A stretch of DNA of 61,209 nucleotides, the filler included. It is 6 parts of 6 records of this genome, joined end to end, with 100 filler letters (N's around TTAATTAATTAA, not from the genome) between each part and the next. Parts side by side here need not be neighbours in the genome. Positions count along the whole stretch, not along the records: positions 39,219 to 54,982 come from SRR31156797_30183; 5 more parts are not named here. The stretch is one strand, 5' to 3'. This document shows positions 1-61,209 of the stretch, piece by piece. The position numbers and the translations under genes were made by a program. The first letter of the stretch is position 1. Each line of letters starts with the position of its first letter. Under the pieces are notes generated by a model. It did no database searches. It had not been told where the DNA came from and was given only the letters and a program-made list of their open reading frames with translations.

Positions 1-1122
1 CATGTTCAGGCAATCCAGAATCCAGTAATAGGAGAAATCGGCATACATACCGACATACTTACCGGTGGTGAAGGTTTTGGGGCACCATTCGGAAAGGACA
101 TAAGGCTTGCCCAAAATCACATTGGAGGTGCCGGCTTTTAACCCGGGTTCCCACAAATATTGACCATCCGTGGTCTTCAGCTTCCGCAGCCGGGTAATGG
201 CGTCACGATGGAACAACCATTTAGCCTTACCCTGATAGGCTTCTTTCAGCGTTCCCTGAACCTCAATGAGATTGTCAGATTTCAACAAGGTGGCGGTATT
301 ATCCGTGGCACAATCCCTGGATGTGGGAATACCATCATCAGACGCCGTAAAAAGGCCAAGGGGTTTTTTATGCCCATCCCCCACCATATACGCATTTTCA
401 AGGGTGCCGCCCAGTTTATATCCCATGCGACCCCGAACAAGGCCCTGGACATTACGGTCCGAAAGCCTGACAAGCGTATTGGACAGCTTGACCCGTTTTG
501 CCATGGGATACGCTGCCATTTCACGCTTTCCAAAACCAAGGCCGGAATCATTAGATCCGGTCTTAAGCTCTGTGGTATATTCCCAGTCATCAAGATCATC
601 ATCCAGCTTAACGACCCCAAGAGATGCCGCCTTTTTCAAGTTGTGCTTTGTGGCCAGGCCACGAATCTTGACTTCATCGTCAACATTTTTCAAAAGGGTT
701 TTGACAAACTTCTGGGGAGAAACGATAAACCCGCCACCCACATCATCACCGGCCAGCATGTCCCGCTGTTCTGCATTCAAAGAATTAGGGCCATTCCGGA
801 GAAGCGCACTAAAGGCCGCATTCCTTTTTTCTTCCCCGGGATCAGCACCTCCGCCACGGGGTTCCGGTTCAAGTCCATCACCTTCACCGCCGTCATCAAC
901 CTGGGAATACCTTTTTTCCTGATCTTCAATTTCAATGGACCGTTTGATTTTTTCAATCTTCTGGTCCAGGGCATCAATGTCCGCATCAAAGGCATCAAAC
1001 TTTTCAACCTGTTCCGGCGTCCATTCGCTTTCATCTTTGGGAAGACCATCACGAAAAGCTTTATACTCTTCAAAAGTCTGTCCCATTTTTTCCTGATTCC
1101 TCTTCAGGCGTTCTTTAAGCAT
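1..1122 (-). CDS. HK97-family phage major capsid protein (runs off the left edge; absent from ORF track)
   Basis: Manual translation from ATG at 1122 (MLKERLKRNQEKMGQ...GGGFIVSPQKF...GDGHKKPLGL...LRKLKTTDGQYLWEPG...ILGKPY...YADFSYY) is open to base 1. It has a coiled-coil N-terminal delta domain and follows the prohead protease. Confidence 0.93.
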   Translation of the reverse strand, partial: MLKERLKRNQEKMGQTFEEYKAFRDGLPKDESEWTPEQVEKFDAFDADIDALDQKIEKIKRSIEIEDQEKRYSQVDDGGEGDGLEPEPRGGGADPGEEKRNAAFSALLRNGPNSLNAEQRDMLAGDDVGGGFIVSPQKFVKTLLKNVDDEVKIRGLATKHNLKKAASLGVVKLDDDLDDWEYTTELKTGSNDSGLGFGKREMAAYPMAKRVKLSNTLVRLSDRNVQGLVRGRMGYKLGGTLENAYMVGDGHKKPLGLFTASDDGIPTSRDCATDNTATLLKSDNLIEVQGTLKEAYQGKAKWLFHRDAITRLRKLKTTDGQYLWEPGLKAGTSNVILGKPYVLSEWCPKTFTTGKYVGMYADFSYYWILDCLNM

Positions 1123-1756
1123 GTTTAGACCTCACATTTTTAATTTTTAAATCCATAGCTTTTAACCGATGGGCGGTCGCGCCCTTATTTTCACCAGCGG
1201 TCGCGCTGGATTCTTCCTGGTCTTCCTGATATTTTTCAAAGGACCGTTTAGCTATATCTGTGTCCGGATATGCCGGATAGGTCACCGGGGAGATATCAAA
1301 CAACTCTTTAATTTCCAAAATGGTACGGGTGGCCTTTTTGTTGTCCCTGTCCTCTTCCCATTGGTCTTTGGCAACAATAAAAGCAAAGGATTGTTCTTTG
1401 ATATCTCCCCGGTCAACAGACACAGACAGATCTTTTGCAATGGTGGTGTCAGGCAAGGTTATTTCAGACTTCAATCCCCGTTCATCCTGAACCAGTTTCA
1501 AAGTGCCGGCACTCTCCCGGCCAAGCACAAAATTAGGATCATGATTAAACAGCGCCCTGCAATCAGAGTTTTTAAGGGCCTTGGTAAACGCCCCCGGGGC
1601 TATAAATTCACGAATTTCAAAATCGCCCCACCCCATATCTTCAGAAGGAGAATCAAAAACAGCTGAATATCCCTCAAGAATATCCGCCCCGTATTCATTT
1701 TTTTTAATTCTGAATTCCATGGCCTTGAAAATCCGGCGTTCAATTTTTCTTTTCAT
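1115..1756 (-). CDS. HK97-family prohead protease
   Basis: GYSAVF, EFIAPGAF, LFNHDPNFVLGR, SFAF, DISPVTYPAYPDT motifs; lies between portal and capsid. Start placed at MKRKIERR. Confidence 0.93.
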   Translation of the reverse strand: MKRKIERRIFKAMEFRIKKNEYGADILEGYSAVFDSPSEDMGWGDFEIREFIAPGAFTKALKNSDCRALFNHDPNFVLGRESAGTLKLVQDERGLKSEITLPDTTIAKDLSVSVDRGDIKEQSFAFIVAKDQWEEDRDNKKATRTILEIKELFDISPVTYPAYPDTDIAKRSFEKYQEDQEESSATAGENKGATAHRLKAMDLKIKNVRSKHA

Positions 1757-1758
1757 CT

Positions 1759-3750
1759 TTACCCCACAGTCAAAACGCAATCACACCCCTTGTGTAATGG
1801 GGGGTAAAGCGTGTTTCTAAAATTCACGGTCTTGCCGTCAATGTCCGTGAAATCTTCATTTTTATCGGTAAAAACCTGCCGTTTTTTGGTGACCTTTCGG
1901 CCATGCAGCTGTTTACAAATCGGGCAAGACTTTCCTCTGGTTTTCCAGACCAGTGCATAGCCGGCGCCCAAGATGACGGACCGGGCCACCATGGAAGCAA
2001 TTCCCACACGGGTTTCAGCCAGTTCTTTGTCTATGCGCTTTTCTTTCCACTCATCCACCCGGGTCTGAACCGCCTCAAAACCACCCTCTTCATCATCCAA
2101 CTGCTGGAAAATCTGCCCCCGGGAAGCACTAATATATTGCCTGGTGTATCCTTCAAGATATGATTTTGCCTCCTGGGGGATATCTCCATAATCATCCGAG
2201 TCAAGATCAACCTCCCCGGCAATCACCTCCTGCATAGATTCGGCATATGAAACGAAAACAGCCCGTAGATTTTTATCCATGATGCCGGGGAAAGAATCAT
2301 AAAAGTCATTCACCCAATCTGAAAAATCAGATTTGCCACGGTTCCCCATTTGCTTTTTAATTTCCCGGGACAAAGCAAGAGTTTCCCGGTTAATAATTTT
2401 TTCCAATGCTTCATTCAAAAGTGGGGAATACCGGCTGGTAACCTTATCCCGGGCCTTTATGATCTGTTCAAAAGCCCGGTTTTCAATGGCCGGCGGAGAA
2501 ACAGCAGACCGAGCTGCGATTCCCGATCTGCTGTCTTCCTCCTGGATGCCAGCCAGGTCCGCCGTGGGCACAAGGTTCAACTGCAAATATGTTTTATCCG
2601 CCCATTTTTCTTCATAGGGATTTTCATCTTCTAAAATTTTAATTTCATTTGGTGTAATTGAACCGGTTGCAAACCGCATTTTATAATATTCAGCCCTGGA
2701 TTTTTCATCCCCGCGCATCAAAGCATTAGCATTATGCCGAACCGAAAAAGAATCCCGTTCAAAGTCCCGAAGTAGAAAAGCCTCATAGGATTGTTCCAAC
2801 TTCACAAACCAAGGCCGAAATGAATAGGTGATTAATTCAAGGCTTTGCTGCTGCATGTTGGAATAGTTAGAGTGACTTAAATCTTTCAAAACGTGTGGGG
2901 GTAAATTAAACCACCGGGCAACATCTGAAACAGAAAATTGCCGGGCTTCAAGCAACTGGCTTTTTTCCGGGTCAACCCCAAGCTTTTGAACCTTCATTCC
3001 TTCCTCGGCCACCATAGCCTTATGGGATTTGCCTAGGCCTGAATACGTTTTAGCAAGGGATCTGGTCAAATTTTTGTGAGCCGTTTCACCAAGCACTTTT
3101 GGATGCTCAAAAATAACCCCCATGTTTGACCCGTTTTTAAAAAATAAATTGGCATAAGACCGCATTGCCAAAATAAGGCCCATGGAATTTTTGGAAGATT
3201 CAAGCATTGAAAGGCCCATCAAACCGTTGCCAAGGCCAGGAACCCTTAATATTTGATCTTGATCAAAGGTTTTTACCGTTCCGTCAAGCATAGTGATGTC
3301 ATATTCAAGCAGACCATTCACACGTTCTACTCTGGAAATCCTATCCGGATGAATCGGCCAAAGAGCAACAACACGGCGCATTTTATCTCGAACAATGACC
3401 GAGATGGCCGTTCCCCAAAAAGCCTGATAATAAATACATGTTTCCCGCCAGGTCATGGCCGTCATATCCGAATTAGCCATCACATTCAGAAGTCGGTGAA
3501 GATAATGCCCCTTTTGTTTAATCCGTTGCCGGCCTTCTGTTTTCATAACCGGACAAGGCAAAGAGGCAATATTCGATGCCAAAAAATTAACAGCACACCA
3601 AACGGCACTTATGGACATCATGGAATCTTCATTAACCACAATACCTGACTCAGATTCACCGCCACCACCAAAGAAATCAATCAACCACTGTGACGGATTA
3701 ATCATGTCAGAAAAACTGTTTGCCCGGATGGCCGCCCCAAAAACCCCCAT
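1759..3750 (-). CDS. HK97-family portal protein fused to a C-terminal MuF/SPP1 gp7-like minor head domain
   Basis: N-terminal ~400 aa has portal motifs (SAVWCAVNFLASNIASLP, LWPIHPDRI, VARWFNLPPHVL, SITPNEI). The C-terminal ~250 aa ends in SCPICKQLHG...PPLHKGCDC. Confidence 0.88.
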   Translation of the reverse strand: MGVFGAAIRANSFSDMINPSQWLIDFFGGGGESESGIVVNEDSMMSISAVWCAVNFLASNIASLPCPVMKTEGRQRIKQKGHYLHRLLNVMANSDMTAMTWRETCIYYQAFWGTAISVIVRDKMRRVVALWPIHPDRISRVERVNGLLEYDITMLDGTVKTFDQDQILRVPGLGNGLMGLSMLESSKNSMGLILAMRSYANLFFKNGSNMGVIFEHPKVLGETAHKNLTRSLAKTYSGLGKSHKAMVAEEGMKVQKLGVDPEKSQLLEARQFSVSDVARWFNLPPHVLKDLSHSNYSNMQQQSLELITYSFRPWFVKLEQSYEAFLLRDFERDSFSVRHNANALMRGDEKSRAEYYKMRFATGSITPNEIKILEDENPYEEKWADKTYLQLNLVPTADLAGIQEEDSRSGIAARSAVSPPAIENRAFEQIIKARDKVTSRYSPLLNEALEKIINRETLALSREIKKQMGNRGKSDFSDWVNDFYDSFPGIMDKNLRAVFVSYAESMQEVIAGEVDLDSDDYGDIPQEAKSYLEGYTRQYISASRGQIFQQLDDEEGGFEAVQTRVDEWKEKRIDKELAETRVGIASMVARSVILGAGYALVWKTRGKSCPICKQLHGRKVTKKRQVFTDKNEDFTDIDGKTVNFRNTLYPPLHKGCDCVLTVG

Positions 3751-3929
3751 TATTTAGGTCCCTTCCGACTGGATGCCATGGCAAAAAACAGCCCACAGGC
3801 AATAAGCATGCCCCCGGAAATAAGGCACATATCCGGGACGCCATATTTTATAGCGATACCATAGGATAAAAGACCGAAGCCGGCCAGGATAATAAGATCT
3901 GAAAAGTCGATCATTCTAAAAAGTTTCAT
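3750..3929 (-). CDS. small two-TM phage membrane protein between terL and portal
   Basis: MKLFRMIDFSDLIILAGFGLLSYGI...LISGGMLIACGLFFAM; abuts the portal start. Confidence 0.6.
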   Translation of the reverse strand: MKLFRMIDFSDLIILAGFGLLSYGIAIKYGVPDMCLISGGMLIACGLFFAMASSRKGPK

Positions 3930-4003
3930 GCAAAATACCATTTGGTTTACATTATGGTAAATAATGCACAAAAAATATAAAATAATCAACTACTTTTTTG
4001 AAA

Positions 4004-5746
4004 TCACAAGACAACAACGCCGCGCCCTTCATAAACAGATCCGGTTGCCTCGGTCACCATAGCCCGGCACATGGCATTAATTGTTCCAAGAGTGCCGTCA
4101 ATTTTGTTTTCCGGAAATTCCTTAAAAGGAAAGACGTTTGATTTTTTATCTTCTTTGGCCATGGTATTGGCAAAACACCAAAACGTAACCGGGTTCGCGT
4201 CATGATGAAGGTGTCCATCAGAAATCAAGGCATCAACCTCCTTCATGGGTTCAGAAAGCATATTAACGGTTTGTGAAATTTCTGTGGTTGTAATGTCCAA
4301 GGCCTCAAGATTTGATATCATCTGTGCCGCATTCCAGGGGTCATTACACACTTCGCCGCCGCCATAATCCTCACCAGACAAATCAAAATCTTTCGCAACA
4401 GAGATAATATATTTCTCAATATCATTAAAATCTATACGGTTTCCGGGGTGCAGAATAATATAATCATCATGGGCCCAACCTAAATAATGGGCATTCTCTT
4501 CTTTTTTTGCTTCCTCTTCCGGCACATAATACCGGGAAAAAAGATAGTAATCCGCCCCCCTCTTAAAAAGCAGCATAACAGCAACCAAATCCTTCTTGGC
4601 CGCCAAATCAAGCCCGACATATACAGCTTGCCCACGAAAATCATCAAGATTTAAGGTGGGATCCCCGCACAATTCAAACTCAACCATATTGAAATAAGCC
4701 TCGGCCGCGTTGCTCCACATATTGCAATGCTTACACTTCAAAATATTTTGTTTTCTGGCATCAGCAATGGCGGCCGCATGCTGTTTTTTTAAATAATCAG
4801 CAAAAACAGAAACCCCATAATTAGGATTCGCCATTACCCAATTTTCAAAAATGGTCCATGGCTCCGGCGGCTTCTTTTCTTCCTTTCCGACTTTTGGCGG
4901 GGGATCAATGGTATAGATCAAGACAAACAAAGTAGGATCCTCCCGTTCGCCTTTCAAAACTTTGATGGCCTGATTCCGGTGATGATAACAGGGGCTGGCC
5001 GTATTGGTGCCGGCCGTGGTGATGACAATCAACATGGGCTGTTCCCGGGATCCCATGCCCGTGTCAAAACAATCATAGGTGTGGTCCGTTGAATGTTCGT
5101 GATATTCATCCACCAAACCACAATGAACGCTGGCCCCGTCTCCAGGCTTTCCTACAACCGGTTCAAATTTAGAGCCGGATTTCATGCTGTAAATGGTGCC
5201 AGGGTTTTTTTCCGTTCCGGACAGGTCAAGGGCAAATCGGGCTTGAAATTTTGGTGATGCCTTCACCATTTTCCATGCCGGGGTAAAAACTTCATGGGCC
5301 TGCTTTTCTGTGCCGGCCCCGCTGTATACCTCGGCCCCGGGTTCATCATCAATGAAGGCCATATATAACCCGATGATGGCACCAATGGTTGACTTGGCAT
5401 TTTTCCTGGGGATCTCCCCATAAATTTCTCGGTAACGACGGAGCCCATCTTTTTTCCGGATCCAGCCAAAGGGTACCGCCAAAAAAAAGCATTGCCAGGG
5501 TTCCAAAACAATGGGGGTGCCCTTCCACTTCCCTTTGACATGCGCCATGAGCTCTGCAAAAAAACAAATTTTTTCAGCTTTCGCCTTGTCAAATCTGTAT
5601 GGAAAATTGGCTTTTTTTTCTTTTTTTAAATCGTCAAGGTGGGCCTGGCATTGTAGTTTGACCAGGTCATTGACAGGTATCCGGCCGGCCACCACATCAC
5701 GGGCGTACCGGTTGGCCTTATTGGTAAGGGGATATCGAACAGGCAT
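4004..5746 (-). CDS. terL: terminase large subunit
   Basis: LEPWQCF, EIPRKNAKST (Walker A), GLVDEYHEH (Walker B), ITTAG, GLDLA and KIDG nuclease motifs. Confidence 0.96.
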   Translation of the reverse strand: MPVRYPLTNKANRYARDVVAGRIPVNDLVKLQCQAHLDDLKKEKKANFPYRFDKAKAEKICFFAELMAHVKGKWKGTPIVLEPWQCFFLAVPFGWIRKKDGLRRYREIYGEIPRKNAKSTIGAIIGLYMAFIDDEPGAEVYSGAGTEKQAHEVFTPAWKMVKASPKFQARFALDLSGTEKNPGTIYSMKSGSKFEPVVGKPGDGASVHCGLVDEYHEHSTDHTYDCFDTGMGSREQPMLIVITTAGTNTASPCYHHRNQAIKVLKGEREDPTLFVLIYTIDPPPKVGKEEKKPPEPWTIFENWVMANPNYGVSVFADYLKKQHAAAIADARKQNILKCKHCNMWSNAAEAYFNMVEFELCGDPTLNLDDFRGQAVYVGLDLAAKKDLVAVMLLFKRGADYYLFSRYYVPEEEAKKEENAHYLGWAHDDYIILHPGNRIDFNDIEKYIISVAKDFDLSGEDYGGGEVCNDPWNAAQMISNLEALDITTTEISQTVNMLSEPMKEVDALISDGHLHHDANPVTFWCFANTMAKEDKKSNVFPFKEFPENKIDGTLGTINAMCRAMVTEATGSVYEGRGVVVL

Positions 5747-6262
5747 TTATCCCAGCTTTGACCATGGGTCTTCTTCTTTTTTATCGTCTTTTTCAGGAAC
5801 AGAAATTTTGCTGACACTGGCCGGCGTCAATCCAAATTCAGAAAGAAGGCTTTGTAAATGACGCATGGCTTCATTCTTCTGGGAAACGGCCGGATGCCCC
5901 TTTACCATCACTTTCACCGGATAATACATTTCACCATCCAACCCGGGTACCGGGGTGGTAGCGGCCACTTCGCTTTTATAGGTCCGTCCTTCGGCTTCAA
6001 TAATTCTATTGCAAGCCTCAATCTCTTCCACCCGCATGGCAAGCAAGGCAGCTGCCTCTGTCCAGGAATCAGAATCCATGTCAAAAACACGAACCCTCTC
6101 CTTGAGTTCATAAAATCGTTTATGACAATATTCAGGCAACCAAGCTGGGGGAAGTAATATCCCACCCCCTGGCTCCGGAGCTTTTTTATTTACCCTTTCT
6201 TTCTTTTGGGTGCCCTTTAAAACCTTCAAATGCTCCGGTATATTTTTGCGTCCTTTGCCCAT
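5747..6262 (-). CDS. terS: P27-family terminase small subunit
   Basis: N-terminal GRK..PEHLKVLKG, PPAWL, HPAV, EFGLTPAS; directly upstream of terL. Confidence 0.9.
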   Translation of the reverse strand: MGKGRKNIPEHLKVLKGTQKKERVNKKAPEPGGGILLPPAWLPEYCHKRFYELKERVRVFDMDSDSWTEAAALLAMRVEEIEACNRIIEAEGRTYKSEVAATTPVPGLDGEMYYPVKVMVKGHPAVSQKNEAMRHLQSLLSEFGLTPASVSKISVPEKDDKKEEDPWSKLG

Positions 6263-6264
6263 AT

Positions 6265-6360
6265 AAATTTTACCTCAATTTTGGGGTAGCAAGAAAAAGG
6301 CTGCCCATTCGGTCACCGGGTTTTTTGAAATTTTTGATTTTGACCACCCCTCCCCCTTCC
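6265..6360 (-). other. probable cos packaging-site region
   Basis: Minus strand reads GGGGGAGGGGTGGTCAAAATC...TGACCG...GGGCAGCC-TTTTT at the HNH/terS junction, the usual position and look of cos in HK97-like phages. The exact cut site cannot be determined. Confidence 0.5.
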
Positions 6361-6720
6361 GTGAATTTTTTCGTGACAAAACCAGTTGACAGCAAGGATA
6401 TTTTTTTTCACCAAACGTAAGTGAGGATGAGTTTCAACCGATTTGATATGGTGCCCAACACTGGCAACTTTCAAACGCCCAAGAGATCGGCACTCAGCGC
6501 ATTGACAAAGCCAATTTGCTTCTTCAAGAACCTGGTCCCTTACCTTTCGCCATTCTGCACCATAACCACGCGCTGTGGTCTTCTGACGATTACTTGGGTT
6601 TCTCCCAATAATGCTTTTCTTCTTTTTACTTCTTCGCTCCTGACAGGCATCACAATACCCGCCATCGTTCCGAGTCCGCTTACGACAGCGCAAACAGGGT
6701 TTAGCAGGGGCCATTGCCAT
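6313..6720 (-). CDS. HNH endonuclease (HK97 gp74-like packaging cofactor)
   Basis: RGYGAEWRKVR, CQCAEC, HHIK, N..AVNWFCHEKIH; immediately upstream of terS. Confidence 0.88.
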   Translation of the reverse strand: MAMAPAKPCLRCRKRTRNDGGYCDACQERRSKKKKSIIGRNPSNRQKTTARGYGAEWRKVRDQVLEEANWLCQCAECRSLGRLKVASVGHHIKSVETHPHLRLVKKNILAVNWFCHEKIHGRGRGGQNQKFQKTR

Positions 6721-7010
6721 CAGTTCGCACTCCCGCTAAAAAGAAAGGATTTCACTGCGCTTGCAACTGCAATGAGAACAGCACCAAAAAGAATTTTATC
6801 ATGAGTCTTTAATTTTTCTGTGTTCGTTTGGCATGGCAACACTGTTTCTGAATATGCTTCAAGTTTTTTAATTTTTTCAGCATGGGTATGACACATTCGC
6901 TTTTCAAGCTTTCCTTCAATTTGCGATAAGCGCCTACTTGTTTCTTGTTGATACATATTTTGATTTGCTTCAATTTTTATCAGCAAGTCATGGGCCTCTT
7001 GATCGTTCAT
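6720..7010 (-). CDS. coiled-coil protein with C-terminal TM (holin/XhlA-like candidate)
   Basis: Helical N-terminus and hydrophobic ILFGAVLIAVASAVKSFLF; lies in the lysis cassette. Confidence 0.5.
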   Translation of the reverse strand: MNDQEAHDLLIKIEANQNMYQQETSRRLSQIEGKLEKRMCHTHAEKIKKLEAYSETVLPCQTNTEKLKTHDKILFGAVLIAVASAVKSFLFSGSAN

Positions 7011-7348
7011 CTTTTAGCCGCCCTCCAACAAGCTTCAGATAGTTTCGTATCAAGGGCCACCTCAACTATCCGGGCAACGCCCATTTTAAATCGTTTCATT
7101 ATCCACTCAGATTGCCTGGCTATTTCTCGGATATCTTCAACCAGCTGGGCATCAGCCGCCCATTTATTTTCGATTTCTGGACCTGTTTCCTGATAATCAA
7201 TGTCGTGACAATCACATGCTTTTGAAATTTTGGGGAACAGGAAACGGGGAAGCCTGAACAGGGCCGCCAGCCAGAAGGACGACCCACAACCATTGGCAGA
7301 CCTTAGTTGATCTGTGGTTAAGTCGTGATACTGATAATTTTCATTCAT
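7007..7348 (-). CDS. phospholipase A2-like protein
   Basis: NGCGS...ACDCHDIDY...AD motif; overlaps both neighbours by ATGA-type coupling. Confidence 0.55.
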   Translation of the reverse strand: MNENYQYHDLTTDQLRSANGCGSSFWLAALFRLPRFLFPKISKACDCHDIDYQETGPEIENKWAADAQLVEDIREIARQSEWIMKRFKMGVARIVEVALDTKLSEACWRAAKR

Positions 7349-7779
7349 CGCTTATCCCACCTCACTTTTTTCTTTCTTACGTCAACATGAGTCCGGTTCT
7401 TATACCGGCCAATTCCATATCTGTCTGGATATTTATCTTCCAAATATCTGGACACATTGTCTGCCGGGACCTGCTTCCAAATATTAGTTATTTTAACAAA
7501 AACCTTAAAATCAGAGGCCATGGCCAGCATGTGATAGGACTTGGATGTATATGGGATATAGTTGGGATTATAATGCCGCTGGACTTCTTCATTGTGCTTC
7601 TGGCACCTATTCCCGCCAGTGATAATAATACAGACAGGAAGTTTATATTCTTTGCCAAAATAACTACGGGTGTCTTCCAACACCATAACAAGTTCTGCAT
7701 CAATAGTGTCAAATCCACACCCGCATTCACAAGCAAATTCAGACCTATAAAAATTTTTAGAAATCTTCCTCTTTTCCAT
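7345..7779 (-). CDS. peptidase M15 family zinc peptidase (probable endolysin)
   Basis: NFYRSEFACECGCG, RC.KHN..V, SYHMLAMASDF, GIGRY...HVDVR. Confidence 0.88.
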   Translation of the reverse strand: MEKRKISKNFYRSEFACECGCGFDTIDAELVMVLEDTRSYFGKEYKLPVCIIITGGNRCQKHNEEVQRHYNPNYIPYTSKSYHMLAMASDFKVFVKITNIWKQVPADNVSRYLEDKYPDRYGIGRYKNRTHVDVRKKKVRWDKR

Positions 7780-7853
7780 GGCAAACCCCAGTAATTACAA
7801 TTTGGTTTACAAGATGGTAAAATAATAGCAAAAAATATATTTATCTGACAAGG

Positions 7854-9146
7854 TTATTCTAAATCTTTCTTAACCCCAGGCCCTAAAATTATCTGTGTGA
7901 TAGGGCTATTTTTCTTTTTATATGTCCACCATTTGTCATTTGGGCACCTGGACATGTCAGCAGTAAAGGCCTTGGCTATAAGGCAATAATTGTCCTTTAC
8001 TGAATGGCAAAAATGACCATGCAGGCAAATTTTATTTATTTTTTTTGAAGTTTTTTTTGAAGGTTGGACAGTTGACCGGTTTTTAGCGATAGGAGTTTTT
8101 GTTTTTTTACATATCGGCATGTCAACGGCAATCCCCCTGGCCTCTGCTTGTTTTTGAAACCATGCCCGCAAATCTACGCCTTGTTCGTAGGCCTCGCCTG
8201 GATCCTTTCCCTGGGAAACAGGGCATGTGACAGACTGAGGATATTGTCTTTTCCACCATTGCACTTCATGCCGGCCGGCTTCATCATTGTCCAGGCAAAG
8301 CAATGGCGTGTTGTTTTTTAAAATACTGTGGGAATCAATGTCTGGCCTGGCCGTAGAGTTTCCTATTGCTTGGATCATTGTCAGATCTCCAAAGGCTTCC
8401 CAACATGCCCAGCCATCAAATTCTGCCTCAGTGATCAGGACAGACTCAAGGGCGGTATTCTTGGATGGATAAATGAAATAACCGGTACCAGATCCAGCAA
8501 CCAGAATATACCGGTCATTGCCTATAGGCTCATTTTGACGGATTCGGATCCGGATTATGCTCCCATCCAGAAAAAATGGAATAACAAATCCCCGGGGAAT
8601 CCAAATATTTTTTGATTTTCCTTTCTTGTTGGCATCCAAGCCTAAGCCCCAGGCTGCCCGGTCAAATATCAAAGTTTTATCATTCCATCCAATTCGGGCA
8701 GCTTTAATTGTGTCAAGGGACAATCCCCGGGCATGCAAATATTCCCGATGGATTTTCCCGGCGCCAGACATGAGATATTTAAAGCTGGCAAATGCCACAG
8801 CTTCAGCTTTATCCTGCCAGGCCTTACATGGAATATGTGTTTCTCTAGGATTCCAATTTTCGGTTTTTGCAATTTTATCAATCAAAAATGTTTTCTTAAA
8901 TTCTGGTGTCTGCCCCGCTTTTATGCATGCATCATGATATGACAGTTCATGAAAATCACGGTAAAATTGCAATGTATCCCCGGCTTTTTTACATCTCCGG
9001 CAAACATAGTGATCTTTTTCAGGATGGATGGAAAAACGGTCATCACCGCCACACCAGGGACAAGCTCCTTTATACTCTCCCCCAGCTGTCTGAGACGCTT
9101 TTTTATAAAGATTCCCTGTATTTTCAATGAGTTCTAAAATATTCAT
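7854..9146 (-). CDS. phage DNA primase (Zn-ribbon + Toprim) with Cys/His-rich C-terminal tail
   Basis: GACPWCGGDDRF..CRRC zinc ribbon; ITEAEFDG and LDNDEAG Toprim motifs; GKDPGE. Confidence 0.85.
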   Translation of the reverse strand: MNILELIENTGNLYKKASQTAGGEYKGACPWCGGDDRFSIHPEKDHYVCRRCKKAGDTLQFYRDFHELSYHDACIKAGQTPEFKKTFLIDKIAKTENWNPRETHIPCKAWQDKAEAVAFASFKYLMSGAGKIHREYLHARGLSLDTIKAARIGWNDKTLIFDRAAWGLGLDANKKGKSKNIWIPRGFVIPFFLDGSIIRIRIRQNEPIGNDRYILVAGSGTGYFIYPSKNTALESVLITEAEFDGWACWEAFGDLTMIQAIGNSTARPDIDSHSILKNNTPLLCLDNDEAGRHEVQWWKRQYPQSVTCPVSQGKDPGEAYEQGVDLRAWFQKQAEARGIAVDMPICKKTKTPIAKNRSTVQPSKKTSKKINKICLHGHFCHSVKDNYCLIAKAFTADMSRCPNDKWWTYKKKNSPITQIILGPGVKKDLE

Positions 9147-9164
9147 AATTCAAAAACTCCATTC

Positions 9165-9441
9165 TTGGTGTGTTTTTGAAAAAAGCAAAAACACACCAAA
9201 ATTTATCAATGATTTAAGGTATATAACCTGTTTTGGGGTGGTTTTTTGGCAAAAAATAAAAAAGTCTTTTCCTGTGCGCACATGCGCATGCGCGCACGTA
9301 TGTGTACAGGTATGTTTTTTAATAAAAACACACCAAGATTTTATAATATATAATAATATTAGGTAGTTATAAAAATACTTTGGTGTGTTTCCTGGTGTGT
9401 TTTTGAAAATCTTGGTGTGTTTTAGGTCCATTTTGGTGTGT
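9165..9441. repeat. iteron-like TGGTGTGT(TT) repeat cluster, putative phage replication origin
   Basis: Seven copies at about 9166, 9189(rc), 9326(rc), 9381, 9393, 9413 and 9434; perfect 14-bp inverted repeat 9165-9178/9186-9199. Confidence 0.7.
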
Positions 9442-9541
9442 NNNNNNNNNNNNNNNNNNNNNNNNNNNNNNNNNNNNNNNNNNNNTTAATTAATTAANNN
9501 NNNNNNNNNNNNNNNNNNNNNNNNNNNNNNNNNNNNNNNNN
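9442..9541. other. artificial contig linker
   Basis: 100 nt of N with a TTAATTAATTAA stop-codon spacer. Confidence 0.99.
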
Positions 9542-9662
9542 AACCATCCCGGAGGGTCCGGCGAAGCCGGCGCAATCCAAAGAAGTGAAAAATATTCTGT
9601 TGTCTTCGACTCTTTTTCTGCATGCCGATAACTAAAAACAATGAGTTTCCCTCATAATTAAA
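9542..9662 (-). repeat. archaeal dispersed hairpin repeat, copy 1 (partial)
   Basis: CCGGCGAAGCCGG at 9558-9570; the reverse complement aligns to 18705-18799 and 36225-36310. Confidence 0.8.
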
Positions 9663-9726
9663 TAAAAAATAAACAATGATTTCTTCTTAATTATGGTCCG
9701 GACATTCCTGCTTTAACGCTGTTTTT

Positions 9727-10264
9727 TCATCCCCTTTTCTCAATCGTTCTCACATCCTCATGTTCATTTAATTCTGAAAGATACGATTTTAGAAACTTTA
9801 ACTCATCATCCTTCTGTTCTCTTAAAAACTGATTTACGCGGACAAGATTTCCATAACTTCGTTGCAATTGCTCAGGAGAATCATCAATTACCAGCACTTT
9901 TGTCAGGTCATAGCTCTGTTTTTTAATTTTCTTCAGGTATTTTATGTAAATGCATGGGTCCATACTAATACTGTCTGAAGGGTGAACATATAATGTAGTG
10001 CATTTTTCCCTGGTCCACATGAACTTTAGGGGGACATGACTGTGGGAATATATTGGATACAATGCATTTTGCATATTCCGAATTTGCGGATGTCCATATT
10101 CCTATGTCAAATACTGAAGCTACAAAGTCCAGGAATTCATCAAGGTACGGTCGCTTATAGACATAATAATCCGAACATTGAAAATCATGTTGATGATCCT
10201 TTCTTGTAATCGTTGAATGTATCAGTGTTTCATCAAGATCAAGGATCAGCAGTTTATTTGCCAT
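9727..10264 (-). pseudogene. frameshifted NIF/FCP1-like HAD phosphatase
   Basis: LILDLDETLIHS..KRPYLDEFL..IWTSA in 9965-10264 continues as LKFMWTREKC..IDDSPE..GNLVRV..DDEL in 9727-10074; the shift falls in the C5 run at 10029-10033. Confidence 0.8.
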
Positions 10265-10646
10265 GTCAGTAAATTACCCGGAAAACACAAATATTTAACC
10301 TGATTGGAGTTAAAACAAAAATCAAAATGAATGAAAGCAGCATTTTCTGCGGCTGGTTACGGTGGTACGGTGCAGGTGCCAGTTGGTGGTTAATTTATAC
10401 TGGCCTGGGATGCATGCTCCGCGAACACTATCCCAGAGGTTCGTTTGTGGTTATTGCACCTGCAAATGCCTGATTGTCAGATGCGTATATATACATACTT
10501 TACTTTATGCATTCTTTATCAGATGATTGTACATATTTTGGGACTTACACATCCTTTAATTACTTGATAAAGCTTGAATACGCTTCAGATTCTATCTTTA
10601 AGTTAATATTATATGGGTGTACTTAGTAAATATACATCCGGTGCTA

Positions 10647-11441
10647 ATGAAAAAAATATTTCTGCTCACGATAGTAACCATTATGTTTCTGTCAGGCGTC
10701 CAGTTCACAGGGGCTGCTGAGACAGCCACCATCCACGGAGCTGTATATGAGTGGTCATCTTATGAGCTTCTGGAAAATGCTATCATTGAGGTGAATTCCA
10801 CACCTCCCCAATCTATGCTTGCCAACTACGGCATCTATTCTTTTAATCTGGCACCTGGCAATTACATGATATCTGCAGAGTACTACAATGGTGATGATCT
10901 GGTAGCACAAGCCGAAGAAGAGATAACCATAACCGATAATGGCGACTATGTAATGGACCTCTTACTCCTGCCGGTCTACTATGATGCTTCGCTTAATGAC
11001 ACTGGCTTTACGGAACTGGATGAGATCGCCACTCTTTCAGATGAGGAGCAGAATACGAATTCAATTTACATCGGAATACTGATTCTGGTACTTGTAGCAA
11101 TAATTGTTGCAGGCGCATATTATTTCACAAAAAAGCATGGCCAGGATATTCCTCTGGACAATGAAGATGAGTTTGATCCAGAAGGGAACTTTGATTCTAT
11201 CCTTGTTGAAGATAAATGGCAGGATCTTCCGGAGGATCTTCGTCAGGTTGTAGGAATTATTGCAAGTAACGAGGGGCGTATTACCCAGAAAGACCTGCGT
11301 ACAAAGGTAAAGCATTCTGAAGCAAAGGTCAGTCTTATGATATCGGACCTGGAGAGCAGGGGCGTTGTCAGGAAATTCAAGAAAGGACGGGGTAATGTTA
11401 TTATTCTTGAAGACAGTGATGAGCCAAACCAAAATATATAA
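10647..11441 (+). CDS. archaeal membrane protein with extracellular domain and C-terminal winged HTH
   Basis: Signal peptide MKKIFLL, TM IGILILVLVAIIVAGAYYF, and LPEDLRQVV..GRITQKDLR..SEAKVSLMISDLE..KKGRGNVI. Confidence 0.8.
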   Translation: MKKIFLLTIVTIMFLSGVQFTGAAETATIHGAVYEWSSYELLENAIIEVNSTPPQSMLANYGIYSFNLAPGNYMISAEYYNGDDLVAQAEEEITITDNGDYVMDLLLLPVYYDASLNDTGFTELDEIATLSDEEQNTNSIYIGILILVLVAIIVAGAYYFTKKHGQDIPLDNEDEFDPEGNFDSILVEDKWQDLPEDLRQVVGIIASNEGRITQKDLRTKVKHSEAKVSLMISDLESRGVVRKFKKGRGNVIILEDSDEPNQNI

Positions 11442-11515
11442 CTGCATTTAATGTGTAAGAGGGTAGACATTCAGAAAACACTCTGTTTACATATTAATGA
11501 CATTTATTACATCTT

Positions 11516-12040
11516 ATGAGGGTATACATGCGAGTTTCAATGGACATTGAGTTAAAAGATATTCCGGGGCAACTGCTTCTTGCCTTAAAACCGGTCTCCG
11601 AATTCAAAGGTAACCTGATTTCGGTAGTCCACCATCATGAAAAAAGGACCCCCCGTGGTACAATTCCGGTACAGATCGTTTTTGAGACAAAACCGGATAA
11701 CCTTAACAATATTGTCTCAAGCCTTGAAGCAAGTGATATTGCTATTGTGCGCATTGATGAAAAAAGGTATTTCGAGCACGGTGCGGTAATTCTTATCGGG
11801 CATATAGTTCATACTGATATACAGGATACCATCGATTCCATAGACAATACAGGATATGCAGAGATCGTGGACCTTAACCTTTCAATGCCAAAGATAAATA
11901 TGGCATCATCCGCATCCCTGAAGATCGATGCGGTTAGCAAGGAACATATGACAAAAGTTATTGACATACTGAAAGAGATTGCCAGGGAAAAAGACCTGCT
12001 TGTCATTGAACCTATCAAAAGTGAGCTTGGAGTGGTTTGA
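11516..12040 (+). CDS. ACT-domain amino-acid-binding protein associated with homoserine dehydrogenase
   Basis: ELKDIPGQLL..L.P.S...GNLISVVH; overlaps the hom start. Confidence 0.85.
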   Translation: MRVYMRVSMDIELKDIPGQLLLALKPVSEFKGNLISVVHHHEKRTPRGTIPVQIVFETKPDNLNNIVSSLEASDIAIVRIDEKRYFEHGAVILIGHIVHTDIQDTIDSIDNTGYAEIVDLNLSMPKINMASSASLKIDAVSKEHMTKVIDILKEIAREKDLLVIEPIKSELGVV

Positions 12041-13035
12041 TGAAGACCGTACGATTATCAATAATTGGCTTTGGCGCAGTAGGCCAGGGTGTTGCACAGG
12101 TTCTCCTGGACAAAAAAGAATATCTTGACAGCATTGGTCTTGATTTTAAGGTTGTTGCAATTGCAGATTCAAGGACAGCAGCAATTGATGCTGATGGTGT
12201 GGATCTTGCTGCCGTGATAGCCAGAAAAAAGACAGAAGGCACAGTTGGTGCTGAAAATGTATCCGGACTTAAGATCATAGAGACAATTGAGCATGAACTG
12301 GTCGTTGAAACCACACCAACCAATATTGTTACTGGTGGTGCAGGTCTTGATAATATGCTCATGGCCTTTAAACTGGGCAGGGATCTGGTAACGTCCAATA
12401 AAGGTCCTCTTGCAATGAAATACGGCGAACTCATGGAAGCTGCCGATGCAGGTAGCTCAAAGTTCAAGTTCGAAGCCACCGTGGGCGGAGCAATGCCTGT
12501 AATTAATCTTGCCAGTGACACACTGGCAGGCAATTCCATCACAAACGTTGAGGGAATATTTAACGGTACATGCAACTACATTCTTACACGGATGATGGAG
12601 GAGCATGCGCCTTATGAGCAGATGCTTGCAGAGGCACAGGAACTTGGTTATGCAGAAACCGATCCTACATATGATGTGGAAGGAATTGACACTGCCTGCA
12701 AGCTTGTAATACTTGCAAATTGTTTGTTCGGAATGAATGCAACCCATGAGGATGTCACAGTCACAGGTATTACCAAGATAACACCTGAAGCGCTCTTGCT
12801 TGCCCAGAATGATGGCTATGTTATCAAGCTCATAGGCGAGATTAACGACAGCATCATTAATGTAGGTCCGAAACTGGTGCCAATCGACCACCCACTTGCT
12901 GTGGGAGGCTCCCTGAATGTTGCATCTGTACAGACCGACCTTTCCGGTCCTATAACCGTTACCGGACGCGGGGCAGGGTCTATTGAGACCGCAAGTGCGA
13001 TTCTTAGTGATATGATCTCCATTTACAGGGACTAA
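12040..13035 (+). CDS. hom: homoserine dehydrogenase
   Basis: GFGAVGQG, VTSNKGP, FEATVGGAMP, GIFNGTCNYIL, GYAETDPTYDVEGID, GRGAG. Confidence 0.96.
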   Translation: MKTVRLSIIGFGAVGQGVAQVLLDKKEYLDSIGLDFKVVAIADSRTAAIDADGVDLAAVIARKKTEGTVGAENVSGLKIIETIEHELVVETTPTNIVTGGAGLDNMLMAFKLGRDLVTSNKGPLAMKYGELMEAADAGSSKFKFEATVGGAMPVINLASDTLAGNSITNVEGIFNGTCNYILTRMMEEHAPYEQMLAEAQELGYAETDPTYDVEGIDTACKLVILANCLFGMNATHEDVTVTGITKITPEALLLAQNDGYVIKLIGEINDSIINVGPKLVPIDHPLAVGGSLNVASVQTDLSGPITVTGRGAGSIETASAILSDMISIYRD

Positions 13036-13087
13036 AGTCCCTTTGTTTTAAATTTAACTTTTATACTTTTAAGGAAAAGGGCACATC

Positions 13088-14779
13088 ATGACAAGTTTCA
13101 GAGAATTTGCTCAGGCCTGCAAGCTTATTGAAAGTACACCGGGCTCCCTTGATATGACTGCCCTTGTTGCAGAAATGCTTGAAAAGGTAAGTCCTGAAGA
13201 ACTTCCGGTTGTAACTCATTTTGTAATGGGCGAAATATTTCCTGCCTGGAGTAGCGAGGACATTGGTGTTGGTGCAGGAATACTTTACAATGCTCTTGCG
13301 AAATCCGCAGGTATTTCGGTAGATGGCATAAAGGAACTTGTAAGGGAGACCGGGGACATAGGTGAAACTGCTGTAAAGGCTTTGCAGAAAGTATCCACCG
13401 GACAGGCAACCTTTTCTTCTTTCCTGGAGGATACTGATGATATCTCCATCATGGAAGTTTTTGACAGGTTTAAAGCCATCTCCAAATCCTCTGGAAAAGG
13501 TTCCCAGTCATCCAAAATCAAACATCTCCAGTATCTTTTTAATTCAGCTTCCACAGATGAAGTTGGCTACATTGCCCGTATTGCAGTTGAGGAGCTGAGA
13601 ATAGGCGTTGGTGAGGGAATAGTAAGGGATGCAATTTCCAGGGCCTTTGATGTCCCATCAGAGGATATTGAACGTGCCTTTATGCTAAGCAATGACCTGG
13701 GACTGGTTGCAGTCACTGCAAGAGAAGGTGGCAGGGATGCTGTGCTGACCCTTGGGCTTGAACTTAATCGTCCCATTCGTATGATGCTGGCCCAGATTAC
13801 CCCAAGTCTTGATGCAGCTGTTTCAGACCTTGGCACCGCTGCAGTTGAATGGAAATTTGACGGTGCAAGGGTGCAGATACACAAGGATGGGGACAATATC
13901 ACTCTTTTTTCACGCAGGCTTGAAAACATAACTGAATCCCTTCCGGACATAGTAGAAGCTGTCAGGGCAAATGTTGATGCGCAGTCTGCGATACTTGATG
14001 GTGAAGCCGTTGCCATTGATGAGAATGGAAGACCCCGTGCATTCCAGGACATACTGAAACGCTTCAGGAGAAAATACGATGTGCAGTCCACTGCACGTGA
14101 AATTCCTCTTATACTCAATCTTTTTGATATAATGTACCTCAATGGTGAGGAGCTCCTTGACCTGCCTCTTGTCCAGAGGAGGGAAAAGCTCCACGAATGT
14201 GTCAAGAACGGTGACAATATCAATGTTGATACCCAGTACCTGACAGATGATCCTGAGAAAATTCTTGAGATATACAATGATGCTCTTAAGGCAGGTCATG
14301 AAGGTGTGATGATTAAGAATCCTGAGTCAGTATATTCTCCCGGAAAGCGTGGCAAGAACTGGCTTAAGAAAAAGCCGGTTATGGAAACCCTTGATCTTGT
14401 TGTAATTGGGGCTGAGTGGGGATATGGAAGACGTACCAGTTTCCTTGGTTCCTATGCTCTTGCATGTCATGATCCTGATACCGGACGTTTCCTGCCTGTT
14501 GGACGTGTTGCAACCGGTTTTTCAGATGAACAGCTTGCTGAATTAACAGAACTTTTTGCTGACATGATAGTAGTTGAATCCGGGACAGAAGTTGAGATCA
14601 AACCTGAAGTCATCTTTGAGGTAGCTTTTGAGGAGATACAGAAGAGCGTAAACTATGAATCAGGCTATGCACTTCGTTTCCCCCGGCTTGTCAACGTAAG
14701 GTCTGATAAATCCATTGAGGATGTCGAAACCATAGGCCGTCTTGAGGAAATGTATCTGGTTCAGCGTGAGCGGAACTGA
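13088..14779 (+). CDS. lig: archaeal ATP-dependent DNA ligase
   Basis: EWKFDGARVQIH adenylation motif, LDGE, FDIMY, EGVMIK, GKRGKNWLKKK, ALRFPR. Confidence 0.97.
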   Translation: MTSFREFAQACKLIESTPGSLDMTALVAEMLEKVSPEELPVVTHFVMGEIFPAWSSEDIGVGAGILYNALAKSAGISVDGIKELVRETGDIGETAVKALQKVSTGQATFSSFLEDTDDISIMEVFDRFKAISKSSGKGSQSSKIKHLQYLFNSASTDEVGYIARIAVEELRIGVGEGIVRDAISRAFDVPSEDIERAFMLSNDLGLVAVTAREGGRDAVLTLGLELNRPIRMMLAQITPSLDAAVSDLGTAAVEWKFDGARVQIHKDGDNITLFSRRLENITESLPDIVEAVRANVDAQSAILDGEAVAIDENGRPRAFQDILKRFRRKYDVQSTAREIPLILNLFDIMYLNGEELLDLPLVQRREKLHECVKNGDNINVDTQYLTDDPEKILEIYNDALKAGHEGVMIKNPESVYSPGKRGKNWLKKKPVMETLDLVVIGAEWGYGRRTSFLGSYALACHDPDTGRFLPVGRVATGFSDEQLAELTELFADMIVVESGTEVEIKPEVIFEVAFEEIQKSVNYESGYALRFPRLVNVRSDKSIEDVETIGRLEEMYLVQRERN

Positions 14780-14824
14780 CTTTTCATCAAAAGTGTTATT
14801 AGTAAACAGCAATTGTTCTAAAAT

Positions 14825-15226
14825 ATGAGACATATGAGATTTAGAAGCCTTGTTTTGCTGACTGTTCTGATAAGCATACTGGCATTGTCATTTTCAGGTT
14901 GTGTGGATGAGCAGAGCTCAGAACAAGAGGAAACTGAGCTAGTTGAGGAACCAGAACCTATTGAAGTGGATACGATTGTGTATATCGACCAATATGAGTT
15001 TCATCCCTATATAGCAACGATATCTCCCGACGACACTGTACAATGGGTAAACAATGATTCAGTGGCTTTTATCATAAAGGGCAACCTTGTTGGTGGCGAC
15101 AGCTTCCAGTCCCCGACACTCAGGAAAGATGATACCTTTACTTATACGTTTGAAGATGCCGGTACTTACAAGTATGAACTTGTCACCCATCCATGGACAA
15201 AGGGTGGACAAATCGTAGTTGAGTAA
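14825..15226 (+). CDS. cupredoxin-fold lipoprotein
   Basis: Lipobox-like FSGC; TVQWVNND, FTYTFEDAGTYKY...HPW.KG.IVV. Confidence 0.75.
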   Translation: MRHMRFRSLVLLTVLISILALSFSGCVDEQSSEQEETELVEEPEPIEVDTIVYIDQYEFHPYIATISPDDTVQWVNNDSVAFIIKGNLVGGDSFQSPTLRKDDTFTYTFEDAGTYKYELVTHPWTKGGQIVVE

Positions 15227-15373
15227 ATAATTCGAAGCAGGACATCTCTGAGTCCTGAATATTTTACTATTTTTATGGCTTTTTTTCTTTCCCGGATAGT
15301 CAATGTCAGTTTATTTCAGGATACCTGTGGGCCAGATACCCAGGTCTGTACTGGAACATAAAACGTATTTCCG

Positions 15374-16192
15374 GTGTATACCTGGCAGTCCGGCGGTCTG
15401 GAAAAGTACGGTTTCACAGGTCAGGAGGACGATGCCGACACCGAACTGATGTACTACGGTGCGAGGTATTACTCACCTGAGTACAGGGTGTTCGTGCAGC
15501 CTGATATGATGCTGCCTGATGTTTATAATCCTCAGTACCTGAACAGATATGCTTATGTGCTGAATAATCCGGTGAGGTATACTGATCCGAGTGGGCATGT
15601 TGTTCAAATAGCAGCAGTAGTTGCAGTAGCAGCAGTAGTAGTAACCACAGCACTTGATGCTTATATGCTATCCTACAGTTATGATCAATACAAAGCAGAA
15701 CCAAACACAATAAATGGTGGATTTTTGGCATGGGATGTTACGGCAACAGCTTTACCACAAGTTCCAGGTTCATATATAGTCAGAGCTCCTAAGCTCTTAC
15801 AGTATGCTTGGAAATATACTAGGATTACAAACGATTTACCTTTCCTATCTCGTATAACTTACAAATTACATGAATTTGGAACTCTAGAAGGAGCTAATTT
15901 TGCAGCAAATAAAATAGTGGAAGAAGTTCGTGAATCAAATAGCAAAAATAACATTAACACTTATTTCAGTAGGACATTTGGTACAAATACCTTTAATGAT
16001 GTTGATCTTTCAGATTATTCACAGGCAAGTATCAGTGTATCCGGTAAATGGGTAGATTCTATAGAAGATGCTGATGGGTACTATTTAGTCGGCATAAATG
16101 AACGTAGAGGAAAAACTTTATGGCAAAATATAGATGGGGACATAAAAATAGAAGAACACGATAAAAAATCAGATGATGACTCAAGTGAATGA
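15374..16192 (+). CDS. orphan RHS-repeat-associated core with variable C-terminal (putative toxin) domain
   Basis: YGFTGQE.D..TELMYYGARYYSP...F.QPD...LNRYAYVLNNPVRYTDPSGH, then a hydrophobic stretch and an unrelated AT-rich tail; no N-terminal YD array. Confidence 0.85.
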   Translation: MYTWQSGGLEKYGFTGQEDDADTELMYYGARYYSPEYRVFVQPDMMLPDVYNPQYLNRYAYVLNNPVRYTDPSGHVVQIAAVVAVAAVVVTTALDAYMLSYSYDQYKAEPNTINGGFLAWDVTATALPQVPGSYIVRAPKLLQYAWKYTRITNDLPFLSRITYKLHEFGTLEGANFAANKIVEEVRESNSKNNINTYFSRTFGTNTFNDVDLSDYSQASISVSGKWVDSIEDADGYYLVGINERRGKTLWQNIDGDIKIEEHDKKSDDDSSE

Positions 16193-16355
16193 ATAAACGA
16201 AAGTGGGAGAGGATAAAGTTATTGGAGTTCAATGAACTATTTCTGAATTGCAACTCTTAATAATTATAACTCTCCTTCCTGAGTGAGTTTTGTAAAATAT
16301 TGTATGCATAATAAGTTAAGAAAAAAGTAGATTGCTTCAGGCCGAGGTTTCTCTT

Positions 16356-16838
16356 ATGGAAAATAAAGACAGGAAGTTCTCATTACTAACAATCATGCTT
16401 AATGATTATTCCACATTATTTGCTTTCTTAATTCCTTTTGTGTTAGGGGTTTCGCATCTCTTATTTTTATTTGGTTATATGCCTGATGGTTTTGGATTTG
16501 GTTTTACTGAGCCAAACGAATCTGACATCGATTCCTCTCTGATTTCTAAAACATTTTTTAGCATAGTGGGAATTACATATTTTGCCATAAGAGTTCGTTT
16601 TTTCTACATTTTGTATAAAAGAGGAATAGAGGTATCTGGTAGTATAATTGAATATTCATGTCACATAAGAGGAGCTAGGGTTGAGTATGAGTATATCTAC
16701 GATAATGAAAAATACTGGAAGGGAAATTCTCTGTCTTATGCATTCAAAAAGAATGATTTTCATGAGGGGGAGGAAGTCATATTACTGGTTGATCCAAAAA
16801 AGCCCACTCGGGCTATCATAAAGAATATATATTTTTGA
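16356..16838 (+). CDS. DUF3592-like membrane protein (possible immunity gene)
   Basis: Two TMs followed by G.EV.G.I...RVEYEY....Y...GEEV..LVDPKKP.RA. Confidence 0.6.
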   Translation: MENKDRKFSLLTIMLNDYSTLFAFLIPFVLGVSHLLFLFGYMPDGFGFGFTEPNESDIDSSLISKTFFSIVGITYFAIRVRFFYILYKRGIEVSGSIIEYSCHIRGARVEYEYIYDNEKYWKGNSLSYAFKKNDFHEGEEVILLVDPKKPTRAIIKNIYF

Positions 16839-16883
16839 TTTGTGCTACTGCAAGTTTTTAGATTCAATTGTTCATCTTAGCAC

Positions 16884-17100
16884 CACTACAAGCTTGAGAA
16901 AAACACCATCATAAACCAGAACGACATTAACAAAACACTGACAAGCGATATTTTCGGAAACATCGTAAAGGTCTACGAGTTCAACGGGAATGAGACCTAA
17001 ATCACAGGCTACGACTACGATGCCCTGAACAATCTCATAGAAATCACACCGGCCCTCAACAAGCCCATAAACCCTCCCAGTGTCAGCTTCACCTACGACG
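16884..17100 (+). pseudogene. RHS/YD-repeat gene remnant
   Basis: Manual translation HYKLEKNTIINQNDINKTLTSDIFGNIVKVYEFNGNET*ITGYDYDALNNLIEITP...SFTYD; in-frame TAA at 16998-17000; no start codon. Confidence 0.75.
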
Positions 17101-17294
17101 CCGAGAAACTCCTGCTGGACAGGATATATACTGCAAATCTGCAGAATCGTATCCCTTTCCCAGACACTGCTCGACCTGGCAGGAACGGGCTACTCTGCAA
17201 TGGATATAACAAAACAGTTAGTGTCGGTCTATGCCGCAATATGAACCCTCACAAATCACAAATCCTATATACTTACTGGACAGTAAGTTACTGT

Positions 17295-18680
17295 ATGGTA
17301 AGATTCTATGGGCGCGTGAAGGAACTCTCTCAGCTTGAAGAGATATACAATGCTCCTGCTTCATCCCTGGTCGTGTTCTATGGAAGGCGGCGTGTTGGGA
17401 AAACCGAGCTGAGCAAAGAGTTCGTGAAGGAGAGGAAAAGCCTTTACCTCTTCGTGGAGACAAAAAGTGAAGAGCTTTTATTGCGTGATCTGGAAATTGA
17501 GCTTGGGAACGTAACAGGCATCAGGCCACGTCTGGATAGTTTTGACGACTTTTTCACGATTATATTTGGAATGCAGGAAAAACTGGTGATAGTACTTGAC
17601 GAGTTTCAGAACTTTGCAAAGGTGAACCCTGACTTCTTTTCCAAATTCCAGAGGTACTGGGATGGTCATCACCGTGAGAGCGAGCATATGTTCATAGTCA
17701 TAGGCTCCTTTGTGGGAATGATGAAGAGGATCTTTGAGGAAAGCAAGGAACCACTCTTCGGGAGAGCCACCTACCTCTTCAACATCAAGCCCTTCACTTT
17801 TGCAGACAGTTATGTTTTCCTGAACGGCCTTAGTTCCTTTGAACTGGAAGAGGCCATGAAGACATACTTCATGCTGGGAGGAGTACCCAAGTACCTGCTC
17901 CTTGCAGCCCAGTTCAGCGACCCGAATGCCCAGAGCGTCTTTAGAAGACTCTTCATAGAAACACAGATGCTTATGGAAGAGGCAAAGAACATACTCGTTC
18001 TTGAATTCGGTTCGGAGCACAAAGGGTATTTTTCCATCCTCGAAGCAATCGCATCAGGCAAAGTGATCCCTTCACACATAACGGATTACACCGCAATGCC
18101 ACATGGAACAGTTTCAAAATACTTGAATGAGCTTGTTCACAAGTATGAGCTGGTCAAAAAGGAAGAGCCTGTAATATCCGGAGGGCCACGTAACTCCCGA
18201 TATTTCCTGCAGGATAATTTCTTCAACTTCTGGTTCAGGTTCATCTACAAACACTACGGAACCTTCGAAATTGACCCGGATCTGGCAGAGGACATTGTCA
18301 TGAAGGACCTGAACACATATTTCGGATATGCATACGAGGATGTGGCAAAGGAAGTGCTCATAATGCTAAATAAACAGCAAAAAATACCTTTCAGATTCAC
18401 TGATATTGGGAAGTGGTGGAAAAAAGAAACAGAGATCGACCTCATAGCTTTTGACAAAACCAGTCGCGATGCTTTGTTCTGTGAAGTAAAATGGAAACAT
18501 CTCTCCGAAAAGGAAGCCATAGGCATAATAGGGAAACTGAAAGAGAAAGCTAAAAAGGTTAATGGCACATGGAACGAAAACTACTGCCTGATAGCCGGAA
18601 AGATCGATGGAAAAGAAAAACTTGATTTTCTTGCTCTTGACTTGGATGACATCAAAAGAGAATGTACTGAACGAGATTGA
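17295..18680 (+). CDS. archaeal AAA-type ATPase with DUF234/restriction-endonuclease-like C-terminus
   Basis: FYGR..EL, YGRRRVGKT (Walker A), LDEFQ (Walker B), PLFGR, GGVPKYL, DNFFNFWFRF, EIDLIA..CEVKW. Confidence 0.9.
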   Translation: MVRFYGRVKELSQLEEIYNAPASSLVVFYGRRRVGKTELSKEFVKERKSLYLFVETKSEELLLRDLEIELGNVTGIRPRLDSFDDFFTIIFGMQEKLVIVLDEFQNFAKVNPDFFSKFQRYWDGHHRESEHMFIVIGSFVGMMKRIFEESKEPLFGRATYLFNIKPFTFADSYVFLNGLSSFELEEAMKTYFMLGGVPKYLLLAAQFSDPNAQSVFRRLFIETQMLMEEAKNILVLEFGSEHKGYFSILEAIASGKVIPSHITDYTAMPHGTVSKYLNELVHKYELVKKEEPVISGGPRNSRYFLQDNFFNFWFRFIYKHYGTFEIDPDLAEDIVMKDLNTYFGYAYEDVAKEVLIMLNKQQKIPFRFTDIGKWWKKETEIDLIAFDKTSRDALFCEVKWKHLSEKEAIGIIGKLKEKAKKVNGTWNENYCLIAGKIDGKEKLDFLALDLDDIKRECTERD

Positions 18681-18704
18681 TCGCATGCCATGATGGTAGA
18701 CTAT

Positions 18705-18799
18705 TAATTTTAGAGGATTAATCACGGTTTTTACTCTCCGGTATCCAGAAAAAGAGGCAAAGACAACAGATTATTTTTCACTTTTTTGGATTGCGCCGG
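18705..18799 (+). repeat. archaeal dispersed hairpin repeat, copy 2 (cut by gap)
   Basis: CAGAAAAAGAGGCAAAGACAACAGATTATTTTTCACTTTTTTGGATTGCGCCGG closely matches the reverse complement of 9567-9620. Confidence 0.8.
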
Positions 18800-18899
18800 N
18801 NNNNNNNNNNNNNNNNNNNNNNNNNNNNNNNNNNNNNNNNNNNTTAATTAATTAANNNNNNNNNNNNNNNNNNNNNNNNNNNNNNNNNNNNNNNNNNNN
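18800..18899. other. artificial contig linker
   Basis: N-run with TTAATTAATTAA. Confidence 0.99.
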
Positions 18900-18900
18900 G

Positions 18901-20994
18901 TCCATCACAATTGAAACAGGAAAATTAGCCAAACAAGCCGACGGTTCTGTAGTTGTTAAAATGAATAATACTTATTTATTGGCGACTGTAGTATCTGCAA
19001 AAGATGCAGCTCCTGGTGTTGATTTTATGCCCCTGTCTGTTGAATACAGAGAAAAGTTTTCGGCTATAGGTCGTTTCCCTGGCGGATTTATGAAAAGAGA
19101 GGCTCGTCCTTCAGATAATGAAATTTTAGTATGTCGTTTAGTCGACAGAGCATTACGTCCTTTGTTTCCAGAGGATTATCATGCAGAAACATTTGTAACA
19201 ATTAACCTGGTTTCAGGAGATAAAGAAGATTTACCGGATGCATTGGCTGGTTTAGCTGCTTCAGCTGCATTAGCGGTATCAGATATTCCATTTAACGGTC
19301 CAATTTCAGAAGTTCGTGTAGCAAGGGTTAACGGTGAGTTAATCGTTAATCCAACACGTACGCAAATGGAAGAGGCAGATATGGAGCTTGTTGTAGGTGC
19401 TACCATGGAAAATATTTTGATGGTAGAAGGTGAGATGGATGAAGTTTCGGAGCAGGAAATGCTTGAAGCTATGAAAGTGGCACATGATGCAATTAAAGTT
19501 CAGTGTCAGGCTCAGATTGAATTGGCAGAAATGGTTGGTTCAACTGAAAAGCGAGAGTATTGCCACGAAGAAAATGATGCAGAATTGATGGCACATATCA
19601 AAGCTGCCACTTACGATAAAGTTTACGAAGTTGCTAAAGCAGGTCTTCCAAAGCATGAGCGTGCTGATAAATTTGCTGCTATCAAAGAAGAATATATTGC
19701 TGCTAATTATGATGCAGAAGATGATTCTGTTGAAATACCATCTGAATTGATTGGTAAGTATTATCATGATGTAGAAAAAGAGGCAGTTCGTCGTTGTGTT
19801 TTAGATGAAAGAGTGCGTTTAGATGGTCGTAAAACAGATGAGATTCGTCCTATCTGGAGTGAAGTAGACTATTTACCAGGTCCTCACGGTTCATCAATTT
19901 TTACTCGTGGTGAAACACAATCTTTATCAACAGTTACTTTAGGTACTAAGTTAGATGAGAAAATTGTTGATGATGTTTTAAATAAAACAGTAGAACGTTT
20001 CTTATTACACTATAATTTCCCTCCATTCTCAACCGGTGATGCAAGAGCGTCAAGAGGAACCAGCCGTCGTGAGATTGGTCACGGAAACCTGGCATTTAGA
20101 GCACTAAAAAGAATGTTGCCTAAGGATTATCCATATACAGTGCGTATTATGTCAGATATTTTGGAGTCTAATGGTTCATCTTCAATGGCTACCGTATGTG
20201 CAGGAACCTTAGCGTTAATGGATGCTGGTGTACCTATTAAAAAGCCGGTAACTGGTATCGCTATGGGATTGATTACAGATGCTGATAAGAACTTTGCTGT
20301 ACTTTCAGATATTCTTGGTGACGAAGATCACTTAGGAGATATGGACTTTAAAGTAACTGGTACCAAAGATGGTATTACAGCTACACAAATGGATATTAAG
20401 GTAGACGGTCTTTCATATGAAGTATTGGAGAAAGCACTTCTTCAGGCAAGAGATGGTAGATTGCATATCATGGATAAGATCATGGAAACCATGAGTGAAC
20501 CAAGAGAAGATCTTAAACCTCATGCTCCTCGTATCGAAACCATTACAATTCCTAAAGATATGATTGGTGCAGTAATTGGACCTGGAGGAAAAATCATTCA
20601 GGAAATCCAATCTACTACAGAATCAACAATTACTATTGAAGAGAGTGGAGATGTTGGTATTGTGAATGTTTCTGCAGATAATGCTGCTTCAATTAATGCA
20701 GCATTGGCAAAAATTAAAGGTATTGTAGCAGTTCCTGAAGTAGGAGAGGTGTACAAAGGAAAAGTGAAATCAATTGTTCCATTTGGTGCATTTGTTGAAA
20801 TTCTTCCTGGAAAAGAAGGTTTATTGCATATCTCTGAAATTGAGTGGAAGCGCCTTGAAAAAGTAGAAGATGTGCTTAAAGAAGGTGAAGAAGTGGAAGT
20901 GAAATTAATTGAAGTTGATCAAAGATCAGGTAAATTAAAACTTTCAAGAAAGGTATTATTGCCAAGACCAGAGCGTAAGCCGAAAAAAGACTAG
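18901..20994 (+). CDS. pnp: polyribonucleotide nucleotidyltransferase (5'-truncated by gap)
   Basis: Frame open from [51 protein letters not shown] and S1 domains. Confidence 0.98.
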
Positions 20995-21015
20995 TTTTTG
21001 AACTATCACATATTG

Positions 21016-21042
21016 AAAAAAGGCCGTAAGGCCTTTTTTTTT
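21016..21042 (+). terminator. intrinsic terminator after pnp
   Basis: AAAAAAGGCC-GTAA-GGCCTTTTTTTTT. Confidence 0.9.
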
Positions 21043-21108
21043 GCTTGAAAACTAAATTAGTCTCAAATTGTTATTAGCAAAATAAATCGATTAATATATT
21101 AAGATAAG

Positions 21109-21588
21109 ATGATGCAATATCAGGAGTGGATGGATGAGTTAGAACAGAAAGCGGTGAAGTTGCCTAGAATTCAAGCGGCCTTGTCGAATTTTGAAGTTCT
21201 TCCACGTTTAGGTAAGTTGTTGGAAAAGAAAGCAACAAGTTGTCCCGAATGCAAAATATATTGGAAAAAAATACAAGATGCTACGGAACATCTTGATCAG
21301 TTTTTTGATGATGGCAATAGGTATGCTATTGAATTTGATAATCTGGTTGAAGAGATTATGAAACATCTCAAAAGTCAACATGGTATTCGTCCCAAAGGTT
21401 TTGTATTGTCGGTATATACTGTATTAGGTATGGTTGCTGGAGTTTTAATAGGTTTGTTTATTGGAGGTTTCGTTTTAAGCTCCATGAAAGGTGGCGTGAT
21501 TTTAGGTTGGCTATTAGGATTGATGGTGGGTTGGTTTACTGGTAAAGTAAAGGAAGAGCGGTTGAGGAAGAACAACCAGATATTTTAG
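21109..21588 (+). CDS. hypothetical membrane protein (CxxC plus two C-terminal TMs)
   Basis: SCPEC motif; Gly-rich hydrophobic helices. Confidence 0.7.
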   Translation: MMQYQEWMDELEQKAVKLPRIQAALSNFEVLPRLGKLLEKKATSCPECKIYWKKIQDATEHLDQFFDDGNRYAIEFDNLVEEIMKHLKSQHGIRPKGFVLSVYTVLGMVAGVLIGLFIGGFVLSSMKGGVILGWLLGLMVGWFTGKVKEERLRKNNQIF

Positions 21589-21725
21589 TTCTGATTTATT
21601 AAGAAGGAAATGCATAATAACATTTGATCCCCACAAATGCTATTGTTTGTTCAATCATATGATAAAAACCAACACTATAAATCAAGTGAGGAAAAATTAT
21701 ATTTCTAAATTTTAATCTTTAAAGT

Positions 21726-23864
21726 ATGTCTCCCAAAACAATCAACAAAATCTCAAGTGTCATTTTAGGACTCTTAGTGATGTCGTGTAGTACAAATACA
21801 GAAATGGAAAAATTAAACTATCCAATAACCGCCAAAGTTGATTCTGTAGATGAATACTTTGGAACAAAAGTAGCAGATCCCTATCGTTGGCTCGAAGATG
21901 ATATGTCGGAAGAAACCAAGGCTTGGGTCATTGAACAAAACAAAGTGACAGATGCATATCTTGAAAAAATTCCTTTTCGAAGCAGTATTGAAAATCGATT
22001 AACAGAAATCTGGAATTATGAGAAGATGGGCGTCCCAACACATATTTCAGGGTTAATTGTTTACTCTAAAAATGATGGACTTCAGGATCAATCCGTATTT
22101 TATTATAAAGAATCGGATGGAGCTGAGGAAAAAGTGTTAATTGATCCTAACGCTTTATCGGAAGATGGGACAGTGGCTTTAAGTTCATTAAAAATTTCAA
22201 AAAACGGAAAATATCTTGCTTACTCCATTTCAAGAAGTGGATCAGACTGGCAGGAAATCTTTGTTAAAGAAATAGCATCTGGAAAAATGTTGGACGATCA
22301 TATAGATTGGGTTAAGTTTTCAAGTATTTCATGGTATAAGGATGGATTTTTCTATTCCAGATTCGAAGAGCCTAAAGAAGGTGATGAACTAACGGCAGAA
22401 AATAAAAGTCCTAAACTATGTTATCACCAATTAGGAACAGATGTAAATAGCGATAAAATTATTTTTGAAGATAAGCTTCATCCTAACAGATTGGTAGATG
22501 CATCAGTGACAAAAGATGAAGAATTCTTGGTTATTTATCAAACAGAATCTACGAGCGGAAATTCAATGTACTTGAAGGATTTGACTGTAGAATCTTCTGA
22601 AATTATTAAAGTCGTAGATAGTTTTGAGTTTGATCACCGTTTACTCGATCATCAAAATGGTGATTTTTTAGTAAAGACTAATTATAAAGCTCCCAAAGAA
22701 AGGTTAATTAAATTCACTCTAAAGAAGCCTCAGCTGGAAAACTGGCAAGATGTTATACCAGAACAGGAGGAAGTGCTAGGTAGTGTTTCGGTTAAAAGTA
22801 ATAAGCTGATTGCTCAATATATGAAAGATGCGCATGATATTGTTAAAGTATTTAATCGAAGTGGGAATTATTTATATGATGTAGAATTACCTTCAATTGG
22901 CTCTGTAGGTGGATTTGGTGGAGAAAAAGAGGATGAAGAAACTTATTTCGTATTTACATCATTTGTGTATCCATCTGCCATATATAAGTATAATATTGCG
23001 GATAACACATCTGAATTATATTGGAAACCTGAATTAGGAATTGATTTTGAACAATATACAACCAAGCAGGTATTTTTTACAAGTAAGGATGGAACTAAAA
23101 TTCCAATGTTTATAACGCATAAAAAAGGTTTGAAACTAGATGGTAGCAATCCAACTATGTTATATGGTTATGGAGGTTTTAATGTTTCTTTAACGCCATC
23201 CTTTTCTGTAAGCAGAATGGTGCTGTTGGAAAATGACGGTATATATGCCATGGTTAATTTAAGAGGTGGTGGTGAATATGGAAAGGACTGGCATCAGGCA
23301 GGAACTAAACTAAAGAAACAAAATGTGTTTGATGATTGTATTGCCGCCGCAGAATACTTGATTGCAGAAAAATATACCTCACCAAATAAATTAGCTGTTC
23401 ATGGCGGTTCTAATGGTGGTTTACTTGTTGGAGCTGTCACAAATCAAAGGCCGGATTTGTTTAAAGTGGCTTTGCCCGCAGTAGGGGTAATGGATATGTT
23501 ACGTTATCATAAATTTACAATAGGAAGATTTTGGGCTGCAGATTATGGAACATCGGAAGAAAGTAAGGAGATGTTTGAATACTTGTATGCTTACTCTCCG
23601 GTGCATAATGTAAAAAAAGATATAGCATATCCAGCAGTGATGGTTATGACAGCAGATCATGATGATAGAGTTGTGCCTGCCCATTCTTTTAAATATATAG
23701 CAGCCTTGCAAGATAGTTATACAGGTAACAATCCGGTGATTATTCGTATAGAAAGCAAAGCAGGGCATGGTGCCGGAAAGCCAACAAGTAAAAAAATTGA
23801 AGAGGCAGCAGATTTGTGGTCGTTTATGTTGTATAACATGAATGAAAGACCAAAGTACGAATAG
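21726..23864 (+). CDS. prolyl oligopeptidase (S9A) lipoprotein
   Basis: VADPYRWLED, YGYGGF, NLRGGGEYG, GGSNGG nucleophile, DHDDRV, AGHG; lipobox LVMSC. Confidence 0.96.
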   Translation: MSPKTINKISSVILGLLVMSCSTNTEMEKLNYPITAKVDSVDEYFGTKVADPYRWLEDDMSEETKAWVIEQNKVTDAYLEKIPFRSSIENRLTEIWNYEKMGVPTHISGLIVYSKNDGLQDQSVFYYKESDGAEEKVLIDPNALSEDGTVALSSLKISKNGKYLAYSISRSGSDWQEIFVKEIASGKMLDDHIDWVKFSSISWYKDGFFYSRFEEPKEGDELTAENKSPKLCYHQLGTDVNSDKIIFEDKLHPNRLVDASVTKDEEFLVIYQTESTSGNSMYLKDLTVESSEIIKVVDSFEFDHRLLDHQNGDFLVKTNYKAPKERLIKFTLKKPQLENWQDVIPEQEEVLGSVSVKSNKLIAQYMKDAHDIVKVFNRSGNYLYDVELPSIGSVGGFGGEKEDEETYFVFTSFVYPSAIYKYNIADNTSELYWKPELGIDFEQYTTKQVFFTSKDGTKIPMFITHKKGLKLDGSNPTMLYGYGGFNVSLTPSFSVSRMVLLENDGIYAMVNLRGGGEYGKDWHQAGTKLKKQNVFDDCIAAAEYLIAEKYTSPNKLAVHGGSNGGLLVGAVTNQRPDLFKVALPAVGVMDMLRYHKFTIGRFWAADYGTSEESKEMFEYLYAYSPVHNVKKDIAYPAVMVMTADHDDRVVPAHSFKYIAALQDSYTGNNPVIIRIESKAGHGAGKPTSKKIEEAADLWSFMLYNMNERPKYE

Positions 23865-23873
23865 CAAAGTTTA

Positions 23874-24524
23874 ATGAGTAAAACGTCAGAAGCAAAAAAT
23901 CGTTTAGTTGTAATAGAAGGTAATATTGGAGCAGGTAAAACAACCCTAGCTACCAAACTATCATCTGATTTAAATGCCAGGCTGGTATTGGAAACATTTG
24001 AAGATAATCCTTTTTTACCCAAGTTTTATAAAGATAAAAAAAGGTATGCCTTTCCATTGGAATTGTCATTTTTAGCAGCACGTTATAAGCAACTAAAACA
24101 GGACTTAGAACAAGGTGACCTGTTTAAAAGTGTAACTGTTTCTGATTATTATTTGATGAAGTCCTTTATTTTTGCTAAAATTACGTTGCCAGATGATGAG
24201 TTTCAGCTGTACAGGCAGTTTTTTGATATGATTCGCAGTTTTTTGGTTAAGCCGGATGTAATGTTTTATCTGCATCGGGATATTTCAAAACTCAAAGAAA
24301 ATATCAATAAAAGAGGACGATCATATGAACTTGAAATGGAAGAAGAATACTTATCATTGGTGTCTAGAGGCTATTTTAACTACTTTAAAGAAGTTCGGGA
24401 TTTCCCGGTGGTAATTATTGATGCTACAAGTGCTGATTTTCATTTAGAATCGCATTATCAGGCATTTAAAAAATTACAGGATTATCCATTTTCCAATGGT
24501 ATAACCAATATAAAAATTACATAA
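23874..24524 (+). CDS. deoxynucleoside kinase
   Basis: IEGNIGAGKTTL, NPFLPKFY, ELSFLAARY, KRGRSYE. Confidence 0.92.
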   Translation: MSKTSEAKNRLVVIEGNIGAGKTTLATKLSSDLNARLVLETFEDNPFLPKFYKDKKRYAFPLELSFLAARYKQLKQDLEQGDLFKSVTVSDYYLMKSFIFAKITLPDDEFQLYRQFFDMIRSFLVKPDVMFYLHRDISKLKENINKRGRSYELEMEEEYLSLVSRGYFNYFKEVRDFPVVIIDATSADFHLESHYQAFKKLQDYPFSNGITNIKIT

Positions 24525-24635
24525 GCATTTTATTAAGTAAAAATGAATGTGGTTTTATAAAGAATAATTGGTCAGTTTTGGATAAAAATATATGATTAAA
24601 TTTTAAGGTGATTGCTATTATTTTCCTAGAATATC

Positions 24636-24643
24636 TATATTTG
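24636..24643 (+). promoter_or_regulatory. Bacteroidota -7 promoter box (TAnnTTTG)
   Basis: TATATTTG upstream of 24742; a second TAAATTTG lies near 24685. Confidence 0.5.
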
Positions 24644-24741
24644 CAATAAATGAGAGTGAACCTTTTATTTTTTTAAAACATTATTAAATTTGTAAAAAAC
24701 TTATCGAAAGTTAATTGAAAACACATAATTAGGTTAATATT

Positions 24742-26463
24742 ATGAAACAATCAAGAATCAATGTTTTTGCTTCGATAGCTTTGGCAGCGTTACTAGCTAG
24801 CTGTGCAGGCTTAAACAAAATGAAAAGTAAAGCACAAGATGTAACATATACCGTTACTCCAGAAGTGTTAGAAGCACATGCTGGAAAAGTAGATGTTACC
24901 ATTAAGGTAAAAGTGCCTGAAAACTACATGGATAAAAAAGCTATTGTAGAACTTACTCCAGTGTTGAAGTATGACGGTGGTGAAACTGCATTTCCTGCTA
25001 AAACTGTTCAAGGTGAAAGCGCTGAAGGAAATAATCAAGTGATCTCTTACCTTAACGGTGGTCAGTATACTTACACTGGATCAGTACCTTACAACGATAA
25101 CATGAAGGTATCTAACCTAGTTGTACGTATCAAAGCATCTAAAGGTGGTGAGAGTATTGATTTTGATGATGTTAAAATTGCTGATGGTGTAATCGCAACT
25201 TCTGATTTAGTAAAAGATCAAGGTTCTGCTGCTTCTATCGGTAAAGATAACTTTAAAAGAATTGTGCCTGAGACTCAAGGTGCTGATATCTTTTTCTTAA
25301 TTCAACAAGCTGCTCTTCGCGGTACTGAATTAAGAAAAGAAGAGATTAAAGCATTAAAAGATTATATCAAAGAAGCAGAGGCTGCTGAAAACAAAAAATT
25401 CACAGGTGTTTCTATTTCTGCTTATGCTTCTCCTGATGGTCCAACTGATTTGAATACTAGCTTATCAGAAAAAAGACAAAAGGTTGCTAAAGGATATTTA
25501 GCTAAAGAATTAAAAAGAGCTAAAGTAGATGGTTCTGCAGAAGGTTTCTTCGATCTTAAAAATACTCCAGAAGACTGGGAAGGATTTAAAGCTTTAATGG
25601 AAGCTTCAAGCATCCAGGATAAAGAGCTTATCTTAAGAGTTCTTTCTATGTACTCAGATCCTGAAGTAAGAGAGAAAGAAATCAAAAACATGTCAGAAAC
25701 TTACAAAGTAATTGCTGATGATATCTTACCTCAGTTACGTCGTTCTAAAGTGGCTGTTAACGTTGAAGTAATTGGTAAGTCTGATGAGGAAATTGCAGAA
25801 TTAGCTTCTTCTGATGCTTCAGCTTTAAATGTAGAAGAGTTATTATATGCTGCTACTTTAACTGAAGATTTAGATGAGCAATTAACTATCTATAAAAAAG
25901 TAAACGAAGTATTTCCTAAATGTTGGAGAGGTTATAACAACGTTGCTTATGTTTTAGTTAAGCAAGATAAATTAGATGATGCTAAAGTTGCTTTAGAAAA
26001 AGCAAATGAAATTAGCGCAGGAAACGCTGTAGTAAGTAATAACCTTGGTGTAATTGCTCTTCGTCAGGGTGATTTAGCTAAAGCTGAAGAGTATTTTGGC
26101 GCTGCTGCAGGTGTTGGTCCTGAATTAGATAATAACTTAGGTATTTTATCTATCCACAAAGGAGACTATGATGCTGCTATGCGTTACTTCGGAAATAGCA
26201 CAAACTGCAATGCTGCTCTAGCTAAAATTTTAGCTGGTAAGTATGATGCTGCTTTGTCTACTTTAAATGCTAATACAATGGAAGTAGGATTTAAATACTA
26301 TTTAAAAGCTATCGTTGGTGCTCGCACTGCTGATAATGATTTAGTATTTGATAGCTTACGTAAAGCCATTGAATTAGATGGATCTTTAAAAGAAGCTGCT
26401 GCTAAAGATATGGAATTCGGTAAATTCCTAGAGGATGCTGCTTTTAAAGCAATCATTCAGTAA
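24742..26463 (+). CDS. Bacteroidota TPR lipoprotein with OmpA-like domain
   Basis: Lipobox LASC; SAYASPDG..N..LSEKR; EDWEGF; C-terminal TPRs; strongly biased codon usage. Confidence 0.88.
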   Translation: MKQSRINVFASIALAALLASCAGLNKMKSKAQDVTYTVTPEVLEAHAGKVDVTIKVKVPENYMDKKAIVELTPVLKYDGGETAFPAKTVQGESAEGNNQVISYLNGGQYTYTGSVPYNDNMKVSNLVVRIKASKGGESIDFDDVKIADGVIATSDLVKDQGSAASIGKDNFKRIVPETQGADIFFLIQQAALRGTELRKEEIKALKDYIKEAEAAENKKFTGVSISAYASPDGPTDLNTSLSEKRQKVAKGYLAKELKRAKVDGSAEGFFDLKNTPEDWEGFKALMEASSIQDKELILRVLSMYSDPEVREKEIKNMSETYKVIADDILPQLRRSKVAVNVEVIGKSDEEIAELASSDASALNVEELLYAATLTEDLDEQLTIYKKVNEVFPKCWRGYNNVAYVLVKQDKLDDAKVALEKANEISAGNAVVSNNLGVIALRQGDLAKAEEYFGAAAGVGPELDNNLGILSIHKGDYDAAMRYFGNSTNCNAALAKILAGKYDAALSTLNANTMEVGFKYYLKAIVGARTADNDLVFDSLRKAIELDGSLKEAAAKDMEFGKFLEDAAFKAIIQ

Positions 26464-26490
26464 TTTAAGAGAGAATTCTTATAAAATAAG

Positions 26491-26521
26491 AAGAGACTGT
26501 CCGTTTGGGCAGTCTCTTTTT
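26491..26521 (+). terminator. intrinsic terminator
   Basis: AAGAGACTGTCC-GTTT-GGGCAGTCTCTTTTT. Confidence 0.85.
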
Positions 26522-26606
26522 GTTTTATCTATAAGTGGAATGTTTGTATAGAATACAAATATGGAACATCTAAGTATGGAATATTAGCACATTTTCTAAT
26601 TAATTT

Positions 26607-27143
26607 TTAAATCAGATTTCTGATGTATTTAGCAGCCTCCCATAATACTATCCCGGCACTTACACTAATATTTAATGAATGCTTTGTTCCAAATTGAGGA
26701 ATCTCAACACAGCCATCAGCATTATCAATAACAGATTGTTGAACCCCCTTAACTTCATTGCCAAATATTAAAGCAATTTTAGAGCCGTCTTTGGGTTTAA
26801 AATCCAATAAAGAAGTACTTCCTTCAGCTTGTTCAACGCAATAGACCATATAGCCTTTTTCTTGCAGTTGTTTGAGAGCTTTATTGGTATCTTCGTAATA
26901 GCTCCATAACATAGAATCTTCTGCTCCTAAAGCTGTTTTGTGAATATCATTGTGAGGAGGAGTGGGGGTTATACCGCATAGATAGATTTCCTGAAGGCAT
27001 AATGCATCAGATGTTCTAAAAACTGAACCTACATTATTTAAACTTCTTACATTATCTAAAACAACAACTATCGGAGTTTTAGAGCTTTCTTTGAACTCTT
27101 CAAGCGTTAGCCTGTTTAATTCTTTGTTACGTAGTTTTCGCAT
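26607..27143 (-). CDS. SpoU/TrmH-family RNA methyltransferase
   Basis: LDNVRSLNNVGSVFRT, FGNEVKGV, IPQFGTKHSLNISV. Confidence 0.93.
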   Translation of the reverse strand: MRKLRNKELNRLTLEEFKESSKTPIVVVLDNVRSLNNVGSVFRTSDALCLQEIYLCGITPTPPHNDIHKTALGAEDSMLWSYYEDTNKALKQLQEKGYMVYCVEQAEGSTSLLDFKPKDGSKIALIFGNEVKGVQQSVIDNADGCVEIPQFGTKHSLNISVSAGIVLWEAAKYIRNLI

Positions 27144-27251
27144 TTGCAATCAAATTATGGAGTGCAAAAATAAATAATTTACTTTATTTTTTATGTGAAT
27201 TCAAAATTGTACTTTAACAAAAAGAATAACCATTTTAAATCTATATCTATC

Positions 27252-28442
27252 ATGAACATACACGAATACCAAGGTCAGGAGATTTTAAAAAGATACGGTG
27301 TCAGAGTATCTGAAGGTATTGTTGCTGACAATCCGGATGATGCAGTAAGGGCAGCCAAACAATTACAAAAAGAAACAGGAACAGATATTTGGGTGGTAAA
27401 AGCTCAGATTCATGCCGGAGGTAGAGGAAAAGGTGGTGGTGTAAAAGTGGCTAAATCTTTAGACGAAGTAAAGGAGATCTCGAAGCAAATATTGGGAATG
27501 CAACTGATTACGCATCAGACCGGACCAGAGGGAAAACAAGTAAATAAGGTTTTGATAGCTCAAAATGTTTTTTATCCAGGAGAATCAGAACCTGAGGAAT
27601 ATTATATGAGTGTGTTGTTGAATAGAAATACCGGAAGGAACATAATTATGTATTCAACAGAAGGAGGAATGGATATTGAGACGGTTGCAGCAGAAACTCC
27701 GCATTTGATTTTTAAAGAAGAAATTGATCCGGCTTCCGGTGTACTTCCTTTTCAGGCACGTAGAATAGCTTTTAATCTGGGTTTGTCAGGGATGGCCTTT
27801 AAAAAGATGCTTAAGTTTGTGCCTGCTCTTTATAATGCATACGAAGGAGCTGATGCGTCATTGGTAGAAATTAATCCGGTATTAAAAACATCTGACAATT
27901 TAATCATGGCTATTGATGCTAAATTGAATCTGGATGACAATGCGCTGTACAGGCATCCTGATCTAGCAGAAATGAGAGATCTTTCAGAAGAAGATCCGGC
28001 CGAAATAGAAGCCTCAAAGCACAACTTAAATTTTGTAAAGCTGGATGGAAACGTTGGTTGTATGGTTAATGGAGCTGGTTTAGCTATGGCAACAATGGAT
28101 ATCATTAAATTATCAGGAGGAGATCCTGCTAACTTTTTGGATGTAGGAGGTGGTGCTAATGCTCAGACAGTAGAAGCCGGGCTAAAAATCATTTTAGCAG
28201 ATCCTAATGTAAAAGCCATTTTAATTAATATTTTTGGTGGTATAGTGCGATGTGATCGTGTGGCGAATGGGGTTGTAGAGGCTTATAAAAAGATAGGAGA
28301 AATAGATATACCTATCATAGTTCGTCTGCAAGGTACCAATGCTGAAGGAGGAAAAGAAATTATTGATGAATCGGGATTAAAGGTGTATTCGGCAATTACT
28401 TTGAAAGAGGCATCTGATTTAGTACAAGAACTTGTTGGTTAA
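27252..28442 (+). CDS. sucC: succinyl-CoA ligase beta subunit
   Basis: MNIHEYQ, KAQIHAGGRGKGGGV, GCMVNGAGLAMATMD, NIFGGIVRCD. Confidence 0.97.
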   Translation: MNIHEYQGQEILKRYGVRVSEGIVADNPDDAVRAAKQLQKETGTDIWVVKAQIHAGGRGKGGGVKVAKSLDEVKEISKQILGMQLITHQTGPEGKQVNKVLIAQNVFYPGESEPEEYYMSVLLNRNTGRNIIMYSTEGGMDIETVAAETPHLIFKEEIDPASGVLPFQARRIAFNLGLSGMAFKKMLKFVPALYNAYEGADASLVEINPVLKTSDNLIMAIDAKLNLDDNALYRHPDLAEMRDLSEEDPAEIEASKHNLNFVKLDGNVGCMVNGAGLAMATMDIIKLSGGDPANFLDVGGGANAQTVEAGLKIILADPNVKAILINIFGGIVRCDRVANGVVEAYKKIGEIDIPIIVRLQGTNAEGGKEIIDESGLKVYSAITLKEASDLVQELVG

Positions 28443-28445
28443 ATA

Positions 28446-28477
28446 AAAAGTGGTGACTCAATCGAGTCACCACTTTT
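28446..28477. terminator. bidirectional intrinsic terminator
   Basis: AAAAGTGGTGACTC-AATC-GAGTCACCACTTTT between convergent genes. Confidence 0.9.
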
Positions 28478-28480
28478 GTT

Positions 28481-29449
28481 TTATACAGTTTCTTTTTTTG
28501 CTAAATACCAATCTACAAAAGCTTTTAATCCATCCTTTAAGGATGTTTGAGGTTTATACCCAAGCATTTTTTCTGCTTTACTTATATCTGCAAAAGTAAT
28601 ATTTACATCACCCGGTTGCATTGGAAGTTGCTCAATCTCCAGTTTTTGACCTGTGACTTCAGCAATTGCATGAATCAAATCAATGAGTTTAACAGGTGTA
28701 TTATTTCCTAAATTCATATTTTCAAAAACACCATCATTGCTTTTTAGGTATTTTATCGATTCAATGATTCCGGCAACAATATCATGAACAAAAGTATAAT
28801 CTCTAGCAGTAGATCCATCACCAAACATAGGAATTGATTCACCTTCGAATAATAATCGGGTAAATTTATTGATAGCTAAATCAGGTCTTTGTCTTGGGCC
28901 AAATACAGTGAAAAATCTAACATTTATAAAATCCAGTTTATATAAATGGTGATAAGTATGATTTAAAAGCTCACAAGATTTTTTAGAGAAAGCATAAGGC
29001 GATATTGGCATAGAAACATCCAACTTTTCATTCCATGGTGTGTCAGGAATATTTCCATAAACAGATGATGAACTGGCAAAAACCATTTTCTTCGAGCCAG
29101 TATCCTTCATTAAGTCAATAAGATTTCTTGTCGCACTAATATTATAATCAATATAGCTTTGAGGGTCTTCAATGGATGGTCTTACTCCTGCTTTCGCTGC
29201 CAAATGAACAATGCAATCAAATTTGTCGCTTAGTTTTGCTCTGACTAAGGATTCATCGCATAAATTAAACTCGTGAAAAGTAAAATTTGGATGTTGCAGA
29301 ATTGCTTCAATATTTTGTTCCTTTAGTTCTCGACTATAATATGGATCGAAATTATCTACACCAACTACTTGATAATTATTCTTTAAAAGTGTTTCAGATA
29401 AGTGAGATCCTATAAAACCAGCACAACCGGTTACTAATATTTTATCCAT
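28481..29449 (-). CDS. NAD-dependent epimerase (UDP-glucuronate 4-epimerase-like)
   Basis: VTGCAGFIGSH, HLAAKAGVRPS, ASSSSVYG, SPYAFSKK, GPRQRPDLA, QPGDV. Confidence 0.9.
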   Translation of the reverse strand: MDKILVTGCAGFIGSHLSETLLKNNYQVVGVDNFDPYYSRELKEQNIEAILQHPNFTFHEFNLCDESLVRAKLSDKFDCIVHLAAKAGVRPSIEDPQSYIDYNISATRNLIDLMKDTGSKKMVFASSSSVYGNIPDTPWNEKLDVSMPISPYAFSKKSCELLNHTYHHLYKLDFINVRFFTVFGPRQRPDLAINKFTRLLFEGESIPMFGDGSTARDYTFVHDIVAGIIESIKYLKSNDGVFENMNLGNNTPVKLIDLIHAIAEVTGQKLEIEQLPMQPGDVNITFADISKAEKMLGYKPQTSLKDGLKAFVDWYLAKKETV

Positions 29450-29632
29450 GAAAATCTTATTTGACACCAAATATATGTATTACAATAAAGAGACAAGGTA
29501 TTTTTTACATTAAAGTGAAATTATTTAAAGCTAAATAACCAATACTTAGGTTAAGCTGATAATAATTATAGACCAAGGTAGAAATACCTTATTTTGAAGG
29601 ATAAAAAACGAATTAAATTAGAATGATTTGAA

Positions 29633-29640
29633 TATCTTTG
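29633..29640 (+). promoter_or_regulatory. Bacteroidota -7 promoter box upstream of lepA
   Basis: TATCTTTG(CA). Confidence 0.55.
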
Positions 29641-29710
29641 CAAATTCAAAAGAAGGTAAATTATACCTATTTTGAGATGAAAAATATTTAGTGTACGGGA
29701 ATATCATATT

Positions 29711-30595
29711 ATGAAGAATATAAGAAATTTTTGCATCATAGCCCATATTGATCATGGTAAGAGTACTTTGGCGGACAGGCTGTTGGAATTTACTTCAACT
29801 GTATCCGAAAGAGAAGCTCAGGAACAAGTGCTGGACAATATGGATTTGGAAAGAGAGCGTGGTATTACTATTAAAAGTCATGCCATTCAGATGGACTATG
29901 AATTGGACGGTGAGAAATATGTATTAAATCTGATTGATACACCAGGACACGTTGACTTTTCATATGAAGTTTCCCGTTCTATCGCTGCCTGTGAAGGGGC
30001 TTTGTTAATTGTGGATTCTACGCAAGGTATTCAAGCGCAAACAATCTCCAATTTGTATCAGGCGATAGAGCACGATTTACATATTATTCCGGTAATGAAT
30101 AAAATGGATTTACCGAATGCGATGCCGGATGAAGTAGAGGATCAGATTATTGACCTAATTGGAGGAAGCAGAGAAGATATAGTAAGAGCCAGTGGGAAAA
30201 CCGGTCAGGGAGTAGATGAAATTCTTAGAGCAATTATTGAAAAAGTTCCAGCTCCGGTAGGAGATCCAAAGGAGCCTTTGCAGTGCCTTATTTTTGATTC
30301 TGTTTTTAATTCGTTTCGTGGTATTATAGCTTATTTTAAAGTTGTCAATGGAGAATTGCATAAAGGTGACCATGTAAAATTTATGGCTACCGGAAAAGAG
30401 TATTATGCAGATGAAATTGGTGTACTTCGTTTAGATATGGAGCCTAGGAAGGTTCTTAGAACAGGTGATGTAGGTTATATTATATCCGGCATCAAAACCA
30501 GTAAAGAGGTAAAAGTAGGTGATACTATTACGCATGTAAAAGGAGCTTGTGAAAAGCGAATTGAAGGTTTTGAAGAGGTAAAACCAATGGTATTT
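29711..30595 (+). CDS. lepA: translation elongation factor 4 (3'-truncated)
   Basis: [37 protein letters not shown]. Confidence 0.98.
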
Positions 30596-30695
30596 NNNNN
30601 NNNNNNNNNNNNNNNNNNNNNNNNNNNNNNNNNNNNNNNTTAATTAATTAANNNNNNNNNNNNNNNNNNNNNNNNNNNNNNNNNNNNNNNNNNNN
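30596..30695. other. artificial contig linker
   Basis: N-run with TTAATTAATTAA. Confidence 0.99.
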
Positions 30696-30930
30696 TCGTG
30701 CCGGCTTCGCCGGACCCTTCGGGATTGCTCAAGTTATTCATGAATTCCGGTTAGTCAAAATTATCTCCTGCAGCCATGTGTTTCTAATAGATCTATTAAA
30801 AACCATTAAACAGACAAAAAACGATGCAATCACCCGACATAGGAGGCACGTTCCATCGCTGCTATCCTGAAGACCATCGAAATAATACAATTCTTTAAGG
30901 CCTATAAGAATTACTGTGTTCAATGTTGGA
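30696..30930 (+). repeat. archaeal dispersed hairpin repeat, copy 3
   Basis: CCGGCTTCGCCGG at 30701-30713, then AAGTT..CATG..TTAGTCAAAAT..TTTCT.ATA..GGCACGTTCC, collinear with 35913-36140. Confidence 0.8.
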
Positions 30931-31175
30931 ATTGCAGGATTTCTACAGAGCACTTATCTTATTAAATTACTAACCACAAATTGAGGTCTCTGAGTCTACA
31001 TGTTTTCTATACAGATATAGAGTCCACAATGAACTACGATGGGCTATTTAGTTCCACTGTGGAACATCTATATTTCATTCTGTTAATCGGGTGTCTGCCT
31101 AAATAACGTTACAGAGTATTATAAAAATAATTATTATACAATTACAAATAACAACTCTGCAAAGGTGGTACAAAA

Positions 31176-34100
31176 ATGAAATACTCAAACATATTTATTT
31201 GCCTGACGATTTTTATCTCTTTATCATTGATATTAGTAGCTTCTGCCGAACCAGTTAGTAACTCTAAACCGGTAGCAACAATAATTTCTATATCACCTGA
31301 GACTGTTTTTGAAGGTGAAACTATATCATTTTCAGGAACCGGAACTGATGATGACGGCGAAGTTTTAGCCTATTACTGGACATCAAATATCGACGGATTC
31401 TTTAGTAGTTATCCAAGCTTCAGTACTTCAACTCTTTCAGTGGGTACCCATACGATATACTTCAGTGTTGAGGACAATTCCAGTGAATTGTCAGATGTAG
31501 TGCAGGCAACTGTTACTGTGACTGAAGAAACTGTTGTAGATGAAAATCAAAAGCCTACTGCATACATTACTTCAATCTCTCCTAACCCGGCAACAGAAGG
31601 AGATTCTACTAAGTTCACTGGATACGGAGCTGATGAAGACGGTGTCGTTACTACATATAAATGGTCATCCAGTATTGACGGGCAATTAAGTACAAGCAGA
31701 GTATTTTCCCTGAGCGACCTTTCTGTTGGAGTCCACACAATTACCTTTGAAGTTCGAGATGATGATGGTAAGTGGTCAGATGGGTATTCAAGGCCCCTGA
31801 CAGTAAACAGCAATCAAAAACCTATTGTATCCCTCAGTTCAATTACCCCAAACCCTGCAACAGAAGGAGAGAATGTTTCCTTTAGCGGGAGCGGAACTGA
31901 CATCGATGGTAATGTTACTGACTACAGATGGACATCCAGCCTCAATGGATTCTTAAGTAGCTCTCCAAGTTTCAATATTTCCAGTCTTCGGGTAGGTACA
32001 CACACTATTTCCCTTATTGTTCAGGATAATTTAGGTGAGTGGTCCGATGCAGTATCTTCTTCTCTGGTTATTAATGAAGCTCCGAATAAGGCTCCAATTG
32101 CTGCAATTACTTCTATTACCCCGAACCCGACTACACAGGGAAGCTCCGTGTTTTTTGAAGGAAACGCAACCGATAGTGACGGAACAATTACAATCTATAA
32201 GTGGACATCCAGTATTGATGGTGATCTGAGCAGTTCTTTGCAATTCATAACCTCACGGCTTTCACTTGGAAACCACACAATTTCATTCAGCGTCCGGGAT
32301 GATGAAGGAAGCTGGTCTGAAGAAGCCCTGGAATTTTTGAATATTACCGAAATTCCAAACATGGTACCAAACGCCAGTATAGACTCTATTAATCCTAATC
32401 CTGCCTACGAAAATACATCTGTATCCTTCACAGGGACAGGTACTGACGCCGATGGCAATATTACTGATTACTTCTGGACCTCAGACCTAGACGGCAATCT
32501 AAGTAATTCATCCAGCTTTACTACCTCAAACCTTTCACTGGGAGAACATACAATCAGTTTCAGTGTGCAGGACAATGAAGGAAGCTGGTCTGAAGTAGCC
32601 ACCTCAGATCTGTCCATCACTGAAGAACCAAACGATATCCCGATTGCTTCAATTGTATCCATCACACCAAGCCCCGCAGACAAACGTGTTTCCGTATCTT
32701 TTGAAGGAAACGGAACTGATGTAAATGGAACTGTTGTAGCTTACTACTGGAGTTCAAGTCTGGATGGCTACCTGAGCAATGCATCCAGCTTTGTGACTTC
32801 AAACCTCTCAGCAGGAAATCACACAATTTATTTCAGTGTACAGGACAACAAAGGTGCATGGTCAGAAATAGATTCAGCTGATCTGACTGTAAATGACGTT
32901 CCTAACAAAGCACCTCTTGCAATTATAGAATCGATTTCCCCAAATCCCCAGGGAGAACACTACAAGGTCGACTTTACAGGAATAGGTAATGACAGTGATG
33001 GTACAACTGTTGCTTATCTATGGGAATCCAGTCTTGACGGTATACTAAGTACCTCAGCCAGCTTCAATATTTCAAGTCTTTCCATTGGTAATCATATAAT
33101 CTCTTTTATCGCCATGGATAACGAAGGTGCATGGTCAGAAGAAGTGTACTCAACCCTGAAAATTACCGATACTCCAAACTTCGTACCTGAAGCTACGATT
33201 AATTCCATCTCTCCTGATCGTTCATCTATTGGAGACACAGTTGTGTTCAATGGTTCAGGCAATGACACCTTTGGGTACATAGTAGATTATGAATGGAACT
33301 CAAGCATAGATGGCTATCTTGGAAACACGGCTATGCTAAATGTTTCAACCCTGTCACTTGGAAATCATACAATTTACTTCAGAGTATTTGATAACGAAGG
33401 TGCATGGTCATCTGCAGACAGCATGGATATTTTAGTTGAAGACGGTGCTCCTTACGTAAATATTGATGCGGATTTTACAGAGAACATCAGTGTAAACAAT
33501 CCGGCCCCTGTAACGCTTTACAGCATAGATATGTATCCGAAAATTTCTACATTTTCTATAAAAGACAGCACAGGTAATACAATTCTCACAGAAGACGTAA
33601 CTGACAAGATTAATGGCGGTACATATGCTTTCACCTGGAGTACTACTGACAGCTCTGGAACCCCACTTCCGAGTGGAACGTATACAATGAATCTCATCAG
33701 TATTGATGGCTTTGAACAGGTTAACTCATTCGATCTTGAACTTACAGTTGATAACACTGCTCCGGAAATAGCAATAAACAGCATAGCAGGAACAAATTCA
33801 CTGGGCCAGTACCTATACGCAAACTCCGAACTGCTTGTATATGCATCCGTATCAGATGATAATACAGAAAACGTCAATTTAACGTTGTCTTCAGTTTACA
33901 GTAATTTCGAGATTTATAGTAATGCTGTTTTTGAAAATGGATACTGGATTGGTTCATTTGATCTTTCAGAAATACCTGATGATGGGAACTATGCAATCAC
34001 AGCATTTGTAGAAGATGGAGCAAAGAATACAAACTCACTGATCTATGATAATGTAATAATAATTGACAGGGATGTTCCGGCTATATCTACAACCGTTTCC

Positions 34101-35810
34101 AGAATTAGCAGCAGTTCTGCATATGTGAACATTGAAAGTAGTGAAGAATTGCAGGATATACCGGAAGTTAATGTGGATGGAACAACAGTTGAACTGGAAG
34201 TTTCAGATAACGGCTGGAGAGGTATTTTCCATCCTGATGGCACCGGTACTTACAATGTTTATGCCAGCGGAACTGACATAGCAGGAAACACAGGAAATAG
34301 TCAGTCTGAAGCACATATAAGCTCAATTGAGTTTACAGCAGGTACAGGAACATTTGCAGATGATGATAACGATATTATAATTAATTTCAGTACAAATGAT
34401 GACTTTAATGAAGCAATTGTCGTGACAGAAAGCATAACGTCTTTTAAGAATCTATCAAATGGTAGCATTGGCATTCATTTCATGGATGTTGACATTGGCG
34501 ATGTTCTGGAAACAAATCTCCTGAATGCAACAATATTTATGAAAATTGATGAATCCGTGCTTCCAGATGGAATAAATACCACAGATGTAGCCATATGTAA
34601 CTATAATGAGAGTGAAGGCAATTGGGAAAAATTACCTACCAACATCCTGAACGTGAGTGGTGTTAATTACTGGGTAACAGAAGTTGAGCATTTCTCCTCC
34701 TATGCAGCAATCGCCGTTGATAATGTGGCACCGGTTCTTAACAGTGTAACTCCATCTACAGGAACTACTTTTGGAACATCAACTGACGAGGTAAATATAC
34801 GCTTTGATTATAGTGATGCACAGACAGGAATTGATGTAGATTCAATAGTACTCACTTTTGAAGGCAGTGATGTAACTAACAGTACAGCTTCAACTATCAC
34901 CGGATTCTACGCAAGTTACAATGCCACAGGACTTAGTATAGGAACTTATACAGCAGTTGTATTTATGAAAGACAATGCTGGAAACCAGGCATCTTTTAAG
35001 ACAAAATTCAAGATTGAAAGAAGTGGTTCAAGTAGTAGTAGTAGTAGTAGTAGCGGTAGTGGTAACAAGAAAACTCTGAGTTCTTCGTCTTCATCAGGAA
35101 GCAGTAGTGGTGGAAGCTCATCAGGAGAAGATTACGAAAGCATTCTCATGAAGGAAGCAGTAAGTATTTTTGTAAACACCGGAGAACATGTTGTCTATGA
35201 ATTCAGGAATGAGGACAATGCCATATCAACTATCCAATTCGATTCCCTGAAGAATTCAGGAAAGGTGAAGACAACGATTGAAGTGCTTGGCGAAACTTCA
35301 ATATATGCAGATACAGAGGCTCCGGGTAACGTATACCAGCAGATGAATATCTTCGTAGGTAAAACAGGATTTGTTAGTCAGGAGAATGTTGAAAATCTTG
35401 CCATTTCATTTAAAGTTGAAAAAAAATGGCTGGAAGAGAATGAAATTGAGTATGATACTGTAAAACTATACAGATACTCAGATAATGCATGGAACTCACT
35501 GCCAACTTTTGTGATGGAAGAAAACGGTGACTACGTATACTTTGATAGTGAAACTACAGGATTCTCACCATTTGCAATATCTGCCGAAATTAAAGAAACA
35601 AAGACTGTAGCTGAGGACAAGTCCGACTCCACATCTGCTGGAGAAGAGACACTGAAATCAACTGATACTGAAAGCACTGATGAGCAGCCAGCAGATACTG
35701 AGAGCAAAAAAAGCACCATTCCAATTGTGGCACTTGTGGCAGTGGGTGTTATTGCAGTATTGGGAATAGCAGGATTTGTTGTACGCAAATATGTTGATAT
35801 TGAATTGTGA
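31176..35810 (+). CDS. large secreted cell-surface protein: eight PKD-like repeats, Ig-like domains, Ser linker, PGF-pre-PGF domain, C-terminal TM
   Basis: Signal peptide; eight ~90-aa repeats (N..P.A.I.SISP..W.S..DG.LS...LS.G.HTI.F.V.D..G.WS); poly-Ser; FDSETTGFSPFAI; TM followed by RK. Confidence 0.9.
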   Translation: MKYSNIFICLTIFISLSLILVASAEPVSNSKPVATIISISPETVFEGETISFSGTGTDDDGEVLAYYWTSNIDGFFSSYPSFSTSTLSVGTHTIYFSVEDNSSELSDVVQATVTVTEETVVDENQKPTAYITSISPNPATEGDSTKFTGYGADEDGVVTTYKWSSSIDGQLSTSRVFSLSDLSVGVHTITFEVRDDDGKWSDGYSRPLTVNSNQKPIVSLSSITPNPATEGENVSFSGSGTDIDGNVTDYRWTSSLNGFLSSSPSFNISSLRVGTHTISLIVQDNLGEWSDAVSSSLVINEAPNKAPIAAITSITPNPTTQGSSVFFEGNATDSDGTITIYKWTSSIDGDLSSSLQFITSRLSLGNHTISFSVRDDEGSWSEEALEFLNITEIPNMVPNASIDSINPNPAYENTSVSFTGTGTDADGNITDYFWTSDLDGNLSNSSSFTTSNLSLGEHTISFSVQDNEGSWSEVATSDLSITEEPNDIPIASIVSITPSPADKRVSVSFEGNGTDVNGTVVAYYWSSSLDGYLSNASSFVTSNLSAGNHTIYFSVQDNKGAWSEIDSADLTVNDVPNKAPLAIIESISPNPQGEHYKVDFTGIGNDSDGTTVAYLWESSLDGILSTSASFNISSLSIGNHIISFIAMDNEGAWSEEVYSTLKITDTPNFVPEATINSISPDRSSIGDTVVFNGSGNDTFGYIVDYEWNSSIDGYLGNTAMLNVSTLSLGNHTIYFRVFDNEGAWSSADSMDILVEDGAPYVNIDADFTENISVNNPAPVTLYSIDMYPKISTFSIKDSTGNTILTEDVTDKINGGTYAFTWSTTDSSGTPLPSGTYTMNLISIDGFEQVNSFDLELTVDNTAPEIAINSIAGTNSLGQYLYANSELLVYASVSDDNTENVNLTLSSVYSNFEIYSNAVFENGYWIGSFDLSEIPDDGNYAITAFVEDGAKNTNSLIYDNVIIIDRDVPAISTTVSRISSSSAYVNIESSEELQDIPEVNVDGTTVELEVSDNGWRGIFHPDGTGTYNVYASGTDIAGNTGNSQSEAHISSIEFTAGTGTFADDDNDIIINFSTNDDFNEAIVVTESITSFKNLSNGSIGIHFMDVDIGDVLETNLLNATIFMKIDESVLPDGINTTDVAICNYNESEGNWEKLPTNILNVSGVNYWVTEVEHFSSYAAIAVDNVAPVLNSVTPSTGTTFGTSTDEVNIRFDYSDAQTGIDVDSIVLTFEGSDVTNSTASTITGFYASYNATGLSIGTYTAVVFMKDNAGNQASFKTKFKIERSGSSSSSSSSSGSGNKKTLSSSSSSGSSSGGSSSGEDYESILMKEAVSIFVNTGEHVVYEFRNEDNAISTIQFDSLKNSGKVKTTIEVLGETSIYADTEAPGNVYQQMNIFVGKTGFVSQENVENLAISFKVEKKWLEENEIEYDTVKLYRYSDNAWNSLPTFVMEENGDYVYFDSETTGFSPFAISAEIKETKTVAEDKSDSTSAGEETLKSTDTESTDEQPADTESKKSTIPIVALVAVGVIAVLGIAGFVVRKYVDIEL

Positions 35811-35871
35811 TGAAGGATACAGTACACGCTAATTTGTAGCAGTGGAGTAGAGTTAAGCCTTCAGCAGCTTT

Positions 35872-35894
35872 ATGTGCGGCGTAAACGCCGCATA
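35872..35894 (+). other. GC-rich stem-loop downstream of the surface-protein gene
   Basis: ATGTGCGGCG-TAAA-CGCCGCATAT. Confidence 0.55.
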
Positions 35895-35909
35895 TGTTAT
35901 TTTACAAAT

Positions 35910-36385
35910 CGGTTGGCTTCGCCGGATCCACCGTGGTGGCTTAAGTTGTACATGACTTCAAGTTAGTCAAAATAATTGTTCCCAACAACCTTGTATTTCT
36001 GATAAATCTGCAAAAAAGTATTGACAAACAAAGAACAATGCAGCCATCCGCCTCAGGCGGCACGTTCCCTTATTACTGGCCTGAGAAGTATTGAAAAAAG
36101 TACAGTTGCTGAAAAATGATAAGATCAAAGTTGCAATGATATGAATTAAACAGAGCTCTTAAATGTGGTTTTAGAAAAAGCATGAGTTAATGGGATATTG
36201 ACCTGTAGAAACTTATTAATCACCTGCATGCAGAAAAAAAGTTAAAGGATACAGATGATTTTATTCATCTTTTTGTGTCGTGCCGGCTTCGCCGGACCCT
36301 CCGGGATAGTTTAAGTTATACATGGCTTCTGGTCAAGCAAATTTATGTCCCAGAGACTTTGTGTTTCTGATAGCTTTGCAAAATA
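35910..36385 (+). repeat. archaeal dispersed hairpin repeat, tandem copies 4 and 5
   Basis: Core hairpins at 35913-35925 and 36283-36295 (370 bp apart); CCGCCTCAGGCGGCACGTTCC at 36048-36068. Confidence 0.8.
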
Positions 36386-36623
36386 TTTTAGAAAAAACAA
36401 GAATGTTCGGAATACTAGCACGTATACATTTTTCTTTTGATTGCAAATTTTGAATCATTGGTATCCAGACAAACAATCAGATATTATATTATTTTCCATG
36501 GTAAATGCAAAAATTTATATCAGTTTACGTAATTACTATTAGAATAATTAAAAGGTTTAAGGATAGCCAGCTTCAATAAAGTTATTTTTTAACCTTTTAA
36601 AAACATGGGGTAAGGAAATAACA

Positions 36624-38261
36624 TTGGTTAGAAAAAGTGTGGATAACTACTCGAATATTGATATGTCAGATGTTCCAGATTCAGTAAAACGGGAATTATT
36701 CCAGAAGACTGCTCTTCTTTCTGGATTACTTAACTCAGTCCCGGACCTCGTTTTTTTCAAGGACAATGATGGTGTTTTTCTTTCCTGTAATGAAATGTTT
36801 TCCAGATATGTCGGAAAACCATTCAGTGAAATTATCGGGAAAACAAGCCATGATATCTTTGACAGGAACAGGGCAGATTTCTTTCGGTCTAATGATCGGA
36901 AAGTACTGGATACTGGCCAGTCCTATAAAAGTGTAGAATGGATTGACAGGGCAGATGGCAAAAAGGTACTTCTCGAAACATTCAAGGCTCCTATTTTCAC
37001 CGAAGATGATGAACTGCTGGGTGTAGTGGGTGTTGGTCGCGACATCACCGAGCGAAAATATGCTGAAATGGAACTCAAGGACAAGAAGAACGAATTGTTC
37101 CAGATAGTTAATGGTAGTCCTATACCTGCTTTTGTTATCGATAAAAATCACCAGGTGATCTATTGGAACAGAGCATGCGAAAATACAACAGGTATCAAGG
37201 CCAATGAAATAATAGGTACGCAGAATTCCTGGATGGCTTTTTACGATAAGCAGCGTGTTGTGCTTGCGGATCTTATTGTCAATGACTCGCTTAAAAGCAT
37301 AGAAAAAATGTATGGTGATAAGAAACTGCGTCCTTCTTTTGTAGAAGGAGGTTACCAGGCGGAAGATTTTTTCCCGACACTAGATAAATGGATCCTTTTT
37401 ACGGCAGCTCCCATCAGGGATCACAATAATGAGATTATGGGTGCCATTGAGACTCTACAGGACATAACTATATCAAAACAGGCTGAAAAAGCCATGCTTG
37501 ATGCTAAAATGCTTGCGCAGAACACTTCCCGTACAAAAAGTGAGTTTCTTTCTAATATGAATCATGAGCTGCGAACTCCCCTTAATCTGATCCTTGGTTA
37601 TGCAGATCTGCTTTTAATCCAGGAATCAGGTCAGCTCAATGAAGAACAGAGACATTATGCTGAAATTATAAAGTTTGCAGGTTCAAAGTTTTTGGATCTG
37701 GTCGATTCATTAATTTATATAGCAGAGATCGAAGAGGGAAAAATGGAACTTGATGCGGATATGTTCTCTTTCCCTGCTATGATATCAGACGTGAAAAAAA
37801 TGCTTGATCCCCATGCATCTAAAAAAGGTGTCAAACTCGAATTTGATGTTGAATCAAAGGTTGATGTCGTCTTTGCAGATAAGTGTAAGATAAAAAGCAT
37901 ATTGCACCATCTCATCAGTAACGGGGTTAAGTTTACTCCATCTGGTGGAACGGTATCTGTGATAGTGAGACAGAAGAAAGATGAAGCTCTGCACTTAATA
38001 GTAAAAGACTCTGGTATTGGCATATCAGAAGAAGATCAGGATAAGCTGTTCAATGCATTTGTACAGCTTGATTGCTCACTTAACAAAAAATATGAAGGAA
38101 CAGGACTTGGATTGAGCATCGTAAAAAAGTTTGTAGAAGTCCATGGAGGTAGTATTTCTCTGGATAGCAGGCTTGGAGCGGGAAGCACATTCGAAGTAAT
38201 ACTGCCTATATCAGAAGTAGATTGTGATGGTATAGAGACCAGAATATGTGACTCACTATGA
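36624..38261 (+). CDS. two-PAS sensor histidine kinase
   Basis: PAS/PAC (RDITERK, QDIT), H-box NMNHELRTPLN, N-box ISNGVKFT, DSGIGI, GTGLGL; start codon uncertain. Confidence 0.93.
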   Translation: MVRKSVDNYSNIDMSDVPDSVKRELFQKTALLSGLLNSVPDLVFFKDNDGVFLSCNEMFSRYVGKPFSEIIGKTSHDIFDRNRADFFRSNDRKVLDTGQSYKSVEWIDRADGKKVLLETFKAPIFTEDDELLGVVGVGRDITERKYAEMELKDKKNELFQIVNGSPIPAFVIDKNHQVIYWNRACENTTGIKANEIIGTQNSWMAFYDKQRVVLADLIVNDSLKSIEKMYGDKKLRPSFVEGGYQAEDFFPTLDKWILFTAAPIRDHNNEIMGAIETLQDITISKQAEKAMLDAKMLAQNTSRTKSEFLSNMNHELRTPLNLILGYADLLLIQESGQLNEEQRHYAEIIKFAGSKFLDLVDSLIYIAEIEEGKMELDADMFSFPAMISDVKKMLDPHASKKGVKLEFDVESKVDVVFADKCKIKSILHHLISNGVKFTPSGGTVSVIVRQKKDEALHLIVKDSGIGISEEDQDKLFNAFVQLDCSLNKKYEGTGLGLSIVKKFVEVHGGSISLDSRLGAGSTFEVILPISEVDCDGIETRICDSL

Positions 38262-38332
38262 GCTCTGAAAATTATAGTTTGGTAGTAATTTAGTAGCAGT
38301 TTAATAATAATTTAATAATAACTTAGTAATTT

Positions 38333-38737
38333 TCAAAGCAGTTCGTCTTCTTCAATTTCAACATCCAGTACCTCTAGTGATATTTCCTCACCACTGCCAT
38401 TGAAACATTTCCAGTTATCAGGACCATATGGGTGTCCTACAATAATGTGATGATTACCGGTTTTGCTAAATAGCCGCAGGTCTGCTTTTGAAGGCCTTAT
38501 AACCGAACTTGGATGACTGTGAACAGACCCCACAGCTGATATGTTTGGCATCATAAACAGCTTGAGAACCGCGTTTATCTCACTGGATTCAGTACCGGGA
38601 AGTATCAAAATATCTGTAATTATGCCGTCTTTTGCCTGCATAAGACCTGCAAATTCCTTTGGATATGTGGAACTGCTAACCTCCATTATAAAATCGAGTG
38701 TTTCCTTTGCAATTCCCCTGATTTTTTGTTTCATCAT
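38333..38737 (-). CDS. JAMM/MPN+ (Mov34) metalloprotease
   Basis: PKEF plus GSVHSHPS....PSKAD JAMM motif. Confidence 0.9.
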   Translation of the reverse strand: MMKQKIRGIAKETLDFIMEVSSSTYPKEFAGLMQAKDGIITDILILPGTESSEINAVLKLFMMPNISAVGSVHSHPSSVIRPSKADLRLFSKTGNHHIIVGHPYGPDNWKCFNGSGEEISLEVLDVEIEEDELL

Positions 38738-38833
38738 ATGTTTGTATTCAGGGAGAACATATAACTTTTTTGAAAACTATATTTTCTACAGGTATCTGCT
38801 TATTGTTAGAAGGAATATTCGGGAGTGTTCAAA

Positions 38834-39118
38834 ATGGATAAAAAGTTTCAGGGTTCGATGTGTAAAGAAGGCGATAATACATTAGGTGAACGGTCACTGG
38901 AACTGCACAAAAAAGCCAGTGGTGTAATAGGGGTATGTGCAAAGGTTCCTCTGAACAACATAGAGGATCTGAGTCTGGCTTATACCCCGGGAGTTGCCGA
39001 ACCCTGTAAAAAGATAGCCGCCGATCAAAACAGCGCTTACCGTTATACCATGAAAAAGAATACAGTGGCTGTGATCTCGGATGGTTCTGCGGTACTTGGT
39101 CTTGGAAATATAGGAGCA
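38834..39118 (+). CDS. NAD(P)-dependent malic enzyme (3'-truncated)
   Basis: DLSLAYTPGVAEPC, NTVAVISDGSAVLGLGNIG. Confidence 0.92.
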
Positions 39119-39218
39119 NNNNNNNNNNNNNNNNNNNNNNNNNNNNNNNNNNNNNNNNNNNNTTAATTAATTAANNNNNNNNNNNNNNNNNNNNNNNNNN
39201 NNNNNNNNNNNNNNNNNN
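39119..39218. other. artificial contig linker
   Basis: N-run with TTAATTAATTAA. Confidence 0.99.
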
Positions 39219-39220
39219 AT

Positions 39221-39297
39221 GTCAAGGTAGCTCAGCTGGCTAGAGCGCTGGTCTCATAAGCCGGAGGTCGAGAGTTCAAGTCTCTCTCTTGACACCA
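39221..39297 (+). tRNA. tRNA with CAT anticodon (probably elongator Met; Ile2 not excluded)
   Basis: Acceptor stem GTCAAGG/TCTTGAC, D-arm GCTC-AGCTGGCTA-GAGC, anticodon loop CTCATAA, T-loop GTTCAAGT, encoded CCA. Confidence 0.93.
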
Positions 39298-39361
39298 TTA
39301 TAACTAACCCTTACAAAATCAATTTTAATAAACTTTTTGATATGAACTCAAAGTTATAATT

Positions 39362-39859
39362 TTACTTATCTTCCTCATCTAAACTAATATACATAAGTAA
39401 ATACGCCGTATCTTCAGGGGTCCATCTTATTTCTCTTTCCAAATCCATTAAGTTACTATCTTTACTCACTCCATTGTTAAATCTATTGGCTACTTCAAAA
39501 GCTTTATTATGAATCTTTTTTTTACCAGAATATATAATGAAAGTTGGAATAATATCTTCGATTTTTTCAATATGAAAAATAGATCCATCTTTTATATATC
39601 TCAATAATAGACCAACTTGTAAAGAATGGTACTCTTTTTCCCGTAATTTCTCTAAAGGTTTATCTTTATATCCAACTGCTCTAAATGTATCAAACTCCTC
39701 TTTTACAAAATCTCGTAAGTTATCATTGTCATATTTTTCCAATGATGGAGGTAATGAAATATCTGATCGAGTCATCTTATCAAGATCTATTTTTTTTCTT
39801 GGAGGGTTGGCTCCTGTAGCATCTTTCACTTTTCCAACTATTTTATCAATAAAGCTCAT
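39362..39859 (-). CDS. hypothetical protein
   Basis: 165-aa ORF with AAGGAG RBS; no family recognised. Confidence 0.7.
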   Translation of the reverse strand: MSFIDKIVGKVKDATGANPPRKKIDLDKMTRSDISLPPSLEKYDNDNLRDFVKEEFDTFRAVGYKDKPLEKLREKEYHSLQVGLLLRYIKDGSIFHIEKIEDIIPTFIIYSGKKKIHNKAFEVANRFNNGVSKDSNLMDLEREIRWTPEDTAYLLMYISLDEEDK

Positions 39860-40120
39860 AAGTATCTCCTTTATATACTTTCAATAAAATATAATTATAT
39901 AATAACTTTTAATGAAAGACAATAAATATACTTTTAAATTGATATAAATATTTCCCTATTTCTATCCTCTTAGCTATTTATGTCATCTGTTTTGTGACAT
40001 TATTTATAGTAACATATCTTGTATTCTTCTATTTTATAGTGATTGCTAAAGCATTAACTCTAAATGATAAGCATTGTGCTATAATACATCGATATATAAA
40101 AAGGATACTAAAAACATCAT

Positions 40121-40252
40121 ATGAAAAAAACAGACTATATTTTTTGGACTATTTTAGGGTTGATCGCTCTTTTTTATCTTTTAAAAGGGAATGATATGCA
40201 TACTGAAAAATATCAAATGATCCAATCAGCACAAGTAGAGAATAAAAACTAA
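40121..40252 (+). CDS. 43-aa single-TM small protein (absent from ORF track)
   Basis: MKKTDYIFWTILGLIALFYLLKGNDMHTEKYQMIQSAQVENKN*; TGCTATAAT at 40077-40085 and AAGGA at 40101-40105; stops 4 nt from the galE stop. Confidence 0.55.
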   Translation: MKKTDYIFWTILGLIALFYLLKGNDMHTEKYQMIQSAQVENKN

Positions 40253-40256
40253 GTCT

Positions 40257-41318
40257 TTATCTATATCCATTTGGATTATTGCTTTGCCACCTCCAGCTGT
40301 CTTCGCACATTTGTTCAAGTGAATATTTTGCTTCCCACCCCAATATCTCTTTTGCATAAGATGGATCTGCATAATACTGAGCAATATCACCTGCTCGTCT
40401 AGCTACTATTTTATAGGGGATTTTTTTACCACTTACTTTTTCGAAGGCTTTCACCACATCTAATACACTATATCCAACACCTGTACCAAGATTTACAATA
40501 AGTGGTTTTTTATTTTCTATAGAGTTTAGATAATTGATCGCTTTTACATGACCACCTGCTAAATCTACCACATGGATATAATCTCTAATACCAGTTCCAT
40601 CATATGTATCATAATCATTTCCAAAAATATTTAAAAATTCTCTTTTGCCTACTGCAACTTGAGAGATAAATGGCATAAGGTTATTTGGTATAGTATTAGA
40701 ATCCTCACCTATCAATCCGCTTTGATGAGCCGCTACAGGATTAAAGTATCTTAAGATAGCTATTTTAAAAGAATTATCACTGATATAAAGATCTTCAAGG
40801 ATTCGTTCTATCATATACTTACTTGTACCATAAGGATTTGCCGTCCTACCTGCTGGAAAACTCTCTTTAATACCGACATGGTGATTTGATGATATATCTT
40901 TAGATACTTGAACAGTTTTAAAACACCCTTCCCCGTAAACTGTTGCACTTGAAGAGAAAACTATTTTTTTACAAGAAAACTCTTTCATTACCTCTAAAAG
41001 CTTGATAGTCCCTATCACATTAGTATCATAATATTCTAAAGGATTAGCTACAGATTCTCCAACGGCTTTTAATCCTGCAAAGTGGATCACAGAATCAATA
41101 CTATAATTGGAAAAAACCTCTTTTAAAGCTTTGGTATCTCTTATATCTCCTTGTATAAAAAAGACCTGTTTTTTTATAATTTTTTCAACTCTTTTTATTG
41201 CTTCAAAAGAAGAGGTAGCAAGATTATCATACACTATAAAGTGATATCCAGCACATGAGAGCTCCACTAAGGTATGAGTTCCTATATATCCAGCTCCTCC
41301 AGTAATTAAAATATTCAT
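40257..41318 (-). CDS. galE: UDP-glucose 4-epimerase
   Basis: TGGAGYIGTH, HFAGLKAVGES, FSSSATVYG, PYGTSK, LRYFNP, PNNLMP, DGTGIRDYIHVVDLA, WRWQSNNPNGY. Confidence 0.96.
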   Translation of the reverse strand: MNILITGGAGYIGTHTLVELSCAGYHFIVYDNLATSSFEAIKRVEKIIKKQVFFIQGDIRDTKALKEVFSNYSIDSVIHFAGLKAVGESVANPLEYYDTNVIGTIKLLEVMKEFSCKKIVFSSSATVYGEGCFKTVQVSKDISSNHHVGIKESFPAGRTANPYGTSKYMIERILEDLYISDNSFKIAILRYFNPVAAHQSGLIGEDSNTIPNNLMPFISQVAVGKREFLNIFGNDYDTYDGTGIRDYIHVVDLAGGHVKAINYLNSIENKKPLIVNLGTGVGYSVLDVVKAFEKVSGKKIPYKIVARRAGDIAQYYADPSYAKEILGWEAKYSLEQMCEDSWRWQSNNPNGYR

Positions 41319-41324
41319 CGTACT

Positions 41325-42170
41325 TTACTTGAAGTTTTCTTGTGGTTTTTCATCAATAAAATCGCAGCATACGATATCTACATCTTTTTGTACTAACTCA
41401 TTATATTCTAATCTATTTTGAGCTGAAAAAACAGAAATAGTGATAGAGTGAGATTTGTAATATTGGATGATCTTACGATTTAAAAAATATTTAGGGATAC
41501 AGATCCCTCCCCCATTTTTTGATAAGATTGATATTAGTTCAGTAGAAAGTTTGTGTGAGAAATAAGCATGCTGAAATCCTATCCCTTTTTTATGAAGTAG
41601 TGACTTATAAGACTTACTACCTATTATAATAAAATGGCTAAATGGTATCCTATTGATTCTAATTAATCGGCTTAAAAAACCAAAATATAAAGGTATAGGG
41701 ATATAAAATAGTATTTTTGGTATTTGAGCATCTAAATGATGAAGCTTAATCAGAGTTTGTGGAATCCATGAACCAAAATAAATGTGCTCTTTTAAAGAGT
41801 GTTTTTGTATCAATTCTAAATGGCTTGCTTCAAATCCATGATCTTTTATATCTATTAAAAGCTTTTGAGTTTTATTTTTTCTTTGGGAAAAAATAGCAAG
41901 AAGAGTATCTAAAGTAATAATTGAAAGATTATATTTCTCTATAAAATTTAAAATATCTTTAGCACTATTATTTGTGATAGATAAAAAGTGTTTTTCTTTT
42001 TTGATCTTATCATCATGATGGACAAAGATTACTCCATCTTTTGAAACTCTTGTATCAATTTCTAAAAAAGGGATATTAGTTTGTGTAGCCAATCTCATTG
42101 ACAATAAGGTATGTTCACATTTATCAAACCCTCTTAAACGATGGCTCAAAAAATTTCTATCATCAATCAT
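41325..42170 (-). CDS. glycerophosphodiester phosphodiesterase (GDPD) family protein
   Basis: SHR..G...EHTL, LEIDTRVSKDGVIFVHHD, LIDIK, terminal VDIVCCD. Confidence 0.8.
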   Translation of the reverse strand: MIDDRNFLSHRLRGFDKCEHTLLSMRLATQTNIPFLEIDTRVSKDGVIFVHHDDKIKKEKHFLSITNNSAKDILNFIEKYNLSIITLDTLLAIFSQRKNKTQKLLIDIKDHGFEASHLELIQKHSLKEHIYFGSWIPQTLIKLHHLDAQIPKILFYIPIPLYFGFLSRLIRINRIPFSHFIIIGSKSYKSLLHKKGIGFQHAYFSHKLSTELISILSKNGGGICIPKYFLNRKIIQYYKSHSITISVFSAQNRLEYNELVQKDVDIVCCDFIDEKPQENFK

Positions 42171-42493
42171 AAGCAATTACTTTATGAATATACTCTGTCA
42201 TCACTCATTCACTATATTTAATTTATCACTTCACATTGTAATCAACTTCAACTTATTATTAGATTTAATTAAGTGACCACTCCTTAAGACTATCAAATAC
42301 TCTTATAAATAATAAAAATAGTTTTATAACTTTTATTAACTACATTAAGATCATACTAAGGGTTTAAATGGTAGATTTTTCATAGAATAAAATATTAAAA
42401 AAAATTATAACTTTAATAGATAAAGTATTACTATTTCTTAAAAGGTATTGATAGTGTTTTTAACAAATTTGATCAATTATATAAAGTTTATCT

Positions 42494-43615
42494 ATGCAGT
42501 ATGATGTATCAGTTGTAACTACTGCATCTTTACCTTGGCGAACAGGCCCCTCATTTTTATCCCTTTGGCATGCTTCAGGATTAAGTAATCAAGGGCTGAG
42601 TGTTGCTTATATTATTCCATGGCTATCCCCAAAAGATCAAAAAAAGCTATATCAGAAAATCTACTTTGAAACTCAGGAAGAACAAATATCTTGGTTAAAA
42701 ACTGAAATAACCCGTTTAAATATGACAAGTGTCCCCCAAATACTTTTTTATCCTGCCTCTTATTTTTCATCTCTTCGAAGTATTCTCCCAAAAAACAATA
42801 TTTTTTCATCTATTCCACAAAGTGATAAGATAGTTTTAGAAGAGCCTGAACATCTCTGCTGGCATCCATTTACATCAAAAAAGAAACTCTCTTCAAAGAG
42901 TAAAATAATAGGTTGCGTATATACAAACTATGAGTACTATATTTCAAATGCCATGCCCAAAGGCCTAAAAGGCTTAAGTGGTTTAATAGAGAGTTGGAAT
43001 CGTTCTTTGATGAAAAAATATACAGATATGATTTTAAGTATTTCTCCTGCTGTAAATCTTGAAACCCTTTCACATCCACATGAGGAAGCTAGAATAACAG
43101 GAGTATTGGAGCCTTATTTTAACGTTCCTTCTGTTTTAGAAGAAGAGAAAAGAGTCTATTTTCTAGGTCGTCTTGTTTGGGATAAAGGTTTTGATATGCT
43201 TATAAAGATCTCTTCTAAACTGCATCTGCCTATAGACGTATATGGCGATGGACCAGATGAACTTTCTATTAAAGAGGCTTCTAAAAAAGAGGGAGCTTTA
43301 TTATCATTTAAAGGTCCCTCTTCAAGTCCATGGGAACTATTGTCAAATTATAAAGTTTTTTTTAATCCATCTCTAAGTGAAGTGTTATGTACTGCAACTG
43401 CTGATGCCTTAGTTGCAGGTCGTTTTGTGGTTCTGCCAAAATGCCATGCTAACAAACCTTTTATAAAATATAATAATACTTTTTTTTATGAAAGTTTTGA
43501 TGAAGCATTAGATATGATTGAAAAAGCCATGGGCTCTCAACCAAAATCACCAGAGAAAATTCGATATGATTTTGCATGGGAAAATGCTTGTAAAACTTTA
43601 AAGAGTTATTTTTAA
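42494..43615 (+). CDS. plant-type (DGD1/DGD2-like) digalactosyldiacylglycerol synthase, GT4
   Basis: VVTTASLPWRTG, IPWL, FYP....RSILP, VLEEPEHLCW, IG.VYTNY, G.LVW.KG, VYGDG.D, YKVFFNPS.SEVLCT.TA.AL..G, W: collinear with DGD motifs recalled from plants. Confidence 0.82.
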   Translation: MQYDVSVVTTASLPWRTGPSFLSLWHASGLSNQGLSVAYIIPWLSPKDQKKLYQKIYFETQEEQISWLKTEITRLNMTSVPQILFYPASYFSSLRSILPKNNIFSSIPQSDKIVLEEPEHLCWHPFTSKKKLSSKSKIIGCVYTNYEYYISNAMPKGLKGLSGLIESWNRSLMKKYTDMILSISPAVNLETLSHPHEEARITGVLEPYFNVPSVLEEEKRVYFLGRLVWDKGFDMLIKISSKLHLPIDVYGDGPDELSIKEASKKEGALLSFKGPSSSPWELLSNYKVFFNPSLSEVLCTATADALVAGRFVVLPKCHANKPFIKYNNTFFYESFDEALDMIEKAMGSQPKSPEKIRYDFAWENACKTLKSYF

Positions 43616-43632
43616 ATTAGGAGATAAAATAG

Positions 43633-44820
43633 ATGAAAAAAAGTACTGAAAAAATAATTGATTTAATGTATGAAGCGGTGCCTGAAGCTAGCTTTGAAGT
43701 TCGTTTTTGGGATGATGAGATAATTTCAAGAGGTAATGGTCCTGCTCAATTTCAACTATGGTTTAAAACAAAAACTGCTCTAGGGAGAGTTTTTTCAGAT
43801 GCTTTTTTAGGCTTTGGGGAAGAGTATATGACCAAAAATATTGAAGTTGATGGAGACATACAATTACTTTTTAAAATGGGAACATTTATTGGGATGGGGG
43901 ATAATCAAGTATCCTTTATGGAAAAACTCCGTTTTTTAGCTCTATTTATAGCAAATCAAAATACTTTAAAAGGTTCTAAAAAAAATATTGCCCATCACTA
44001 TGACTTAGGAAATGACTTCTATAGTCTTATTTTAGGTCCTACTATGGCATATACTTGTGCATATTTTAAAACACCTGAAGATTCAATAGACCAAGCCCAA
44101 CTCAATAAATTTGATCATGTTTGTAAAAAACTTGATCTAAAAGAGGGGGAAACTCTAGTTGATCTTGGTTGTGGATGGGGTGGATTCCTTATTTATGCTG
44201 CACAAAACTATGGTATTACAGGAGTTGGTGTCACTATTTCTCAAATGCAATATGACTATGCAGTCAATCGAATCAAAGAACTAAACCTTGAAGATAAGAT
44301 TCGTATAGAACTAAAAGACTTTAGAGAATTAACGGGGCAGTATGATAAACTCAGCTGTATTGGTATGATAGAACATGTAGGAAAAAAATTTATGCCTACC
44401 TTCGCAAAAAAAGTAAAAGAACTTTTAAAACCAACAGGTATTGGCCTTGTACATTATTTAGGAAATGATACACCATACCCTGAAGATCCTTGGACTGTAA
44501 AATATATATTTCCTGGAGCAGAGATCTCTCCTTTAGCTCTGGTTATTGAAGCATTAGCAGAGGAAGAGTTAAGTATTTTAGATGTGGAAAACTTACGTCG
44601 ACATTATGCAAAAACTGCACAATGCTGGCTTGATAAATTCAATGAGAATCTCGATACTATAAGGGATATGTATGGAGAGACTTTTATTAGACAATGGCAT
44701 ATCTATCTGAATATTGGTTACATCTCTTTTGAATATGGGGGAAATAGGTTATTTCAAATTCTAATTTCAAATGGAGTAAATAACGACTATCCTATAACAA
44801 GAGATCATATCTATGTGTAA
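43633..44820 (+). CDS. cfa: cyclopropane-fatty-acyl-phospholipid synthase family SAM methyltransferase
   Basis: LGFGEEYM, NIAHHYDLGNDFY, TMAYTCAYF, DLGCGWG, GMIEHVG, KYIFPG, ENLRRHYAKT. Confidence 0.9.
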   Translation: MKKSTEKIIDLMYEAVPEASFEVRFWDDEIISRGNGPAQFQLWFKTKTALGRVFSDAFLGFGEEYMTKNIEVDGDIQLLFKMGTFIGMGDNQVSFMEKLRFLALFIANQNTLKGSKKNIAHHYDLGNDFYSLILGPTMAYTCAYFKTPEDSIDQAQLNKFDHVCKKLDLKEGETLVDLGCGWGGFLIYAAQNYGITGVGVTISQMQYDYAVNRIKELNLEDKIRIELKDFRELTGQYDKLSCIGMIEHVGKKFMPTFAKKVKELLKPTGIGLVHYLGNDTPYPEDPWTVKYIFPGAEISPLALVIEALAEEELSILDVENLRRHYAKTAQCWLDKFNENLDTIRDMYGETFIRQWHIYLNIGYISFEYGGNRLFQILISNGVNNDYPITRDHIYV

Positions 44821-44840
44821 GATGAAAGTGAGTCAAAATT

Positions 44841-46001
44841 TTGAAAAGTAAAGTTTCCATTCTTTATACCGTGGCAGGTGGTGGTCACCTAGCAGCAGCA
44901 AAAGCTCTAAAAGTAGTACTTGAAAGCTCTGGTCGTTATGAGGTAAGTTTGGTAAACCCTTATCGAGAGATCATTGATGAGCTAGATTTTTTTAAATCCA
45001 CCTCTTATGAGAATGGAGAAGAGATCTATAATAAATTTATCCAAGAAAAAGGACATACTGGATTTTTATGTCTTCTTTTTTATGGGATTGTTATAGGAAG
45101 CACCTATCTAAGACGAAAAAAAGGGATCAAACTCTTTGAAGAACATTGGGAAAAAACAAAACCAGATCTAATCATTTCAGTTATGCCTATGTTAAATACA
45201 GGGATAGTTTGGACACTTGAACATTTTGATATTCCATTCATGGTACTTATGACTGACCTGAGAGAGCCTTCAAAATATACTTGGTTTCCAAAAAGTAATG
45301 AACCCACTGTTTTGTGTGGGACAAAAGATGCCTATGAAGATGGTCTAAAAAAACCTCATCCTAAAGAGAATACTCATCTTTTATCAGGACTTGTTGTAAA
45401 CCCTTCTTTTTATGATCAAGACCCTCTTGATATTAAAAAAGAGCGAGTTGTGAGTGGATTAAAAGAAAATCTAATAACTGCTTGTATTTTGTATGGAGGA
45501 TCAGGATCAGATAGAATGGTAGAACTTGCAAAAGTTTTACAAGATACACACTCTTTTGATAAAGAGTTTCAGATCATTTTTTTATGTGGTCGATCTCAAG
45601 CTGTAGCCCAAAAGATCAAGGCTTTAAAACTTTCTTTTTCTCATATTATTGTAGGGTATACAGATAAAATCCCTTATTATATACAGCTTGCAGATTTTAT
45701 GATAGGAAAACCTGGTCCTGGGTTTATTAGTGAATCACTGGTGATGAAACGTCCTCTTTTAATTGATCGTAAAAATGTATTACTACAAGAACATTATAAT
45801 ATCCAATGGCTGGATACCCATAATATGGGAAGCTCTTTTAAATCTTTAAGTTCCTTTAAAAAAGAGTTTAATGAGCTTTTAGACTCAGATAAACTACATT
45901 TAATACAACAAGAGGTCAATAAACACTCTAATCAAGCAGTCTTTGAAGTTTTACCAATAGTTGACTCTGTTATGGAAAAACACTATTCGTCGAAAGAATG
46001 A
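44841..46001 (+). CDS. MGDG synthase / UgtP-like GT28 diacylglycerol glycosyltransferase
   Basis: AGGGHLAAAKAL, KPDLIISV.P, MTDL..WF, GLVVNPSFY, YGGSG, CGR, GYTDKI, DFMIGKPGPG.ISE, QE.YN. Confidence 0.85.
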   Translation: MKSKVSILYTVAGGGHLAAAKALKVVLESSGRYEVSLVNPYREIIDELDFFKSTSYENGEEIYNKFIQEKGHTGFLCLLFYGIVIGSTYLRRKKGIKLFEEHWEKTKPDLIISVMPMLNTGIVWTLEHFDIPFMVLMTDLREPSKYTWFPKSNEPTVLCGTKDAYEDGLKKPHPKENTHLLSGLVVNPSFYDQDPLDIKKERVVSGLKENLITACILYGGSGSDRMVELAKVLQDTHSFDKEFQIIFLCGRSQAVAQKIKALKLSFSHIIVGYTDKIPYYIQLADFMIGKPGPGFISESLVMKRPLLIDRKNVLLQEHYNIQWLDTHNMGSSFKSLSSFKKEFNELLDSDKLHLIQQEVNKHSNQAVFEVLPIVDSVMEKHYSSKE

Positions 46002-46017
46002 TTTTGAAAGAAAACGT

Positions 46018-46662
46018 ATGGAATTTATAACTATCCCAACAGAACAAACCACAGCAGCAACTGATTTTATATTAGGACTTATGGCACTATTTTTTGCCTT
46101 CAAATTTAAATCGTCATCCCAATACTCTTTTGGGATTAAGATCTGGCGCCTGATCTTTCTTTTATTTGCTATTGGAGCTTTTTTAGGAAGTATTTTTCAT
46201 GGTCTTGTTTTAGAACAAGAGATAAAAGTCATACTTTGGTTTTCACTTCTTTTTTCTTTTGTTATCGTTGTTTCATTATTTGTTATTGCGATGATTTATG
46301 ATCTTAAAGGGGAACAGAGTGCTAAAAAACTTCTTCTTCCAATTTTTAGTGTAGGTGGTGTAGTATATGGCATAATGCTTCTTTTTTCTGGAAAATTTAT
46401 TATTTTAATAGGGTATGAAGTACTTGCAATGCTAAGTGCATTGATAGGGTATTTTATCGGAGCTTTAAAAACAAAAACACAAGATATGTGGTTTATGACA
46501 TTAGGAGTACTTATTACAATTATTGCATCGGCAGTGCAAGCATTAAGTGATATTGTCATTGAATTTATTTGGATATTTGATAAAAATGGAGTTTTTCATC
46601 TTATTCAAATTGTCGCTATTTTATGTTTTATTTATGCATTTAAATTAAGAAAGTGGGTATAG
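46018..46662 (+). CDS. multi-pass (about 7 TM) membrane protein, DUF6962-like
   Basis: EQTTAATDFILG, LGSIFHG, AVQA, NGVFHLIQ; start at MEFITIP assumed. Confidence 0.6.
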   Translation: MEFITIPTEQTTAATDFILGLMALFFAFKFKSSSQYSFGIKIWRLIFLLFAIGAFLGSIFHGLVLEQEIKVILWFSLLFSFVIVVSLFVIAMIYDLKGEQSAKKLLLPIFSVGGVVYGIMLLFSGKFIILIGYEVLAMLSALIGYFIGALKTKTQDMWFMTLGVLITIIASAVQALSDIVIEFIWIFDKNGVFHLIQIVAILCFIYAFKLRKWV

Positions 46663-46665
46663 TTT

Positions 46666-46674
46666 TGATACAAT
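46666..46674 (+). promoter_or_regulatory. extended -10 promoter for the desaturase gene
   Basis: TGATACAAT followed by AAGGAG RBS and ATG at 46700. Confidence 0.5.
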
Positions 46675-46699
46675 CTCTTATTAAACTTAAGGAGACCAT

Positions 46700-47617
46700 A
46701 TGATAGATAAATCTTATTATGAAGTTGATGTGGCTCGATTTTATCGAGATCTAATTTTATATAGTTTTGTTTTCGTAGTAACGTTTAGTGCGTGTTTTTA
46801 TCTCAGTGGTATATGGTTTGTACTATCTTTAATTATATCAGCATCAGCGATCCATCATGCAGCGTGTTTTGTTCATGAATTGACACATCAATCACGTAAT
46901 AAAAAACTTAAAACCTTCGCTATCATTTGGAACGCAACTATAGGAGCTATTGCTTTAGTACCTTATGTTCGTTTTATTAAACCTCATATTATGCACCATA
47001 CAATTGGGATTTTTGCAACAGAAGAAGATCCCCAATATGTTCTGCTACGAAAATCTAAATGGTTGTACTTTTTAGTCTTGTTTGTTGTTCCTTTTATTGC
47101 ACCTTTTTATAACTTCTTACTCGTAGTAACTGCAAGTATTCCTGGAGTTGATGTGGAAGCAAAAGTTGATGCTTATCTTGCACAATGGAAACTTCAACTA
47201 GCAGGAGAGCTCGAACCTGATCATAAAAGATCAGTAACATTATGGAGTCGATACTATCTAGTTTTATTTATATTCTATATTAGTTTTTTTCCTGAAACTT
47301 TTTGGGTATATTATGCAGTTCAAGTTGTTGCATGGATGTTAACATCTTGGAGAGTTCCTCTTGAACATCGTTTAGAAAAACATATAAAAGAATCAAATGA
47401 ACATGATCAAATGTATGATAGTTTTACAGTAGAATCACCATATGCAGATTTTCTTCAGCCTTTATCTTTACAGTTTCACACAGCTCATCATATGTACCCA
47501 GGCGTGCCTTATCACAATTTACCAAAACTCCATAGAGCTCTAAAAGAGAGTAATGAAGAGTATAGAAATAGTATAGTCTCATTTAAAACTGCTGTCATTG
47601 GGAAAGGAAGAGAATGA
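46700..47617 (+). CDS. membrane fatty acid desaturase family protein
   Basis: Three His boxes: HELTH, HIMHH, FHTAHH(MYPGVPYHNLPKLH). Confidence 0.88.
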   Translation: MIDKSYYEVDVARFYRDLILYSFVFVVTFSACFYLSGIWFVLSLIISASAIHHAACFVHELTHQSRNKKLKTFAIIWNATIGAIALVPYVRFIKPHIMHHTIGIFATEEDPQYVLLRKSKWLYFLVLFVVPFIAPFYNFLLVVTASIPGVDVEAKVDAYLAQWKLQLAGELEPDHKRSVTLWSRYYLVLFIFYISFFPETFWVYYAVQVVAWMLTSWRVPLEHRLEKHIKESNEHDQMYDSFTVESPYADFLQPLSLQFHTAHHMYPGVPYHNLPKLHRALKESNEEYRNSIVSFKTAVIGKGRE

Positions 47618-49152
47618 CTAATGCCCAAAAAGTATTAGAGCTTCAAAATTATATTTTGTTTAAAGGATTTTCAACTGAAGAGTTGGAAATATTTGCAGAT
47701 ACTATTGAGGTAAAGAGTTTTTCAAAAGGGGAATATCTCTTTCATGAAAATGATACTTCTAAAGAGGTCTATTTGATACGATCAGGAAAAGTAGAAGTGG
47801 TCTTTGAAAATCAACATGAGCATTTAAAAGAGTTTTTCTCAAAAGGTGATATTGTTGGTGAACTTGCGATGCTTGATGGAGTTCCAAGAAGTAATAGCGT
47901 AGTGTGTATAGAAGATACCGTTACTTTTACCCTAGAAGTTTCAAAACTCCCTCTTACCTTAACACTTCTAAATCGTTTAAATGTCAATATTGCCTTGGTC
48001 ACTGCATATAAACTAAGACATCAACATATAGAAGATGATATTTTACTTACTGATGAGATACCACAGAATATCAAAGAGTTACGACGATTTTCGATGCTAG
48101 CTCAATTAACAGATCAAGAACTTTTGATTTTACATGATGTATTAGAAACAAAAATATTACAACCACAAGAGTATCTTTTTTATGAAAATGACTCTTCCAA
48201 TGAGATCTACTTTATCCAATCAGGTGCCTTTGATATCATTAAATCAGATGCATCAGGAGATGAGCAAATCATTGCTACAGTACAAGAGGGAAATGTTGTA
48301 GGAGAATTGGCTTTTTCTGATGGAGCTCCAAGATCAGCTTCTGTACGAGCACAAAATGAAAGTGAAGTACTTATCTTAAATATCAATCATCTCCCTAGTA
48401 ATTTAGCACTCTTAAATCGTCTTGCAAATCATATCACTCAAATGAGTTCACAACATGTGCGTCATACCAATGCTGAACATGTGGAGAGTTTAAAGCGTGA
48501 ATTAAAATCTGAACAGTTACGAAATGACTTTGGTAAGTTTTTTATCTATACCTTAGGTGTCTTTTCAATCGGTACTTTGGTCAATTACTTTTTACATACC
48601 TATTTACAATCATTAAATGTCTATGGAGAGCTCTTTAAATGGAGTTATCTTTTTATCCTACTTGTTCCATCTCTTCTTGTTATTTGGAAGATGAATATCC
48701 CTTTAGAGGAGCTTGGACTTACTCTTAAAGGATGGAAAAAATCTTTAAAAGAAGGAGTTATAGTCTCTTTGGTCTTTAGTGCTGTACTTATTGGTTCCTT
48801 TACTCTGATTATTCAACCTTTATATGATATTCCCACAAAGGTTGTTGAGTATCAGTTTTGGGGATCGATTGGATATATTATCCACTCAGCCTTACAAGAG
48901 ATGCTTGCAAGAGGGGTATTACAATCTTCGTTTAGAAGATTCTTCAATGATAAAAAAGGGATCAATTCTGTTTTACTCACCGCAGCACTTTTTGGTATAT
49001 TTCATATCCATTTTGGACTCTTTGCAGTTTTAGCTACAATGGTCACTGGTATCTTTTTTGGATTATTATATTTAAGACATCAAAACTTAATAGGGGTAAC
49101 AATTTTCCATACAGTATCTGGAATAGCGGCATTTTCTCTTGGAGTTTTATAA
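47614..49152 (+). CDS. tandem cNMP-binding domains fused to a CAAX/CPBP (Abi-family) intramembrane protease domain
   Basis: GELAMLDGVPRSNSV and GELAFSDGAPRSASV; C-terminal TMs with QEMLARG, FGIFH, FH. Confidence 0.82.
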   Translation: MTNAQKVLELQNYILFKGFSTEELEIFADTIEVKSFSKGEYLFHENDTSKEVYLIRSGKVEVVFENQHEHLKEFFSKGDIVGELAMLDGVPRSNSVVCIEDTVTFTLEVSKLPLTLTLLNRLNVNIALVTAYKLRHQHIEDDILLTDEIPQNIKELRRFSMLAQLTDQELLILHDVLETKILQPQEYLFYENDSSNEIYFIQSGAFDIIKSDASGDEQIIATVQEGNVVGELAFSDGAPRSASVRAQNESEVLILNINHLPSNLALLNRLANHITQMSSQHVRHTNAEHVESLKRELKSEQLRNDFGKFFIYTLGVFSIGTLVNYFLHTYLQSLNVYGELFKWSYLFILLVPSLLVIWKMNIPLEELGLTLKGWKKSLKEGVIVSLVFSAVLIGSFTLIIQPLYDIPTKVVEYQFWGSIGYIIHSALQEMLARGVLQSSFRRFFNDKKGINSVLLTAALFGIFHIHFGLFAVLATMVTGIFFGLLYLRHQNLIGVTIFHTVSGIAAFSLGVL

Positions 49153-49172
49153 CTCTTTTGAGAGATAAATCT

Positions 49173-49181
49173 TGCTATAAT
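49173..49181 (+). promoter_or_regulatory. extended -10 promoter upstream of the RND gene
   Basis: TGCTATAAT, then GAGGA RBS. Confidence 0.55.
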
Positions 49182-49219
49182 TATATACAATTGAATAGAA
49201 ATAATGAGAGGAATGATTA

Positions 49220-52200
49220 GTGATTAAATACATTATAGAGTTTGGTTTAAAAAAACCTATACTCAACTATATGCTTTTACTTTTTATCTTTATCCTCTCG
49301 GTCTTTGCCTATTTAAAGATTCCAAAAGAGATTTTTCCAATCTCAACACTTGATGCTATCAATATTACAGGAACTTATGCAGGTGCAAGTAGTGATATTC
49401 TTGATCGTATGGCTGTCTCAAAAATAGAAGATGAGCTAGCTAATTTAAGTGAAGCAGATACTATCTCAACGGTTGTGAAAACTGGATACTTTAATATAAA
49501 GATCGATCTAAAAGATGGGAAAAATCTTTCAAAAACAATCGATGATGTAAAAGACATTATCTCTACTATACGATCAGACCTACCAAGTGATATGGATGAA
49601 CCTATCGTCAAAGAGGTAACCCAAGCCTTTCCGCTTATTACTGTTTCCATATCTGGTTCAGATTCTACTGAAGAGCTTTTAGATATAGCAGATGATATCA
49701 AAGCAAAACTCAATAGTTTAGGGGATTTAAGTGAACTCAATATTTGGGGGAAAAGTGATAAAGAACTTTTAATCACACTTGATGAGAAAAAAATAGAAAC
49801 CTATGGGTTTGATAAGCAAAACATAATTAACCTCATCTCTCAAACAAGCTCTATATTTCCCGCTGGAATCATAAAAGATAAAGGGATACACTATTATCTT
49901 AGCTCACAAAATGGAGAAAAAGATTTAAAAAAGATCTCCCAAACCCTTTTAAAAATCAATAATAAAACCATCTATTTAAAAGATATAGCAAAAGTAGAAT
50001 ATAAACTTGCAGATGTAAGTACACTTTCACATTTTAATGGGAAAAAAAATATCTCAATTGGGATAAATAAAGGGAAAACCGGAGATAGTATCACTCTTGT
50101 AAAGCAGATAAAACAGATACTAAAAGAGGAAGCTCCAAACTATAAAGGGATCACCTTTGATACTTATGGTGATACTTCTATTTGGATAAAGAATAGACTA
50201 AATACCGTTGTATCAAATATCCTTTTTGGAGTTATTCTACTTACTGTTGCTCTTTTTTTCTTTATCAATGCCAGAATAGCTTTTATAGTTGCTATTGGGA
50301 TACCAACAAGTTTTATGATAGGACTTATAAGTGCCGAACAACTTGGATATAGTCTCAATATGCTCTCTTTATTGGGTGCTTTACTTGCTCTTGGAATGCT
50401 GGTAGATGAAGCTATCGTTGTAGGAGAAAATATCTACCGTCATATGGAGATGGGGAAAGATAAAATGACAGCAGCTCTTGATGGAGCTGTGGAGATGTAT
50501 CCTGCTGTTTTAACAGCAACAGCAACAACAGTATTTGCTTTTTTACCAATTTTAATGATGACTGGAGAGACGGGAGTATTTATGAGAATACTCCCTATTA
50601 TGATCACTATTTTACTTCTAAGTTCCCTCTTAGAAGCTTTTTTCTTTTTACCCCTACATGCACAACATACATTAAAAGTAAATCATGAAGAGAAACGATC
50701 TGAACGTATTTGGGATTTTAATAAAAAGCTTTACTATTCAATTCTTTCTTTTGTACTACGATGGAAATATATAGCCGTTATACTTTTACTTTCAGTTATC
50801 ATTGGCTCTACAATATTTTTTGCAAAATTATTGAAATTTGAGTTTTTACCAGAGTTTGATTCAACACAGGTTTATATAAGTGGTTCAGTAGGAGTTGGTC
50901 ATGATATTAATGATACAGAGGAAAAGGTTCGTCATATTGAGAAAAAACTTCTTGAGAACTTTGAACTTGGACGAGATATTGATAGTTTTAGTTCCGTAAT
51001 GGGAGTAAAACTTGATGGGAAACAGCTTCCTCAAAATGAAGAATTTTATTTTCAATTCTTCGTCTCTTTAAAAGAGAGAGCACCTACAAATGTTTTTGAT
51101 AAATATATCAATCCATATTTAAGTCCTAAATATGATGCTACAGATATGACAAGAGAACTAAGCGCTCAAACCTTATCAGCACAAATCTCAAAAGTACTTG
51201 AAGAGGAGCAAAACTCACAAGAGTTTAGTGAATTAACCATTAGTGTGCCTGGAGCTGGTATCGTAAAATATGATATTGAGATATCTCTTAGTGGAGATGA
51301 TGATAAAAAACTCTCCCATGCAATCAAAACCCTTAAAAGTAAACTTAGCTCTATAAAAGGGGTTGAGAATATTGCAGATGATATTCTAGTAGGAAATCTT
51401 GATCTAAAATTTAGTGTTAATCATTATGGGCAACAACTAGGCTTCAATGAAACAACTCTAGTCAATACTTTAAAACCATACTATTTTAAAGGAACTTTTT
51501 CAAAGATGTATGATCAAAGTGGGATTGTAGATATTGTATTTCAAAGTAAAGATAAAGATCAAAAAGAGAGTCTAGATAGTTTTGAAGTGGTAGTTCCAAA
51601 TAGTACACAAAAAGTACTTTTAAAAGAGATTGTTGATTTTCAAACTTTCCCTAGCCTTTCACAAATATTTAAAGAGGATGGAACAGCGATCCAAACTATC
51701 ACAGCATCTTTAAATGGTATCACAAGTGAAGAGGTATTTGCCCAATTAGATCCTACATTAAAAGCTCTTGAAAAAGATGTAAGAATAGATATCAAAGGGG
51801 AAGAGAAAGAGAATCAAAAAGTAAAAACAGAAATGATGCAAGCATTTATCATCGCTCTGATCTTAATCTTTATCTCACTTGTATGGATGTTTGATTCACT
51901 TATAAAATCATTTATCATTTTAAGTACTATTCCTCTTTCAGTACTAGGAGTACTTGTGGGACATTTTGTTATGGGACTTAATCTTAGTATGCCAGGGCTG
52001 ATTGGAATTGTAGGACTTGCAGGAGTTGTGGTAAATGATGGGATCATTATGATGGATTTTATTAAAAAGGCCAAAGATCTTGAAGAGATGAAACAACTTG
52101 CACTTTTACGTCTTCGACCAATTTTACTTACTTCACTTACTACACTTTTAGGACTCTGTACCCTGATATTTTTTGCCTCAGGACAATCTTTGATCCTACA

Positions 52201-52306
52201 ACCTATGGCAGTAGCGTTAGGATTTGGTATCCTTTGGGCTACTATCTTAAATCTTTATTATGTACCTATGGTTTATAGAATTATCTATTTACGAAAAGCT
52301 TCCTAG
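49220..52306 (+). CDS. AcrB/RND-family permease
   Basis: 1028 aa; GMLVDEAIVVGENI, GVVVNDGI, RLRPILLTSLTT, QPMAVALGFG. Confidence 0.94.
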   Translation: MIKYIIEFGLKKPILNYMLLLFIFILSVFAYLKIPKEIFPISTLDAINITGTYAGASSDILDRMAVSKIEDELANLSEADTISTVVKTGYFNIKIDLKDGKNLSKTIDDVKDIISTIRSDLPSDMDEPIVKEVTQAFPLITVSISGSDSTEELLDIADDIKAKLNSLGDLSELNIWGKSDKELLITLDEKKIETYGFDKQNIINLISQTSSIFPAGIIKDKGIHYYLSSQNGEKDLKKISQTLLKINNKTIYLKDIAKVEYKLADVSTLSHFNGKKNISIGINKGKTGDSITLVKQIKQILKEEAPNYKGITFDTYGDTSIWIKNRLNTVVSNILFGVILLTVALFFFINARIAFIVAIGIPTSFMIGLISAEQLGYSLNMLSLLGALLALGMLVDEAIVVGENIYRHMEMGKDKMTAALDGAVEMYPAVLTATATTVFAFLPILMMTGETGVFMRILPIMITILLLSSLLEAFFFLPLHAQHTLKVNHEEKRSERIWDFNKKLYYSILSFVLRWKYIAVILLLSVIIGSTIFFAKLLKFEFLPEFDSTQVYISGSVGVGHDINDTEEKVRHIEKKLLENFELGRDIDSFSSVMGVKLDGKQLPQNEEFYFQFFVSLKERAPTNVFDKYINPYLSPKYDATDMTRELSAQTLSAQISKVLEEEQNSQEFSELTISVPGAGIVKYDIEISLSGDDDKKLSHAIKTLKSKLSSIKGVENIADDILVGNLDLKFSVNHYGQQLGFNETTLVNTLKPYYFKGTFSKMYDQSGIVDIVFQSKDKDQKESLDSFEVVVPNSTQKVLLKEIVDFQTFPSLSQIFKEDGTAIQTITASLNGITSEEVFAQLDPTLKALEKDVRIDIKGEEKENQKVKTEMMQAFIIALILIFISLVWMFDSLIKSFIILSTIPLSVLGVLVGHFVMGLNLSMPGLIGIVGLAGVVVNDGIIMMDFIKKAKDLEEMKQLALLRLRPILLTSLTTLLGLCTLIFFASGQSLILQPMAVALGFGILWATILNLYYVPMVYRIIYLRKAS

Positions 52307-52330
52307 GATAAACACTTTTTCTGTAAGGAT

Positions 52331-53230
52331 ATGAATAAAAGAATCTTAATACTTGGCTCAAACGGTTATCTAGGATCCCATCTTTGTAAATATCTAAAAC
52401 AGTATACTGGACACTTTTTAATAGGAGTTTCTAAAGGAGAGATACGAAATACTTTTGTCGATCAATATCTCTCTTTAGACCTTTCAAACAAAAGAGACCT
52501 AAAAGAACTTTATCCTCTTTCTTTTGATCTAGTTTTTGACTTTATCTCTTATATACAACCAAATGAATATAATTTAATGATACAAGATATTGAAAAGCGA
52601 TTAGAAAACTTTTATTCTCTAGTAACTACTCTTGTTAAAAACAAACCTCTTATCTTTATCTCTAGTGCTGGAACAGTCTATGGGAATACTACTAAAACCT
52701 GTATAGAAGAAGCTCCTACAAATGGATTAAGTCCCTATGCAAAACAAAAGATTCTCCAAGAGGAGTTTTTATTAAAACATCATCCCCTTACAACCATTCT
52801 TCGAGTAACAAATCCATATGGAGAAAATCAAATAGTAAAACATGGTGTTGGTTTTGTAGCTAGAGCGTTACATTGTATTAAAACTGGAGAACCATTAGTT
52901 TTAAGTGTCCCTATTGAAACAAGTAGAAACTATATCTATATCAATGACGTGATCAAAACATTTGATTTTTTTATAAATAATACTCATTATGGACAAATCT
53001 ATAATATAGCCTCAAAAAGTAGTTTATCTCTAGCAGAAGTGATCCAAAAAATTGAACTTTTTACACAAAAAAAGATGAATATCCATCTTAAAAACAAAAA
53101 TTTTGATGAGATACAATACATCAAACACAATATTGTCTCAAATCAAAAGCTATCCCTTTTACTAGATACCAAAAAATTTTATAGCTTTGATCAATTTATA
53201 AGTGAGTATATCTCCAAACCTCATCATTGA
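52331..53230 (+). CDS. NAD-dependent epimerase/dehydratase
   Basis: ILGSNGYLG, ISSAGTVYG, SPYAKQK, LRVTNPYG, RNYIYIND. Confidence 0.85.
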   Translation: MNKRILILGSNGYLGSHLCKYLKQYTGHFLIGVSKGEIRNTFVDQYLSLDLSNKRDLKELYPLSFDLVFDFISYIQPNEYNLMIQDIEKRLENFYSLVTTLVKNKPLIFISSAGTVYGNTTKTCIEEAPTNGLSPYAKQKILQEEFLLKHHPLTTILRVTNPYGENQIVKHGVGFVARALHCIKTGEPLVLSVPIETSRNYIYINDVIKTFDFFINNTHYGQIYNIASKSSLSLAEVIQKIELFTQKKMNIHLKNKNFDEIQYIKHNIVSNQKLSLLLDTKKFYSFDQFISEYISKPHH

Positions 53231-54231
53231 AAATGTTTTTTATTTTCTAAAAGATATTTTTGAAGCTCCTTTGGAGTTGATATATAATACTTTTGATCAC
53301 CTTTTACAACATTTTCAATAAATACTTTATGATTATAAAAACTATTTAGATGGGAATTAGTATCTTTAAAACAAACATATCTATTATTTTCTATCTTATT
53401 TGAGATACCATCAATGTACCATAAAGCAAAAAATCCATCAAGTCCACCATCTAAAAGTAAAGACCACTTACCCTTTATGATATTTGTATCTTGTAGTTTA
53501 TTATTGAGATGAAAATGGGTTGGGGTAAAGTATGATATATCTATATTATTATTTTTACAAAAACTATCTATGGCGATAAGAGCCTCTATCCCCTCTTTGG
53601 TATAAAACTGCTTTGTAGGTTTTGCAGTAAATTTTTCAGGTACTAAGCAGCTTTCATACTTATCTGATCTTATCATGGCTCCTTGATCATTCATATAATA
53701 AGAATAGCCAAAAAGATTATATGATATATCCACAATGGTATCTGTGATCTTTTTAAAATCTAGACTTAATAGATGTTTGATTTTATAAAATAGTTTATCT
53801 TCATCATACACCTGTTTTATATATCTTGAAAAGATATCTTTTTGATCATACCCATTTAAACAATGATCATCAACTAAGTAATAAACCCTATGGATATTTT
53901 TAATCTGCTTAGAGTCTAACTGCTTGAAAAACTCTAAAACACTAATAGAGTTTCCATATAATGACGCAAAATTTAAAATAGGAATACCTGATCCATCATA
54001 GTGCAATTGTTGTGATCTTGATGTGCCAAGGACTAAAGAGTATTGTTGTTCCCCTTTTAACATATTAAAAAGTTTTGTAGTCTCTAACTCACTGGTATAT
54101 CTAAACTTTTTCTCTGTTAAACTTGAACCAACCACTTGATAAGGATCGATCAAAACTTCAAGAGTTATAAATAAAAGATAAAAGCTAAAAAAGCTATAGA
54201 AAAATAGTTTGATCCATCTTTTTGCTACCAT
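53224..54231 (-). CDS. periplasmic partner of the MBOAT, probable SGNH-like acyltransferase
   Basis: N-terminal TM plus IDPY, LVLGTSRS, FKDTNSH; directly downstream of the MBOAT. Confidence 0.6.
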   Translation of the reverse strand: MVAKRWIKLFFYSFFSFYLLFITLEVLIDPYQVVGSSLTEKKFRYTSELETTKLFNMLKGEQQYSLVLGTSRSQQLHYDGSGIPILNFASLYGNSISVLEFFKQLDSKQIKNIHRVYYLVDDHCLNGYDQKDIFSRYIKQVYDEDKLFYKIKHLLSLDFKKITDTIVDISYNLFGYSYYMNDQGAMIRSDKYESCLVPEKFTAKPTKQFYTKEGIEALIAIDSFCKNNNIDISYFTPTHFHLNNKLQDTNIIKGKWSLLLDGGLDGFFALWYIDGISNKIENNRYVCFKDTNSHLNSFYNHKVFIENVVKGDQKYYISTPKELQKYLLENKKHFQ

Positions 54232-54246
54232 TCTCCTTATCCTTTT

Positions 54247-54981
54247 TTAAAAATTAAAATATAAAAACTCTGAGGTTTTATTAAATGATAAAAATGTGAT
54301 CAGAAAAAGTATAAGAGTATAAAACAATGAACCATATCCAACTTTAAACTTTTTTAACATCTCATTTGAATTTTTAAATACTAAAACTACTATAAGAAGA
54401 AAAAGAAGGAATGTCCACACAGGATAAAAATGGTCACCTTGTGCATTCCCTATAAAACCACCAAAAATAAGACCATAAGGTTTTGACAGAACCTGCTCAT
54501 TTTCATACACATAAGGGATAAAAACCCCACCTAATCCTATCATTCCTCCTAAAACTCTTCTTATATCATCCCAATCATTGGCTCTAAAAAAGACCCAAGT
54601 AATATTTATAAAATTAAAAGTGATCAACCAAGCAAACCAACCCCACATTTGAATCCCTAATTTACTCCAAAGTCTATGTACCACTAAAGCAATACCATGC
54701 AAAAAACCCCAAAGTATAAAAGTCCAGCCAGCACCATGCCAAACACCTGCTAGAATAAAGGTCACCATCAAATTATTATAAGTTTGAAACTCCCCTTTTC
54801 TATTTCCACCTAATGGGATATAGATATAATCTTTTAAAAAGCGAGAAAGGGTCATATGCCATCTTCTCCAAAACTCTTGAATATTTGCAGCTTTATAAGG
54901 ACTGTTAAAATTGATAGGTAATCGGATATTAAATAAAAGAGCCAATCCTATTGCCATATCAGTATATCCACTAAAATCAAA
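54247..54981 (-). CDS. MBOAT O-acyltransferase, AlgI/DltB-like (5'-truncated)
   Basis: FDFSGYTDMAIG, NFNSPY, FWRRWHMTLS, YIPLGGNR, GVWHGAGWTF, FLYFNF. Confidence 0.95.
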   Translation of the reverse strand, partial: FDFSGYTDMAIGLALLFNIRLPINFNSPYKAANIQEFWRRWHMTLSRFLKDYIYIPLGGNRKGEFQTYNNLMVTFILAGVWHGAGWTFILWGFLHGIALVVHRLWSKLGIQMWGWFAWLITFNFINITWVFFRANDWDDIRRVLGGMIGLGGVFIPYVYENEQVLSKPYGLIFGGFIGNAQGDHFYPVWTFLLFLLIVVLVFKNSNEMLKKFKVGYGSLFYTLILFLITFLSFNKTSEFLYFNF

Positions 54982-54982
54982 A

Positions 54983-55082
54983 NNNNNNNNNNNNNNNNNN
55001 NNNNNNNNNNNNNNNNNNNNNNNNNNTTAATTAATTAANNNNNNNNNNNNNNNNNNNNNNNNNNNNNNNNNNNNNNNNNNNN
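54983..55082. other. artificial contig linker
   Basis: N-run with TTAATTAATTAA. Confidence 0.99.
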
Positions 55083-55087
55083 ACAGG

Positions 55088-56008
55088 ATGCTTCACTATC
55101 TGAAAAGCCGGGGCTTCCGTGCGGCTCTCCTTCTCACCTGGGGATCGGTCATGAGCTACTATAAGACACGGGTGAAAGGGAACCGTTATCTGGGCGAGTT
55201 GATTCGGAATGTGACCCCGATAAACCTGTGGAAGTTTATTTCCAGAAAGGTGAAGAAACTGCCCCGGGAGCTTGATTTCTGTATCCTTGGTGGTAGACGA
55301 CTCTTAAGGAGTGATTTTGAGGCGGTAAATTTTTCCCGGACTATTGAAGCACACGGCCACACTTATGAACAGTATCTACTGGAAATCTCGAATTCCGACC
55401 AGAAGAATCCTGCTGGTAATTCCGCGGAAGGGCCTGTCGTTTTTATTGATCAGGCTTTGACAACCCATCCGGATGCGGCCGGGCGTTTTAGGCAGTATAC
55501 CCGAAAGTATATGGTTGATTTGAACCGAACCCTTGATAACCTGGAATCTTTGACCGGCAGGAAAGTTTTTGTCTGTCCCCATCCAAGGGGCGATATCAAG
55601 GGAGACGGGTGCTGGGAAAAATACGGTAGATTGATCTGGAGGGGAAGCACATTTGACGGGATCCAATCCGCTTCTCTGGTGGTCGGCCATTTTTCTGAGG
55701 CTATGGGTTGGGCTGTTCTGATGAATAAACCGATTATAACTCTTTCCTCTAATGAAGCCTACTTTCGGGATTGGAATATGAAAACGACCATCTTTGCTGG
55801 AGAGACTGGCTCTCCTGTTTTTTCTCTATCCGATGGAGATGGGAAGGGGCGTTTTCATTTGAACAGCGTTTACAATATAAATGAAACAAAATACAGTGAA
55901 TATATTGGATCCTATATTTCCTTGCTGCCGAATGATAAGAGGCAGAATGTCGATATCGTAGCTGAAGCTCTGAACATCAAACTTCGTGAGGACAAATTCA
56001 ATGGCTAA
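55088..56008 (+). CDS. polysaccharide biosynthesis protein (GT-B-like, probably 5'-truncated)
   Basis: VFIDQ, CPHPR, LVVGHFS...AV.MNKP motifs; polysaccharide-gene context. Confidence 0.5.
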   Translation: MLHYLKSRGFRAALLLTWGSVMSYYKTRVKGNRYLGELIRNVTPINLWKFISRKVKKLPRELDFCILGGRRLLRSDFEAVNFSRTIEAHGHTYEQYLLEISNSDQKNPAGNSAEGPVVFIDQALTTHPDAAGRFRQYTRKYMVDLNRTLDNLESLTGRKVFVCPHPRGDIKGDGCWEKYGRLIWRGSTFDGIQSASLVVGHFSEAMGWAVLMNKPIITLSSNEAYFRDWNMKTTIFAGETGSPVFSLSDGDGKGRFHLNSVYNINETKYSEYIGSYISLLPNDKRQNVDIVAEALNIKLREDKFNG

Positions 56009-56891
56009 AAAGCGAGGTAACCTCCTTCAACGATTAAAGGGATATATTAATCGTCTTTTACCTGACTATTTCTATTTCCTTTTCAGATTTAGAAAATATA
56101 TGGGACGATTTCCCCACATCAAAGCACCAAAAACTTTTAATGAAAAGCTCATTTGGCTCTGTTTGTATGATCGTAATCCTCTACGCACTATTCTTGCTGA
56201 TAAATATTCGGTAAGGGAGTATGTAAAGGAGCGGGTGGGATCTCTGTATCTGAATGAAATGATCGGAATGTACTACAGTCCTGATGAGATTGATTTCGAC
56301 ACTCTTCCCGACTCTTTCGTTTTAAAAGGAGTTCACGGATCTCAATGGAACATCCTATGCGAAGATAAGTCGACCCTGAATTATGAGAAAACCCGACAGA
56401 AAATAGCCGGCTGGCTGAAGCGGAACTACTATTATGATCACCGGGAATGGCAGTATAAAGATATACGACCGGGTGTAATCTGTGAGAAATTCCTGACAGA
56501 TAGGACGGGAGAGTTACGGGATTACAAGATTTTCTGTTTTGATGGTATCCCCAGGTTCATTCAGCTCCATTTTGGCCGCTTCGGAATCCACCATCTTCTT
56601 CATTTTGATATTGAGTGGAACTTAATTCCCGTTTCTCGCACCGGATACCCTGTGGCCGAACTCTCTATCAAAAAGCCGGAGAAGCTGAATGAAATGCTGG
56701 AGGTCGCCACTAAACTGGCTCGAGGATGGAATTTTGTTAGAGTGGATCTCTATCTCCTGAATGAAGAGAAAGTTCTTTTCGGAGAGATGACTTTTACTCC
56801 TGCGGGCAGTAAGGGAAAACTGGAGCCTGAATCCTACGATGAGCTTTGGGGCTCCTGGATTGATTTATCGATGAGCAAAAAGAGTTATTAA
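56001..56891 (+). CDS. TupA-like ATP-grasp amidoligase (surface polysaccharide modification)
   Basis: PKTFNEKL.WL, LADKYSVREYV, LPDSFVLK..HGS, EWQYKDI, DYKIFCF, FVRVDLY, FGEMTFTP. Confidence 0.9.
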   Translation: MAKKRGNLLQRLKGYINRLLPDYFYFLFRFRKYMGRFPHIKAPKTFNEKLIWLCLYDRNPLRTILADKYSVREYVKERVGSLYLNEMIGMYYSPDEIDFDTLPDSFVLKGVHGSQWNILCEDKSTLNYEKTRQKIAGWLKRNYYYDHREWQYKDIRPGVICEKFLTDRTGELRDYKIFCFDGIPRFIQLHFGRFGIHHLLHFDIEWNLIPVSRTGYPVAELSIKKPEKLNEMLEVATKLARGWNFVRVDLYLLNEEKVLFGEMTFTPAGSKGKLEPESYDELWGSWIDLSMSKKSY

Positions 56892-58342
56892 AAAAGTTTT
56901 ATACCCACTCCGGTCCCGATATTGAAAACAGGTTCACCGTTTTCGATATCGACCATCAGGCTGGTATAAGCATTCATATTGTTTTTAAACATCCAGCTGC
57001 CGCTTACACCAAGCCGGAAGATATGGGAGATTGGCTCCTGAAGGATTATCCAGTTATCATAGGGCGCTGAGTACTCCCCCTCCTCTTCGAAGCTTCCCTT
57101 CGCCATATATTCGAAATAAAACTCTCCCTGGAAGGGGTGGGAATCCCAGCATAACTCCACACGCTCGATCAGTGAGTCCGGACCGTAGGCCGCCCCGAAA
57201 TAGGTTGTCACATACCTGTCCTTTGACTCCATCCACATATAATAGAGAGGATTTGTAAACTCTCCGATTGTCCCTATCTCGTCATTCCTGCCGTATAGAT
57301 ACCGACTGGTCCAGAGGCTTTCCAGCCTGAACACCAATCCCCCGTTGAATTCAAAATCATCTTCCTTCAGTCTGTGATCTTCTGCCTCCAGCAGAGGGTT
57401 GTCAAATTTCTCCCCCTCCAGTATCTGCCACTGAAACCCGAGAATCGCTCCCATGGCTCCGGGGTTTGAGTTAACAGATTCAAAACTCACCTGAAAATCA
57501 TCAATAAGCCACTCCCCGTAGAGCCGGAAATTTGGAGTTATTAAACCTTCAGCCGCGAGTCCAAGCATAACATTGTGATCCTCCGAACCCTGATAATTGG
57601 AATGGTAGACCAGGACGGCTCCCAGATCCTGAAAGTTGGGGAAATGGTTGGAGATCAGGGTATAATCCATAATGGAAGCCCTGAATCGAGGGCGGACATA
57701 GGAGAACCGTTTGGCGGCAAAAGTCTTCCAGCCGTTGGATCCTTCCTCGTAGTAATCACTGCCATCATCCGGATCCCAATAATACTCAACCGCGCGATAG
57801 TCGGTGGATATGACAACGAAGTTGTATTCCAGTCGGCCTTTTTTATCCCAGGCACCGAAACCCGCAGGAAACTTCCCCTCCAGCCAGAAATTATCAAAGT
57901 AGGGGGCGAGGCCGGAAATTCCAAGTCCGTAGTAACCTGGTCCCCAGTCCAGCTTTCTTCGACCGAAGGACGCGGTAATAAAGTCATTCCTGTACTCAAG
58001 GTAGCCTGTCTGCGGGTAATTGGGATCCGCATAGTAATCGCTGCCGTCTATATAGGGGAAATTTGTGTTGGTGCTGTAGATTAAATCGGCCATAAGGTCC
58101 GTTCGGAGTTCCAGCTGCAGAAAGGTTCGGAAACCTGATTTTTCCAGATCAAGGGCCAGGGAGAGGAGAGGAGGTCGATCGTACCAGTCATAGAATTCCT
58201 TCAGGCTCGGTTCGACTTTCTCCTCATCATGGACCGCGTCATCCCATCGAAGGAAGGGAAAAAAGTCCATTGACAGCTGGGCGAAAACCCCGGAAATCGA
58301 GACCGTAAAAAAAAGAACACAAAATAATCGGTTTTTCAACAT
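56888..58342 (-). CDS. Wzi-like outer-membrane beta-barrel (capsule assembly family)
   Basis: Signal peptide, FGRRKLDWGPG, LYGEWLIDD, GAAYGPDS, C-terminal F. Confidence 0.6.
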   Translation of the reverse strand: MLKNRLFCVLFFTVSISGVFAQLSMDFFPFLRWDDAVHDEEKVEPSLKEFYDWYDRPPLLSLALDLEKSGFRTFLQLELRTDLMADLIYSTNTNFPYIDGSDYYADPNYPQTGYLEYRNDFITASFGRRKLDWGPGYYGLGISGLAPYFDNFWLEGKFPAGFGAWDKKGRLEYNFVVISTDYRAVEYYWDPDDGSDYYEEGSNGWKTFAAKRFSYVRPRFRASIMDYTLISNHFPNFQDLGAVLVYHSNYQGSEDHNVMLGLAAEGLITPNFRLYGEWLIDDFQVSFESVNSNPGAMGAILGFQWQILEGEKFDNPLLEAEDHRLKEDDFEFNGGLVFRLESLWTSRYLYGRNDEIGTIGEFTNPLYYMWMESKDRYVTTYFGAAYGPDSLIERVELCWDSHPFQGEFYFEYMAKGSFEEEGEYSAPYDNWIILQEPISHIFRLGVSGSWMFKNNMNAYTSLMVDIENGEPVFNIGTGVGIKLF

Positions 58343-58377
58343 CCTTAACTTTTCCCCTTTTGGACTTGATAATCGTC

Positions 58378-60222
58378 TTACGGAAAAATCGTCACACTTA
58401 AGGCGACAACATTTGACATGACAGGATCCGGCTGAACAACCTCGTATCCGTTTAACTCCCAATAGGTATAGGAGAGAAAGTAGGTAAGGCCTATTTCCAG
58501 GGGCAGCTCTCCAAATGCGTATTCCGCCGAAACACTTATGATATTATTCCAGTCGTAGACACCATCGTTGAGGAAATCCTTGTCCGGGTATTCATCGATA
58601 TGGGAGTAGCTGATGGCCCGGTTAATGTCGCCATAGATAAGGTATGAACCCGATTCATAATCGTTTGTCCCGTGGCGGATAAGCTGATATTTGAGCTCTG
58701 CCTTCAGGTTGGGCAGGGGAAGGGAGGAGAGTTTAACGAGGAACTCATCGGAGTTGGGTGGAAGGTAGTATCCAAGATTAAGACCATCATGGGTGTAAGC
58801 CAGTCCGACTTCGATCCCCTGATAGGTGGGATAGTTACTTTCTGAATAGTGGGTATAGGTAAAGGGTTCGATCTTCGTGTATTGAAGGGTCAGGACGCCG
58901 AAGGGGATTCCCGGTACTGCTACCTTAAGTCCCCCCTGGTAGGCGAACATATTACGGACGTCTGTAAAAAATGTGTCTAAACCAAAGTTTGATATCTCGT
59001 CTACGAACCAGGTTCCGTAGAGCTTCGAATCAAAGGGTAGCTGGGAGGCGAAGCCGACGCTTAAGTTGACGTTATCCATATCCCCGCTAAACTCCTGGGA
59101 TATAAAGGGCATAAGCATGGGGCTAAGGTAAGCCATTTCGAACCTCTTTCCCCAGATGGCTGCGGAGTTCATATTCAAAGACAACCAGGACCAGGGTCTA
59201 ACCTCAAACTGCTGAAGGGAGATCATCTTCTGTTCCGAATCGTAGCTGTTGTCTGAGTCGGTATCTTCCAGGTCATCATCATCGATATCCGGATCGTCCC
59301 GTCCTATCCGGGAGTCGACAAACCAGTCTCCCAGGGAGCCGACGATAAAGGCGTAGGAGAACCAGGGGACCGGTTCCAGCATTGTTTCTATCCCTTCAAA
59401 AGAGGAGGCTGTTCCCGAGAGGAAGAGAGAGCCGTCGCCGTGTCCCCATTCCCTGTCGAACTTTCCGGAACGGAGGATGAGATCTCCATCAAAAAAAACA
59501 GATGCTATTTCATCCTGGGCCTGAAGGGCGGCGGAAAAGCTGTCGCTTACCCCATCGCTCAGGTCGCTTCCGTCGAAGGTTATGTGGTGGCCGTCCCAGG
59601 TTTTTACATACTGATAGGGGGCAAAACAGCCAGGGCCTGTGTAGTCATCGGTTGTGTAGAACTGGACTTCTCCGTCTAATATATAGTAGTCCGGTCCACC
59701 GTAGATGGCATCGGTGTTCCTGTAAAAAAGATCCGGCGCAATGATATCCAGACTGCCGCCCATGACAGCCTTGTAAGAAACATTGTCTGCGATATCTCCT
59801 TCCATATATGCCCTCAGAGCATTTGAGCTGTGAACGGAGTCGGTGTTATTGAAGTTAAGACGTTCATCAAAATCCAGCTGTATGCCGGCTGTGAACTCCC
59901 CGAGCTTTCCCTCATCCTGGAATTTACCGTATTCAAGCCCCGATTTAACTTCTGTTAAGCCGGCAATGGTGTTTTCCAGAATTGACTGTTCGACGGGGGA
60001 GAGGAGTTCTTTTTTTTCATAAATATCATCCAGATAGCCCAACACGACACTCTCAGGGTAAGGTTTTACCAGGGAGGTCTGTGGGATAATTCCTCTCCCG
60101 ACACAGGTTTCCAGGAGGATGTAAACCGGATCATCCAGGTCGATGGATAAATGGGTCTGGGCGGCCAGGGGCGCACCGATCGGCACAAAGAGGAGTGCCA
60201 GTATAAATAAAATAATCGTCAT
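58378..60222 (-). CDS. Wzi-like outer-membrane protein
   Basis: Signal peptide, KPY, DREWGHG.GSL.LS, YLSP, DMDN, YGTWFVDE, YTKIEPFTYTH, LGYYLPPNSDE. Confidence 0.65.
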   Translation of the reverse strand: MTIILFILALLFVPIGAPLAAQTHLSIDLDDPVYILLETCVGRGIIPQTSLVKPYPESVVLGYLDDIYEKKELLSPVEQSILENTIAGLTEVKSGLEYGKFQDEGKLGEFTAGIQLDFDERLNFNNTDSVHSSNALRAYMEGDIADNVSYKAVMGGSLDIIAPDLFYRNTDAIYGGPDYYILDGEVQFYTTDDYTGPGCFAPYQYVKTWDGHHITFDGSDLSDGVSDSFSAALQAQDEIASVFFDGDLILRSGKFDREWGHGDGSLFLSGTASSFEGIETMLEPVPWFSYAFIVGSLGDWFVDSRIGRDDPDIDDDDLEDTDSDNSYDSEQKMISLQQFEVRPWSWLSLNMNSAAIWGKRFEMAYLSPMLMPFISQEFSGDMDNVNLSVGFASQLPFDSKLYGTWFVDEISNFGLDTFFTDVRNMFAYQGGLKVAVPGIPFGVLTLQYTKIEPFTYTHYSESNYPTYQGIEVGLAYTHDGLNLGYYLPPNSDEFLVKLSSLPLPNLKAELKYQLIRHGTNDYESGSYLIYGDINRAISYSHIDEYPDKDFLNDGVYDWNNIISVSAEYAFGELPLEIGLTYFLSYTYWELNGYEVVQPDPVMSNVVALSVTIFP

Positions 60223-60227
60223 GATTC

Positions 60228-61208
60228 CTATGTCCTTTTTTCTTCGATAAATTCCACAACCCTCTGTCTGAAGGTTTCCGCGGAAAAGGATTCCGCGTGC
60301 TTTCTTATACTATTCTGATCGAATTTGGTTCTCTCAAATTCTTCCATGGCTGCGATCAGGCTCTCTTCGGTCTGCTCCGGGAAAAGAACTCCTGAAAGGC
60401 CGGGTTTCACCGTGTCCCGGGCACCTCCTCTGCCGTAGGCAATGACCGGTTTTCCGCAGGCCATCGCTTCCACTGGTGTAATCCCGAAATCTTCATATCC
60501 TGGAAAGAGGAAGGCCTTACAGCCCTGGTAGTATTTCCTGGTTTCCTCGTCGCTGATGCGTCCGGTAAACTGTATGGTCGGTCCGGCCAGGCCTTTCAGT
60601 TCCTTTTTCTGTCCGCCGTCACCGGCGATAATCAGCCTGCGGCCCAGTTTGTTGCAGGCTTTAATGGCCAGATCAATTCGCTTGTAGGGGACAAACCGGC
60701 TGAGGATAAAGTAATACTCCTCTCCGGAATTCATCCCGGACTCCTTTGAAAGCCCGTCCCCAGGGGTGAAGAAGTTGGTGTTCACCGGGGGATACACTAC
60801 CGTCGACTCCCGGCGGTAGATCTTGTTGATCCTTGCGGCTGTAATGGCGGAGTTGGCCATAAAGCCGTCCACCCGCAGGCCGGTCAGGGCATCCCACTGG
60901 CGTATCTTCGGCAGGATTCTCTTCATCGCCATCTTCGTCACAAAGCTGGAAGAGCGCATGTACTCATGATAAAGATCCCAGGCGTAGCGCATAGGCGTGT
61001 GGACATAGGAGAGGTGTAGGGTGTCGGCCGAGGTCAGGACTCCCTTGGCACAGGAAGAGGAGGAACTCAGGACCAGATCGAATTCAGAAAGATCAAAACT
61101 CTCGAAGGCCCGGGGCATCAGGTGGAGAAGTTTGGTATAGAGTTTCTGAGATCCCGGTATATTCTGCATAAAGGAGGGAACGACATTTTCCGGAGGAAAA
61201 ATCGTTCC
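60228..61208 (-). CDS. GT4 glycosyltransferase (5'-truncated at window edge)
   Basis: DLVLSSS.S.AKG, YVHTPMRYAWD, VVYPPV, PYKRIDL, EDFGITPVEAMACGKPVIAYG.GG. Confidence 0.92.
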   Translation of the reverse strand, partial: GTIFPPENVVPSFMQNIPGSQKLYTKLLHLMPRAFESFDLSEFDLVLSSSSSCAKGVLTSADTLHLSYVHTPMRYAWDLYHEYMRSSSFVTKMAMKRILPKIRQWDALTGLRVDGFMANSAITAARINKIYRRESTVVYPPVNTNFFTPGDGLSKESGMNSGEEYYFILSRFVPYKRIDLAIKACNKLGRRLIIAGDGGQKKELKGLAGPTIQFTGRISDEETRKYYQGCKAFLFPGYEDFGITPVEAMACGKPVIAYGRGGARDTVKPGLSGVLFPEQTEESLIAAMEEFERTKFDQNSIRKHAESFSAETFRQRVVEFIEEKRT

Positions 61209-61209
61209 C

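Follow-up and report, generated by a model that had tools for sequence, protein, structure and literature searches.

A conserved bacterial gene cluster with DGD-like and MGD/UgtP-like glycosyltransferases as a candidate diglycosyl-diacylglycerol operon

Introduction

The plastid galactolipid pathway employs the GT28 glycosyltransferases MGD1-3 and the GT4 glycosyltransferases DGD1/2, and plants and algae obtain UDP-Gal from UGE/GalE-type epimerases. Proteobacteria, among them Alphaproteobacteria and marine heterotrophs, also produce non-phosphorus glycosyl-diacylglycerol (DAG) lipids through phosphate-stress systems, some of them via GT4 enzymes; the glycosyltransferases of the PlcP-Agt, Pgt and Agt systems belong to lineages other than those of the cluster described here. 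The phosphate-stress glycolipid systems comprise PlcP-Agt and the Pgt and Agt enzymes of Agrobacterium/Mesorhizobium (see PMC4796936 and PMC6445935). In cyanobacteria (MgdA/MgdE/DgdA), the product class is again diglycosyl-DAG; the first enzyme, MgdA, is a GT2 protein and is followed by a lipid-acting epimerase, whereas the first enzyme of the present cluster is a GT28. DgdA is also a GT4, but its domain structure is unlike that of DGD1 (Sato, 2021, in the portion available). RcMGD, RcMGlcD and RcDGlcD of Roseiflexus and UgtP/YpfP of Firmicutes belong to the GT28 family, as in the cluster; these relatives vary in donor sugar, and the available part of the Roseiflexus study describes neither a DGD-type GT4 partner nor such a cluster (Yuzawa, 2012).

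Sato (J Plant Res 2019, PMC6946739) already pointed to homologs of DGD1 in Proteobacteria, and the cluster GT4 almost certainly belongs to the same protein family. In the accessible part of that article, no gene neighborhood, residue analysis or function is given for the bacterial homologs. For the gene cluster itself, literature searches found no published description or function; the preliminary description had called the cluster a candidate undescribed one, which these searches bear out for the gene set but not for the DGD1 homologs already in print.

Materials and methods

The window, i.e. the whole stretch of DNA analyzed (61,209 nt), consists of six contigs joined end to end by five linkers, each N44-TTAATTAATTAA-N44. 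DGD residues were mapped, in DGD2 numbering, on 22 sequences from bacteria and 11 from eukaryotes; residue roles, including the modelled lipid pocket, were taken from the available text of PMC12022483. Synteny was assessed in 34 species genomes carrying the DGD-like gene, all Pseudomonadota and several of them isolates, with linkage defined as a distance of 10 kb or less. The background sample comprised 401 evenly drawn Alphaproteobacteria genomes.

Results

Organization of the cluster

The cluster lies wholly within positions 39219-54982, a separate 15.7-kb metagenome contig. All eight genes named in the preliminary description were found at the coordinates it gave by ORF calls, Pfam and NCBIfam. 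The features are as follows:

40257..41318, minus strand: galE, UDP-glucose 4-epimerase (TIGR01179, 428 bits; cut-off 262)
41325..42176, minus strand: GDPD-like phosphodiesterase (PF03009, 38.9 bits against 23.6; residues 20-60 only)
42177..42493, no strand: divergent intergenic region (317 nt, AT-rich), where both units presumably have their promoters
42494..43615, plus strand: DGD-like GT4 glycosyltransferase, P0001 (PDB 8p6s, DGD2, E 1.2e-50)
43633..44820, plus strand: Cfa-family SAM-dependent acyl-chain methylase/cyclopropanase (PF02353, 1.3e-80; DUF7884)
44841..46001, plus strand: MGD/UgtP-like GT28, P0002 (best PDB match 4wyi, MGD1, 8e-16)
46018..46662, plus strand: DUF6962 seven-helix membrane protein (PF22285, 2.7e-37)
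46700..47617, plus strand: membrane fatty-acid desaturase family protein (PF00487, 1.4e-25)
47614..49152, plus strand: fusion of two cNMP-binding domains with a CPBP (Rce1-like) membrane domain (PF00027, 5.8e-40, in two stretches; PF02517, 2e-13)

The genes form two divergent units, galE with the GDPD-like gene 6 nt away on the minus strand and the other six on the plus strand. The short gaps or overlaps claimed for the latter were borne out: successive genes are separated by 17, 20, 16, 37 and -4 nt. A sigma-70 scan of the intergenic region returned 80 sites against 76 expected from shuffles, i.e. no excess. One weak Pho-box-like site with three mismatches was found at 42195; no consistent Pho box was found, and a role in phosphate starvation is therefore without support.

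Conservation of the gene set across genomes

The GT28 and cNMP-CPBP genes were each linked to the DGD-like gene in 27 of the 34 loci, the DUF6962 gene in 26, the desaturase gene in 25, cfa in 18 and a YegS/DAG-kinase-type lipid kinase gene in 16. The co-occurrence check proposed beforehand thus came out positive, most families being linked in the majority of genomes, and the grouping of the same families in most of the 34 other genomes indicates that the arrangement is not a matter of chance. Five genomes without a linked GT28 were tested, and each holds one strong GT28 elsewhere, in one case adjoining cfa and a DUF6962 gene. Many marine Alphaproteobacteria carry this gene set as well; cultured carriers include Roseibium aggregatum IAM 12614, Terasakiella pusilla DSM 6293 and Thalassobaculum litoreum DSM 18839. 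The 401-genome sample contained the DGD-like gene in two genomes, a strong GT28 in three and both in one, so the coupling of the two genes is not absolute; one of these GT28 genes carries an in-frame TAA, whilst another comes from an unpublished genome (G246).

The MGD/UgtP-like GT28

The best PDB match of the window GT28 is MGD1, which makes the earlier label 'MGD-like' well founded; 9wde was also matched (1.5e-9). The family profile matched MGD1 over its full length (1.1e-54, 189 bits), ahead of the processive DAG beta-glucosyltransferase 9wde (4.8e-39, 138 bits) and MurG (5e-4, 22 bits). The histidine of the GGGH motif (H16) and the glutamate aligned with MGD1 Glu438 are invariant. In the window protein, the Pfam MGDG_synth domain scored 16.7 bits, under its cut-off of 25, and the best NCBIfam match, the diglucosyl-DAG synthase model, reached 65 bits, far short of its cut-off of 500.

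The DGD-like GT4

The window GT4 aligned with Arabidopsis DGD2 over its full length, the runner-up in the PDB having an E value of 0.12, so the name 'DGD-like' was well chosen. With the family profile, DGD2 was matched at 4.6e-80 and the next family, TarM, at 3e-6. There are 487 homologs; the bacterial proteins are 373-425 aa long and, unlike DGD1, have no DGD1-type N-terminal extension. Long branches divide the eukaryotic from the bacterial DGD clades in the tree.

Among the 22 bacterial sequences, the UDP contacts Thr21, Gly22 and Lys243 are invariant, the Lys238 position is Arg in 18, Asp313 is Glu in all, and the Glu321 position is Asp or Glu. The residues of the modelled lipid pocket are also largely retained: Ser103 in 20 of the 22, and His129, Trp132, Tyr154 and Tyr157 in 21 each. 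Asn26 and His151, which hold the galactose O6' in DGD2, are both kept in all 11 eukaryotic DGDs, whereas both are replaced in 21 of the 22 bacterial proteins. Asn26 becomes Leu, Phe or Ile (Leu22 in the window), and His151 becomes Met, Tyr, Thr or Leu (Tyr143 in the window). The DGD-like enzyme may therefore use a different donor or mechanism, or show less activity.

Acyl-chain and membrane partners

The Cfa-family protein scored 256-293 bits with the NCBIfam CFA-synthase models, all under their equivalog cut-offs. The three His boxes of the desaturase show no substitution in any of the 26 aligned proteins. In the cNMP-CPBP protein, the motifs LQExxxRG, FGxFH and HxxxG do not vary among the 27 rows having a residue there. 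The ORF of the DUF6962 protein spans 45961-46662, with the ATG at 46018 as its likely start; invariant residues of the family are His, His and Thr. Its AF2 model (pLDDT 84) has seven helices; among natural folds it comes closest to ACER3 (Z 14.9), AdipoR2 (Z 14.6) and Myomaker, which do not stand clearly above the GPCR rows.

GalE and the GDPD-like gene

The GalE assignment made earlier passed the equivalog cut-off in the window, and PRK10675 was also exceeded (433 bits; cut-off 394). The protein shares 56% identity with the annotated GalE proteins of Bacillus, Priestia and Aeromonas. In 15 of the 34 loci a close GalE homolog is linked to the DGD-like gene (10 kb or less), and the linked epimerase is also above the GalE equivalog cut-off in loci L015 and L006. 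The GDPD-like protein has GDPD as its nearest atlas clusters (score 0.96). Its gene, listed as a cluster member in the preliminary description, occurs in none of the 34 related loci; it falls outside the conserved set and is particular to the window's contig. As a local addition, it could serve in the recycling of head groups from phospholipids.

Discussion

The cluster is probably a conserved bacterial membrane-lipid operon that would make a diglycosyl-DAG and tailor its acyl chains. This reading is grounded in family membership, conserved catalytic residues and cross-genome linkage. Against it count the replacement of Asn26 and His151 in the DGD-like clade, the sub-cut-off model scores of the GT28 and Cfa-family proteins, and the incomplete coupling of the two glycosyltransferase genes in the 401-genome sample. 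We infer all substrates, all products and the order of steps as follows. The inverting GT28 of the MGD/UgtP family would move the first hexose from a UDP-sugar onto DAG, and the retaining DGD-type GT4 would attach a second sugar, of unfixed identity, to the monoglycosyl lipid, with GalE as the likely provider of UDP-galactose for one or both transfers. The di-iron desaturase would put in a double bond, which the Cfa-family methylase would then methylate or cyclopropanate. DUF6962 and the cNMP-gated CPBP protein look like obligate membrane partners; our guess is that they regulate or process the pathway on a cyclic nucleotide cue.

The two enzyme families and their logical order are those of the plastid pathway. 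Both glycosyltransferases are homologous at full length to solved structures (DGD2, MGD1), the UDP-phosphate/ribose contacts, lipid-pocket residues and MGD catalytic-type histidine are also present in bacteria, and an epimerase is likewise linked. Unlike in the plastid pathway, the bacterial genes are arranged as an operon, and the contacts of Asn26 and His151 to galactose O6' are missing. The MGDG-to-DGDG route proposed earlier is accordingly supported as regards family membership (plant DGD and MGD/UgtP), but not as regards galactose specificity. To our knowledge, the plant pathway has no counterpart of the conserved partners DUF6962, cNMP-CPBP and Cfa. In the PDB, which may not include DgdA, the window GT4 matches DGD2 and not a DgdA-type protein. 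The phosphate-stress systems have a PlcP-type gene, whereas none was seen in the inspected loci and a consistent Pho box is also absent; literature searches on them found no reported partner of the desaturase, Cfa, DUF6962 or cNMP-CPBP type.

It is unlikely that the glycosyltransferases act instead on a non-DAG lipid (ceramide, hopanoid, ornithine lipid, carotenoid or a polyprenol-linked intermediate), in which case the cluster would make a different glycolipid or an envelope glycoconjugate. GT4 and GT28 are broad families, and the polyprenol-lipid enzyme MurG is a weak relative of this GT28, but the profile gives it 22 bits against 189 and 138 for the DAG enzymes. Similarly, the donor pocket is altered in the DGD-like clade but the lipid-pocket residues of DGD2 are kept, and the ceramidase-type folds nearest to DUF6962 (ACER3, AdipoR2) do not rank clearly higher than GPCRs. 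Linkage of the lipid kinase, cfa and desaturase genes also argues against this reading, as do the inspected loci, where all neighbors were lipid-related and no LPS, polysaccharide, sphingolipid or hopanoid genes were seen.

Slightly less probable still is that the GT28 alone makes the glycolipid, possibly in a processive manner like UgtP, the DGD-like protein being catalytically weak and serving as a scaffold, a regulator or an enzyme for another substrate. Processive GT28 relatives do exist, namely Roseiflexus RcDGlcD (Yuzawa, 2012, in the part available) and, by its PDB title, 9wde. In the background sample, two genomes have a GT28 without the DGD-like gene, but the latter is kept in 34 species. 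Equivalents of His151 are essential for catalysis in the related GT4 enzymes teSPS and BshA, according to the consulted text of PMC12022483, and this residue is gone in 21 of the 22 bacterial proteins; its replacement is, however, systematic (Met in 17 of the 22) and not decay. The strong conservation of the clade (54% mean column identity; 35 invariant columns, including the equivalents of Gly22, Lys243 and Asp313, here Glu) argues for a working active site.

An artefact of assembly or binning, or chance proximity without a functional unit, is close to refuted as the reason for the juxtaposition, since the families are linked in 25 to 27 of the 34 independent genomes, which include several isolates. 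The joined contigs do range in G+C from 0.31 to 0.48, and the stretch occurs in a sole sequencing run, possibly the one it came from, but the cluster sits inside one piece with gaps of just -4 to 37 nt, and one Logan contig (15,712 nt), not independent of that source, covers 39271-54982 with zero differences and an even depth of ~220.

The operon putatively making diglycosyl-DAG is not confined to the window's host, since all 34 genome relatives are Pseudomonadota. The Campylobacterota-like host proposed earlier is hinted at weakly by tetranucleotide similarity and by the best matches of a neighboring RND permease (Sulfurovum, Arcobacter), but is not confirmed, the cluster being on its own metagenome contig. 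Three further features lie on this contig, the first as context:

39221..39297, plus strand: tRNA-Met (CAT), opening the 15.7-kb piece (ARAGORN; Rfam RF00005, 64 bits)
49220..52306, plus strand: RND permease, 67 nt downstream of the cNMP-CPBP gene (PF00873, 2e-142)
52331..53230, plus strand: second extended-SDR epimerase/dehydratase-like gene, 24 nt past the RND gene (PF01370, 5.7e-25)

No NCBIfam model scored above its cut-off for the second SDR gene, and the operon could possibly, though uncertainly, reach this far. The RND permease, whose best plasmid matches show 37.5% identity, has homologs close to the cluster in 5 of the 34 loci; it too is a possible, if uncertain, extension of the operon, perhaps for lipid export.

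Gene organization of the cluster

The preliminary description listed eight genes between 40257 and 49152. Domain and NCBIfam searches recovered all of them there, in two divergent units, with two further genes downstream.

Genes of the cluster and its downstream neighbours
40257-41318, minus strand, galE (above the GalE equivalog threshold; TIGR01179, 428 bits, cut-off 262)
41325-42176, minus strand, GDPD-like gene, 6 nt from galE (PF03009, residues 20-60 only; nearest Atlas clusters are GDPD families)
317 nt, AT-rich spacer between the galE/GDPD-like unit and the plus-strand unit
42494-43615, plus strand, GT4 glycosyltransferase
43633-44820, plus strand, Cfa-family methylase
44841-46001, plus strand, GT28 glycosyltransferase
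46018 (likely ATG)-46662, plus strand, DUF6962 membrane protein
46700-47617, plus strand, fatty-acid desaturase
47614-49152, plus strand, protein with two cNMP-binding domains and a CPBP/Rce1-like domain (cNMP-CPBP)
49220-52306, plus strand, RND permease, 67 nt after the cNMP-CPBP gene
52331-53230, plus strand, second SDR gene, 24 nt after the RND permease gene

The six genes of the plus-strand unit are separated by 17, 20, 16, 37, and -4 nt. The RND permease and second SDR genes may belong to the same transcript. A scan for promoters and terminators at the cluster gave results no higher than in shuffled sequence, and no RNA dataset was found among the public runs matching the stretch. One Pho-box-like site with 3 mismatches lies in the divergent intergenic region. 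Across the 34 genomic loci described below (643 kb), the Pho-box scan returned 27 weak sites at inconsistent positions and gave no support for phosphate control.

The GT4 protein is related to plant DGD2 and has a different sugar pocket

The best PDB match of the GT4 protein was Arabidopsis DGD2 (8p6s), with an E of 1.2e-50 across residues 4-367; the next match had an E of 0.12. A profile of 22 bacterial homologues gave 4.6e-80 to DGD2 versus 3e-6 to TarM. The homologue search returned 487 proteins, comprising approximately 95 bacterial clusters of 34-74% identity, with named gammaproteobacterial homologues among the matches, and plant and algal DGD1/2 proteins of 30-34% identity.

Residues were located with a MAFFT alignment that combined 22 bacterial with 11 eukaryotic sequences, using the UDP-galactose contacts of DGD2 and the lipid-acceptor pocket, an AlphaFold 3 model, as given in excerpts of the source article (PMC12022483). 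Thr21, Gly22, and Lys243 of DGD2 correspond to T17, G18, and K231 in the window and are invariant in the 22 bacterial rows. Lys238 is Arg in 18 of them. Exchanges are seen at Asp313, which is Glu in 22/22 rows (E296 in the window), and at Glu321, which is Asp in 14/22 and Glu in 8/22 (D304 in the window). In the modelled lipid pocket, Ser103 is retained in 20/22 rows and His129, Trp132, Tyr154, and Tyr157 each in 21/22; K101 is not retained and is Leu in 15/22. The bacterial enzymes are thus assigned the DGD fold and UDP site by sequence comparison, and they probably have the lipid acceptor site of DGD2 in common as well.

The two contacts to galactose O6' behave differently. Asn26 is replaced by Leu, Phe, or Ile in 21/22 bacterial rows (Leu22 in the window) and His151 by Met, Tyr, Thr, or Leu in 21/22 (Tyr143 in the window), whereas both residues are present in 11/11 eukaryotic DGDs. 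The same excerpts describe the histidine equivalent to His151 as essential in related GT4 enzymes (PMC12022483). By these substitutions, the bacterial clade is predicted to handle the transferred sugar differently from DGD2, so galactose should not be taken for granted as the second sugar. The transfer of an alpha-galactosyl group from UDP-Gal to MGDG by this GT4 is only a putative activity.

The GT28 protein is a putative diacylglycerol glycosyltransferase

Searched as a single sequence, the GT28 protein matched MGD1 (8e-16; PDB 4wyi) as well as a processive DAG beta-glucosyltransferase (1.5e-9; PDB 9wde). A profile of 29 GT28 sequences raised these matches to 1.1e-54 (full length, positions 4-384) and 4.8e-39, respectively, and reached MurG at 5e-4. 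An exhaustive representative search returned 3004 relatives, of which 124 were at E<=1e-30. The GGGH-motif histidine (H16) and E298 are invariant in the 29 sequences. H16 aligns with the GGGH histidine of 4wyi, which we take to be the catalytic His155 of MGD1. E298 aligns with the Glu of 'GPGTIAEA' in 4wyi, that is, MGD1 Glu438, a ribose-binding residue according to excerpts of PMC12022483.

Two family models were missed by the window protein, namely Pfam MGDG_synth PF06925 (16.7 versus 25 bits) and the NCBIfam diglucosyl-DAG synthase model PRK13609 (65 versus 500 bits); PF06925 is precomputed on some GT28 homologues. A beta-glycosylation of DAG is proposed for this GT28 as a putative function. 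Roseiflexus GT28 homologues have been shown to vary in whether UDP-Gal or UDP-Glc is the donor, and also in processivity (Yuzawa 2012, PMC3276260).

Accessory proteins

The Cfa-family protein exceeded the PF02353 (CMAS) threshold (271 versus 27 bits) and fell below every NCBIfam CFA-synthase equivalog cut-off (256-293 versus 400-650 bits). The desaturase was assigned by PF00487 (91 versus 29.7 bits). All eight histidines of its HxxxH, HxxHH, and HxxHH boxes are invariant in the 26 aligned proteins. With regard to subtype, it had no PDB match, and Atlas returned generic FA_desaturase clusters only. In many loci the desaturase gene lies immediately 5' of cfa, with an overlap of 4 nt in the genomic locus L015, for example. 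In the proposed pathway, the desaturase would make the double bond first and the Cfa-family methylase would methylate or cyclopropanate it afterwards; we infer that the gene order suits such sequential action.

The CPBP domain was recognized by PF02517 (50.9 versus 22.4 bits). Its motifs QExxxR, FGxFH, and HxxxG are fixed in 27/27 rows with a residue there. The canonical CPBP/Rce1 motifs are EExxxR, FxxxH, and HxxxN; in comparison, the domain of the cluster has other residues in place of the first Glu and of the Asn.

The AF2 model of the DUF6962 protein is a seven-helix bundle (pLDDT 84, pTM 0.82), and T15, G57, H61, and H194 are invariant. The best natural structural matches were ACER3 (Z 14.9), AdipoR2 (Z 14.6), and Myomaker (Z 13.4), with Foldseek E values from 8e-3 to 3e-2. 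These represent the alkaline ceramidase, PAQR/AdipoR, and TMEM8/Myomaker families, which are CREST-type seven-helix lipid hydrolases with a Zn-binding His/Asp/Ser set; T15, H61, and H194 could not be overlaid on that Zn site. Other seven-helix bundles scored in the same range or higher (GPCRs, Z 13-14; designed bundles, Z 16). Because GPCRs score Z 13-14, a lipid-hydrolase-like role for DUF6962 is only a lead from the model. No mention of DUF6962 or PF22285 was found in a full-text literature search.

Conservation of the cluster

A pattern scan for the DGD-like gene, with one genome per species (185,579 species), gave 34 loci. All 34 are from Pseudomonadota by record name, mostly Alphaproteobacteria, and the carriers include Thalassobaculum, Thalassospira, Terasakiella, Roseibium, Stappia, Pseudodonghicola, Caenispirillum, Tistlia, Pararhodospirillum, and Breoghania. 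A family was scored as linked when it lay within 10 kb of the DGD-like gene. DUF6962 was counted by profile (matches of 235-317 bits), because single-sequence phmmer found only 2 loci.

Families linked to the DGD-like gene in 34 genomic loci
GT28: 27/34
cNMP-CPBP: 27/34
DUF6962: 26/34 (Pfam-confirmed in L001 and L015)
Desaturase: 25/34
cfa: 18/34
YegS/DAG-kinase-type lipid kinase: 16/34 (TIGR00147 passed in L023)
GalE at E<=1e-40: 15/34
Small SAM methyltransferase (class I): 14/34
RND permease: 5/34
GDPD-like: 0/34

A synteny search had been proposed in the preliminary description, and it bears out the gene set: the DGD-like gene recurs with GT28, cNMP-CPBP, DUF6962, desaturase, and cfa at the frequencies listed. 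The GDPD-like gene, which had been placed in the set, drops out of it. Seven of the loci are on short contigs, and contig ends account for some of the misses. The linked epimerase is above the GalE equivalog cut-off in two loci, L015 and L006, and is a more distant SDR in three others, L023, L001, and L002.

Seven loci had no linked GT28. Five of these were tested genome-wide, and all five genomes carry one strong GT28 elsewhere (E 1e-118 to 1e-137). In Rhodospirillaceae bacterium Z3-40 (G001), the unlinked GT28 adjoins cfa and DUF6962. The cluster of this genome is split, with the DGD-like, cNMP-CPBP, and SDR genes on one contig (C27; L070) and GT28, cfa, and DUF6962 on another (C25; L075), which suggests that the cluster consists of two sub-modules.

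Of 401 evenly sampled Alphaproteobacteria genomes, 2 had the DGD-like gene and 3 a strong GT28; G001 alone had both. Thus, the coupling of the two genes is imperfect and the family is rare. Among the GT28 genes of this sample, one carries an in-frame TAA and another comes from an unpublished genome (G246). The former (G204:C1:2204429-2205559; E 2.5e-134) may be a decaying copy; the DGD-like gene was not found in G204.

A metagenome scan with the DGD-like protein returned 32 loci (L035-L066) from estuarine and marine samples, with 27-36% identity and a G+C content of 0.47-0.67. None of the other cluster genes was found near the DGD homologues of these 32 loci. Our guess is that they are probably genes of picoeukaryotic algae.

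Some loci contain additional genes. In Roseibium and Stappia, the lipid kinase gene separates the DGD-like gene from GT28. Examples of the kinase and the small SAM methyltransferase are found at 11138-12070 in L023 and at 14230-15105 and 6043-6639 in L015; both families are absent from the window. In the closest genomic locus (L001, a Pseudomonadota MAG), a carbamoyltransferase with NodU/CmcH-type domains (328-2109) adjoins the desaturase gene, which hints at a further modification of the head group or sugar in that lineage.

Phylogeny of the DGD family

A quick IQ-TREE run on 60 rows gave an unrooted tree of the DGD family. One clade (SH-aLRT 99) unites 43 bacterial rows, and the eukaryotic rows form a separate clade across long branches. 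The window protein pairs with P0006, a metagenomic relative of 74% identity (97); the Pseudomonadota rows, all together, are the sister group of this pair (85). The window sequence is of unusual composition, and the long-branch rows P0100 and P0102 lie between the two clades. The direction of transfer is not readable from this unrooted tree.

According to Sato 2019 (PMC6946739), DGD1 homologues exist in some proteobacteria, and it is unclear whether these were donors or recipients of the gene. Sato & Awai 2017 and Sato 2021 make the case that the galactolipid enzymes of plastids are all non-cyanobacterial. Some of the bacteria found here may already be included in Sato's supplementary trees. 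The full-text literature search yielded no account of this cluster, nor of lipids from the bacteria that carry it.

Proposed pathway and its significance

The galactolipids of chloroplasts rank among Earth's most abundant membrane lipids. The cluster had been read as a plastid-like route from MGDG to DGDG. Part of this reading stands: synthesis of a diglycosyl-DAG with acyl-chain tailoring is the best-supported function of the cluster, and we regard it as reasonably probable. DGDG specifically is no more than a candidate product, since the sugar pocket differs. Rhodobacter sphaeroides reportedly makes alpha-glucosyl-(1,4)-beta-galactosyl-DAG under phosphate limitation (Benning 1995). By this lipid, the order of a beta-Gal followed by an alpha-hexose exists in Alphaproteobacteria.

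The enzyme families themselves are familiar, and DGD homologues in bacteria have been noted earlier. What appears to be new is the conserved cluster, the altered sugar pocket, and the pair of unstudied membrane partners. Far from being orphans, the bacterial DGD homologues belong to a conserved lipid gene cluster with an MGD/UgtP-type GT28, and their clade has a systematically different sugar pocket. DUF6962 and the cNMP-CPBP fusion also acquire an initial functional context from the cluster.

A further-reaching proposal is that the linked GT28 and DGD-type GT4 are the extant bacterial version of the gene pair that gave the plastid ancestor both of its non-cyanobacterial galactolipid synthases, and that, together with DUF6962 and cNMP-CPBP, they constitute a new cyclic-nucleotide-controlled membrane-remodelling system. 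We consider this improbable. If true, a single operon-like bacterial source, and not two unrelated transfers, would have supplied both MGD and DGD.

Cultured carriers are available in Roseibium, Terasakiella, Thalassobaculum, Thalassospira, and Pseudodonghicola, in which the origin of plastid MGD and DGD becomes experimentally approachable. With these carriers, the conserved cluster, and the altered pocket, the question is testable by lipidomics and genetics.

Composition of the stretch and host of the cluster

A script run over the window found five N44-TTAATTAATTAA-N44 linkers, which split it into six pieces.

Linkers and pieces of the window
Linkers: 9442-9541, 18800-18899, 30596-30695, 39119-39218, 54983-55082
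1-9441, piece 1, G+C 0.44
9542-18799, piece 2, G+C 0.42
18900-30595, piece 3, G+C 0.35
30696-39118, piece 4, G+C 0.39
39219-54982 (15,764 bp), piece 5, G+C 0.314, contains the whole cluster
55083-61209, piece 6, G+C 0.48

Interpretation across the piece borders is unsafe. Genes at piece ends are truncated, among them an EF-Tu-like GTPase gene (29711-30643) and an MBOAT gene (54247-54957).

All sampled words of 42400-49200 were present in one public run. Its Logan assembly contains 1.53 million contigs (915 Mb), so the run is a metagenome. A single Logan contig of 15,712 nt spans 39271-54982 with zero differences and an even depth of ~220; it is not independent support, because this run may be the source of the stretch. 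None of nine window proteins had an exact copy in the protein collection.

The tetranucleotide z-score profiles of pieces 2, 3, and 4 are alike (r 0.70-0.81), and pieces 1, 5, and 6 are outside that signature. Piece 5 correlates with every other piece at r 0.37-0.59. Against two Campylobacterota plasmid loci only, its r was higher, 0.80 for Arcobacter and 0.72 for Sulfurovum. The top two plasmid matches of the RND permease were from Sulfurovum mangrovi and Arcobacter cloacae (37.5% identity, 489 and 459 bits), and the third-best plasmid match had 225 bits. The cluster is absent from the Campylobacterota plasmid loci with these best matches. Plasmid-database searches with GalE, MBOAT, and the second SDR were uninformative on the host, and the ORF at 53224-54231 had no match in that database. 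Two reference loci and one gene thus give weak hints that piece 5 may come from a Campylobacterota-like host.

PNPase, with 94% identity to Plebeiibacterium marinum, was rejected as a host marker because it is on piece 3 and not on piece 5, which carries the cluster. This PNPase gene (18961-20994) is 99% identical to a copy on a 5.75-Mb contig and 92-94% identical to those of Plebeiibacterium, Labilibacter, and Saccharicrinis (Marinilabiliaceae).

Several features were observed on the other pieces. Piece 1 (1-9441) carries phage-like genes, with an HK97-type portal gene at 1759-3750 (TIGR01537, about 9.5e-62) and a DnaG-like primase domain at 7854-9146. Piece 2 encodes an ATP-dependent DNA ligase (13088-14779), for which the best NCBIfam model is haloarchaeal LigA, at 650 bits and below the cut-off of 830. 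Piece 4 encodes a protein of 1544 aa (31176-35810) that contains PKD, Big_13, and FlgD-Ig repeats; after it come a sensor histidine kinase of 545 aa (36624-38261) and a JAB-domain gene.

Follow-up and report, generated by a model that had tools for sequence, protein, structure and literature searches.

The ancestry of the DGDG synthase of plants and algae has so far not been agreed upon. In the available text of Sato and Awai (2016; PMC4742570) homologues of this enzyme are described only from plants and algae, and proteobacterial DGD1 homologues were subsequently noted in a paper whose available portion leaves the direction of transfer undecided (Sato, 2019; PMC6946739). Cyanobacterial DgdA catalyses the same kind of reaction as is proposed below for a bacterial homologue, the addition of a second sugar to monoglycosyl-diacylglycerol, and falls within the same CAZy family, GT4, but going by its description in the accessible text it differs in domain composition and is kin to SqdX/SQD2 (PMC4742570). 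In Paenarthrobacter no DGDG synthase candidate was found, according to the part of the report available (PMC11719660). The structure of DGD2 has shown that the galactose of UDP-Gal is bound by the side chains of Asn26, His151, Lys238, and Asp313, with O6' contacted by Asn26 and His151, O2' by Lys238, and O3' by Asp313 (PMC12022483). The same paper describes Gly22, His151, Lys243, and Glu321 as “entirely conserved” across related GT4 structures and the equivalents of His151 as essential in SPS and BshA (PMC12022483). A plausible physiological analogy is offered by the PlcP-linked Agt-type phosphate-stress glycosyltransferases of marine heterotrophs, which are likewise GT4 enzymes and make phosphorus-free glycolipids, as far as their accessible description goes. 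Agt-type enzymes are first-step glycosyltransferases acting on diacylglycerol.

Here we describe a bacterial DGD-like gene found in a window of 61,209 nucleotides (the whole stretch of DNA analysed, filler included). The window consists of six unrelated contigs joined by N44-TTAATTAATTAA-N44 linkers, and only the contig at 39219..54982 (15,764 bp, GC ~31%, with an Arcobacteraceae-like backbone) goes with the gene. The open reading frame (42494..43615, plus strand) opens with ATG and encodes a 373-aa DGD-family GT4 glycosyltransferase of what we informally call “group A”, a mainly alphaproteobacterial clade of DGD-like proteins; “canonical” is used for those bacterial homologues which keep Asn26/His151/Lys238. 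In order from the N- to the C-terminus its translation contains TTASLPWRTG, IPWL, FYP, RSILP, LEEPEHLCW, TNY, VWDKG, YGDGPD, and YKVFFNPSLSEVLCTATADALVAG, and in the residue alignment with DGD2 every one of these motifs pairs with its plant counterpart. The best match in the PDB is Arabidopsis thaliana DGD2 (8p6s_A; E 1.2e-50, 175.8 bits, query residues 4-367 against chain residues 8-385), while the second best of the five sequences at E<=1 reaches only E 0.12. The first-pass annotation had read the gene as a full-length GT4 with ordered DGD motifs and as a bacterial member of the DGD family, and the translation and these searches bear this out. Identity to plant DGDs is 31-34%. Pfam assigns the generic Glycos_transf_1 domain only (PF00534, 38.8 bits; cut-off 26.4) and no NCBIfam model fits, the highest scoring one, TuaC, reaching 17.3 bits where its cut-off is 550. 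Together with an AF2 model (pLDDT 91.9, pTM 0.89) composed of two Rossmann-like alpha/beta halves, the Pfam match gives a GT-B fold whose C-terminal domain is Glycos_transf_1. Relatives are numerous, with 486 at E<=1e-5, and with 1016, 481, and 156 representatives at E<=1e-3, 1e-10, and 1e-30, respectively. On this sequence homology the protein truly belongs to the DGD1/DGD2 homology family, as a bacterial member, and is not an ordinary GT4. It shares all family motifs and end-to-end homology with Arabidopsis DGD1/DGD2, but it is encoded in a bacterial gene block, lies outside the eukaryotic clade, lacks a DGD1-type N-terminal extension, and has no part matching DGD2 past residue 385. The absence of introns and of a transit peptide, also claimed previously, agrees with an uninterrupted reading frame without an N-terminal extension.

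The gene sits in an eight-gene lipid block of 8.97 kb (40249..49217), which is absent at the same site in the relative G005. On the minus strand are a UDP-glucose 4-epimerase, GalE (40257..41318; TIGR01179, 428.4 bits, above the equivalog cut-off of 262.3), and a glycerophosphodiester-phosphodiesterase (GDPD)-like gene (41325..42176) in which PF03009 matches the N-terminal part only (38.9 bits, residues 20-60) and for which no counterpart turned up in 45 related loci. The remaining genes follow the DGD-like gene on the plus strand. The first of these encodes a methyltransferase of the cyclopropane-fatty-acyl-phospholipid (CFA) synthase family (43633..44820; PF02353, 271 bits; NF008686, 285.6 bits, under its cut-off of 400). 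Next is a GT28 glycosyltransferase of the MGD1/UgtP kind (44841..46001; PF04101 and a weak PF06925), whose top structural match over its full length is A. thaliana MGD1 (4wyi, E 7.8e-16), with UgtP (9wde) at 1.4e-9. It is followed by a DUF6962 membrane protein (45961..46662; PF22285, 129 bits), a membrane protein of the fatty-acid desaturase family (46700..47617; PF00487, 91 bits), and, as the last gene of the island, a protein with two cNMP-binding domains and a CPBP/Rce1-like intramembrane protease domain (47614..49152; PF00027 in two stretches, PF02517). The GT28 neighbour that the first-pass annotation had reported is thus a relative of MGD1, and both it and GalE are co-encoded with the DGD-like gene. 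Pfam and NCBIfam searches of the block (40249..49217) revealed no polysaccharide export or polymerase genes, and no PlcP gene was seen in it.

Much of this arrangement recurs in related bacteria. We surveyed flanks of up to 8 kb around the gene at 32 loci from group A and at 13 others. Within 8 kb of the group-A genes a GT28 was present in 26/32 loci, a cNMP-CPBP gene in 24/32, a desaturase in 23/32, and a CFA synthase in 17/32, and the window block has all four; among the loci outside group A a GT28 was found in only one of 13. The six group-A loci without a GT28 within the flank include some which end at contig ends. A GalE-like gene (at least 34% identity) occurs in 15 of the 32. The nearest named cluster, on contig L001, brings together a desaturase, a CFA synthase, a DUF6962 protein (the same family as in the window), a cNMP-CPBP protein, a GT28, an epimerase, and a DGD-like protein. 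The L001 epimerase is an NDP-sugar epimerase/dehydratase-family (SDR) enzyme and no clear GalE (126 bits with the galE model against a cut-off of 262), and because this cluster has an SDR enzyme instead of a clear GalE, galactose is not assured as the donor.

We consider it fairly probable that the DGD-like protein is a membrane-associated, retaining GT-B (CAZy GT4) UDP-sugar:glycolipid glycosyltransferase responsible for the second-sugar step of a bacterial diglycosyl-diacylglycerol pathway. In such a pathway the GT28 (MGD1/UgtP-like) would place the first hexose on diacylglycerol to give monoglycosyl-diacylglycerol, GalE would supply UDP-galactose, and the DGD-like enzyme would add a second, alpha-linked sugar to yield a diglycosyl-diacylglycerol, a phosphorus-free membrane lipid, with the desaturase and the CFA-synthase-like methyltransferase modifying its acyl chains. 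For the DGD-like enzyme we infer which acceptor it uses, that its linkage is alpha, and what physiological role it has. Our literature search found no characterisation or lipid product for group A, and the available text of a paper on a Labrenzia CFA synthase contains no word beginning with “glycosyl” (PMC6213206).

The nucleotide side of the pocket is well kept: the window protein has the UDP contacts Thr21, Gly22, and Lys243 as well as His129 in the EEPEH motif. Of its 95 top-ranked relatives, 90 have the Thr and the Gly (the other five being gaps) and all 95 have Lys243. The sugar side has been rebuilt. DGD2 positions 26, 151, 238, 313, and 321 correspond to Leu22, Tyr143, Arg226, Glu296, and Asp304 in the window protein, so that relative to DGD2 it carries Asn26->Leu, His151->Tyr, Lys238->Arg, Asp313->Glu, and Glu321->Asp; none of the four galactose-contacting side chains named for DGD2 is identical. 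The “entirely conserved” set is likewise incomplete, with Gly22 and Lys243 retained and His151 and Glu321 replaced (Tyr143 and Asp304). Position 151 is Met in 88/95 of the top-ranked relatives and His in only two, and Glu321 is replaced by Asp in 29/95. In the 31 group-A rows from named genomes His151 is absent throughout (Met 29, Leu 1, Tyr 1), and position 26 in group A is Leu, Phe, or Ile. The window protein, with Leu, Tyr, and Arg, thus shows the group-A pocket signature, in which position 26 is hydrophobic, position 151 is not His, and position 238 is usually Arg. Asn26/His151/Lys238 are kept by every one of the 25 rows further down the ranking (P0096-P0120), the named ones among which come from plants and algae.

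It is rather unlikely, then, that the protein is functionally equivalent to plant DGD, that is, an alpha-1,6-galactosyltransferase making authentic DGDG from MGDG and UDP-galactose and completing a plant-style MGD+DGD pathway. The full-length homology with all family motifs and the presence in the same block of both a genuine GalE and an MGD1-like GT28 are in keeping with that equivalence, as is the JGI automatic name of several relatives, “digalactosyldiacylglycerol synthase”, which is an annotation and not a test. The pocket argues against it, as both O6' binders, Asn26 and His151, are replaced (Leu and Tyr here, hydrophobic residues or Met across group A), the O2' contact Lys238 is Arg, and the O3' contact Asp313 is Glu. 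The identity of the second sugar in the proposed diglycosyl-diacylglycerol pathway is uncertain because hydrophobic or aromatic residues take the place of both galactose-O6' side chains of DGD2. For the first-pass reading of a “plant-type” DGD in a bacterium this means that the DGD1/DGD2 homology and the bacterial contig stand, but that the label “plant-type” is too strong given His151->Tyr, Glu321->Asp, and Asn26->Leu.

The place of group A relative to the plant enzymes was assessed in a careful tree of 67 rows, which was left unrooted since the nearest non-family GT4s (E ~0.1) would root it unreliably. The window protein falls inside a 20-row bacterial clade, group A (100/99), where it pairs with P0001 (74% identical; 100/100), followed by P0002 and L177. 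The eukaryotic DGDs form a clade of their own (100/100) which excludes it. Its nearest named relatives (40-53% identity) belong to Thalassobaculum, Thalassospira, Terasakiella, Roseibium, Stappia, Pseudodonghicola, Rhodospirillum, and others, and the gene family itself is centred on marine Alphaproteobacteria. The protein evidently belongs to the same group as the proteobacterial DGD1 homologues of Sato (2019; PMC6946739), but its host is an Arcobacteraceae-like member of the Campylobacterota, and the available text of that paper mentions no conserved gene block and no loss of the histidine at position 151; the supplementary trees of the Sato papers may show some of these bacterial sequences.

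The first-pass annotation had offered a sister or donor lineage of plant DGD as one possible origin. That group A, including the window gene, is sister or donor to the eukaryotic DGD1/DGD2 clade now appears improbable. The AU test did not reject trees constrained to unite group A with the eukaryotes, either with 100 rows (p 0.668, the constrained tree being 11.6 lnL better than a quick free tree) or with 67 rows (p 0.244, 4.08 lnL worse). Against this, a split in the 67-row tree (97/85) has the eukaryotes and 16 further bacterial or metagenomic rows on one side and group A and 10 further rows on the other, and the two are sisters in 0/200 bootstrap trees (unrooted). Plant and algal DGDs also score higher against canonical bacterial homologues (197-251 bits; the set comprises MAGs of Anaerolineales, Myxococcales, and Pseudomonadota, and P0123) than against group A (124-192 bits), and His151 has been lost in crown group A but is kept in eukaryotes. 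A plant-type pocket is retained in a Flexibacterium/Pseudovibrio protein, in Anaerolineales and Myxococcales MAGs, and in a clade found in PsaA/B-bearing cyanobacterial MAGs. To judge from the split, the scores, and the pocket residues, the window gene is not the strongest candidate for the ancestor of the plant enzyme, and other bacterial lineages with a plant-type pocket are closer.

It may also be asked whether the enzyme acts on a different acceptor altogether, another membrane lipid or a surface glycan, its likeness to DGD reflecting shared ancestry only. The altered donor pocket, the 6/32 group-A loci without a nearby GT28, and the presence in the block of DUF6962 and cNMP-CPBP genes of uncharacterised role would all fit, but the GT28 close by in the other group-A loci, the co-occurring acyl-modifying genes, and a block without polysaccharide export or polymerase genes make such an acceptor decidedly improbable.

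The setting is not the one that the first-pass annotation took for granted: as the window is a concatenation of six unrelated contigs, the host bacterium cannot be read from it as a whole. A Saccharicrinis-like Bacteroidota host, represented by 18900-30595, was considered and rejected, the linkers showing concatenation. The contig carrying the DGD-like gene begins with a tRNA-Met (CAT; 39221..39297, plus strand; ARAGORN, and Rfam RF00005 at 64.1 bits), which lies ~950 bp from the left island edge and is 98% and 95% identical to its counterparts in G006 and G007. A small 43-aa ORF (40121..40252, plus strand) belongs to the host DNA of the left flank and overlaps the stretch matching G005; a search for this ORF found it in L097 only. 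To the right of the block is a host gene for an AcrB-family RND transporter (49220..52306, plus strand; PF00873, 476 bits), whose product is 99% identical to that on a Campylobacterales MAG contig and 72-78% identical to those of Arcobacteraceae genomes. Both the tRNA end and the MBOAT end of the contig match Arcobacteraceae genomes. A single Logan contig of 15,712 nt covers 39271-54982 with 0 differences, which is an independent assembly but, probably deriving from the same sample, not independent data; one DNA run, possibly the source sample, and no RNA run is listed among sequencing runs carrying the sequence. Host-like AT-rich codon usage, as the first-pass annotation had it, is seen in a GC3 of 0.21 for the gene against 0.20-0.24 in flanking host genes. 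With its Arcobacteraceae-matching ends, host-like composition, and one spanning Logan contig, the gene is neither eukaryotic nor chimeric, and the host is a non-photosynthetic marine bacterium, Arcobacteraceae-like (Campylobacterota). Eukaryotic (algal) DNA, whether by a recent alga-to-bacterium transfer (transfer from an alga being the other origin suggested), contamination, or an assembly chimera, is hardly credible despite the family's fame as a plant enzyme and the composite nature of the whole window, being contradicted by a eukaryotic clade that excludes the protein and by host-like flanks on both sides of the block in the same order as on a relative's contig.

This relative also shows how the block may have arrived. 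In blastn the G005 contig C178 matches our contig at 40091-40248 and 49218-52301 only, and the block between is missing; window position 40248 is there joined directly to 49218. The first match is 89% identical and in G005 lies 83 bp upstream of the start of the AcrB-like gene, which is itself 98% identical at the nucleotide level to that of the contig. The DGD-like gene was found in none of the five closest genomes, in 0/184 Arcobacteraceae, and in 0/401 sampled Campylobacterota, in a search that recovered it in 4/4 known carrier genomes used as a positive control. The GC content of the block is 32.0% and that of the flanks 30.7%, so that in composition the island is equal to its host. No flanking direct repeats or att-like sites were found at the island edges, no mobility genes were found for the island, and 72,556 plasmid records gave 0 tblastn matches at E<=1e-20. 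A metagenome scan for close relatives returned 32 loci, all at 27-36% identity and none close. Lateral gain by an Arcobacteraceae lineage, from a donor whose base composition was similar, is the most likely origin of the block, with deletion in the relative as the alternative. Its presence varies between near-identical strains, in a phylum otherwise without it among the genomes sampled.

Overall, the conserved block with an MGD1-like GT28 suggests that non-photosynthetic marine bacteria possess a glycolipid pathway of two steps, and the rebuilt sugar pocket in the largest bacterial clade provides a concrete hypothesis on specificity and on a retaining GT4 without the conserved His. As a tentative proposal, the DGD family may be primarily bacterial, with group A and its GT28, epimerase, desaturase, CFA-synthase-like, and cNMP-CPBP neighbours representing a laterally mobile, uncharacterised glycolipid pathway whose second-step enzyme works without the “essential” His and probably uses a non-galactose donor, and with the canonical lineages including the true donor of plastid DGD. 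If the canonical bacterial lineages do include that donor, the long-open origin of DGD1 would become directly testable.

The gene at 42494-43615 (plus strand, ATG start, 373 aa) is, judged by its sequence, a genuine DGD-family member of a known but uncharacterised bacterial clade, with a re-built sugar pocket. The existence of bacterial DGD homologues is already in print (Sato, 2019; PMC6946739), and our literature search found no characterised product, no description of a conserved gene block and no mention of a lost histidine for them, with the proviso that supplementary trees may show more. The motifs from which the first-pass annotation had recognized a DGD1/DGD2-like enzyme all occur in the translation, in the order stated. 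In Pfam the sole match is the generic Glycos_transf_1 domain (38.8 bits), and no NCBIfam model fitted the protein. When all PDB sequences were searched with phmmer, Arabidopsis DGD2 (8p6s_A) was matched at E 1.2e-50 (query 4-367 vs. chain 8-385) and the second match lay at E 0.12, therefore the similarity is genuine, runs from end to end and is specific for the DGD family rather than for GT4 enzymes in general. The AlphaFold2 model is of high confidence, with a pLDDT of 91.9 and a pTM of 0.89.

Searches returned 486 relatives at E<=1e-5 in a 90%-clustered collection, and 1016, 481 and 156 among 50% representatives at E<=1e-3, 1e-10 and 1e-30, respectively. The nearest is a 375-aa metagenome protein (74% identity) on a 1.8-kb contig, followed by unnamed proteins at 48-54% identity and then, at 38-51%, by some 90 proteins from bacteria, the named ones among them belonging to Thalassobaculum, Rhodospirillum, Thiorhodovibrio, Endothiovibrio, Magnetospirillum, Pseudodonghicola, Roseibium and Breoghania. 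The named DGD1/DGD2 proteins of plants and algae rank after these bacterial relatives, at 30-34% identity. When 185,579 species genomes were scanned for a pattern built on a family alignment, 45 loci emerged. Of these, 32 belong to the window type, here called group A, and come mostly from Rhodospirillales, Rhodobacterales and Stappiaceae, with one Gammaproteobacteria MAG. The other 13 are more distant and come from MAGs of Pseudomonadota, Anaerolineales, Myxococcales and Desulfobacteraceae and, as a clade, from MAGs that carry the label cyanobacteria or "uncultured bacterium." Flexibacterium corallicola/Pseudovibrio sp. is the source of one distant representative (P0128). Alpha proteobacterium BAL199 carries two group-A copies (L181, L191) ~10 kb apart on one contig with a GT28 gene between them. 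Another 32 metagenome loci (L228-L259), some on contigs up to 127 kb, encode uninterrupted DGD-family proteins of 27-36% identity and may come from bacteria or from intron-poor picoeukaryotes.

According to the DGD2 structural study, the phosphates are held by Thr21, Gly22 and Lys243, the ribose by Glu321, and the galactose by Asn26 and His151 (O6'), Lys238 (O2') and Asp313 (O3'); structurally related GT4 enzymes share Gly22, His151, Lys243 and Glu321 without exception, and mutation of the His151 equivalent inactivates SPS and BshA (PMC12022483). The description of the window protein as "plant-type" therefore stands for its motifs and for Thr21, Gly22 and Lys243, which are unchanged, but not for the remaining contacts, where Asn26 is replaced by Leu22, His151 by Tyr143, Lys238 by Arg226, Asp313 by Glu296 and Glu321 by Asp304. 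Among the 95 top-ranked relatives, the His151 column holds Met in 88, Tyr in 2, His in 2 and Thr, Leu and Val in 1 each; the Asn26 column holds Phe (45), Leu (26), Ile (18), Val (1), Asn (1) or a gap (4), and the Lys238 column Arg (77), Lys (7), Ser (6) or Ala (5). The next 25 relatives, among which the named ones come from plants and algae, all retain Asn, His and Lys, and N-H-K-[D/E]-E is found in 143 of the 238 full-length family members. Two basal metagenome proteins of group A, P0095 with Asn-His-Lys, as in canonical forms, and P0090 with Leu-His-Arg, look like intermediates toward the hydrophobic-Met-Arg pocket of crown group A, in which loss of the histidine is derived because His is also present in other GT4 structures. 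Since the UDP contacts are kept and both O6' contacts are now hydrophobic or aromatic, these substitutions suggest that the window enzyme uses the same nucleotide with a different sugar or binding mode.

The window consists of six separate contigs of different organisms and is not one genome stretch. Five N44-TTAATTAATTAA-N44 linkers (9442-9541, 18800-18899, 30596-30695, 39119-39218 and 54983-55082) separate these unrelated contigs, and inferences across a linker are therefore invalid. The first two segments (1-18799) have a higher GC content, about 40-47%, encode a phage portal, large terminase, primase, ATP-dependent DNA ligase and DUF234 ATPase, and gave no match to a Saccharicrinis MAG. 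Segment 3 (18900-30595; PNPase, prolyl oligopeptidase, SucC) shares 98% DNA identity over 11.7 kb with a MAG labelled uncultured Saccharicrinis sp. (Bacteroidota). The DGD-like gene lies in segment 5 (39219-54982; 15,764 bp, GC about 31%), whose AcrB-like protein is 99% identical to one on a Campylobacterales MAG contig and 72-78% identical to those of many Arcobacteraceae genomes. As the tRNA-Met and MBOAT ends likewise match Arcobacteraceae genomes, the host is Arcobacteraceae-like (Campylobacterota), from a group not known to be photosynthetic, and the bacterial origin first assigned to the gene is borne out. In the sole public run with the stretch, one 15,712-nt Logan contig covers 39271-54982 with 0 differences; this run is probably the source sample, so that the contig is an independent assembly, not independent data.

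Within segment 5 the gene belongs to a polymorphic island. In a relative MAG whose AcrB-like gene is 98% DNA-identical, contig G005:C178 matches window 49218-52301 and, 83 bp upstream of the AcrB-like start, window 40091-40248 at 89%, and the 8.97 kb between these flanks (40249-49217) are therefore present here and absent there. This block holds exactly eight genes: GalE (TIGR01179, 428 bits, cut-off 262), a GDPD-like protein gene, the DGD-like gene, a CFA-synthase-family methyltransferase, GT28, DUF6962, a membrane desaturase and, at 47614-49152, a protein that combines two cNMP-binding domains with a CPBP protease domain. This last gene, a fusion with a CPBP/Rce1-like intramembrane protease, accompanies glycolipid genes across genera, and its cNMP domains carry a DNA repeat (47731-47786 and 48169-48224). 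Searched with the DGD-like protein, neither the 5 closest genomes (E<=1e-5) nor the genomes of 184 Arcobacteraceae species nor a Campylobacterota sample of 401 genomes (both E<=1e-20) yielded a match, with the gene recovered in 4/4 genomes known to carry it as positive control; nor did any of the AcrB neighborhoods of 80 relatives contain the block. Flanking repeats, mobility genes and plasmid copies of the block were not seen. The block matches its flanks in GC (32.0%) and GC3 (0.18-0.23), in keeping with the host-like codons reported at first. We read the block as a lateral gain by an Arcobacteraceae-like lineage from a donor of similar composition, while its absence from the G005 relative may instead reflect deletion there.

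The first-pass annotation had also offered two histories linking the gene to plant DGD, as sister or donor lineage or as transfer from an alga. We compared three trees, FastTree on 238 full-length rows and IQ-TREE with LG+C20+F+G4 (PMSF) in a quick search of 100 rows and a careful search of 67. In all three, every named eukaryote groups with the long unnamed rows in a single clade (100 SH-aLRT quick, 100/100 careful) and the window protein falls in a separate clade, group A (99 quick, 100/99 careful), where it pairs with its nearest relative (100/100) and then joins P0002 and L177/L001, a contig of a Pseudomonadota MAG. Support along the backbone is weak. A sister or donor relationship is not favored: a 97/85 split in the careful tree has the eukaryotes on one side, together with 16 further rows of bacterial or metagenomic origin, and group A on the other side with 10 more rows, and the two were sisters in 0/200 bootstrap trees, though AU tests rejected the constrained grouping neither with 100 rows (p 0.668, constrained tree 11.6 lnL units above the quick free tree) nor with 67 (p 0.244, 4.08 units worse). 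Pairwise scores agree in direction with the careful tree, with plant and algal DGDs reaching 197-251 bits against canonical bacterial forms, which keep Asn26, His151 and Lys238 of DGD2, vs. 124-192 against group A. The window gene is not the leading candidate for an ancestor of plant DGD. As all trees are unrooted, they do not tell whether the gene passed from bacteria to eukaryotes or the other way. An algal gene is rejected, as the window protein is not nested among algae, lying outside the eukaryotic clade (100/100) and inside group A (100/99). Seven loci (L212, L213, L214, L216, L217, L218 and L219), from the MAGs labelled cyanobacteria or "uncultured bacterium," form a long-stemmed clade (100 SH-aLRT) that the 97/85 split of the careful tree places with the eukaryotes; they retain Asn26, Lys238 and Glu321, His151 in all except L212, and Gln at position 129 throughout, and PsaA/PsaB were found in 5/5 searched genomes. 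Binning errors and long-branch effects may play a part in this. According to Sato and Awai (2016), cyanobacterial genomes had yielded no DGD1 homologue (PMC4742570).

The company that the gene keeps extends beyond this island. Among solved structures, the best match to the block GT28 is Arabidopsis MGD1 (4wyi; full length, E 7.8e-16), with the processive glucosyltransferase UgtP behind it at E 1.4e-9. Around the 32 group-A loci (up to 8-kb flanks; tblastn, E<=1e-8, at least half of the query covered), homologues were found of GT28 in at least 26, cNMP-CPBP in at least 24, the desaturase in at least 23, CFA synthase in at least 17 and a GalE-like gene (identity >=34%) in at least 15, counts that are lower bounds because several loci end at contig edges; outside group A, GT28 was nearby in 1 of 13 loci. 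Contig L001 carries seven such genes together, its epimerase being an NDP-sugar epimerase/dehydratase-family (SDR) enzyme and not a clear GalE. The homology, the altered pocket, the linked genes and the polymorphic island are observations; what we say on acceptor, linkage, sugar and role is inference. The most economical reading is a two-step glycolipid pathway, in which GT28 would make a monoglycosyl-diacylglycerol, the DGD-like GT4 would attach a second, alpha-linked sugar and neighboring enzymes would modify the acyl chains. By analogy with plants and marine bacteria, the product may be a phosphorus-free membrane lipid.
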